Shown one piece after another: positions 1-64,000 of a DNA stretch of 64,000 nt. Source of the DNA: Balanoglossus misakiensis. Taxonomy: Eukaryota; Animalia; Hemichordata. Under the pieces are notes generated by a model. That model ran no database searches, was not told the origin of the DNA, and saw only the letters and a program-made list of their open reading frames with translations. How positions within the stretch are numbered: the first letter of the stretch is position 1; each line of letters starts with the position of its first letter. The stretch is from positions 5,791,808-5,855,807 of the forward strand of contig CM082585.2 in the NCBI GenBank assembly GCA_040954595.2, given 5' to 3'. Position numbers and translations under genes: made by a program.

Positions 1-189
1 TTTGCATGAGCACATATGATCACCACACATGTATATATTTCCAATGTTTGACTTCACGCGATATGTGTTGCTTCTGATACTGGATGTACAATATTTTTGA
101 TGAAATTTTTCTTGGTAAGGTATGATTTTAGTTTTTAGGTTAAATGTTCTGATTAATGAAACTGACGATGTGTGTTCTGTCATCACCAG

Positions 190-5173
<4,984 letters not shown>

Positions 5174-6956
5174 TTTGTCTTTTCACAAAGTTTCAGGTTA
5201 AGAATTATTCTATTGCTGTACATACACTTGTATATATATATATATATATATATTGGTATGTGTGTGTGTTTCTGCAGTTGCTTTAGTTTAATATGTTATA
5301 TGATGGGGTCATATATATAAATGTTTCCAAGAAACATTAGCATCACTCACTTCGGTTTGCCACGTATTTATAATCTGGAAAGGGAACAAGCTGGGCCACC
5401 TCAGTTAGGAAGAAAAATCTCAGGGCAAATATTTCTCTTCAAAGCCTGTTTGCCAATATCTTGTTAATTCTTGTGGACTTTTCAGCAGGGTTTTATCAGC
5501 GTAATCTCCTGTGTTGTGATTGAATTTAATCATCCACACCCTTTGTCTGGTGCTGAAATTACGTCATAAGTTCCACTATACTGCTTGATCATCATTCCAA
5601 TTTGAAATATACGATGTATGAATGAAAAACAAATTAAACATCCTGCAGATAATGACTGTATAAATTGTACAAATAACAAGAACCTGCTGGTGAACTAAAA
5701 GTACTCCATCCAATTATAATACTGCATTTTAGTACGGGTAATTTCGCACACACTGATGTATTTCTTTAAAATGTAGTTTACCTCAGTCACTATACAAGCT
5801 TAACACTGACGGTGCTAGTGGTTGCAAACGAAAGTACACACATCCAGGACATTTCCAGTTGGTTTCATATTGGTTTAAGTAATACACAACAGAGACTGTA
5901 ACCCTTCATTGTTGTTTTACTGCCAAATTTCTTTTATAATGTTATTTAATTCAAATGTATACCTACGCTAATGATATTTTGAAAGTATTGTAAGGATCAT
6001 GATAAGCTTTTGGAGTGGAGTCATATCCCTCATTATGTTGTGGCTGCATGTTGCAGTTTGAACATGTGATATTTAATTGGGTGACACACCTGTTAAGTCG
6101 GCCTCTTTACAAAGAGTACACTACTATCATGGAGTGCATCGCCAATAGATGACAAACTGATGCAAATACAAGTAATATGGCTTGATGTCTTCATCAAAAT
6201 CAATTGTGTCAATTAATGATTGTCTTGTGTATCACATCATGTCATGAGTTTGTTCGTTTTTTCTACACTAAGAACTGTTCATTTTATCTGTGATATCACA
6301 TTCTGTTTTGTTCTTTGCTGGCCACACACACAACACTGTTGGAAAGGTTTCTGCTGTTGTCTTATTGTGTAATAGAGGGACTGGTTTTAGTATACTATTT
6401 TAATGCATGAATTCTTGATTGATGTGGGTTTTTGAAACTGTATAGTCTTACAGTCTGCTATGTGTGGCCACTTGGGAAACCAGTGATATACAGAAAATGT
6501 ATATATCTCAGTCTCTGTATGTATCTTGTGTGTTTTAATTGTGTTCATTTGGTTTCTACACCTTAGAGTTTATACGACCCTGTGAAACAGGTTTGAAATT
6601 TTGTCTACATGAATGTTGTGTGAATATATGTGTGTGAGGGATGGCCACACAAATATGTGCAGCATAAAATAAAATACTGTACATATGAACATTGTGTTTT
6701 TTATACCATCTCTTTAAGCAACAGTTAGATTAGAACCATGTCACCAACGGCATTCACGTCGCATATGAGGTAGAAAAACATAATAATAGCATATCTGATA
6801 CAAATGTATCAAATTGAAGTCTGTATTATAATCATTACAAATTTACGTATAATCTATAGAGGCTTTCAGACAAGTGACTGAGAATGAAATGTAACAAATA
6901 TTATTACCTCAGTGGTAGTATACCTTTTCGCAGAAATTTCCATATTTTATTGTCAA

Positions 6957-6962
6957 AATAAA
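6957..6962 (+). terminator. Candidate poly(A) signal of the ABCC gene (AATAAA; another at ~6668)
   Basis: AATAAA hexamers ending an AT-rich ~1.5-1.8 kb stretch after the stop codon; usage not provable from DNA. Confidence 0.4.
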
Positions 6963-7044
6963 CTTATGTTATTATACTTGATAAGATATATGTCTGCTTG
7001 TTATTGTACAATTAACATTCTAGTTATGCTTGTTATAAAGGTAC

Positions 7045-10000
7045 GTCATTTTTTGATGATTTCCATGAGCTATTACCCATGATTTTTTTCAAAAATCGAC
7101 GAAATTTTGAGATTTCGCACAGTCGAAAAATGGTCATTTTTTGATGATTTTCATGAGCTATAACCCATGATTTTTTTCAAAAATCGACGAAATTTTGAGA
7201 TTTCGCAAAGTCGAAAAATGGTCATTTTTTGATGATTTTCATGAGCTATAACCCATGATTTTGTTCAAAAATCGACGAAATTTTGAGATTTCGCAAAGTC
7301 GAAAATGGTCAATTTTTGATGATTTTCATGAGCTATAACCCATGATTTTGTTCAAAAATCGACGAAATTTTGAGATTTCGCAAAGTCGAAAAATGGTCAT
7401 TTTTTGATGATTTTCATGAGCTATAACCCATGATTTTGTTCAAAAATCGACGAAATTTTGAGATTTCGCAATGTCGAAAAATTGTCATTTCTTGATGATT
7501 TTCATGAGCTATAACCCATGATTTTTTTCAAAAATCGACGAAATTTTGAGATTTCGCAAAGTCGCAAAATTGTCATTTTTTGATGATTTTCATGATCTAT
7601 AACCCATGATTTTTTTTCAAAAATCGACGAAATTTTGAGATTCGCAAAGTCGAAAAATTGTCATTTTTTGATGATTTTCATGAGCTATAACCCATGATTT
7701 TTTCCAAAAATCGGCGAAATTTTGAGATTTCGCAAAGTCGAAAAATGGTCATTTTTTGATGATTTTCATGAGCTATAACCCATGATTTTGTTCAAAAGTC
7801 GACGAAATTTTGAGATTTCGCAAAGTCGAAAAATGGTATTTTTTTGATGATTTTCATGAGCTATAACCCATGATTTTTTTCAAAAATCGACGAAATTTTG
7901 AGATTTCGCAAAGTCGCAAAATTGTCATTTTTTGATGATTTTCATGAGCTATAACCCATGATTTTTTTCAAAAATCGACGAAATTTTGAGATTTCGCAAA
8001 GTCGAAAAATTGTCATTTTTTGATGATTTTCATGAGCTATAACCCATGATTTTTTCCAAAAATCGGCGAAATTTTGAGATTTCGCAAAGTCGAAAAATGG
8101 TCATTTTTTGATGATTTTCATGAGCTATAACCCATGATTTTGTTCAAAAGTCGACGAAATTTTGAGATTTCGCAAAGTCGAAAAATGGTATTTTTTTGAT
8201 GATTTTCATGAGCTATAACCCATGATTTTGTTCAAAAGTCGACGAAATTTTGAGATTTCGCAAAGTCGAAAAATGGTATTTTTTTGATGATTTTCATGAG
8301 CTATAACCCATGATTTTGTTGAAAAATCGACGAAATTTTGAGATTTCGCAAAGTCGAAAAATTGTCATTTTTTGATGATTTTCATGAGCTATAACCCATG
8401 ATTTTTTTCAAAAATCAACGAAATTTTGAGATTTCGCAATGTCGAAAAATTGTCATTTTTTGATGATTTTCATGAGCTATAACCCATGATTTTTTTCAAA
8501 AATCGACGAAATTTTGAGATTTCGCAAAGTCGCAAAATTGTCATTTTTTGATGATTTTCATGAGCTATAACCCATGATTTTTTTCAAAAATCGACTAAAT
8601 TTTGAGATTTCGCAAAGTCGAAAAATTGTCATTTTTTGATGATTTTCATGAGCTATAACCCATGATTTTTTTCAAAAATCGACGAAATTTTGAGATTTCG
8701 CAAAGTCGAAAAATTGTCATTTTTTGATGATTTTCATGAGCTATAACCCATGATTTTTTCCAAAAATCGGCGAAATTTTGAGATTTCGCAAAGTCGAAAA
8801 ATGGTATTTTTTTGATGATTTTCATGAGCTATAACCCATGATTTTGTTGAAAAATCGACGAAATTTTGAGATTTCGCAAAGTCGAAAAATGGTCATTTTT
8901 TGATGATTTTCATGAGCTATAACCCATGATTTTTTTCAAAAGTCGACGAAATTTTGAGATTTCGCAAAGTCGAAAAATGGTATTTTTTTGATGATTTTCA
9001 TGAGCTATAACCCATGATTTTGTTGAAAAATCGACGAAATTTTGAGATTTCGCAAAGTCGAAAAATGGTCATTTTTTGATGATTTTCATGAGCTATAACC
9101 CATGATTTTTTTCAAAAATCGACGAAATTTTGAGATTTCGCAAAGTCGAAAAATTGACATTTTTTGATGATTTTCATGAGCTATAACCCATGATTTTGTT
9201 GAAAAATCGACGAAATTTTGAGATTTCGCAAAGTCGAAAAATGGTCATTTTTTGATGATTTTCATGAGCTATAACCCATGATTTTTTTCAAAAATCGACG
9301 AAATTTTGAGATTTCGCAAAGTCGAAAAATGGTCATTTTTTGATGATTTTCATGAGCTATAACCCATGATTTTGTTCAAAAGTCGACGAAATTTTGAGAT
9401 TTCGCAAAGTCGAAAAATGGTATTTTTTTGATGATTTTCATGAGCTATAACCCATGATTTTGTTGAAAAATCGACGAAATTTTGAGATTTCGCAAAGTCG
9501 AAAAATGGTCATTTTTTGATGATTTTCATGAGCTATAACCCATGATTTTTTTCAAAAATCGACGAAATTTTGAGATTTCGCAAAGTCGAAAAATTGACAT
9601 TTTTTGATGATTTTCATGAGCTATAACCCATGATTTTGTAGAAAAATCGACGAAATTTTGAGATTTCGCGAAGTCGAAAAATGGTCATTTTTTGATGATT
9701 TTCATGAGCTATAACCCATGATTTTTTTCAAAAATCGACGAAATTTTGAGATTTCGCAAAGTCGAAAAATGGTCATTTTTTGATGATTTTCATGAGCTAT
9801 AACCCATGATTTTGTTCAAAAGTCGACGAAATTTTGAGATTTCGCAAAGTCGAAAAATGGTATTTTTTTGATGATTTTCATGAGCTATAACCCATGATTT
9901 TGTTGAAAAATCGACGAAATTTTGAGATTTCGCAAAGTCGAAAAATGGTCATTTTTTGATGATTTTCATGAGCTATAACCCATATTTTTTTCAAAAATCG

Positions 10001-13000
10001 ACGAAATTTTGAGATTTCGCAAAGTCGAAAAATTGACATTTTTTGATGATTTTCATGAGCTATAACCCATGATTTTTTTCAAAAATCGACGAAATTTTGA
10101 GATTTCGCAATGTCGAAAAATTGTCATTTTTTGATGATTTTCATGAGCTATAACCCATGATTTTTTTCAAAAATCGACTAAATTTTGAGATTTCGCAAAG
10201 TCGCAAAATTGTAATTTTTTGATGATTTTCATGAGCTATAACCCATGATTTTTTTCAAAAATCGACGAAATTTTGAGATTTCGCAAAGTCGAAAAATTGT
10301 CATTTTCTGATGATTTTCATGAGCTATAACCCATGATTTTTTCCAAAAATTGGCGAAATTTTGAGATTTCGCAAAGTCGAAAAATGGTATTTTTTTGATG
10401 ATTTTCATGAGCTATAACCCATGATTTTGTTGAAAAATCGACGAAATTTTGAGATTTCGCAAAGTCGAAAAATGGTCATTTTTTGATGATTTTCATGAGC
10501 TATAACCCATGATTTTTTTCAAAAATCGACGAAATTTTGAGATTTCGCAAAGTCGAAAAATGGTCATTTTTTGATGATTTTCATGAGCTATAACCCATGA
10601 TTTTTTTTAAAAAATCGACGAAATTTTGAGATTTCGCAAAGTCGAAAAATTGACATTTTTTGATGATTTTCATGAGCTATAACCCATGATTTTTTTCAAA
10701 AATCGACGAAATTTTGAGATTTCGCAATGTCGAAAAATTGTCATTTTTTGATGATTTTCATGAGCTATAACCCATGATTTTTTTCAAAAATCGACTAAAT
10801 TTTGAGATTTCGCAAAGTCGCAAAATTGTCATTTTTTGATGATTTTCATGAGCTATAACCCATGATTTTTTTCAAAAATCGACGAAATTTTGAGATTTCG
10901 CAAAGTCGAAAAATTGTCATTTTCTGATGATTTTCATGAGCTGTAACCCATGATTTTTTCCAAAAATCGGCGAAATTTTGAGATTTCGCAAAGTCGAAAA
11001 ATGGTATTTTTTTGATGATTTTCATGAGCTATAACCCATGATTTTGTTGAAAAATCGACGAAATTTTGAGATTTCGCAAAGTCGAAAAATGGTCATTTTT
11101 TGATGATTTTCATGAGCTATAACCCATGATTTTTTTCAAAAATCGACGAAATTTTGAGATTTCGCAAAGTCGAAAAATTGACATTTTTTGATGATTTTCA
11201 TGAGCTATAACCCATGATTTTTTTCAAAAATCGACGAAATTTTGAGATTTCGCAAAGTCGAAAAATTGTCATTTTTTGATGATTTTCATGAGCTATAACC
11301 CATGATTTTTTCCAAAAATCGGCGAAATTTTGAGATTTCGCAAAGTCGAAAAATGGTCATTTTTTGATGATTTTCATGAGCTATAACCCATGATTTTGTG
11401 CAAAAGTCGACGAAATTTTGAGATTTCGCAAAGTCGAAAAATGGTCATTTTTTGATGATTTTCATGAGCTATAACCCATGATTTTGTTGAAAAATCGACG
11501 AAATTTTGAGATTTCGTAAAGTCGAAAAATAGTCATTTTTTGATGATTTTCATGAGCTATAACCCATGATTTTTTTCAAAAATCGACGAAATTTTGAGAT
11601 TTCGCAAAGTCGAAAAATGGTCGTTTTTTGATGATTTTCATGAGCTATAACCCATGATTTTGTTCAAAAATCGACGAAATTTTGAGATTTCGCAAAGTCG
11701 AAAATGGTCAATTTTTGATGATTTTCATGAGCTATAACCCATGATTTTGTTCAAAAATCGACGAATTTTTGAGATTTCGCAAAGTCGAAAAATGGTCATT
11801 TTTTGATGATTTTCATGAGCTATAACCCATGATTTTTTTCAAAAATCGACGATATTTTGAGATTTCGCAAAGTCGCAAAATTGTCATTTTTTGATGATTT
11901 TCATGAGCTATAACCCATGATTTTTTTCAAAAATCGACGAAATTTTGAGATTTCGCAAAGTCGAAAAATTGTCATTTTTTGATGATTTTCATGAGCTATA
12001 ACCCATGATTTTTTCCAAAAATCGGCGAAATTTTGAGATTTCGCAAAGTCGAAAAATGGTCATTTTTTGATGATTTTCATGAGCTATAACCCATGATTTT
12101 GTTCAAAAGTCGACGAAATTTTGAGATTTCGCAAAGTCGAAAAATGGTATTTTTTTGATGATTTTCATGAGCTATAACCCATGATTTTGTTGAAAAATCG
12201 ACGAAATTTTGAGATTTCGCAAAGTCGAAAAATGGTCATTTTTTGATGATTTTCATGAGCTATAACCCATGATTTTTTTCAAAAATCGACGAAATTTTGA
12301 GATTTCGCAAAGTCGAAAAATGGTCATTTTTTGATGATTTTCATGAGCTATAACCCATGATTTTTTTCAAAAGTCGACGAAATTTTGAGATTTCGCAAAG
12401 TCGAAAAATGGTATTTTTTTGATGATTTTCATGAGCTATAACCCATGATTTTGTTGAAAAATCGACGAAATTTTGAGATTTCGCAAAGTCGAAAAATGGT
12501 CATTTTTTGATGATTTTCATGAGCTATAACCCATGATTTTTTTCAAAAATCGACGAAATTTTGAGATTTCGCAAAGTCGAAAAATTGACATTTTTTGATG
12601 ATTTTCATGAGCTATAACCCATGATTTTGTTGAAAAATCGACGAAATTTTGAGATTTCGCAAAGTCGAAAATGGTCAATTTTTGATGATTTTCATGAGCT
12701 ATAACCCATGATTTTGTTCAAAAATCGACGAATTTTTGAGATTTCGCAAAGTCGAAAAATGGTCATTTTTTGATGATTTTCATGAGCTATAACCCATGAT
12801 TTTTTCCAAAAATCGGCGAAATTTTGAGATTTCGCAAAGTCGAAAAATGGTATTTTTTTGATGATTTTCATGAGCTATAACCCATGATTTTGTTGAAAAA
12901 TCGACGAAATTTTGAGATTTCGCAAAGTCGAAAAATGGTCATTTTTTGATGATTTTCATGAGCTATAACCCATGATTTTTTTCAAAAATCGACGAAATTT

Positions 13001-16000
13001 TGAGATTTCGCAAAGTCGAAAAATTGACATTTTTTGATGATTTTCATGAGCTATAACCCATGATTTTTTTCAAAAATCGACGAAATTTTGAGATTTCGCA
13101 AAGTCGAAAAATTGTCATTTTTTGATGATTTTCATGAGCTATAACCCATGATTTTTTCCAAAAATCGGCGAAATTTTGAGATTTCGCAAAGTCGAAAAAT
13201 GGTCATTTTTTGATGATTTTCATGAGCTATAACCCATGATTTTGTGCAAAAGTCGACGAAATTTTGAGATTTCGCAAAGTCGAAAAATGGTCATTTTTTG
13301 ATGATTTTCATGAGCTATAACCCATGATTTTGTTGAAAAATCGACGAAATTTTGAGATTTCGTAAAGTCGAAAAATAGTCATTTTTTGATGATTTTCATG
13401 AGCTATAACCCATGATTTTTTTCAAAAATCGACGAAATTTTGAGATTTCGCAAAGTCGAAAAATGGTCGTTTTTTGATGATTTTCATGAGCTATAACCCA
13501 TGATTTTGTTCAAAAATCGACGAAATTTTGAGATTTCGCAAAGTTGAAAATGGTCAATTTTTGATGATTTTCATGAGCTATAACCCATGATTTTGTTCAA
13601 AAATCGACGAATTTTTGAGATTTCGCAAAGTCGAAAAATGGTCATTTTTTGATGATTTTCATGAGCTATAACCCATGATTTTTTTCAAAAATCGACGATA
13701 TTTTGAGATTTCGCAAAGTCGAAAAATTGTCATTTTTTGATGATTTTCATGAGCTATAACCCATGATTTTTTCCAAAAATCGGCGAAATTTTGAGATTTC
13801 GCAAAGTCGAAAAATGGTCATTTTTTGATGATTTTCATGAGCTATAACCCATGATTTTGTTCAAAAGTCGACGAAATTTTGAGATTTCGCAAAGTCGAAA
13901 AATGGTATTTTTTTGATGATTTTCATGAGCTATAACCCATGATTTTGTTGAAAAATCGACGAAATTTTGAGATTTCGCAAAGTCGAAAAATGGTCATTTT
14001 TTGATGATTTTCATGAGCTATAACCCATGATTTTTTTCAAAAATCGACGAAATTTTGAGATTTCGCAAAGTTTAAAAATTGACATTTTTTGATGATTTTC
14101 ATGAGCTATAACCCATGATTTTTTTCAAAAATCGACGAAATTTTGAGATTTCGCAAAGTCGAAAAATTGTCATTTTTTGATGATTTTCATGAGCTATAAC
14201 CCATGATTTTTTCCAAAATCGGCGAAATTTTGAGATTTCGCAAAGTCGAAAAATGGTCATTTTTTGATGATTTTCATGAGCTATAACCCATGATTTTGTG
14301 CAAAAATCGACGAAATTTTGAGATTTCGCAAAGTCGAAAAATGGTCATTTTTTGATGATTTTCATGAGCTATAACCCATGATTTTGTTGAAAAATCGACG
14401 AAATTTTGAGATTTCGCAAAGTCGAAAATGGTCAATTTTTGATGATTTTCATGAGCTATAACCCATGATTTTGTTCAAAAATCGACGAATTTTTGAGATT
14501 TCGCAAAGTCGAAAAATGGTCATTTTTTGATGATTTTCATGAGCTATAACCCATGATTTTTTTCAAAAATCGACGATATTTTGAGATTTCGCAAAGTCGC
14601 AAAATTGTCATTTTTTGATGATTTTCATGAGCTATAACCCATGATTTTTTTCAAAAATCGACGAAATTTTGAGATTTCGCAAAGTCGAAAAATTGTCATT
14701 TTTTGATGATTTTCATGAGCTATAACCCATGATTTTTTCCAAAAATCGGCGAAATTTTGAGATTTCGCAAAGTCGAAAAATGGTCATTTTTTGATGATTT
14801 TCATGAGCTATAACCCATGATTTTGTTCAAAAGTCGACGAAATTTTGAGATTTCGCAAAGTCGAAAAATGGTATTTTTTTGATGATTTTCATGAGCTATA
14901 ACCCATGATTTTGTTGAAAAATCGACGAAATTTTGAGATTTCGCAAAGTCGAAAAATGGTCATTTTTTGATGATTTTCATGAGCTATAACCCATGATTTT
15001 TTTCAAAAATCGACGAAATTTTGAGATTTCGCAAAGTTTAAAAATTGACATTTTTTGATGATTTTCATGAGCTATAACCCATGATTTTTTTCAAAAATCG
15101 ACGAAATTTTGAGATTTCGCAAAGTCGAAAAATTGTCATTTTTTGATGATTTTCATGAGCTATAACCCATGATTTTTTCCAAAAATCGGCGAAATTTTGA
15201 GATTTCGCAAAGTCGAAAAATGGTCATTTTTTGATGATTTTCATGAGCTATAACCCATGATTTTGTGCAAAAGTCGACGAAATTTTGAGATTTCGCAAAG
15301 TCGAAAAATGGTCATTTTTTGATGATTTTCATGAGCTATAACCCATGATTTTGTTGAAAAATCGACGAAATTTTGAGATTTCGTAAAGTCGAAAAATGGT
15401 CATTTTTTGATGATTTTCATGAGCTATAACCCATGATTTTTTTCAAAAATCGACGAAATTTTGAGATTTCGCAAAGTCGAAAAATGGTCGTTTTTTGATG
15501 ATTTTCATGAGCTATAACCCATGATTTTGTTCAAAAATCGACGAAATTTTGAGATTTCGCAAAGTCGAAAATGGTCAATTTTTGATGATTTTCATGAGCT
15601 ATAACCCATGATTTTGTTCAAAAATCGACGAATTTTTGAGATTTCGCAAAGTCGAAAAATGGTCATTTTTTGATGATTTTCATGAGCTATAACCCATGAT
15701 TTTTTCCAAAAATCGGCGAAATTTTGAGATTTCGCAAAGTCGAAAAATGGTCATTTTTTGATGATTTTCATGAGCTATAACCCATGATTTTGTTCAAAAG
15801 TCGACGAAATTTTGAGATTTCGCAAAGTCGAAAAATGGTATTTTTTTGATGATTTTCATGAGCTATAACCCATGATTTTGTTGAAAAATCGACGAAATTT
15901 TGAGATTTCGCAAAGTCGAAAAATGGTCATTTTTTGATGATTTTCATGAGCTATAACCCATGATTTTTTTCAAAAATCGACGAAATTTTGAGATTTCGCA

Positions 16001-19000
16001 AAGTCGCAAAATTGTCATTTTTTGATGATTTTCATGAGCTATAACCCATGATTTTTTTCAAAAATCGACGAAATTTTTAGATTTCGCAAAGTCGAAAAAT
16101 TGTCATTTTTTGATGATTTTCATGAGCTATAACCCATGATTTTTTCCAAAAATCGGCGAAATTTTGAGATTTCGCAAAGTCGAAAAATGGTCATTTTTTG
16201 ATGATTTTCATGATCTATAACCCATGATTTTGTTCAAAAGTCGACGAAATTTTGAGATTTCGCAAAGTCGAAAAATGGTATTTTTTTGATGATTTTCATG
16301 AGCTATAACCCATGATTTTGTTGAAAAATCGACGAAATTTTGAGATTTCGCAAAGTCGAAAAATGGTCATTTTTTGATGATTTTCATGAGCTATAACCCA
16401 TGATTTTTTTCAAAAATCGACGAAATTTTGAGATTTCGCAAAGTCGAAAAATTGACATTTTTTGATGATTTTCATGAGCTATAACCCATGATTTTTTTCA
16501 AAAATCGACGAAATTTTGAGATTTCGCAAAGTCGAAAAATTGTCATTTTTTGATGATTTTCATGAGCTATAACCCATGGTTTTTTCCAAAAATCGGCGAA
16601 ATTTTGAGATTTCGCAAAGTCGAAAAATGTTCATTTTTTGATGATTTTCATGAGCTATAACCCATGATTTTGTTCAAAATTCGACGAAATTTTGAGATTT
16701 CGCAAAGTCGAAAAATGGTCATTTTTTGATGATTTTCATGAGCTATAACCCATGATTTTGTTCCAAAATCGACAAAATGTTGAGATTTCGCAAAATCGAA
16801 AAATGGTCATTTTTTGATGATTTTCATGAGCTATAACCCATGATTTTGTTCAAAAATCGACGAAATTTTGAGATTTCGCAAAGTCGAAAAATGGTCAATT
16901 TTGATGATTTTCATGAGCTATAACCCATGATTTTGTTCAAAAGTCGACGAAATTTTCAGATTTCGCAAAGTCGAAAAATGGTCATTTTTGATGATTTTCA
17001 TGAGCTATAACCCATGATTTTGTTCAAAATTCGACGAAATTTTGAGATTTCGCAAAGTCGAAAATGGTCAATTTTTGATGATTTTCATGAGCTATAACCC
17101 ATGATTTTGTTCAAAAATCGACGAAATTTTGAGATTTCGCAAAGTCGAAAAATGATCAATTTTTGATGATTTTCATGAGCTATAACCCATGATTTTGTTC
17201 AAAAATCGACAAATTTTTGAGATTTCGCAAAGTCGAAAAATGGTCATTTTTTGATGATTTTCATGAGCTATAACCCATGATTTTGTTCAAAAATCGACAA
17301 ATTTTTGAGATTTCGCAAAGTCGAAAAATGGTCATTTTTTGATGATTTTCATGAGCTATAACCCATGATTTTGTTCAAAAATCGACGAATTTTTGAGATT
17401 TCGCAAAGTCGAAAAATGGTCATTTTTTGATGATTTTCATGAGCTATAACCCATGATTTTTTTCAAAAATCGACGAAATTTTGAGATTTCGCAAAGTCGC
17501 AAAATTGTCATTTTTTGATGATTTTCATGAGCTATAACCCATGATTTTTTTCAAAAATCGACGAAATTTTGAGATTTCGCAAAGTCGAAAAATTGTCATT
17601 TTTTGATGATTTTCATGAGCTATAACCCATGATTTTTTCCAAAAATCGGCGAAATTTTGAGATTTCGCAAAGTCGAAAAATGATCAATTTTTGATGATTT
17701 TCATGAGCTATAACCCATGATTTTGTTCAAAAATCGACAAATTTTTGAGATATCGCAAAGTCGAAAAATGGTCATTTTTTGATGATTTTCATGAGCTATA
17801 ACCCATGATTTTTTTCAAAAATCGACGAAATTTTGAGATTTCGCAAAGTCGAAAAATGGTCATTTTTTGATGATTTTCATGAGCTATAACCCATGATTTT
17901 GTTCAAAAGTCGACGAAATTTTGAGATTTCGCAAAGTCGAAAAATGGTCATTTTTGATGATTTTCATGAGCTATAAACCATGATTTTGTTAAAGAAGTCG
18001 ACGAAATTTTGAGATTTCGCAAAGTCGAAAAATGGTCATTTTTTGATGATTTTCATGAGCTATAACCCATGATTTTGTTAAAGAAGTCGACGAAATTTTC
18101 AGATTTCGCAAAGTCGAAAAATGGTCATTTTTTGATGATTTTCATGAGCTATAACCCATGATTTTTTTCAAAAATCGACGAAATTTTGAGATTTCGCAAA
18201 GTCGAAAAATGGTCAATTTTTGATGATTTTCATGAGCTATAACCCATGATTTTTTTCAAAATTTGACGAAATTTTGAGATTTCGCAAAGTCGAAAAATGG
18301 TCATTTTTGATGATTTTCATGAGCTATAACCCATGATTTTGTTCAAAAATCGACGAAATTTTGAGATTTCGCAAAGTCGAAAATGGTCAATTTTTGATGA
18401 TTTTCATGAGCTATAACCCATGATTTTGTTCAAAAATCGACGAAATTATGAGATTTCGCAAAGTCGAAAAATGATCAATTTTTGATGATTTTCATGAGCT
18501 ATAACCCATGATTTTGTTCAAAAATCGACAAATTTTTGAGATTTCGCAAAGTCGAAAAATGGTCATTTTTTGATGATTTTCATGAGCTATAACCCATGAT
18601 TTTGTTCAAAAATCGACAAATTTTTGAGATTTCGCAAAGTCGAAAAATGGTCATTTTTTGATGATTTTCATGAGCTATAACCCATGATTTTTTTCAAAAA
18701 TCGACGAAATTTTGAGATTTCGCAACGTCGAAAAATGGTCAATTTTTGATGATTTTCATGAGCTATAACCCATGATTTTTTTCAAAATTTGACGAAATTT
18801 TGAGATTTCGCAAAGTCGAAAAATGGTCAATTTTTGATGATTTTCATGAGCTATAACCCATGATTTTTTTCAAAAATCGACGAAATTTTGAGATTTCGCA
18901 AAGTCGAAAAATGGTCAATTTTTTATGATTTTCATGAGCTATAACCCATGATTTTTTTCAAAAATCGACGAAATTTTGAGATTTCGCAAAGTCGAAAAAT

Positions 19001-22000
19001 GGTCAATTTTTGATGATTTTCATGAGCTATAACCCATGATTTTTTTCAAAAATCGACGAAATTTTGAGATTTCGCAAAGTCGAAAAATGGTCAATTTTTG
19101 ATGATTTTCATGAGCTATAACCCATGATTTTTTTCAAAAATCGACGAAATTTTGAGATTTCGCAAAGTCGAAAAATGGTCAATTTTTGATGATTTTCATG
19201 AGCTATAACCCATGATTTTTTTCAAAAATCGACGAAATTTTGAGATTTCGCAAAGTCGAAAAATGGTCATTTTTTGATGATTTTCATGAGCTATAACCCA
19301 TGATTTGTTTCAAAAATCGACGAAATTTTGAGATTTCGCAAAGTTTAAAAATGGTCATTTTTTGATAATTTTCATGAGCTATAACCCATGATTTTTTTCA
19401 AAAATCGACGAAATTTTGAGATTTCGCAAAGTCGAAAAATGGTCATTTTTGATGATTTTCATGAGCTATAACCCATGATTTTGTTAAAGAAGTCGACGAA
19501 ATTTTGAGATTTCGCAAAGTCGAAAAATGGTCATTTTTGATTATTTTCATGAGCTATAACCCATGATTTTTTTCAAAAATCTACGAAATGTTGAGATTTC
19601 GCAAAGTCGAAAAATGGTCAATTTTTGATGATTTTCATGAGCTATAACCCATGATTTTTTTCAAAAATCGACGAAATTTTGAGATTTCGCAAAGTCGAAA
19701 AATGGTCAATTTTTGATGATTTTCATGAGCTATAACCCATGATTTTTTTCAAAAATCGACGAAATTTTGAGATTTCGCAAAGTCGAAAAATGGTCATTTT
19801 TTGATGATTTTCATGAGCTATAACCCATGATTTGTTTCAAAAATCGACGAAATTTTGAGATTTCGCAAAGTTTAAAAATGGTCATTTTTTGATAATTTTC
19901 ATGAGCTATAACCCATGATTTTTTTCAAAAATCGACGAAATTTTGAGATTTCGCAAAGTCGAAAAATGGTCATTTTTGATGATTTTCATGAGCTATAACC
20001 CATGATTTTGTTAAAGAAGTCGACGAAATTTTGAGATTTCGCAAAGTCGAAAAATGGTCATTTTTGATTATTTTCATGAGCTATAACCCATGATTTTTTT
20101 CAAAAATCTACGAAATGTTGAGATTTCGCAAAGTCGAAAAATGGTCAATTTTTGATGATTTTCATGAGCTATAACCCATGATTTTTTTCAAAAATCGACG
20201 AAATTTTGAGATTTCGCAAAGTCGAAAAATGGTCAATTTTTGATGATTTTCATGAGCTATAACCCATGATTTGTTTCAAAAATCGACGAAATTTTGAGAT
20301 TTCGCAAAGTCGAAAAATGGTCAATTTTTGATGATTTTCATGAGCTATAACCCATGATTTTTTTCAAAAATCGACGAAATTTTGAGATTTCGCAAAGTCG
20401 AAAAATGGTCATTTTTGATGATTTTCATGAGCTATAACCCATGATTTTGTTAAAGAAGTCGACGAAATTTTGAGATTTCGCAAAGTCGAAAAATGGTCAT
20501 TTTTGATTATTTTCATGAGCTATAACCCATGATTTTTTTCAAAAATCTACGAAATGTTGAGATTTCGCAAAGTCGAAAAATGGTCAATTTTTGATGATTT
20601 TCATGAGCTATAACCCATGATTTTTTTCAAAAATCGACGAAATTTTGAGATTTCGCAAAGTCGAAAAATGGTCAATTTTTGATGATTTTCATGAGCTATA
20701 ACCCATGATTTTTTTCAAAAATCGACGAAATTTTGAGATTTCGCAAAGTCGAAAAATGGTCATTTTTTGATGATTTTCATGAGCTATAACCCATGATTTG
20801 TTTCAAAAATCGACGAAATTTTGAGATTTCGCAAAGTTTAAAAATGGTCATTTTTTGATAATTTTCATGAGCTATAACCCATGATTTTTTTCAAAAATCG
20901 ACGAAATTTTGAGATTTCGCAAAGTCGAAAAATGGTCATTTTTGATGATTTTCATGAGCTATAACCCATGATTTTGTTAAAGAAGTCGACGAAATTTTGA
21001 GATTTCGCAAATTCGAAAAATGGTCATTTTTGATTATTTTCATGAGCTATAACCCATGATTTTTTTCAAAAATCTACGAAATGTTGAGATTTCGCAAAGT
21101 CGAAAAATGGTCAATTTTTGATGATTTTCATGAGCTATAACCCATGATTTTTTTCAAAAATCGACGAAATTTTGAGATTTCGCAAAGTCGAAAAATGGTC
21201 AATTTTTGATGATTTTCATGAGCTATAACCCATGATTTTTTTCAAAAATCGACGAAATTTTGAGATTTCGCAAAGTCGAAAAATGGTCAATTTTTGATGA
21301 TTTTCATGAGCTATAACCCATGATTTTTTTCAAAAATCGACGAAATTTTGAGATTTCGCAAAGTCGAAAAATGGTCAATTTTTGATGATTTTCATGAGCT
21401 ATAACCCATGATTTTTTTCAAAAATCGACGAAATTTTGAGATTTCGCAAAGTCGAAAAATGGTCATTTTTGATGATTTTCATGAGCTATAACCCATGATT
21501 TTGTTAAAGAAGTCGACGAAATTTTGAGATTTCGCAAAGTCGAAAAATGGTCATTTTTTGATGATTTTCATGAGCTATAACCCATGATTTTTTTCAAAAA
21601 TCGACGAAATTTTGAGATTTCGCAAAGTCGAAAAATGGTCATTTTTGATGATTTTCATGAGCTATAACCCATGATTTTGTTAAAGAAGTCGACGAAATTT
21701 TGAGATTTCGCAAAGTCGAAAAATGGTCATTTTTTGATGATTTTCATGAGCTATAACCCATGATTTTGTTCAAAAGTCGACGAAATGTTGAGATTTCGCA
21801 AAGTCGAAAAATGGTCATTTTTGATGATTTTCATGAGCTATAACCCATGATTTTTTTCAAAATTTGACGAAATTTTGAGATTTCGCAAAGTCGAAAAATG
21901 GTCAATTTTTGATGATTTTCATGAGCTATAACCCATGATTTTGTTCAAAAATCGACGAAATTTTGAGATTTCGCAAAGTCGAAAAATGGTCAATTTTTGA

Positions 22001-25000
22001 TGATTTTCATGAGCTATAACCCATGATTTTTTTCAAAAATCGACGAAATTTTGAGATTTCGCAAAGTCGAAAAATGGTCATTTTTTGATGATTTTCATGA
22101 GCTATAACCCATGATTTTTTTCAAAAATCGACGAAATTTTGAGATTTCGCAAAGTCGAAAAATGGTCATTTTTTGATGATTTTCATGGGCTATAACCCAT
22201 GATTTTTTTCAAAAATCGACGAAATGTTGAGATTTCGCAAAGTCGAAAAATGGTCAATTTTTGATGATTTTCATGAGCTATAACCCATGATTTTTTTCAA
22301 AAATCGACGAAATTTTGAGATTTCGCAAAGTCGAAAAATGGTCAATTTTTGATGATTTTCATGAGCTATAACCCATGATTTTTTTCAAAAATCGACGAAA
22401 TTTTGAGATTTCGCAAAGTCGAAAAATGGTCATTTTTTGATGATTTTCATGAGCTATAACCCATGATTTTTTTCAAAAATCGACGAAATTTTGAGATTTC
22501 GCAAAGTCGAAAAATGGTCATTTTTTGATGATTTTCATGAGCTATAACCCATGATTTTTTTCAAAAATCGACGAAATTTTGAGATTTCGCAAAGTCGAAA
22601 AATGGTCATTTTTGATGATTTTCATGAGCTATAACCCATGATTTTGTTAAAGAAGTCGACGAAATTTTGAGATTTCGCAAAGTCGAAAAATGGTCATTTT
22701 TGATTATTTTCATGAGCTATAACCCATGATTTTTTTCAAAAATCTACGAAATGTTGAGATTTCGCAAAGTCGAAAAATTGTCAATTTTTGATGATTTTCA
22801 TGAGCTATAACCCATGATTTTGTTAAAGAAGTCGACGAAATTTTCAGATTTCGCAAAGTCGAAAAATGGTCATTTTTTGATGATTTTCATGAGCTATAAC
22901 CCATGATTTTTTTCAAAAATCGACGAAATTTTGAGATTTCGCAAAGTCGAAAAATGGTCAATTTTTGATGATTTTCATGAGCTATAACCCATGATTTTTT
23001 TCAAAAATCGACGAAATTTTGAGATTTCGCAAAGTCGAAAAATGGTCAATTTTTGATGATTTTCATGAGCTATAACCCATGATTTTTTTCAAAAATCGAC
23101 GAAATTTTGAGATTTCGCAAAGTCGAAAAATGGTCAATTTTTGATGATTTTCATGAGCTATAACCCATGATTTTTTTCAAAAATCGACGAAATTTTGAGA
23201 TTTCGCAAAGTCGAAAAATGGTCAATTTTTGATGATTTTCATGAGCTATAACCCATGATTTTTTTCAAAAATCGACGAAATTTTGAGATTTCGCAAAGTC
23301 GAAAAATGGTCATTTTTTGATGATTTTCATGAGCTATAACCCATGATTTTTTTCAAAAATCGACGAAATTTTGAGATTTCGCAAAGTCGAAAAATGGTCA
23401 TTTTTTGATGATTTTCATGAGCTATAACCCATGATTTTTTTCAAAAATCGACGAAATTTTGAGATTTCGCAAAGTCGAAAAATGGTCATTTTTGATGATT
23501 TTCATGAGCTATAACCCATGATTTTGTTAAAGAAGTCGACGAAATTTTGAGATTTCGCAAAGTCGAAAAATGGTCATTTTTGATTATTTTCATGAGCTAT
23601 AACCCATGATTTTTTTCAAAAATCTACGAAATGTTGAGATTTCGCAAAGTCGAAAAATTGTCAATTTTTGATGATTTTCATGAGCTATAACCCATGATTT
23701 TGTTAAAGAAGTCGACGAAATTTTCAGATTTCGCAAAGTCGAAAAATGGTCATTTTTTGATGATTTTCATGAGCTATAACCCATGATTTTTTTCAAAAAT
23801 CGACGAAATTTTGAGATTTCGCAAAGTCGAAAAATGGTCAATTTTTGATGATTTTCATGAGCTATAACCCATGATTTTTTTCAAAAATCGACGAAATTTT
23901 GAGATTTCGCAAAGTCGAAAAATGGTCAATTTTTGATGATTTTCATGAGCTATAACCCATGATTTTTTTCAAAAATCGACGAAATTTTGAGATTTCGCAA
24001 AGTCGAAAAATGGTCAATTTTTGATGATTTTCATGAGCTATAACCCATGATTTTTTTCAAAAATCGACGAAATTTTGAGATTTCGCAAAGTCGAAAAATG
24101 GTCATTTTTTGATGATTTTCATGAGCTATAACCCATGATTTGTTTCAAAAATCGACGAAATTTTGAGATTTCGCAAAGTCGAAAAATGGTCATTTTTTGA
24201 TGATTTTCATGAGCTATAACCCATGATTTTTTTCAAAAATCGACGAAATTTTGAGATTTCGCAAAGTCGAAAAATGGTCATTTTTGATGATTTTCATGAG
24301 CTATAACCCATGATTTTGTTAAAGAAGTCGACGAAATTTTGAGATTTCGCAAAGTCGAAAAATGGTCATTTTTTGATGATTTTCATGAGCTATAACCCAT
24401 GATTTTGTTCAAAAGTCGACGAAATGTTGAGATTTCGCAAAGTCGAAAAATGGTCATTTTTGATGATTTTCATGAGCTATAACCCATGATTTTTTTCAAA
24501 ATTTGACGAAATTTTGAGATTTCGCAAAGTCGAAAAATGGTCAATTTTTGATGATTTTCATGAGCTATAACCCATGATTTTTTTCAAAAATCGACGAAAT
24601 TTTGAGATTTCGCAAAGTCGAAAAATGGTCATTTTTTGATGATTTTCATGAGCTATAACCCATGATTTGTTTCAAAAATCGACGAAATTTTGAGATTTCG
24701 CAAAGTCGAAAAATGGTCATTTTTTGATGATTTTCATGGGCTATAACCCATGATTTTTTTCAAAAATCGACGAAATGTTGAGATTTCGCAAAGTCGAAAA
24801 ATGGTCATTTTTTGATGATTTTCATGAGCTATAACCCATGATTTTTTTCAAAAATCGACGAAATTTTGAGATTTCGCAAAGTCGAAAAATGGTCATTTTT
24901 TGATGATTTTCATGAGCTATAACCCATGATTTTTTTCAAAAATCGACGAAATTTTGAGATTTCGCAAAGTCGAAAAATGGTCATTTTTGATGATTTTCAT

Positions 25001-26737
25001 GAGCTATAACCCATGATTTTGTTAAAGAAGTCGACGAAATTTTGAGATTTCGCAAAGTCGAAAAATGGTCATTTTTTGATGATTTTCATGAGCTATAACC
25101 CATGATTTTGTTCAAAAGTCGACGAAATGTTGAGATTTCGCAAAGTCGAAAAATGGTCATTTTTGATGATTTTCATGAGCTATAACCCATGATTTTTTTC
25201 AAAATTTGACGAAATTTTGAGATTTCGCAAAGTCGAAAAATGGTCAATTTTTGATGATTTTCATGAGCTATAACCCATGATTTTTTTCAAAAATCGACGA
25301 AATTTTGAGATTTCGCAAAGTCGAAAAATGGTCATTTTTTGATGATTTTCATGAGCTATAACCCATGATTTGTTTCAAAAATCGACGAAATTTTGAGATT
25401 TCGCAAAGTCGAAAAATGGTCATTTTTTGATGATTTTCATGGGCTATAACCCATGATTTTTTTCAAAAATCGACGAAATGTTGAGATTTCGCAAAGTCGA
25501 AAAATGGTCATTTTTTGATGATTTTCATGAGCTATAACCCATGATTTTTTTCAAAAATCGACGAAATTTTGAGATTTCGCAAAGTCGAAAAATGGTCATT
25601 TTTTGATGATTTTCATGAGCTATAACCCATGATTTTTTTCAAAAATCGACGAAATTTTGAGATTTCGCAAAGTCGAAAAATGGTCATTTTTGATGATTTT
25701 CATGAGCTATAACCCATGATTTTGTTAAAGAAGTCGACGAAATTTTGAGATTTCGCAAAGTCGAAAAATGGTCATTTTTTGATGATTTTCATGAGCTATA
25801 ACCCATGATTTTGTTCAAAAGTCGACGAAATGTTGAGATTTCGCAAAGTCGAAAAATGGTCATTTTTGATGATTTTCATGAGCTATAACCCATGATTTTT
25901 TTCAAAATTTGACGAAATTTTGAGATTTCGCAAAGTCGAAAAATGGTCAATTTTTGATGATTTTCATGAGCTATAACCCATGATTTTGTTCAAAAATCGA
26001 CGAAATTTTGAGATTTCGCAAAGTCGAAAAATGGTCAATTTTTGATGATTTTCATGAGCTATAACCCATGATTTTTTTCAAAAATCGACGAAATTTTGAG
26101 ATTTCGCAAAGTCGAAAAATGGTCATTTTTTGATGATTTTCATGAGCTATAACCCATGATTTGTTTCAAAAATCGACGAAATTTTGAGATTTCGCAAAGT
26201 CGAAAAATGGTCATTTTTTGATGATTTTCATGGGCTATAACCCATGATTTTTTTCAAAAATCGACGAAATGTTGAGATTTCGCAAAGTCGAAAAATGGTC
26301 ATTTTTGATGATTTTCATGAGCTATAACCCATGATTTTGTTCAAAAGTCGACGAAATGTTGAGATTTCGCAAAGTCGAAAAATGGTCATTTTTTGATGAT
26401 TTTCATGAGCTATAACCCATGATTTTTTTCAAAAATCGACGAAATGTTGAGATTTCGCAAAGTCGAAAAATGGTCATTTTTTGATGATTTTCATGAGCTA
26501 TAACCCATGATTTTTTTCAAAAATCGACGAAATTTTGAGATTTCGAAAAGTCGAAAAATGGTCATTTTTGATGATTTTCATGAGCTATAACCCATGATTT
26601 TTTATCAAATATGAAGAATTTTTGAAAATTTTCAAAGTCGAAAAATTGGCATTTTTGATGATTTTCATGAGCTATAACCCATGATTTTTTATCAAATATG
26701 AAGAATTTTTGAAAATTTTCGAAAAATTGGCATTTTT
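7045..26737. repeat. Satellite DNA array, 88-bp monomer, about 224 copies
   Basis: Monomer GTCATTTTTTGATGATTTTCATGAGCTATAACCCATGATTTTTTTCAAAAATCGACGAAATTTTGAGATTTCGCAAAGTCGAAAAATG starts at 7045, 7133, 7221 (period 88); uninterrupted head-to-tail; last two units (26600-26737) diverged. Confidence 0.98.
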
Positions 26738-27574
26738 ACCGTGATTCAACCCAGAATCGCTGTGTAGCGCAGCGGAAGCACCAAAAAAAAAGTTTAGGTA
26801 ACGTACTAAGACTGATAATGAAATCACAGACTCTGAGAGCTAGAAATACTGTATTGTAAGTTTGCAAAAGAAATGACATTGGCAAGATATAATCCATAAT
26901 TAAATAAAATAACAAATGGGTGAGTTAATAACGATGCTGTCATGATAAATACAATTTTCTCTGTGATGTGCGGATGTGTTGGATATAGCAGCTGCACATG
27001 TATATGAATTGCCGTACACATGTAAAGCACGCGTGTGTTGGCATGAAACTACGTTTTTCAACTGTACACTTATTTGTAGCTTATTTAAAGGACGACTTTG
27101 AAACTGATGCACTTCTTGTGTATTTATTTTTTTGTATATGATATTTAACGCAACTTATTTTATCGAAAATGCGCAAAAGAATTGACTATCCACACTCGCT
27201 GCTGTCTATAATTGTAAATAATTGTATATAATATAGATGAGGATAGATATTTCTGGCCTAAACAATGGGAATTATCTTTTTATGTGAATTGAAACGTTCA
27301 TTGGTGGAAAAACTTCACACTGAAGACACCAAAAGACAAATTTTAACGTCATGGCTTGGGCGTAACAGGCATATCCCTTTGTCTGAATACAAATCCGAAT
27401 ATGAGCACTCGTCTTCCAACATTCAAATTCCTGCATGTTATTATCAGGAAACTAAATGTATTATACAATGTACTTAAAGCAGTATTTTTGCGATGAAATT
27501 TGCTTCCAAACAGTTATATGACAATTCAACATCGGCAAGCTTGAGTCAGGTGTATCAAGTATATGCCGATTGCC

Positions 27575-29821
27575 TTAGTCAGGATAGTCGCTTGCTGCGT
27601 TTCGAAGGAAAAGAAAATACAGAGCGATGTTCACGCCTATCATGATTATGCCGGTGACTATGGCGGCTATGGTGAAATTCTTGGCCGTTTCGGACGACTT
27701 TTCTGCGCGCTGTCGATCCCCGGCCGAGATAGCATTACGGACCTAGAAGAAAACGAGAGAATAATTAAAGAACGAACGTGTTAAATGTTACATGAAAAAA
27801 GTCACCTCTGTAATTCAGTACGTAATTCAACCACACAAAACTTCCATCCCACTTGTATGATATGAGAGTAAAAACTCGCCCAAAATGAATAAATGGTAAA
27901 GAACGATTATTCATTTTGGCGAGTTTTTTCACTCTCCTGTCTATAAGAGGGATGGAAGTTGTGTGTGTTTGAACGTTCATTCACTATATATCCACATGTA
28001 GAATAACAAACGGTGTCTTGTATCAAATATAATTAATGGAAAAACGGGCAGCGAGAGAGAGACTTTGTCCCTTTAACCACAGCTGAAATTACGGAATTTA
28101 TGAGGAGGTTTCAGACAACATGACGTATCCACACCAACAGAAATACATGTACGAGGATGTATGGTCATGTCGGGGTCAGTCATGAATATGGCCAATTGTG
28201 ATTTGCCTTACGTCAAGAGCCTTGACGATTCCAACCAATCCCAGCGGCCAACAACAGAAAAGGCAGGCAAGGATGGAAGCAACCAGATAATCGTTCGGAG
28301 GATTCTCCATCGGCGGGATGGAGCCCTGGTGATCACGAAGCACTTGAGGTTGGGGCTGGAACAAAAAAAAGAAATAGTCGTTCACAGCGGTGTGACTTTA
28401 CCCTCACCAAGTCCTGCACGTGCATTAACGTCCAATGAGCTTTGACTTTTTGGGATAATTATCATTTTTTTTTTCAAACCGCTATTAGCCCATACAGATG
28501 TATGACCTGAAGTATATGCGAATACCATAAACCCTAAACATGAGTGCATATGCAAATTTTATCCAGACAAATTATAAAGTGGTACCACAAAGGAATATGG
28601 CAGCCACCGTGGGAAAAATTCAAAATACAATAAAAACGTTGTATTTCCCACTTTGAATAATCACCCGGGGGTCGTTGACTCTCAGCGAAAATGTTAATGG
28701 ATAACTTTTTGCCGCCATAAATAAGACTCACCAAAGGCAAACAAACCAACGAAAGGTATTAGGGCTACTGAGTAAAAGTTAGGAAGCCAACAACTTAATT
28801 AGAGGCTTGGCAAATGTCCAGTGAAGACGTGACGTCACCCTGTTTGCACTGGGCAGTCGTGATCTGGAAGTCCGCGTACGCGCACGTACACAGTTGCCGC
28901 GTGTAGAGACACCTGTAGCTACCTAGAATTTCTAAAAAACACTTGGAGCCAGTGAGCTTCATTTTGGTCCCAAATAATATACACAGTAATTACGCACAAC
29001 AGCCATTCTACGCAGAACCCACGAATGCACGACAGTGGACGTTTTTTTTTTCTTTAAAGAAATTCGTCATTGTACGAATTCAAAGCAATGGTAGTTTAAA
29101 AATTCTTGTCGCCTTCCATACCACGGCCACCTTTCACCCTCCCATTGTATAAATATGAGGTCAAAAGAATTAAATTACGGTGGTACCCAACCCATACCGC
29201 GGTTATATACTGAGGTTTACTTTCAAACCACGTATATAAGACACTATTAAGCTGAAAAGCCCACGGATTCTACACACACATAGATTTTGAAATGGTTTAT
29301 GGTTCTTACCTTATCTGGGGCACTGACCTTAATACCCACCCCACCCCGAAACACACAAAAAACATTTGTTACTTTTCCTTATTAAGACAATGGTTCTTAC
29401 AATTGACATTGACTTTCAAACAACGTATATATATGCTGAAATGCCCCTTGCTTCTACACAAACCTAAATATTTTCAATATATGTTTCTTACCTCAGTGAC
29501 CTGATTCTGGGGCGCTGGAGGCTGGTAATATGGCGGTGGGTCATATTGGTATTTATCCCCGGCCACGTCCAGCAAATTCGCTGTGAATTATAAGACGATA
29601 ACCAATGAGACAATATATCATGCTAAAGTCAGAAACTTTGTATTTAATTGTGTCGTTACTTCGACGACGGTGGTCGGCAACAAGGAAACTATGTTAAAGA
29701 ATGTGTTTTGAGGTACTAGCAGGAAACAGAAAAATGACTTCTCGGGGTATTATTATAAGAGCGACTATTGCGTCATTCTAGGAGAAATGTGAGTTTTTTA
29801 CCAACCTTTGTCGTCGGACAT
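27575..29821 (-). CDS. CD225/dispanin family membrane protein (IFITM/PRRT-like), copy 1, 138 aa
   Basis: Exons 29821-29806, 29580-29492, 28355-28212, 27742-27575 give MSDDKANLLDVAGDKYQYDPPPYYQPPAP...PPNDYLVASILACLFCCWPLGLVGIVKALDVRNAISAGDRQRAEKSSETAKNFTIAAIVTGIIMIGVNIALYFLFLRNAASDYPD*; canonical CD225 signature (P-DYL-SI-CC-PLG, V-A-GD-A-S-A). Confidence 0.9.
27828..28074. mobile_element. Truncated copy of the Kolobok-like palindromic MITE in dispanin copy 1 intron 3
   Basis: Absent from the paralogous intron in copy 3 (~35150); ends GAGAGACTTTGTCCCT-TTAA like the full copy at 47132-47478. Confidence 0.8.
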
Positions 29822-31034
29822 TCTTGGAGTGGAAAATGAGCGCGGCAACTAGAAGATGTACAGGTCCGGTTGGTTACCTTCCACACAGTCGTGTAACCAA
29901 TGTGTGGTTCACTTATTAATTTTATAAGCAACGCGACCGATGTATGGTAAATTTCACTTTGACCACGTGACTGAACGTCATACCGTGTCACCAGGGACGG
30001 CGCAGTTAAAGTTAGTCATGCGGAAGTCTAACTGCGGGAAACTTAAATGTTGTTAGAATTTTGCACGTAGGTCTGACAAAATCGACAGAAGATATCCAGC
30101 ACTTTCATTAAAAGTAGTATTATTTCACAAGACGGTGAATACCAGCGTTTCTCCTTTGTTTTCTATCAGTCTCTTCACAAAGTTTAATATAGCAATGCAT
30201 TGAAAAGTTTGGAGGACTATCCCTTTTTCTAAAAAAAAAAATCTGCCCCCGGGCGCATGTCAGCAAGATGAGCGATTTTGTCCCTCACAATGGTCATTTC
30301 ATTAACAACAGAAACGAATGAACGAAAACCCTTTCATTGCAGCTAATCGTTTATTTGTAATGAGACATACAGTAGAATTTCGATATTTTGTATCTCACTA
30401 ATATGTGTGAAAATTTGGTTGGTACTTGACAGGTAACATAGATACTGTTGGAGCAAAGATGGTCTGAAAAATGTCGACGACCCGTACGATCCTGTCGAGG
30501 GAAACCCTGAAATGTTACCCACGATGTCGTGTGGGTGTCGAACTTAACGTTACGCAAATGGTTGGCAAGGCAAAAAAAGTGCGTGAAGAGTTTGTGGAGA
30601 AACTAGGCATAATCTTGATTTGGTATTAATCTTATTTCATAATTCGACACATAAAATGGAAGATGCATAAATGTTTAATAATATTCGAATATACAAATTA
30701 CATTTTTTTTCAGTTGATTAAAATGTTGTTGTTTGGAAAAATTAACTCTTACATTGTAAATATTAACATCATGGCATGGGCGTAACATGCATATTCTCGT
30801 CTCAATATCAGAAACGAACACTCGTTTTCCGATATCTCAATGCTTGTCATAATATCAGGCAAAGGTTCCAGTTATACTTGAAGTAGGCAGAACGCATGCG
30901 CGTGATAATTGCAAATGTTTATCTACAATTTGATACATGTATTCTTTCCCGACGACGTTTTCTTCCGAAGAAGCTTCGAAGACTTGCACGGTTGAGGGCG
31001 CGTATCAAAGGTGACAGTTTGCAAAGTTCGCGAG

Positions 31035-32986
31035 TTAAGCGAAAATCACCGCGATGATCACCAAGGACACCGCCGTTAAGACTGCGCCGGTGACTATGGA
31101 GGCTATGGTTAAATTCTTGGCATATCTGGAGGACTGTTCAGCACGCTGTCGATCCCCGGCCAAAATAGCATTATGGGCCTATAGAAATAAAATACGCTGA
31201 GTCATCCTCGGAATGGAAAGGAGAGAACCTTTTCCAGTAGCGCGGTTCGAAAATCACAAACTTAAACTTTTTTCGTTTACTTTGCTCTGCAGGGCAACTT
31301 TATATTATTCTATTTTAAAATTGAGATTACAAATATAGGGTCACAGGGCAAACTTTTGAATGAGAGCACTTTTTTCGTTAATTTGAAAAGCATAGGCCTA
31401 ATGGCCGGCAATCTCTCATTTAATTTTTGAGAAAGTCGATTGTTATGAAAACATGACAAAGATTTCTTCTTTTTTTCTCCAAAAAGGTTCCCCACACACT
31501 TTAATATAGCGAAGAATATAATGGTTTGGAGGACTACATTTTTCCTGAAAAACCTATTTCTTAGGCGTGTACTATCTTTAACAAAGACATATATCACTTC
31601 CATAACCCCTCCATGACCTTGCATCCTTGTACTTCCGTTTGTATGGGGTTGTCAAAATTCCACATATTCGGACAAGAAACGTGTTAAATGTTACATGAAG
31701 TCAAGTCACTTTTGTAATTCAGAACATACTTTATTTAATATACAGCTGCAGTTATGGAGTTTTTAGTAAAAACTTTGATGTTTCCATACCAACCAAAGCA
31801 CGAGGATGTAAGGTCATGTAGGGGTCACGAAAATGGTCAATTGTGATTTGCCTTACATCTTTGGCCATGATGATCCCCCACGCTCCCAGCAGCGAACAAC
31901 AGAAAATGCAGGCAAGGATGGAAGCAATCAGATAATCGTTCGGAGGATTCTCCATCGGGGGATTGCAGTGCTGGTGAACATGAACCACTTCTGGTTGGGT
32001 CTAGAACAAATTTAAAAAAATTATCTATCATACTCGTTCTCAGCGGTGTGATTTTTACTCCGTCGTAAACTACACGCCTTTTTACGGCATCTGGTCGACA
32101 CATAACCGAAAAAGGGGCGTGGCGGCTCGTTTTGCGGACTTGCATGCTAGCATCTGGGGGGTCGTAGAGTCTCAGCGGAAATGTTAATGGGTAACTTTTT
32201 GCTGCCATAAATCACTGTCACTTTTTGTATTGTAGCCACGTCTAGGGACACCTTTAGCTAGTTCTGAAAATACTTGGAGCCAGCGTCAGTTGGCTTCAAA
32301 TAATATGCAACATTTACGCATTACAGCCTTTCTACGCCAAACCCATGAATACAAGAGAGTTGGCAACTTTAATATGTAAAGAAATTCGTCATTTCACGAA
32401 AGCAATATTAATCTTAGTTTAACACACCTTCACTTGTCGCCTTTCATTTCACCCTTCGCCCTTTGATTGTGAAAACATTTACAGTGATCCCAACCCAATG
32501 CAAAAATATAATCATATGTATATATTACATGTATAAGACGTTCGACAATGATAACCTTAAAATCGATGTGGACTTTCAGACAACGTATATTAGACACTAA
32601 GCTGAAATGCCATTGTTTATGCACAAACCTAAAATTGTTTAAATAGTTTTGTTACCTGTATCGGGGGTACGGATAATTCGTAAGGTGGTGGCTGTTCAAG
32701 TTCATATTGGTAGTTTCCCCCTCCAACTAAATACGCTGAAAAGTATAAGACCATAAGCTTGAGACAATTAATATTAACTATAGTAAGTCAGAAACTTCGA
32801 CTTGTGCGTCATTTGCGCGACTCCAATAATGACAGAAACACGGAAATAATTTTAAAAAGAAAGTAGCCGATGTTTTGAGATAACAGGAAAGAGAAAAAAA
32901 GGACTTCTCGGTGTATTATTATTAGTACGACTACTGCGTCATTATAGGAGAAAAGTGCAATTTTACTAACCTTTGTCGTCAGACAT
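31035..32986 (-). CDS. CD225/dispanin family membrane protein, copy 2, 127 aa
   Basis: Exons 32986-32971, 32735-32656, 32000-31857, 31178-31035; MSDDKAYLVGGGNYQYELEQPPPYELSVPPIQ...DYLIASILACIFCCSLLGAWGIIMAKDAHNAILAGDRQRAEQSSRYAKNLTIASIVTGAVLTAVSLVIIAVIFA*; same exon phases as copy 1. Confidence 0.88.
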
Positions 32987-33314
32987 TCTTGGAGTGAAAA
33001 ATGAGCGCGGCAACTATATACAAGATACAGGCCCGGTAAGGGTGCTCTCCGTCCAAACAGTCGTGCAGCCGTTGTGTGGTTGAGCTAACTCAACCACGTG
33101 ACCGACGTGACAGAACGTCACATGTCACGCGGGAGGGCGTGGCTAAAAATTAGTTATGCGAAATTCCCTGTTTTCTCTCTACTTTTGTATTTAAAAGTCA
33201 TGGATATATACCAAGCGTCCGCTAAATGATGGACGCATCTGTCGTGTAGACGTGTTACTTTGTATGGTCCATGCGCGTTCATCAAAATTTATATAACACT
33301 GTAGCAGTTAACGA

Positions 33315-34180
33315 TAAATATTAACATCGTGGCATGGGCGTTACATGCATATTCTCGTCTCAATATCCGAAATGAACACTCGTTTTCCGATATCCCAATG
33401 CTTGTCATAATATCAGGTAAAGGTTCCAGTTATACTTGAAGTAGGCAGCACGCATGCGCGGTGATAAATGCAAATGTTTATCTAGAATTTGATACATGTA
33501 TTCTTTCCCGACGACGTTTGCATTACGAACCTATAGAAGTAAAGTATGCCGAGTCATTCCAACTCGGAATGGAAATGAGAGAACCTTTTCCAGTAGCGCA
33601 CGTCCAAATTTATTACAAAAATGAAAGATTTATAAGGCCCTGAAATTATAGATCTATATGCTCTTGTTTGAGAAATCTTACTTAATCAAACTTATCTATT
33701 TTAAAAATCTTGGGTCACCGGGCAAAATTTTGAACGAGAGCATGTTTTTCGTTAATTTGAAATGCATGGGCCTAATGGCAGGCATTCTCTCATTTAAGTT
33801 TTGAGAAAGTGGATTGTTATGAAAACATGACCAAGATTTCTTCTTTTTTCTCCAAAAAGTATAGGGCCCATAAACTTTAGCATAGCGAAGAATAGAATCG
33901 TATGGAGAACTATATTTGTTTCTGAAAAAATCTACTCCTAAGGCCTGTCCTACCTTATTAAAACAATGAATCACTTTCATGACCCCTGTATGACCTTGCA
34001 TCCTTGTACTTCCGTTTGTATGGGGTTGTCAAAAGTCCACATTTTTGGACAAGAAACATATAAAATGTTACATGAAGTCAAGTCACTTTTGTAATTCACA
34101 ACATAATAAATTTACTACAGCTGCAATTATGCAGTTCTTGTAAGTTTTAGCAACCTTATGTTTTTATACAAACAAACGCA
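33315..34180 (-). pseudogene. Remnant of a further dispanin copy (3' UTR plus intron 3 of copy-2 type; last exon almost entirely deleted)
   Basis: Aligns by eye with 30757-31800; junction GACGACGTTT|GCATTACGAACCTATAG at ~33519/33520 removes ~207 bp present in copy 2 (30961-31167), leaving ~11 nt of exon 4. Confidence 0.8.
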
Positions 34181-34316
34181 AATATGACCGACAACTTACT
34201 TTATCGAAAATGCGCAAAAGAAATGACTATCCACGCTCGCTGCTGTCTATAATTGTAAATAATTGTATATAATATAGATGAGGATGGATATTTTTGGCTT
34301 TAACAATGGGAATTAT

Positions 34317-34780
34317 ATGAGGTTATTACGAAAATACCGCAAAGTATGCACGAGGACATTAGCGCCCAGTATCACCCGACGCGTAGCGGAATGCGATGCG
34401 CTGCGCTCATGTCCGAGTGCATACTTTGCGGTATTTTCGTAATAACCTTATTTTTATACATCTTACATCTCCGTTAGTTCTTGTGTTGCATGTTACTTGG
34501 CTTTCAAAACGCCCAAAATGCCGATACAATCGATCGAAAACCGCTCAGTTGACTCCGTGAGCAGCCATCTTTCTTTTTTGTTTACGTGTGCGCACGTGCG
34601 TTGGAGTGGGTGCACCTTGAAACCGTCCGCATAACAACGCATACCTGTACCATGTGTACACAGTGAGTTGGGCGCCTTGAAACTAATGGCTTATTTAACA
34701 CGCGTTCCGTACGTACCGTTCCGTACGGCTTTTTATTGCACGCCAAAATCTATTGTTCTCGGCACTAGATATATAATAAT
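34317..34780. mobile_element. Putative non-autonomous DNA element with a long terminal palindrome
   Basis: Replaces ~185 bp (27276-27460) of the paralogous copy-1 3' region; starts with a 32-bp perfect inverted repeat AGGTTATTACGAAAATACCGCAAAGTATGCAC (34320-34351 / 34417-34448). Confidence 0.65.
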
Positions 34781-34897
34781 ACAATGTACTTAAAGTAGTA
34801 TTTTTGCGATGAAATTTGCTTCCAAACAGTTATATGAGAATTCACCATCGGCAAGCTTGAGTTAAGTGTAACAAGGCTGAAATATATGCCGATTGCC

Positions 34898-36661
34898 TTA
34901 ATCAGGATAGTAACTTCCTGCGTTTCGAAGCAAAAGAAAATACAGAGCGATGTTCACGCCTATCAAGATTATGCCGGTGACTATGGCGGCGATGGTACAA
35001 TTCTTGGCGGTTTCGGACGACTTTTCTGCGCGCTGTCGATCCCCGGCCGAGATAGCATTACGGACCTAGAAAAAAACGAGAGAATAATTAAAAAACGAAC
35101 GTGTAAATATTACATGAAAAAAAGTCACCTCTGTAATTCAGTACGTAATTTATTAACTACAGCTGAAATTACGGAATTTATGAGGAGGTTTTCAGACAAC
35201 ATGACGTATCCATACCAACAGAAGTACATGTACGAGGATGTAAGGTCATGTCGGGGGGGGGGGGGGTCGGTCATGAATATGGACAATTCTCCCGACTTTA
35301 AATAGGTTTTGGCTACCTAGGTTGGTGATAAAAATCTCACATGGTCGACACAATTTCAAGATGGCCGATTTTTGTCATGTTTAAGGAATAGGAGTTCATA
35401 AGCTAAAGTAATGATTAGTCATTCTGTAACTTTTTAACAGAAAAAATAACAAAATGTTAAAAAAGTTTAATGAGTTTAATATGGTAACTACAAACACAGA
35501 CATGTTTGACCTAAGGAAGTCATGAAATACAGTAAACATATCACTTCTTGGATCTTGTACTACAGTGGGTTGTCGACTTTTCGACCAGAATGCAATGTGA
35601 TTTGACCCCCTAGCGCAAAGAGAAAACCTATTTAAGGCAGCCAGAATTGAGATTTGCCTTACGTCAAGAGCCTTGACGATTCCAACCAATCCCAGCGGCC
35701 AACAACAGAAAATGCAGGCAAGGATGGAAGCAACCAGGTAATCGTTCGGAGGATTCTCCATCGGGGGATTGTAGTGCTGGTGAACATGAACCACTTGTGG
35801 TTGAGTCTAGAACAAAATTTAAAATACAAAATTTATAATACTCGTTCTCAGCGGTGTGATTTTTACTCCGTCGTAAACTACACGCCTTTTTACGGCATCT
35901 GGTCGACACATAACCGGAAAAGGGGCGTGGCTCGTTTAGTAGACTTTCATGCCAGCATCCGAGTGGGTCGTAGGGTCTCAGGTAACTTTTGCCGCCATAA
36001 ATCACTGTCACGCGCATGCATAAATACAATATGCTAAACAAGCCCTGTACAGAAGACGAGAGAGGTGGCGATTTATTATTACGAAAGCAACCTTTGTTTA
36101 AAACACATTCACTTGTCACCATTCATTTCACCTCTCACCCTTTATTGTGAAAACATTTACAGTGATCCCAACCCAAACGCAGATTTTTGTATTATATGTA
36201 TATGTTATCAGACAACGATAACCTTAAAATTGACGTGGACTTTCAGACAACGTATATTAGACACTAAGCTCATATGCCATTGTTTCTGTACAAACCTAAA
36301 ATCGTTCAAACATATTTGTTACCTGTATCGGGGGTACTGTTGCTTGGTAACTTGGTGGTGGCTGTCCATATTGATATTTATCCCCTCCCACTAAATGCGC
36401 TGAAAATTATAAGACCATAAGCTACATGTATGAGAGGCAAGCAATACTGACTATAGTAAGAAACTTCGACTTATGCGTCGTTTGCCGACTCCAATAATGG
36501 TGGACCGAAACACGGAAGTAATTTTTAAAAGAAAGTAACCAGTGTTTTGAGATAACAGGAAAGAGAGAAAAAAAGGACTTCTTGGTGTATTATTATTAGT
36601 ACGACTACTGCGTCATTATAGGAGAAAAGTGCAATTTTTACTAACCTTTGTCGTCAGACAT
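34898..36661 (-). CDS. CD225/dispanin family membrane protein, copy 3, 134 aa
   Basis: Exons 36661-36646, 36399-36323, 35806-35663, 35065-34898; MSDDKAHLVGGDKYQYGQPPPSYQATVPPIQTQPQVVHVHQHYNPPMENPPNDYLVASILACIFCCWPLGLVGIVKALDVRNAISAGDRQRAEKSSETAKNCTIAAIVTGIILIGVNIALYFLLLRNAGSYYPD*. Confidence 0.9.
35289..35644. mobile_element. MITE with AATT target-site duplication (Sola1-like by TSD)
   Basis: Empty site GGCC-AATT-GTGAT in copy 1 (~28191); filled site GGAC-AATT[CT..TTAAATAGGTTTT...AAAACCTATTTAA..AG]AATT-GAGAT; a shorter relative flanked by AATT at 48269-48372. Confidence 0.7.
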
Positions 36662-36753
36662 TCTTGGAGTGGAAAATGAGCGCGGCAATTAACTATATAC
36701 AAGATACAGGCCCGGTAAGGGTGCTCTCCGCCCAAACAGTCGGGCAGCCGATG

Positions 36754-36849
36754 TGTGGTTGAGCTAACTTTAGCCACGTGACCGACGTGACAAAACGTCA
36801 CATGTCACGAGGGAGGGCGTGGCTAAAAATTAGTTATGCGGAAATCCCC
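36754..36849 (-). promoter_or_regulatory. Conserved proximal promoter block of dispanin copy 3 (E-box GTCACGTGG, GC box, kB site GGGGATTTCC)
   Basis: CCACGTGAC at 36774-36782, GGGAGGGCGTGGC at ~36811-36823, GGAAATCCCC at 36840-36849; homologous blocks at ~33075-33168 and ~29900-30030. Confidence 0.5.
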
Positions 36850-37647
36850 TGTTTAAAAGTCATGGATATATACCAAGCGTCCGCTAAATGATGGACGCAT
36901 CTGTCGTGTAGACGTGTTACTTCGTTTGGTCCATTCGCATTCATCACGCCTCTGTCGGAATAGATTTACATGTATTCGGTTTACAAATCGTACATGTCAT
37001 GCGCCAAACTGCACACATGTCACTTGTATAGATTTGACTGCGCAGGCGCGCGAGTAGAAAAAAGGTCACAAACCTGCTGTCGCAGTTTAGTTCAGACACC
37101 ACACATCAGACACTTGTCATCATGCATGATGAGGATATAGTTAAGGAGATGTTTTGAAACCACTGCACGTCGTTTTCCGTTTCTCGCAGTTAACTAAGAA
37201 TGTCCAATTTTCAACAATACATGTTATTCTTCACAGAAAAGAATATCGACATATAAACAAAATCTTTGTATTGCCTATATTCCTCTATAACGTACGTGTC
37301 ACTTAAAATACACATTAGCACAATTCAACGTAAAAAAAATAGCCACAAGCAAAATTATTGAAACACTCAAACCTGAGGGTCAACGCATTAGACATATGAC
37401 ATATATCAAACGCATGGGACAAAAGGATTACCAGGCTGATACATACTACGAGTAATCTATACAAGCTGTGGCCATTATCCACATAATCACGAACAGTGAA
37501 CGTGAAAAAATGCAACCGCAATTTAATTTTTGATATGTATAAATATTACAATTTGTAATGTCCCATTCAGCTTTCATATATCTGGGAAACGTTTACGTGC
37601 GCACACGCACATACACACATGTCTGCATGCATGTATGATGTATGCAT

Positions 37648-37881
37648 GCATACATACATACATACATACATACATACATACATACATACATACATACATA
37701 CATACATACATACATACATACATACATACATACATACACACATACACACACACACACATACATACATACATACATACATACATACATACATACATACATA
37801 CATACATACATACATACATACATACATACATACATACATACATACATACATACATACATACATACATACATACATACACAC
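37648..37881 (+). repeat. (TACA)n microsatellite
   Basis: Long tandem TACA with a CA interruption. Confidence 0.97.
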
Positions 37882-37931
37882 AACTTTTCTTTGCGTTGAT
37901 CTTTATCGTGTAAATAATCTTGGACGTTTTA

Positions 37932-39512
37932 TCAAAATTGAGCACTCCAACACTCCTTTGGCCGAGACACTCTCTTTGATTCGATCACACAGTGTGGGAA
38001 CACGGGAGCGTATACTTGTGAAGTGAGCTGAGCGTCGTCATAGGAACTCACTATGGCCACAAATCGGACAGGCGCTTCGTTTGAAAGGACGCTCAAAGTG
38101 TGGCGTCCAGGCGACAGCCCGCTCATCACGAGGTGAAGTTTGCACGTGTGATATTTATACTGAGTGTTGATGCAGAATAATCTGTCCTCATCGACTGTCA
38201 GCAAAGCAAAGCCACACTCCTCACATCCCATAGTAACAACTATTAGGTTACTGGTGAGGTGTTTGTAAGGTGTGACGTCAAATTGAAACTTAATGACGCT
38301 ATTGGGCTGAGACAGCCAAAATGTCTTCTTGTCCAGACGCCCCCTCCCCCAATTTTCACTGGTTAGATTCCACTCCCCTTTCTCAAATGGTATCAGTTCA
38401 TTTTTGTTGCCGGATGGCGAGCGGGTCGTAGACCAGCACTGAGGATGGGTGATGCGTGTTTCGTTGTACAGGGGTTCGGGAGGGGTTCTATGAAAATCGC
38501 TCTCTTCGACTCTCCATTGTGAACGATCAAAATCACAACTCAGTGTTTCCAATGTGTCTTCGACGGCCTCCAAAAGAACGTCTTTCAACAACTGGACTAG
38601 AAATATGGACATCATCGCGTGGGCTTTCCGACTCGGGTGGGCGTTATCCGGAGCTACGAGATCCAACGCCCGATCTGTCTGTATCAGTTCACACACGGCA
38701 TCAGGCATGTTAATGGCTGGTATGTCGTAGTACCTACTGAGGGGGTTACTGCAGCACTGTTCGTTGTTGACGCAATTTTTCTCGAGTACGTGTTTCCCGT
38801 ACTGAAAATTCACGTAGATCAACTGGGGCTGGTTCGGGAGAGCCATCACGGAGCGAGTAAATTCTTCCAGCGACTCGGGCCCAATGGATCCGTAGTAGTC
38901 GTTGGCAGCACACTCCCATAGCATCACGTCCAGCTCCGTCAGGTCCAAATGTGCCTCCATGCACAGTGTGTGGTAGAAGCTGGTTGTTCCGCCCAACGCG
39001 CCGTTTTGGAGAATAACAGGCGACCCGAGAATGTCTTCTAAAACACGCAGTGTGCGATTCGCGAACAGATACTCCTCGCCCATAATCGCTGTGCCCACCG
39101 ATATCGATCCACCAACCAGTCCGACCACCAGCGGTCTCCTGGTAAGGAGGACGTCTTTGAAAGCGATTCTCAGTCTATCGAATGATGTTTTGTGAGCCAA
39201 CGCCCTCTTCATCATTGCCCCATCTACGCCCAATTCTTTCTGAGTCAGAGCGATATCTGATTCCATCGAAGCCACCCTCTCCCTGACTCGCTTGAGTCTC
39301 TTGCTGAGGGCGGAATCACAACTGCCCGATCCCAGTGTACGCGTTATAACCGCGGCATCTTCCTGGGTTGCCAGCGGCGACGTGTCCCCATATGGGTCGT
39401 CGGAATTCCTCGCTGGTCCGCGCGGTGTTTTCAGCGGAAATACCTTGAGGCGAAAATAGGCCAATCCGCAGAGAGCGAAAAGCATACAGCCGATGCATAG
39501 CCTACGTGTCAT
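37932..39512 (-). CDS. Intronless type II membrane-anchored SGNH/GDSL-superfamily hydrolase, 526 aa
   Basis: Single open ORF; N-terminal hydrophobic anchor (LCIGCMLFALCGLAYF) then stem; SGNH blocks I GGSISVG, II NGALGGT, III WECAANDY, V DNAHPS (DxxH); C-terminal beta-rich domain. Confidence 0.85.
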   Translation of the reverse strand: MTRRLCIGCMLFALCGLAYFRLKVFPLKTPRGPARNSDDPYGDTSPLATQEDAAVITRTLGSGSCDSALSKRLKRVRERVASMESDIALTQKELGVDGAMMKRALAHKTSFDRLRIAFKDVLLTRRPLVVGLVGGSISVGTAIMGEEYLFANRTLRVLEDILGSPVILQNGALGGTTSFYHTLCMEAHLDLTELDVMLWECAANDYYGSIGPESLEEFTRSVMALPNQPQLIYVNFQYGKHVLEKNCVNNEQCCSNPLSRYYDIPAINMPDAVCELIQTDRALDLVAPDNAHPSRKAHAMMSIFLVQLLKDVLLEAVEDTLETLSCDFDRSQWRVEESDFHRTPPEPLYNETRITHPQCWSTTRSPSGNKNELIPFEKGEWNLTSENWGRGRLDKKTFWLSQPNSVIKFQFDVTPYKHLTSNLIVVTMGCEECGFALLTVDEDRLFCINTQYKYHTCKLHLVMSGLSPGRHTLSVLSNEAPVRFVAIVSSYDDAQLTSQVYAPVFPHCVIESKRVSRPKECWSAQF

Positions 39513-39861
39513 GGTTCTGTCGGTGAACTGAATACGTTGACAGTATCACCGCACAGAAACGACCGACCAGCACGTGCACTTACTAACAAAACGAAACAGA
39601 TTTGCAGCAACCTGTTGCACTGATTATGGAAATTATTGGAGCCATCCGATGCAAACACTGTTTCCAGTTAGAGGACTCCCTCACTATTCCACTGTTGGCA
39701 CACTCGTTGTACACGTCGGTAAACATAAACTGTTATAATTAGGGTGATCAATTCATATACCCGTAGTCATTAATAAAATTGCGGTGATGTTACCCAGTGA
39801 CCTAGAAACAGACCGTTCGAGGAAAATACATGGTGGCGATATCAATCACCAGTTAAATTTG

Positions 39862-39910
39862 ATCATCATCATCATCACCACCACCACCACCACCATCATA
39901 TCATCATCAT
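39862..39910 (+). repeat. (CAT)n/(CAC)n microsatellite
   Basis: Direct reading. Confidence 0.8.
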
Positions 39911-40613
39911 TTTGCGATTATGATAAGTGCTGATTGCTGTCCGCATTTTAATTATCACATCACAGGTCAATTTACCTGTAGACACCACATAAACGAAATT
40001 CAAGAGCTTCCGTATGGTATTTATGAGATAAACCTTTATTTCTTCAAAAATTTATTCATGAAAATGCAAGTGTAACTGACAAGTCCAACTGTAAGTATGA
40101 TGCAAATACGAAAATACACTGTATTTGTTAATTGGACGGTGTTTTAGTGTGTTGCAGTTGCAATACAAACTCCACTTTCGCAACAAAAAAATAAAATGAA
40201 ACAATGATAAGTCAGTAGCAAATATAAAGAAAACATAGTTATATCTCTGTAGGTGTAAGCAATATCTCAAACATAACATCACTTGCTACGAACACAAAAT
40301 GCCTACAGGATATTGTATCTAACCCTACTGAACATATAAATAAAGAAAACAAATTCAATATCAAATATTTAGAGTAAACATTTTTTTTTTCAAAACAAAC
40401 TTTAACATAGTTAGTTTGTGAATGGCAATTATCACAAGCTGATGGCAGTTTATACTTGTTCTTTCAATGTTTCCAAAAATTAGTCGGGTAAGTGGACATC
40501 TTTTCTTGCATGTTACCAGCACAGACATGTTCGTGATGTGACATCTGGGCAAAAATTGCCCCACAAACTGCAGTGACACATTTTAAATCCTTTTTGAAAG
40601 TGAGTTCTAAGTA

Positions 40614-43600
40614 CTACTGAATCTCTTCTTCCTCGTCATCCTGCTCGCCGAATGTCAAATGACCCTGCCCCCGTTCTGGGTCGTGCATTCTCGAGATGCG
40701 CACCAGAGGATTGGCAGTGATTTTGCTGGAAAAGAAACGTGAACCTTACACAATGGATGGTGTCTACGTTTTTACTTGCAAATTGTCCATTGCGAGTCGA
40801 CTTGTACTTCTTGAGATTCGATCACCGACCTCCTGCACCAACTGACATAGCCAGCAAAACCATTACTCCAAAACCAATATTAGAAATTGAATGCCGCACA
40901 AACCAACTTTTGAAGCCCTCAGACGGAAAGCTATGTTTAATTTCTATGAGCGTGTTCATAATAGCACCAATGTTCTGGTCTCGACGGTTTTTAGATCGGA
41001 TGCTCTATCCTACTCAAAAACTTATAAAATGTACAGACAACTGATGTATTTTTAACCGTTTTTTTAGTACTTTTTTATGTGGTGTTTTCTTTTTTTATAT
41101 CTGTCAAGTCTATGGGATTTTTTATATCCTGAAATAAATATTATTATTGTACTGTAATGAGAATAGTGGCATACCTCATATCCTGCGGTGTCAGGAAGAT
41201 AAATTGTCTCATTTTCTGTTCTTTGGCAACTTTCAACATCATATCCACGCTGATTCGTCGGTTGACCATGTCCTGTTCAAGAAAAGCCAAATGTCACTAA
41301 ATGCCCACTCTCACACATCACATATCTTGATATAAACATTCTACATGCTCAGTACATTGTAAGTGAAGCCTCGTAAACGCACCATTTCTCATGCGATAAC
41401 CTATACATATATACACAATGTATTACTATTAAGTTTTTCAATAATGATGTACTGTAAAACACTTTATTTTTGCGAGTTGAAGTTTTCGCAATATCGAGAG
41501 AGGCCACTGTTTCGCGAGTATTAATTTTCGCGTTCTCTTATTTCATTCACTGCATCGTTAATCCGAAGAAAAATTACCTGACTTTTTATTTTCACGCTAT
41601 TTTGGCTCTCGCTTATTTGGCGAAAATTTATTGCTCGCGAAAATAAAGTGTTTTACAGTATTTTGATGTGCACAACATGCATATATTGAATATATTGAAC
41701 TTCTAACACAGGCACGAGTAGTTGAGGTCGTCTTACCATGAACACATCAAACTCATCCAGCGCTCTGAATGGCGAGTCCATCGCCTCCCACAAAGCCATA
41801 ATGAAGCACACAGTTGAGAAGGATCGCTCGCCTCCTGATAAAGCCTTCATATCTTTCGCCATTGCACTCTCTCCTTGAGTTGGTTGCACCTGAAACCGGA
41901 GAATACTGTTTAAGTCTGTGATATCCAGACAGGAACATGCAAGACCATAGACACATAACATACATGTAAGCTTTATATATCATTTGTATGTAGTAAGCAT
42001 AGCTGCTTCTTCACACAGGACTATATATCCCGGGATATCATTTTTTATTTACACCACATAGAAAGTAAAGCACATGAAAAGACTACAGTGGAAAGAATTA
42101 TATTGAAACTCAGAACTAAATATTAAACACTAAAGCTTTATCTACAGTCAGAACACCAGTACACACAAGCAGAGGATTATTGACATAATTTTTGATTTAA
42201 CATAACTAATTATAATTATTGTGTAATAATGGGGTAAGAAAACTATTATTATTTAGTGTGTAGTCACATATAATTCTGAAATGATAAAAGTATCTACCAC
42301 GTAAGTGTAAAAATATAGTTTCAGTATACCTGTATCCATGGACAGCTGACAATAATTAGAATTTCATTAATTGGTTATCATTCACATACATGAACATACA
42401 GTAAAACACTTTACTTTCACGAGTTGAAATTTTCGCAGTATCGAGAGAGGCCACTGTTTCACGAGTATTAATTTTCGCGTTCTCTAATTTCATTCACTGC
42501 ATCGTTATCTTCAAAAAAAATTACGCGACTTTTTATTTTCACGCTATTTTGGCTCTTGCGTATTTCGCGAAAATTTATTGCTCGTGAAAATAAAGTGTTT
42601 TACAGTATGTAATTATGCATATTCCTGCATGCAGCCATTAGCACTACAAGGGCTAAATGCTGGTCATTGTAAGATTTATCCCAATATATGGTGGACCAAC
42701 GAACGTGTCGCAAACAATTTGCGGGCCAACTGGGTGATAATATTCAACGAAGGGGGACTTACTGACAAATCTAGCACCTGTTCCCTATGGCTGAACTTCA
42801 TCTTGCCTAGGAAGCCCCGCTGAGAGAGCATTGTAATAAAGTACATCTTGGCTCGCAGAGCTATTGACTGACGGAACTGAACATATGCATTCCTGCGCTC
42901 ATTAAGCATTTGGTCAAATTTCTGGGAAGCAAATACACAAAAGAAAATATCTTAAATACATGGGAAGGGGGATAAGAGCTGAAAAACAGACTTACTGAGA
43001 CTTCAAGAAGATGTTGTTTATGTTTAAAATCCAATTTACCAGATATACCCCTGACAGAAAGCATGCGTACAAAAAGGATCTTAGTTCGGAGAGATAAATG
43101 GTGAAGAAAACGGCCGTACGCTTCCTTCCTCTGTAGAATGATAGACTCAAATGTCTAGATGAAAGAAACACAAGAAGTTTCTAATCAACAAACACGACGT
43201 AAAATGTTTCGCAGGAAGTTTCAAGTATACCAGATTTTTTGAACATACTATCACCTGTATATTTTTTCACTAAGCATGTTCTTGAAAAACAAAAGATAGT
43301 AATTAATAATAATGTAAATTATGTAAAAAAATTCCATATGAAAGCAACTTAGAATACAATGAAGTGAACTTTAATTTTTTTTCAAACCTTAACCACTGCT
43401 TTTAAGTTCTTGATTTCCGACTTAATTTTCAAGTACTTCTCCCGAGCCTCATTGTAAAGCCTGATTATTTCAGCAGGGTCGCCATAGCTGGGTTGGGTGA
43501 GATCAGAATTTGTAGTGTGTAAAGTTGGATTGACGTTAATTCCATATATTGTATTCCCCTATCATTTTCCCCCCTGAAAATCTGTCCGCAAGGTACATAC

Positions 43601-46600
43601 ATACTACTAGCTTAATTCAATTGAATGCAATAGATGTAAATGACGAAAGTGTGAATATTCAACAGAAATGACGAAGTGTGAATATTCAATAGATGTAAAT
43701 GATGAAAGTGTGAATATTCAATAGATGTAAATGACGAAAGTGTGAATATTCAATAGATGTAAATGACGAAAGTGTGAATATTCAATAGATGTAAATGACG
43801 ATAGTGTGAATATTCAATAGATGTAAATGACGAAAGTGTGAATATTCAATAGATGTAAATGACGAAAGTGTGAATATTCAATTGATGTAAATGATGAAAG
43901 TGTGAATATTCAATAGATGTAAATGACGAAAGTGTGAATATTCAATAGATGTAAATGACGAAAGTGTGAATATTCAATATATGTAAATGACGAAAGTGTA
44001 AATATTCAATAGATGTAAATGACGAAAGTGTGAATATTCAGTCTCCCTAACCCTTACTTTTGTTCTTCATGCTGAATATTTCTAGTAATTTGAGCTATTT
44101 CACTGTCGATGTTGGCCGCCGTGCGCCGTACATTGATTCGCTCTGGATAGATCTGCTTTGCCTTCTCCTCTGCTTCCTGTAAAAATGAAATAAAAAAAAT
44201 CGTCAGATATTATAAAATATATCTTGCAGGTGATAAAACTCAATAAAAGACAAATTGAGATTCATTTTGAGATGGAAATATTCCACAAATCAAACATGAA
44301 CATTCAGAAGCAGCAGCGTAGCCTCTTGTACCTACCGCAATGTCTCGTTCTTTCAACTTGTGAGTCTTCTTTAATTCTTCAATCTTCTTATCGTGATCTT
44401 TTCTCTTTCCTTCATAGTGTTTCAGGTGATCCTTAGCCGTCGCTTCATCCATATTAGCTTTGCCCAATTCTTCCTGGTGAAACAAGAACAAAGCCAGGCA
44501 AAAAGTTTAAAGCCCCAAAAGCTGCCACTTTACCATTTAATTTTAATCGATAAAATACTGTAAAACGGGTTATTTTCGTGACAGGAAATTTTCTCGATAT
44601 CAAGGGAGGTAACTGTTGCGCGAGGATTAATTTTCGCATTCTTATTTTTACTGCATCGTTTTCTCCGAAAACCATTTTAAACAACTTTTTATTTTCACGT
44701 TTTTTTTGGCTCTCACATATTTTGCGAAAATAACCCGTTTTACAGTACTTCAATCTTCTCCTTATCCTTTGTCGACACCGCATTCAAATGTGTATATTCT
44801 AATGTTGAAGATGATAGGTAAAGACACTGTTTTTATCTCCCTGAATCGAAATTTGTAGTAACTAACCTTCAGGGGATCAACCCGCTCGGCTAGTCCATTG
44901 ATATCTTTATTGACGTCTTGATAAGTCTCCTCCGCTTCCTTGTACTGGACCTCCAGTTCTGCCACAGTCTGCTTGACGACGTCCAGCTGTTGTTGGTGTT
45001 CCACCATCTGTTCCTCGTAGCTTCTCACTTCCTCTTCGAGAGTTGTGACATCCACTGGGGTGGGCTCTTCGAAGTTTTTCAGTTCATCAATATCCTGAAG
45101 GAAGAGCATTCCGGACATGAATACGTGTCCATATCTATTGCCTTTAAGGATGTACGCGCAGAACATAAACCGGCAAACTTCACGCACTCGTCTTTCTCCC
45201 ATAGGATTACATTGATAATTGCTAAAAAAACAAACTTCTACTATTGTCATTTTCACCAACGTACATCCTTAAACATGCATTTCCAATATTTTTAACAAAA
45301 AAAAAACTCAGCAATTTCCAAAAATGTCCATGCAGTTTCATAGAATTCAGTAAGCTAAATACAGGAAGACCTATTTGACAGCATATTGGACACTATTCTA
45401 CACAATCAGCCAAATTAAAAATATTATTCTTTAATGTGCTTTTCTGATTTTCTGAAACCTTTCCAAACTGTTACAAACCATTTCCATTTACACCTCCCTA
45501 CTGCTGAGTGGAACTTACAAAGTTTAGTTTATTGCACTGGTCTTGTATTTTCATCTTCCTTGTCTGCATTTGGTTCTTCTGCGTCGTATTAGCTCTGATG
45601 CTGTTATTGATCTCAGAATTCTGTCTGCGGACATCGTCATAGTCTGCTCTCAAAGACATCAGTTCATGTTCAGTTTGCCTTCGAAAGAAAAAGCGTATTC
45701 AAATGAGCCTTTTCAGTGCTTACATATACAGACCATGTTGACCCTTTCACCACCATGGTTTGGTCCAAATCTATTGTTTGATATGGTAAACAGAGGTGAA
45801 AGGGTTAAAGGGCCAAAGTCTCTCTCTCGCTTCCATTTTTCCATTATTAATGTTTGATACAAGACACAGTTTATGTTATTGTACATGTGGATATATATAG
45901 AGAATATACGTTCGACCACATTTTGGCAAGATTTTTACTCTCATATCCTACAAGCGGGATGGAAGTTGTGTGTAGTTGAACATTGATGCTCTATATAACT
46001 ACATGTACAATAACATAAACGGTATCTTGTATCAAACATAATTAATGGAAAAATGGCTAAACAAACCCCAGGGTCTGCCGGACAATATGAAACGAAATAA
46101 AAAGACCACATTTTTGGTCATACCTGATTTGTTGTTCAACATCCGCTGTGATGTATCTTGCATTGGTGGAATTGTTGGAATAATATCGCTGATCAGCACC
46201 CGCGTACACCTGGTCGCCTGCAATGGTGAATGCCTCACGACAGTTCTGCGGCGGGTGTCTGCGCAGGTAGGTACGAGCTTCGGCACTGTCAGCTATCAGG
46301 AGGGTACTCTCCACACCCCGCTGTCAAAAATACATGAAAATATACATGAAAACACGCATCAAGAAATACATGTACACGAATAGTAAAACCAGTCCTTTGG
46401 ACCAATCCTCTGATCGCCACTCCAGATACTGTGGAGAGATTCACACCCAAATTTGAATAGAATTTCTGTCATGTTTGACCTCAAGATTAAGGTCAACAAA
46501 TCTTTACACATAAAAAAATAAGGACAAAATTGCCACAAAGCACCCGTAATGGATTATATCTCAAAACCGATTAACATGTGTACATTTTAGTACATTGTCT

Positions 46601-49600
46601 TTGAACATATACCACTGAGTAAACATCTACGTCGTTTGGTGGTGGAAAAATCACATTAGATTTGTGAATTATCGCATTTGATGGAAAGTTTCAACTCACC
46701 TGATCAACCAAGCAGTTAAAGATGACAGGGTTATCCGTGTGGACTATGTCTAGAAATGACGGATATCGTTTGTCCTGTATAGCACCATCACCCAGATCAT
46801 ACTCATTGCCCTGTGAACAAAACAATGTTTTTTTAAACTCACTTGCACACGTCAGAAAACGCTTGTAGTGCAAATGCTTACAGGGTGGGCGTATTCCTAT
46901 CTGCGGTTGCCGGTAGCTGTCCCATACAACACAGTTGATAGCAAGTCAAAGTGTAAGTGTAACAGCTACAATGTACATCATTGCGAACAATTTGGTTGTT
47001 ACTTTGTATTACACTGTACATCATGGTCAACAATGTGTTGTTACTTTTTATCAAATTTTGATGTAACATGTACATTGTATTAGTTGGCAGGGTCTCCCTA
47101 AATAGTAGGATAAATACTGATGGTGTGTTAAAGGGACAAAGTCTCTCTCTCACTGCCCTTTTTTCCATTAATTATATTTGATACAAGAGGCCGTTTGTTA
47201 TTCTACATGTGGATATATAGTGTCTGAACGTTCAACTACACACACCTTCCATCCCTCTTATAGACAGGAGAGTGAAAAAATTCGCCAAAATGAATAATCG
47301 TTCTTTACCATTTATTCATTTTGGGCGAGTTTTTACTCTCATATCATACAAACAGGATGGAAGTTGTGTGTTGTTGATCATTGATTCACTATATATCCAC
47401 ATGTACATTAACATAAACAGTGTCTTGTATCAAACATAATTAATGGAAAAAGGCCAGCGAGAGAGAGACTTTGTCCCTTTAATAAACAGAAAAGTCAGGC
47501 ATATAGTTAGACTACCCTCCCTTATAAAAAAAACCAATTATGGACTATGAGTAATGTTTTTAGATATGAACATATTGTAACACAAAATGGCTGCCAGGAA
47601 TCATATTTGAGCTTAGCAGGATGTATGCAAATTCTCATTTCTTACCATAAATGAGCTGGTGATAACTGACGGTTTGGACCTGTTCGGTGGTACATGTTTC
47701 GCCAGCAGTTTGTTAAAAAGCCTCTCGTCATCATGATTGTCACAGCAGTAAGAATGGAGGAGATTCTTGAGGCAGGCTTCTACTCCTAAAGCCCAATTCT
47801 GGTCTGTCAGTCGCAGATGAGCACCTGGCAATCAAAGAGAAACTTATAGAGGTCAGAGGTTAGAGTTCGCAGTTCAGAGTTGAATCAGAACTTGGCAGTT
47901 TGGGCCCATGTTTCTGGAGGGCTAGAGACTGTACTCCAGGAAATGTATTTATCAATCAATTCGACTTTTTCCTTGAATTCTTCTTGCTCAGTTGTTTCAA
48001 TTTCTTTTTTCTGCAAAGCATGTTGAAATCGCTCTTACCTAATGGTCCGACAGGTTTCTTTCTGAACAGCCTCTGCTGGTACATTTGGTCAACTTCTCTC
48101 ATCAGACCCGGCACCCAATTGCCAAACACAGCCAGCTTGTTCTTTCGGCTGGCTTCCAGATTTTTCAGTCGACGCTGAGTGTTGTCAATATTACCTTTCA
48201 GATCTTGTTCTTGTTTTCTGTATTCAGAATATATTACCAAAAAAAAAAATGTCAGAGTGGTCGCAATTCTGGTTACCTTAAATAGGTTTCTGCTACCTAG
48301 GTTAGTAATAGATATCAAGATGGCCAGATAAAAAATTTAACCTGGATAGCAAAACTACATTTAAGTTGTGAGAATTCTTGCTGCAGTCTCATCATACCAA
48401 CTCCATTAGCTGTATCTTTTGGCTTTATTTTCAGTATATTTGTTCTGTGTACACCAAAGGCAATTTCTTTGTCTACTCCAAAAAGCATGCTATTATACCC
48501 AGTACTCAGCTTGTTAACTTATGTTGTATGTGTGTAAGGACCATTATGAATTCTAGTCTGGACATATGTGACCCCTGACCCGTGACTCAGCATACCTCAA
48601 TGTATATGACTGCTCCTTGTTGTGGGTAATAGCTTTTGTGAACTGGTCAAGCTGGTGGTCTGTAGTGGCTAGCTGAGCTGTTAACGTGGCCAGCTCATTT
48701 TCAAATATCTGTACTTGCTCTTCTCGCTGTTGTCGCTCTTCCTCAAAATCATGCTGGGCTCTGAAAACCGACAAAACATTCACGTTAAAGGTATATTAGA
48801 GTTTTCAACTTCTTATGATTTAGCTGCAACGTTCCAGGTGGGGCTTCAACAAGGAACATTCCAGTTATAAAAATTTCAACAACGAACATTTCGCTAATCC
48901 AAAAGTGGACATTTCAATAATGACAACTTCATAAATGAAAAAGTTCAACAATGGACAACGAATACCTAACCATTACAATTTCACCATGAACACTTCAATA
49001 AGAATTTCACCAATTAACATTTTCACAAAATAATTCACAATGGATGTTTCACCAATGAACGTTTCTACAAGAAACATTTTGTCATTGCATGTAGTCACAT
49101 CACACCCACACTATGCATCATGAAACTTCAACTATGATGCAGGGCCTAACAAAATCTTCAAAATTTACTTACGTATTCTTCATCTCATTAATTTTCTCTT
49201 CTAGCTGTTGTTTGTCTCTCTCGGTATTTCTTAGATTGCTGTGTAACTTTCGCAGTTCAGCCTGAGAAGAATAAATAAATGATAGTAAAAATAGATCTAC
49301 CAGGATGCCAACACGAGCACAGATTTCACCTTACAGACTTTGACTCTTAGCAATTAAATAAATCAGCAACAACAGATTATTTTGAGGCATAGCAGTTGCT
49401 TAAAAAACTGACAAGACGAGGCTGTGAGCGAATTGTTTTTTTTTATAGATGACCCCTGAAATTCCACAATAATTTCAGAAAACAGAATTCAACATACAAA
49501 ACAAAATAAAACAAAGGAAAGAAAAAACACCAGCACTGACATCGACAGAACTAAGAAAATGTCAGAAAAATAATAAAAATTTCAAAATCGACAGAAGTGG

Positions 49601-50482
49601 TGATTCCAAGGAACGATATAATATTCCCCCTGAGCCTTATCAGAATATAGACTGCCGACATACCTGGGCAGTTTTGTATGCCTTTTTACTCAATTCCAGG
49701 GCACTTCTTGCTTCTTGGTGCTTGGGTTTCACTTCTTTCAACTTCTCGCCCAAAAGAGTCAGTCTATTCTGGATTTCGGTACACCTGCCTGAACATTTTT
49801 TGAGTTTTTCCTGCGAGGATCAGAAAATTTGATTGGTCAGTTACCTTACAGAGACATTCACAGGAAAACAAAAAGAAAACTGGGTGTTCATCATCTTCTT
49901 TCCATGCAAATAAAATTTCTCCATAGACTTGACACATAGATTGGCGGCCATTTTGAATTTGAGATAATCTGACACATGCTTGCACTCTTGTTCAAAATTT
50001 TGCATGGTGACTCCTAAATCTAAATTTTAAGAGAATAATTTAACGTTGCCTTGAGCAAATTATGAGAAAAGGTTTAAGACTTTGATTTTTAAAGACCCAG
50101 ACTCCTTATCATGTACCTTTGATTCATTCACTTTCTGATCAAATTTTGGTTTTCTGGCCTCTTCTTGTCGTATGGCTTTAGAAATTGGCTCCAGCTCCTG
50201 CGAATGATGAAAACAAAAATGGTTTAAGAAGGTACACAACTTTGTCCATTCTTTCATTTCCACCACTACATGTGCTCTGTGAGTTTATAAAAAAATCGAG
50301 ATTATACGCGCAACGGTTTTCTAGTTTTTGATGTGGACGGACGGACATACATACATACATACATACATACATACATACATACATACATACACACATACAT
50401 ACATACATACATACATACATACATACATACATACATACATACATACATACATACAGACAGACAGACATACATCATACATACA

Positions 50483-50513
<31 letters not shown>

Positions 50514-52789
50514 CATACATACATACATACATACATACAGACGCAACTGATTCCATAAGGTCCCATGGTATATATACATAACCAAATGGGACCTAAAAAC
50601 CCCACCTTCTCAATTTCCGCCACTTGCGCCCATGCAGCCTCGTGCTCCAGATGTTCCTTCTTCTTCTTGAGCTTCTCCACGCTGCCCACAGCTTTGACTC
50701 TGTTCTCGAGTTGCATCACTTCTTTTTCCAGGTCTGGCAAACCCTGGAGGTCAAAGGTTGAAAAGAGCCAATCGCATGAACTATCACAAGTATGGTAAAT
50801 AACCACATGAATATTCAAAAGCCAAACTTGATAATCACAAATGATGATATATGTTTTGCAGGTAGATTAAAATCCTCAAAATTGTAATATTACCAAAGTG
50901 TAATTCACAGACAAAACACAAATTCACACACTGTAATCACTGCAAGTTTGACTGCTCAAATGTTCGACCACATTTTTCGTTTCAAAAGTGTTCATTGTAC
51001 CACAATATGTACCAAAACATAAAGATTAAAAAAATCCCCACCTCTTCCCTTCTCTTCACTGTGTCTTCCATTAAAGTTTTCTGTTCTTGTATTGTACTGT
51101 AATCGTTCGTCATTTGTTCAAGTTGTGTTGCCTTCAAGAAAAACTAATAACGAAGAAAAACACAAAAACATTCCAAAATACTTTAATGCCATTTTCAACA
51201 TAATTTGAACAAATTTTACTGAGGTTGCTCCTAGAAACCTCTACATGGCAAATTTCAATGTAATTTGACTGAGTTTCACAGGAAATAATATTCTGTCCCA
51301 AATGACAAATTTTGCACACCACCCCCCAATACATATATACTATTTCAAGTGACTGACATTATCCCTATGTATTGTCATAATTCTGCCAATAGATATTGTC
51401 ACAATTTTAACAAATCTGACCAAATCTTTTGAGGTATGCATGCCAACTTAGATGGCCCCTGGAACCAGGATACCAGGTTTTCCTTACCTTGTACTTATCA
51501 TGAGGGTTCTTGGAATGTAGGAAGTTTCGACTGGTGTCTTGATTCAGAATAGCCACTGGGTTATCAACCTAGGAGATAAAATTACTGACACATGTTACGT
51601 GTCTGGCTGTTCTAAAGCATAAACATACCCGGAAAATCTTTCACTGGATGCTGAAAAACCTGTCATCTGGAAATGACAACGCCGTGGGTCACATGGCCAG
51701 ATCACCTGATTGATATTAAAGGTATACGATCACTTATGGAAAATTAGCCATAGTTACCATGGCAAATTGAGATCTAGCCAATCACGGATTTTCAGTGGGT
51801 GGCACACGCGAAAAAAAAGAGCGCCACCATATGTTCTTTAGAACGCTCAAATACTCAATTTCAGCCATATATGGGCGTATGTAAATTGGAGGTGACTGTA
51901 TACCTTTAAAGAATACTATGGTGAAAGAAATTGTTGCAAACCTGAATGTTAAACTGATCCAGGATGTACGACAGCTCCTCTCGCTTCCTCGACACCACTC
52001 GACCACCGCTGGACTTCAGTTTGTACTGCGATGATCCATCTGTGGTTAGCTTCCTTTCCACGACGATGGAGTCGCCGTAATCCTCGGGCTTGTAGGCATC
52101 TGTGCCTCGATTTCTGAGTTTGATGGACACCTCGGCAAAACTGGGGGGAAGAAGAATTTAGGTCAATCCCATGATTGTCGTATGCACACGTGCATAATTT
52201 CATTTCTAAATGTTCTGCAAATTTTGCATTCAAATAGTGGACTGCCTTCGCTACTTCATATTTCATGTGCGCCGTATAATTTGACTTCAGTTTTGTCCCT
52301 TCTTTTCACCCAATTTGCTGTCTTTTTCCGATCTCCGACACAGACTATGGTCGCCGCCATCTTGTATGTTGTTAGGACAGCACTCTGCCTGATGCATTGA
52401 CTGTATACAGTTTTTATATCCAGAGTCTCTGGTTTGAGACATGTGCATAAGACGATCATCGCCCTTTAAACTTTCACTACACAGATGAAGTTCTCAGGGA
52501 TTACAGACTTACTTTTGTCCGTCTTTAATGAAGGATTTGACAGAAGAGCCCCTGCTGGTGACTGTGGCTTTGCCACCCAGGCCGACCACCATGGCTGTCA
52601 GCACTGCACTCTTACCACCTACACGAAAACAATCGGAAAATCATTAACGAGTCTGTCTCCTCTAAATGAATCCGGCATTCTGGAATGTACTCCCACGTCG
52701 CGCCAGAGTCTTATCCAGGATACCACAGGAAAAGGAGACTCAGGAAAAATTCAGGGAATGTGACTGGACTCGTTCAGTTCAAATTGCAT

Positions 52790-52841
<52 letters not shown>

Positions 52842-54064
52842 TCACTTTAAATAAAAAGAAATACATTTTCATCTGAGTTGCTGAAAGACATGAAAGACAG
52901 TCATCCGAATCAGTTCAATGTTTGACAGGCAGAGAGTTATTTCCACACTTCAAACCCCCCCCCCCAAAAAAAAAACACTTGAAAACAAGCCCTGCCCTAT
53001 CGAATTTCAATTCATACTTACTTTGCATGGTTATTTTTCAGTTTTTATTGCTTTTTCAATAACCTTGAGTAATAAAAATGTCTTAGAAACCCTGGTAACA
53101 CTTCCACTACCAATTACGTACAACTGCATTGATATGCTTTAGGAAGAACCCAGTAACACTCATGAGCTCTCAAAACTGTCAACCCCATTTACCTATGTAG
53201 TTAATGTAAAGGTCCAACTTTACCATAGAAAAAAATAGATTTGGACCAAACCATTGCTGGTGAAAGACAACCTTTGGCCAGACACTTACTTCCGTTGCGT
53301 CCAACGATAAAGTTGACATTGGGACCAAAGTTGAATTCCAGTCGACTGTGACACATGAAATTCTTCAGTGTCACTTTCTCGATGATGCCAACTTCAGCCT
53401 CCGCCTAAAATACACACACAAAACACAGGGTGCATATTTAACAACACTGTTGATATTGCCCTTGATATCCCAATAGATCAGCTGATAGTGATAGAAATGT
53501 GTGCTCATGTAGGTAATGTTTTCCTGTTTTGCTTCCTTCATATTTCCAATTCTAATTAATTTAAAGGGAAGGGGTCATCGCGCCGCGTGGGAGTCCCCCT
53601 TGATGAGAATATGTCTTCCCATACCAGCGCAAACCCCACTGCTGTCGCCATGACCTACTAGGATCTTCAGTTGCTGTCATGCGCAGTCTACGCTACGGTC
53701 GGCTGCTTCGTTCATTCTGAGAATTATCTTATTTGAGGGATTTGTGGGTGAATTCTAATGTTTATCGACAACCAACAAGCACGGCGCGACGACCCCTTCA
53801 CTTTAAAGGGACAGTAACAGCAATGGATGGAGACAAGAAACAGAAGCCAGGAAAATAAGTCACATCCTTCTGTCTAACAGTGTATAAGCCCGACCCACTC
53901 ACCATCACTGGGGGTACAAAACCCGGATTCTGGGACTGGTCCATTTCATCATCACTCTCGCCTTCCTCCTCCTCCTCCTCCTCCATTCTCCGTGGCTCTC
54001 GCAGCCGCACCCGCTTATCCGGAGGGGAATTTTCATCTGGCTTCGAGGAGCGCCGTGTTGCCAT
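40614..54064 (-). CDS. SMC6: Structural maintenance of chromosomes protein 6, complete, 1105 aa using one exon-21 variant
   Basis: Exons (minus): 54064-53903, 53404-53290, 52618-52513, 52140-51942, 51568-51488, 51143-51042, 50743-50606, 50197-50117, 49810-49664, 49261-49173, 48760-48596, 48217-48039, 47824-47646, 46810-46700, 46320-46124, 45678-45519, 45094-44867, 44473-44336, 44176-44058, 43487-43388, [43154-42996 or 42921-42763], 41889-41737, 41272-41175, 40725-40614(TAG). Motifs [14 protein letters not shown], Walker [24 protein letters not shown], hinge PVGPLGAH, signature [13 protein letters not shown], Walker [28 protein letters not shown] are SMC6-type. Confidence 0.96.
41452..41658. 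mobile_element. Tc1/mariner-type MITE (TA TSD, CTGTAAAACAC TIR)
   Basis: TA-CTGTAAAACACTTTATTTT...AAAATAAAGTGTTTTACAG-TA. Confidence 0.8.
42399..42605. mobile_element. Tc1/mariner-type MITE, same family as 41452-41658
   Basis: Highly similar internal sequence; TA flanks. Confidence 0.8.
42763..42921 (-). CDS. SMC6: SMC6 alternative exon 21b (159 nt, phase 0-0), appears closer to canonical SMC6
   Basis: ...TTGCTTCCCAG|AAATTT...TTGTCA|GTAAGT; open frame [53 protein letters not shown]. Confidence 0.9.
42996..43154 (-). CDS. SMC6: SMC6 alternative exon 21a (159 nt, phase 0-0)
   Basis: ...TTTCATCTAG|ACATTT...GTCTCA|GTAAGT; open frame [53 protein letters not shown]. Confidence 0.8.
43628..44040. 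repeat. 32-bp minisatellite (~13 units) in an SMC6 intron
   Basis: Unit AATATTCAATAGATGTAAATGACGAAAGTGTG at 43681, 43713 and onward. Confidence 0.95.
44558..44745. mobile_element. Related TA-flanked MITE (CTGTAAAACGGG TIR)
   Basis: TA-CTGTAAAACGGGTTATTTTCG...CGAAAATAACCCGTTTTACAG-TA. Confidence 0.75.
45738..46056. mobile_element. piggyBac-type MITE abutting a degraded Kolobok-like MITE at a shared TTAA
   Basis: ...GGTGAAAGGG-TTAA-AGGGCCAAAGTCTCTCTCTC...; second part resembles 47132-47478. Confidence 0.65.
47132..47478. mobile_element. Kolobok-like palindromic MITE (TTAA TSD, AGGGACAAAG termini)
   Basis: TTAA-AGGGACAAAGTCTCTCTCTC...GAGAGAGAGACTTTGTCCCT-TTAA; nearly the whole 347 bp is an inverted repeat; RR...YY termini with TTAA fit Kolobok. 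Confidence 0.8.
50346..50538 (+). repeat. (CATA)n microsatellite
   Basis: Direct reading. Confidence 0.95.
51720..51905. mobile_element. Kolobok-like MITE (TTAA-AGGTATAC...GTATACCT-TTAA)
   Basis: Short TIR and TTAA on both sides. Confidence 0.6.
52790..52841 (+). repeat. (GATA)n microsatellite
   Basis: Direct reading. Confidence 0.95.
53565..53802. mobile_element. Kolobok-like MITE in SMC6 intron 1
   Basis: TTAA-AGGGAAGGGGTCATCGCGCCG...CGGCGCGACGACCCCTTCACT-TTAA. Confidence 0.7.
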
Positions 54065-54476
54065 CTTCCACGCCCATGTATCGCGCAGATATCCTACACG
54101 ACACAAGCGAGGAATGAGAATTAAGACTCTTTTGGGGGTCTTTTCCAGATGCGGGCAAGCGTCCGAATGGAGAACAGCAAAAAACTTTGCGTCAGTGGAA
54201 TCTCAGGTGGGCCACTTTGTGGCTGTGAATCATACCTTAAATGACTGACATGACTGGTGTGATTTTGCTGTTCTTTATTCTGATGCTGCCACCTCAGCAA
54301 AGGTATTGACTATTCTAAAGTCTCTGTCAACTCTACAGCTGACATTGGTCAGTGGTGGAGCGGGAGAGGGGGGGGGTTACACTGCTTTCATTTATGCCCT
54401 CCCTACCACTGTCACGTGTAAATACGGTATTTACGTGTCTATGAAGTTCCATTTTCAGCCCTGGCCCTGTCAGATT

Positions 54477-54691
54477 GGCGAATGCTAGCTGCAATGATTG
54501 TAGCGCGTGCTGCTAGGTTGACTGGTGTGTTCACAGCCCTACAGCCCTACTGCGAACACACCAGTCAACCTAGCTAAGCAGCACCCGCTACAATCATTGC
54601 AGCTAGGCGAATGCTAACCCTGCGTACAGTTCTGTGTGTTCCCGGCGTTACACGGGAACACACAGATCTGTACGCAGAGCTAGGCGAATGC
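54477..54691. mobile_element. Two different hairpin MITEs in tandem sharing a 9-bp direct repeat GGCGAATGC (AcademH-like)
   Basis: GGCGAATGC(54477-85)[TAG...CTA 54486-54605]GGCGAATGC(54606-14)[TAA...CTA 54615-54682]GGCGAATGC(54683-91). Confidence 0.7.
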
Positions 54692-57600
54692 ATGCCACTT
54701 CGCCAAACTACATCACTTCCATAAAATAAATAAACACAAAACACCGTCGACCGTCCATTTGGCGAAATGTAACATACATAATGTATGTTACCTTTCGCCA
54801 AATGCTCGGTATTGTGCCCTCAATATTGTTGAGCACTTGCTATCCTCCAAAATTACACAGTTTATCGGTCCAGCTTCTTTTGGTAACGGTGCAAAAATAC
54901 ACCAAACCAATACTCACCCGATCACAAGTCGACACCAACTGCTGACCTCCGGAAGATCATACAAAAAATGGCGGTAAGTGAGTGTCGAATGACGTCACAA
55001 ACTGGGGAATCCCCCCAGCTGGTCTCGGTTACCCAGACTCCTCTGCTTCTTCCGCTGCGTTGGCATAGCGAACTGACTGGGGTACCGGCCGGTATACCAA
55101 GATACTAGTATACGGAACACAAACATAAACCATTTTACTGATTGATACTTTGTTAGCGCTGTCGTGTGGGACAACTGGTGGGAAATAAAAAGAAGATAAA
55201 ATATCTCTGCAACTCAATTTAACGTTTTACTGTAAAATGAATGGACGCACTTAGACCACTCTGTAGAAAGTAGGGCTGTTTCGGTGATAGGTATACAGGA
55301 GAAAAAAGTAAAAACATGAAACAAGAACTTATATGTCCTTTTCATTTTTTTCAACAAAAAACGAACGACAGTATATGATAGCAGTTTTCTTGCTTTCATT
55401 TCTTTGTATCAAAAAAGGAATACTGTTAGACGCGTTTGCCACGGATCGACGAAATCACAAAACGACGAAATAGACTCGGAAATGGAGACTGAAATAAAGT
55501 ATAAACCGGCAAAAGAGAAAATCAGAAAGATGAAGTTCAGCGCCGGAATGTGTGTGGGTGGGTGGGTGGAGAAAAGGGTGTACTTGATGGCCTACTTATG
55601 CTGCGTATAAAATGAAGAAATAAAATGTCTCAGCATAGAAGACCGGGCGAAGTGTATATACACATTGTGTGATGAAGAAGAATGAGATGAAAGGAAAGTA
55701 CGTTGGCTCTTTATTAAAATGCATCAGGGTCAAGGAGACCGGGGTCGGCAGTCTGGACTAACAGAGTGGAGACAGAACGGTGGGACGGGAAGTGACCATG
55801 ACCTGTGACCCCGTTTGATCCATTTTAGTGACACCAACAAAGGGCGTCTAAGAAAATGTGCAAACTGCAAAAATTACATTAAATTACTTTCGAGTTCTAA
55901 AATGGAGAGATTTTTCTTTAGAAATCAAAGGAACGCAAAATAGGGAGTCCCCCGAATTGTAAACTAAACTAGACGAAATGCACTGTTTGGAAGCTTAGTC
56001 ACCATGGTGACAGAGCTTTGCGTCAGTCAAAGAGAAAATTAGTAATATGAATACAAAATGTTTTAATATACTTAAAGGGCCATATAGAAGATCCTGTGAC
56101 TATGTAGAAAACCCGTGTCCTTTGAAGAAAAAAAAAAGTTGCATAGAAACTTGCTTTATTTGTTTGACCACTGTCGTCTATGGTTTGCATGCCTTTTGCA
56201 TACAAAATTACAAGACCGAATTTGGGATTTGACGTTATTTTAAATGGTGCGTACATATCGATGTGAAGCAATTGGTTAGAAGGCCTTTATAGGAATGTGT
56301 GTGAGCGGGTACATGTACTTTATGTTGCATATGTATTGGAAGAATGGTCCCCCAGTTACATGTATTTATCTGTACCAAAAGCTTGATGTGTCTGTACATG
56401 GACTACGCGTTTTCTCAGCAATTGTTGGGAACCACGTGATGTTCATGACAGGCTTCGCCTACCAACTCCTCTGGGAATAAGCCCATACACTTGTAGTTAA
56501 TTGGGAATGGGGGTGTTTATCTGACTTATTATTCTTTTTTTCTCTGTAAAGCCACGAGTTCCCAGCTTCCATATGCTATTGTTCTAACAATTATGCTGTG
56601 TTTACCAAATGTCACATTTCAAACCACTGTATATAAACCGCTGAGTTTCGACAATAAAAAGGAACTACATGTACATTTGACTTCTCACTCGAACTACAGG
56701 CCATCCCGTCTCTCTCTTTATTCCGAACCTATCCGCAGGTGTACGCCGTACAGCCCAAAAGGCCCGTAATATGATCGCTTCGCGATGGGGAGGGGGGGGG
56801 GCTACGTCTACTGCGCCCCCCCCCCCACCCCCATCGTAAGTGTTGGCATTTTTTCGATCAACGGCACTCCCAAGCCACAAGAAAAAATGCCAACACTTAC
56901 TCTAACCGTTTAATACACCCTGACCATGACCGTTGAATATACCTAACAAACAAACAAAACAACAAAATCGTGGAGGGAGAGCCCCCTATGGGTACACAAT
57001 GGTTCATTGAAGCGTGAAGAAGAATGAAACAGACATAAAAGTGTATGAGGTCGCGGCGTGACCAAATTACTAAGTTAATAGTGTACACGACCGAGGAGAC
57101 CGTTGTGTCGACAGGATTGGATTTCGATTTGATCTGATCCCGCTTTATCTATTATGATGACACCTACCACAGTGTGTAAGGGACTGTGCACCAACACAGG
57201 GCGAATATTTCCTGCTCCGAACGGAGATATACAAAGTATAGTTCGAATCACGGCCACTCCTTTGACTTATTCTAAACACAGATTACCAGTAATAAAATAT
57301 GATGAGGCCTAACGTCAGGAACAGGTTCGTAATAGCGGCTGCTATATATAAGAAAGGTTGGTGATGCCCCAACGACAAACTTGCACCTACAAGATGCACA
57401 CTGAAAGACCTTTAGGAGCTGTGCTTGTCTTTACTATTTGGTGTTCCCATCCCGGGATGGTCAGCCGTGGGTGAGTCATGGTCACCTCCTTGAGATGATT
57501 CAACCGTCTTTAGGCCCGTGCTTGAATATTCAGGAGGGGGTTGACCCGAAGCGCTCGAAGCCGCTGTTATTATATTTTTGGTACAAACTTGATCCAAGGT

Positions 57601-60479
57601 TTTATTCTCTGCATCAGATACCCGACTCTAGTTCCCCTAAGAGTTTTGCGATCAGTTTGCAATTTGTTTTTGTTTTCCACCTGTTTTGAACATCGGATCG
57701 CAAAAACAGAGTAAGCTTACGGTGACGTTTTTGGGTATGAAACAGACTTGCTCCAAGTCTATGGGCTTCATTATGTGTAGGGAACGCGTAGGCGTCGACG
57801 CTACCCGAAACCACAAGCTCAGTCCCAAATTCGAAACTCACCTCACTACCAAAAACACGCTCAAGGCAAGCATGCCCGCAAAACGTATTGCAATTATTTA
57901 TTAAGAAGACAAAAAACACCGAAAACACAAAAAGTATGGAGATTTAAAAATCACCAAGCGACTAGTGGGCTAGTCTAGGTATGAAATAAAATGACAAACA
58001 TCCATCCATCCATCCATACCCCGACACATGCTTGTACCACATGAGCGCGCACACTCACACTCATACACAGTCACACACAGTGCATAGCATACCTTTATGC
58101 CCCCCAGGTACGAGGTCGCAGTGTCCTTGCCAGCTGCAGGTCGCCGGGCGTGAAAAGCCTATACAAGTTGACTACATGTACATGATTTCATAATCTCCAC
58201 AATAGCCAGTAAGAACCAATCATATTAGACTCCTCTACGTGTATTTTAACCTGTTTCCAAGTAAATTCCCTCGGTGTGTAGCCTCATATAGTGGTCACAA
58301 CACGGACCTGTTGCCACAGCAACAGTCAGCCATATACCGGAGCGTCGATTAGCTTGGACAGAGACATTTCTGGAGTTTTGGTCACTTTCGTCGCTATTGG
58401 ACTGCAGATCAGCGGCCGCCATCTTTCTTCAATTCATCTTTCCAGGAGGTAATTTTTTTCGGCTCGTCAGCAGAACACAGCAGGTATGTCCGTTTCTCCT
58501 ACTCGCTATCCTCAAAAAGTCTGCTAAATACGATGAAAATCCTGTTCCGTTTTTTTTACAGCCGATCCTGCAGTAATATGTCAACGAGCTGCAAACGTAG
58601 AAACCATTCTGTGTTCAGGTGTACATAATATAGTTACACCGTGCGCATATTTCTGTACTTACGTCAATGGGAAAAAAGCGCGCACTGGTTTTATTTGGCA
58701 AGGGTTTGGGAGAGTGAAAAAAATCTTGTTTCACGTGAATTATTGGTTGTGTTTACGACGATACAGTTTACTTCTTCATATGCACACGTTAACCCCCCCC
58801 CCCCAACACACACACACACACACAAACCAAGGAACAAACATCGTTCGAGGGCTCAAGGGAAATGTCGTCGTCGCTCGTTGGAATTCGCGTAAAGCTGGAG
58901 TTACCTAAAAACTTGGAATGAATTTCGAAATAAAATCACCATACGCTGGACAAGTAAGCTTCCAACGGCTAAACGCCAACATTGACATCGCTGCACGTGG
59001 CACAATATTAATAATGGCTAAAATTTTAACCGTCGCCAATCTTGTGCTTTTGTCAGACATCTTGGTTTGCGTGGAACGTTTCCCTTCGAGGTCAAATTTT
59101 ATATTTTATTGCAAAACAATACACCCAGGGAATGTGATAAGGCACAAAGCTTTCGAGCCACAAAGAATACTACACGAACAACTGATCGTCGCTGTTACTA
59201 TTTCGGTTGCTAGATAACTAGACAACTACAAGGCGCGGACAACTACGAGATAACAACTGTTGGCTACTGTTTCCAGGTCTGGTTTACAATTCCGGACGTA
59301 CGTCTGCCCGGTTCTTGCCCAAAAATAAACACAAATTCTATTTTCAACAACATAGCTGGGAGTGATTCTCTTGATAATATGCACATTTAAACTGTGGTTT
59401 TACAAGATGTAGTTGGTCTTTGGGGAACTAATGTGCTGAAATCGTTGTGAATTACATGGAGAGACTGTTCAACCATTCCACGTACATCTGGTGCAGTGTA
59501 TTTCCATGATTCATTAAAGCCCCGGTAACTCCAACTTTGGGCTCTTTTCTCAGTATAATTGTTTGACAAGTGTATCAATGTTGGTGTTTTGTTCTGCAAT
59601 GTGTATCATTGCTCAGTTTTTGGGTTTTCAACAGCCTGAGAGCCCGTTTGTAGTAATCATGATTGTTCAAGTCCGTTGTTTAGGGTGTGTTGTCAATGCA
59701 TTTGACTGTTGGTGACGTTGCGTTTTTGCTGAACGTGTGCGTGTCGGTGTGTTGCCCCAGGACAGCCGTCAACGACCTTTTTTGCACAATGCAAATCATG
59801 CACACAAAGCCAACTTTCTTGCCATTCAAAAGCACACACACACAAGGTATCTGTCAAAGATGAATAAACTGTACACGGTGGCAACCAGTGTTCAATGGCA
59901 ACATGCCCTTGGTTTATTCCCAGTAGCCACAGAGTGACATTAACCCCTCCAAGTGTATATCGCTGGGTCAGTGTGTTCCAGCTGCTTTCGGTGTTGCCAG
60001 TCTCACTCACGTGTGATTTGTTTCCCTATTGCCATTCTTGAAGTTATTTTTTGTATACCTTTAGTTGCGATAGTTTTCTTAATTGGTTGCTCTTTTAAAG
60101 TCGGGTGGGAGTTTGTTTATTTGTCGTGTTTCCATGGCGATAAATTGCTCCTTCTTCAGTAGAAAAAGCCAGAATGTTCAGAGTGGGTGTTCGCGTCTGG
60201 TGACTGTTAGTGAAGGGGGTGTTGGGTATACGTTTCTTTGTGACGCAATCCCTTTTAGATCTGATTATTTGTGATTTGATTTATTCGGCTCTTAAAAAGC
60301 ATACAATACATAAGAAGTAAAACTACAAACACAAAAGTGCTGGCCAGGGATACCCCAGACATGTACCAAAACACGCATTCCACTGTGGTCCCACTTATGA
60401 CGAATGGAAAAGCAAAACGATATGAAAACAACTAATGCAAAAAAAACACAATCATTTTACTGACTTTGTTCAGTCATAT

Positions 60480-61240
60480 ATCATAAAAATATTTCTTGAA
60501 CTTGAGATTAATTTGAACTAACGCTCTGCTTTTCTTGGTGCGTACTTTGTTCCATTCAACACTAGCTGTATGAGTAGTATACGCTTGCTTATAATAATAT
60601 TATAATTAGCCAGTCTGTACGCATACGCACTTAGTTTTCTGCATTCATTCGAATTTTACGCAGCTTCGAGTGACTTGTTATTACGCCATTTTTCAACAGG
60701 TTGTTCTTAATCACGCATTTCCATTGTGGAGAATGTCATAGATCAGACGAGTGTTTTCACCGATGACCCGTCCTCTGGTAAAACCTTTTTGATCGGGACC
60801 GATTGTGGTATCCATAATGCGCTTAATACTAAAAGCAATGACAGAAGCTGAGATTGTATAAAGTCTGTATTCAGAAGGGTGATTGGGCGCCAATTTGTTA
60901 TGTACATGTACTTCTTGCTGTTGCCAGGTTTTGGATTACAGGTGGCCACTCCTCTGCGCTGTGATATGGACAGAAGGCCAGCCACGAAGGACTCATTAAA
61001 ACACCTAACAATCAGTTGACCAAAATCTCCCCAAAAGAGCTTATGAAATTCGGACGGAAACCCATCACAACCAGGACTTTTACCATTATCCATATTTTTT
61101 TTGAAACATGACTACACTCGTGGAAAGTTCATAAACCCTCTAAGCCATCTCTTTGCGCATCCGAAAGCTGTGTTTCAATACTTGAATTAAAGTCAGCCAT
61201 AAAGGAATCAGCGGTATTCATGGTGCCACGACTAAAAAAA
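60480..61240 (-). mobile_element. Decayed L1/Tx1-type LINE ORF2 fragment (reverse transcriptase N-terminal part)
   Basis: GKSPGCDGFPSEFHKLFW, SQRRG, NWRPITLLNTD, IGPDQKGF-GR-IGENTRLIYDI across a frameshift; the RT core is missing. Confidence 0.85.
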
Positions 61241-61906
61241 AAGGTTTATATAAAACGCGGCGAATCTTTTCCCATCAACTGTGATATCCAAAGCAAAATT
61301 ACTCATCCATTCACACTTACTTCCGATGAAGTGCCAACTCGAAATTATTAATGAACAAAAAAAAATATCTGATAAATATTTCGGAGCTTCTTCTTTCTGT
61401 ACATAGTCGAGTTTCATAGATGGGACTCAGACTGGTCAACAGGCAGCCACCCTATTTGTTTGAAGCCTGAAGTGAGACGATTCAAGATGTCCTCACGCTG
61501 ACCTGTCCAGGTCAAACCATATATGACTTCATTGGAAAGTTTTCAGTCCATGCTTGCTTTTATGAGCTTGCATAATCAATATGACTTGAATCGCACAGTT
61601 AGCACACAGTTTTTCTAGTTTGAATATCTAAAATCTTTTTATATGGATGCAGAATGTAGGACGAGAGCCTTGCCCTACGATGACCTTTGAGGCTACCAGA
61701 CAATGTGACCAAGCAAGGACGCTCTAATTCACATAACACTAAGGAGCGCCCGGCCCCTACTTCTTTAGACAAAAAAAAAATCTTAAATACGTAACCGGGT
61801 GCGTCTAACCTTTTTTTATAGCGTCTGGTTACATTCAATGGTGTAGACAGAGTCATCTGCGTGAGAAGTCTGCACACTTTTTTGTTGTGGGTGCTGTTGC
61901 TGTTTA

Positions 61907-62226
61907 GTCCAAAATAAAAAAAAATATGTGCTGTTCCGATTACCCGACCTACCCTAATTTAACCCACCGATCCTATACTGTTAGAGCTTCGTATACCGCA
62001 AGTAAAAATAACGATGTCAAATATACAAAATTTATGAAAATTGCGAGAATTATGCGAGAGAACTATGACGAAATCGCACGCATCACGCCAGAACTATGAC
62101 GTCATTCTTCTACACTACGGCGGCCAAAGATTTAAAAAAAATCGCTAAATAAAAAAAATGTCCCTACCTACCTACCCTATTTTTGAAAACCATCTAATCG
62201 GAACAGCACATATTATTTTTTTGGCC
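61907..62226. mobile_element. PIF/Harbinger-like MITE (TTA TSD)
   Basis: TTA-GTCCAAAA..ATATGTGCTGTTCCGATTA...TAATCGGAACAGCACATAT..TTTTGGCC-TTA. Confidence 0.7.
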
Positions 62227-64000
62227 TTACATAATGGCTGAAAGTGTTTTGTCTATACATCAGTCCAGTTCTTGCATGACTGCTTCCCCAATGCCTGCAT
62301 GCATTGAGACGGATTCAAGCTTTGCCTGTATATATTTTCCTCTCAGGGGGCCTGACTTTGTCTACCTTTTGTACCTGCCGTAGCCACTTCGCACAGGAGA
62401 AAGCTCATTCTGTTATGCAGATAAAACTTGTCAGTGACAGTTTCTCATGTGACATCTGGACTACATTCCACATTTCGCTTTTTAAAAAAAATAATAAGTT
62501 AACAAAAGATTACATGAACAAGAGAACAATAGTTTGTTTTGCGCTGCCCACTCTCTCTATAATAACACTTGAAAGATCGAGGTGTCAAAAAAAAGACAGT
62601 TGTAAAATAAAATTGAGCCGAATTCATTCTTGATTTTTGAGTCTGTTATCGACAAAACATTCGTAATATTGACCGATAGGAACAGAATAAAGTGTGAATT
62701 TTGGGATTAACCAGCTTATGTTGCGCACAGTTAAATTCAAGACAAGTTCGTGAATAACATCTTAGACATACACCGGGGACAATTAACACAACGGTTTGAC
62801 ATGTTAACAGTAATTGATGACACCTATTAATCACCTGATTCCACCTACCACTGATTGCCTGTTAACGTTGAGGACATGGTCAAAATGGCCTTGAGACAGT
62901 ATCTATTTCAATGTTAAATGTATAGGGGTCATCAAAGGTGAGTTTTGCATATATGTGTCCTGGGAGGTTGTACAGTACTACAATTGTTGAGACCAGGTCG
63001 AATGGTAGAGCTTGGGGCCGTTTCCCAGAATGCACTATTTTGAAGCCCTTCAAATTTAGTTTTTTTTCTTTAATTTCAGCGGAAACGGGTGACTTGTGGG
63101 TGGTGAAAATGACTTTTACTGGCTACCCAACCTACCAGAAGACATGTATGCAAAAATTACCCTAGGTGAACCCCCTCCCTTTCACTGCTCCATTGGGTGT
63201 GATGTTTCGCTGTGTTTTTAATGTTTTTGCGTACGTGTGTGTCTCCGCTGCAGTTTCACGTTCAACTCCCTCAAACATGATGAAATGCGCAGTATCCAGT
63301 ATCCAACCCACATGGACATAGTCAACACGGTTATGGTGCAAAGTTTGATTCCATGTCCGGACCAGAACTCATTTATTAACAATAGCCTGAACACATGGTT
63401 TATGAGCACCCGTGACAGGCGACGGCTTCCCCTCCCGCGTCGGGCCAACGCCAACCACCCCCCCCCCACCCCCACCCCCGCGCTTGGGACCTGTAAACCC
63501 ATGCATTAAGGCAATACTATATGAATAAAGCCATTGGTAGATATAGAACTGGGGTCAGTAGAAAATCTGTTGGCTCGGAGAATTGCTTCATCATCAGTCA
63601 AATATTCTCATGTTCTTTATCGTATATCTGACATAAATATCTTCAATCTTACAGGTACGCAATGAAAATCACACTGTCTTGAATATTTTTCTCATTTTAA
63701 CAGCACATCTTAATAGCTAAATAGGAACATCTGTCTGCTGTCATACAGAAAAATAACAATACAAGGTATATAAACACGCCAGAAAATTTCGAAGCTATGC
63801 CCGAAATAAGCAAGGTAATTATCATTGAATGAGTGATAGATTACATAGAACCTTTATTTGAATTAATTACCTCACCAGCTGCCTTAATTTCCCCCCCCCC
63901 CCGCTAGACTGGAATGGAAATAAAGTAGCTGGTGAATTAGCTTTATTAAAAACATAAATCAGAACCTGTCAGCGTATGTGTGTGTTTGTCTAATAAAGCA

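Follow-up and report, generated by a model that had tools for sequence, protein, structure and literature searches.

Tandem, probably alternative exons of SMC6 in hemichordates, crinoids and molluscs encode the segment matching the loader-binding helix of the human and yeast proteins

The 64,000-nucleotide stretch of Balanoglossus misakiensis DNA analysed here (the window) carries an SMC6 gene with two neighbouring, homologous versions of one exon. The question raised by this locus is whether the gene switches between them and, if so, which surface of the protein is exchanged. The gene was modelled under the guidance of two hemichordate SMC6 proteins and consists of 24 exons, encoding 1105 amino acids when one copy of exon 21 is included. 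The modelled protein shares 862 identities with SMC6 of Ptychodera flava and 785 with that of Glandiceps talaboti; it is full-length, with the split ABC ATPase head, hinge and coiled coils of an SMC6 orthologue. Its Glandiceps orthologue matches human SMC6 at E 9e-266 and yeast Smc5 at ~1e-21. The first-pass annotation had described tandem, stop-free exons of 159 nt in phase 0-0, each with a pyrimidine tract plus AG and a TCA/GTAAGT donor, and all of these features were found on the minus strand at the positions listed in Table 1. The ungapped identity of 20/53 amino acids between the copies, termed A and B below, and the 1105-residue product of a single copy were likewise reproduced. In a BLASTP comparison, exons 21a and 21b aligned without gaps (20/52 identical, 38%; 69% positives; E 3e-15), and the two are adjacent homologues of like length with a common frame and compatible splice sites, as is characteristic of tandem-duplicated exons. 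The spacer separating them is 74 nt long, whereas the one-copy model has 23 introns of 159-873 nt. Pfam searches of exons 21a and 21b separately gave no match at E up to 1.

Table 1. Positions of the SMC6 exon pair and of other features in the window.
Feature	Position	Strand	Basis
Whole SMC6 coding region, 24 exons	40614..54064	-	guided gene model
Constitutive SMC6 exon 20, upstream of the pair, encoding coiled coil and ending in phase 0	43388..43487	-	gene model
SMC6 exon 21a (copy A), divergent type, 159 nt, phase 0-0	42996..43154	-	sequence and alignments
GT-AG intron between copies A and B, 74 nt	42922..42995	-	gene model
SMC6 exon 21b (copy B), conserved and ancestral type, 159 nt, phase 0-0	42763..42921	-	sequence and alignments
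Constitutive SMC6 exon 22, downstream of the pair, encoding the ABC signature and Walker B	41737..41889	-	gene model
MITE-like element in the intron following exon 21b; inverted arms of 30 nt, 93% complementary	42394-42610		
Second, similar MITE-like copy, in the next SMC6 intron	~41500-41660		
32-bp minisatellite, 13 copies, SMC6 intron 19	43628-44040		
Intronless 537-codon ORF immediately downstream of SMC6; its N-terminal segment is hydrophobic	39545-37935	-	
88-bp satellite array, ~224 copies, 95% matches	7045-26712		
Broken frames	61250-60714	-	

Outside the exon pair, the window holds several repeats and reading frames (Table 1). The 537-codon ORF had no Pfam match at E up to 0.01; we take its motifs to recall those of SGNH hydrolases. 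The broken frames presumably resemble a LINE reverse transcriptase.

Evidence that the two exons serve as alternatives was obtained from relatives, whose isoforms are automated RefSeq or GenBank models. The wider protein search covered the best 120 of 1154 matches as well as 21 cluster listings. Among the matches listed, RefSeq isoform pairs that are identical except at this exon were present in at least 15 species (15/15 pairs extracted from the 21 clusters), comprising one hemichordate (Glandiceps), one crinoid (Antedon) and 13 molluscs (Saccostrea, two Magallana, four Mytilus, two Haliotis, Pomacea, Littorina, Gigantopelta and Ruditapes). The isoforms X1 and X2 of Glandiceps talaboti (XP_077988308.1 and XP_077988309.1) both comprise 1107 amino acids and are identical outside exon 21. 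The exon of X1 matches copy A of the window (52% identical, 26/53 positions differ) and that of X2 is 89% identical to copy B (6/53 positions differ). Copy A is also identical to the Ptychodera exon at 30/53 positions. Further A-type or tandem copies occur in Ptychodera, Crassostrea virginica, Batillaria, Haliotis cracherodii, Anneissia and Pinctada. The only listed SMC6 models of Ptychodera flava (P0005) and Haliotis cracherodii (P0182) contain copy A alone, and A may be the abundant form in some samples. Littorina saxatilis has two annotated SMC6-like loci, both with B, A and skip-both isoforms (P0118, P0171-P0175).

Models departing from strict alternation were also found. Both copies are included in 7 of the 207 proteins scanned, from four species (Anneissia, Antedon X1, Pinctada and Mytilus californianus X1-X4), and both are skipped in 4/207 (Littorina twice, Gigantopelta and one old amphioxus model). 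None of the proteins scanned from vertebrates, amphioxus and cnidarians had a 53-residue insert at the exon 21 position. The mutually exclusive use proposed from the window alone is thus supported by one-copy isoform pairs in at least 15 other species and qualified by both-in models in four species and skip-both models in two. We consider the switch itself very probably real, and the exclusion may be leaky.

The pair was also searched for in metagenomic sequence, where both copies with AG/GT borders were present at 3/80 loci (L003, L004 and L006), scoring 27.9, 30.5 and 35.1 bits, respectively, with a profile independent of these loci. Two coral-like loci (L008 and L011) have a single copy between both flanking exons, and no second copy was seen at L018, a locus without the upstream flanking exon. 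The representative search with copy A returned three matches: two were read-through ORFs containing both copies, and the third (P0216) was dropped as an unrelated repeat protein. A profile search for more tandem models retrieved 24 proteins, mostly coral-like single copies, and no additional named two-copy taxon. At six further SMC6 loci (L024, L028-L030, L034 and L035), the exon 21 segment is strongly divergent and cysteine-rich; in L024 and L028-L030 ~54 nt separate it from the match downstream, a spacing that would suit a locus lacking the intron. Among the listed members, no annotated second copy was found in amphioxus (13 entries), Asterias (2), Nematostella (5), Tubulanus (4), Patella (2), Mizuhopecten (2), unionid mussels including Potamilus (3) and sharks (14), counts which refer to absence from annotation, not from genomes.

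The splice sites of the pair allowed us to consider how joint inclusion might be prevented. Because the exon length of 159 nt is divisible by three and both copies have a GTAAGT donor and a pyrimidine tract with AG acceptor, exclusion enforced by a frameshift and NMD, as well as exclusion by U2/U12 incompatibility, can be set aside. Inspection for docker/selector RNA pairing revealed no common docker among the five longest inverted pairs per region in four regions. The A/B spacers measure 74, 70, 71, ~66, ~114 and 161 nt (the last at L003), and they occur in both copy orders. A distance between donor and branch point below 50 nt has been used as a steric criterion for mutually exclusive exons (Hatje 2017; accessible part of PMC5740500). 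A consensus scan placed the best branch-point-like A at +44 relative to the donor for both the window and L006, and at +52 for L004. The 74-nt spacer would therefore bring the putative branch point within 50 nt of the upstream donor and hinder the joining of A to B, and co-inclusion in the window is likely to be sterically excluded in this way. The spacers of 114 and 161 nt and the L004 candidate at +52 do not fit a strict steric rule.

The first-pass annotation had also argued that both copies are maintained by selection. Nucleotide identity between the copies of the window amounts to 31/53, 39/53 and 18/53 at codon positions 1, 2 and 3, respectively (position 2 versus 3, p = 8e-5), a pattern that backs this claim. 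The frame stayed open in 12% of neutral simulation runs, so that the open frame of copy A is weak evidence on its own; the amino-acid identity between A and B was above that of the neutral simulation (p = 0.013). Copy B is the conserved ancestral type, resembling the single exon of cnidarians and chordates. Since the branch separating it from the hemichordate B type has almost no length, most of the divergence between the copies likely accrued on A, under protein-level constraint. Copy A is the faster-evolving of the two, yet bears the mark of purifying selection.

Whether copy A arose once or repeatedly was addressed with trees of 53 columns, which used 50/73 and 49/80 rows, with near-duplicates and some long rows left out. 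The A copies form clades in hemichordates (97/89), crinoids (98/92) and molluscs (96/89), and bivalve and gastropod A constitute one clade in both trees (96/89 and 92/86). Hemichordate A grouped weakly with hemichordate B (83/64 and 81/59). The order of the copies is A-B in the window, Mytilus, Pinctada, L003 and L004, and B-A in crinoids, L006 and P0215. The weak grouping of hemichordate A with B, together with the two copy orders, hints at a repeated origin of copy A, and 2-3 changes were needed for it on the trees. A single clade of all 18 A rows was not rejected (AU p = 0.435) and is also compatible with these 53 columns and their long branches.

The segment exchanged was located by alignment with characterised SMC6 proteins. 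Exon 21 corresponds without gaps to residues 918-970 of human SMC6 and 952-1004 of yeast Smc6, with copy A aligning to human residues 922-970 and copy B to 921-970. The location proposed earlier, at the end of the C-terminal coiled coil and the start of the head, was confirmed: 27 of the 30 yeast C-terminal neck residues (949-978) lie inside the exon, and the predicted structures of both isoforms show a helix to residue 970 followed by a beta-hairpin, in models from shallow alignments (pTM ~0.3, head unassembled) that inform on local secondary structure only. In human SMC6, residues L939, R940, K942, L943, Y944, D946, N947 and K957 were mutated in three groups, each of which reduced or abolished SIMC1-SLF2 binding (accessible part of PMC12656486). 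Eight of the nine SIMC1-SLF2 contact residues named in that part map inside exon 21, and the ninth, E1008, lies outside. At the yeast neck, Nse6 competes with the Nse4 kleisin, and 3/3 Nse6 and 4/8 Nse5 contacts fall within the exon (residues from the accessible part of PMC10636319). All 12 SMC6 residues named at the interface with HBx likewise map inside it (residues from 10.1101/2025.11.11.685253). As the loader, Nse6 and HBx contacts are concentrated in exon 21, we take this exon to encode the main regulatory docking helix of SMC6. The suggestion that the switch may alter a partner interface is supported by this location on the neck surface; the partner is refined, as the best-documented site is that of the Nse5/6 (SIMC1/SLF1-SLF2) loader, used also by HBx, more than that of NSE4. 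The exon 21 segment was not mentioned in the accessible part of PMC12296160.

Comparison of the copies across taxa revealed how A departs from B on this surface. The position of Y944 is aromatic (F, Y, W or H) in 16/17 B copies, 10/10 single-type exons and 4/18 A copies, and that of L943 is aromatic in 11/17 B and 0/18 A copies; in the window, the two positions read MY in copy B and IL in copy A. The charged anchors are largely retained in A, with R940 present in 14/18 copies, K or R at K942 in 15/18 and K957 mostly kept. Most A copies also retain R926, F945, G956 and H962. The largest B-to-A changes lie at exon positions 26-34, on the documented loader face, and positions 5, 10 and 11 are likewise among the strongly changed columns. 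Loader or HBx contacts make up five of the eight most-changed columns (13/53 columns are contacts; p = 0.016), with the top-eight cut-off set after viewing the table and alignment rows related by descent. Over all 53 columns, loader contacts were no more changed than the rest (Mann-Whitney p = 0.29; p = 0.07 after adding HBx contacts).

The two exons are homologous and under purifying selection, relatives have annotated isoform pairs, and the exon corresponds to the loader-binding helix of human and yeast SMC6. From these established points, the best explanation in our view is that either-or splicing of exon 21 produces two SMC5/6 complexes differing in the docking of an Nse5/6-type loader (SLF1- or SIMC1-SLF2) on the neck, a reading to which we assign a probability of roughly 55%. 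Copy B would give the standard SMC5/6 complex. Copy A would fold in the same way and retain the charged anchors (positions R940, K942 and K957); its hydrophobic face (positions L943, Y944, N947 and Q951) would be altered, and loader binding might thereby be weakened or redirected. In certain tissues or states, altered docking could change the balance of kleisin and loader at the neck gate, with changed loading or ATPase behaviour as the predicted outcome.

The rival that survives best, and one that we regard as unlikely, is that copy A represents an escape or decoy form altering the exposed helix gripped by viral SMC6 antagonists, with B keeping the housekeeping contacts. The position of the complete HBx interface within the exon (10.1101/2025.11.11.685253) agrees with this proposal, as do the role of SMC5/6 as an antiviral factor and the marks of positive selection borne by primate SMC6 (accessible part of 10.1101/202671). 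Copy A also evolves fast between close species: it outpaces the rest of SMC6 in 6/11 species pairs at p < 0.01 (amino-acid changes), and between Mytilus edulis and M. californianus 10/53 residues changed in A and 0/53 in B, compared with 3% of the rest of the protein (p = 1e-5). However, the rate excess may also reflect relaxed selection, and it is uneven, as none is clear in oysters (Magallana versus Saccostrea, 9/55 changed in copy A, p = 0.85) or Haliotis (7/54, p = 0.095), and two very close species pairs have 0 changes in copy A. Moreover, HBx is described as mammal-specific (10.1101/2025.11.11.685253), and no invertebrate antagonist was seen. The HBx-SMC6 interface with its 'leucine key' (same source; PDB 9LWI) forms a viral patch wholly within the exon-encoded segment; with no antagonist known for hemichordates or molluscs, the likeness concerns a shared surface, not a shown arms race. 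Equally tentative is the wider proposition that, in marine invertebrates, a splicing switch arisen once at the bilaterian base or at least three times swaps the helix common to loader and viral antagonists, as a fast-evolving face against DNA viruses.

Somewhat less plausible still is that copy A serves a germline or stage-specific complex through a changed kleisin (NSE4) face of the neck and not through the loader face. The strong changes at exon positions 5, 10 and 11 speak for it, and a testis-type kleisin paralogue exists in mammals; the biggest changes, however, concern positions 26-34 of the documented loader face.

It is also improbable, in our judgement, that copy A merely persists as a minor isoform, tolerated because structural constraint on it is weak, and that its function is interchangeable with that of B. 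Over 14 taxa the mean identity is 54% among B copies and 28% among A copies, with B-B identity higher in 91/91 (non-independent) species pairs; such low A-A identity fits relaxed constraint and a shared new function equally well. Copy A tolerates small in-frame indels (51-58 amino acids across relatives) and has a weaker acceptor (score 8.6, versus 12.2 for copy B and a constitutive mean of 11.9), and a second copy is missing among the members listed for amphioxus, sea stars, sharks, Patella, Mizuhopecten, Potamilus and Tubulanus. Against mere tolerance, A is open and in frame across the bivalve/gastropod clade, three hemichordates and two crinoids, the codon-position bias is strong, and R926, F945, G956 and H962 persist in most copies. 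Finally, joint inclusion of both exons, a dead duplicate or an annotation artefact is very improbable. The both-in models in four species and the weakness of an open frame as evidence (12% under neutrality) speak for this rival; against it stand at least 15 same-gene isoform pairs with one copy each, the A-only listed protein of Ptychodera, the lack of a 53-residue insert in the proteins scanned from vertebrates, amphioxus and cnidarians and the identity above neutral expectation (p = 0.013).

Set against known systems, the favoured loader-docking switch combines familiar elements. Tandem-duplicated mutually exclusive exons are known as a kind, and those described earlier (accessible part of PMC5740500; PMC8373072; PMC9741552) are likewise homologous neighbours, matched in length and phase, through which a single structural segment is swapped; a short donor-branch point distance is a candidate exclusion mechanism there (accessible part of PMC5740500), as here. 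Unlike those exons, the second copy in SMC6 is missing from the vertebrate proteins that were examined and changes at about twice the rate of the first, and both copy orders occur. The alternative human loaders and the Nse4/Nse6 neck-gate switch of yeast (accessible parts of PMC12656486 and PMC10636319) also vary the SMC6 neck, at residues 939-957 and 963-984, respectively; in those systems SMC6 stays fixed and its partner changes, whereas here splicing would exchange the docking helix of SMC6 itself. SMC6 isoforms already exist in RefSeq as automated models, such as X1 and X2 of Glandiceps talaboti, which carry orthologous A and B exons without description. SMC6 is unmentioned in the main text of PMC5740500, PMC8373072 and PMC9741552, and the word 'isoform' is absent from the accessible part of a 2024 review (PMC10954462). 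In agreement with the first-pass annotation, which knew of no description of such a switch, no publication on an SMC6 exon swap was found in the open-access literature. The exon pair is real and conserved, apparently undescribed, and lies on what we regard as the most informative surface of SMC6.

The neck of SMC6 is where the kleisin and Nse5/6-type loaders compete in the regulation of SMC5/6, and where HBx binds too. The natural helix swap in hemichordates, crinoids and molluscs provides variant pairs for testing loader docking against ATPase activity, DNA loading and the silencing of extrachromosomal DNA, and the large RNA-seq archives of oysters and mussels make its regulation directly testable. 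It would show how an essential, slowly evolving restriction factor varies a vulnerable surface while keeping its housekeeping form.
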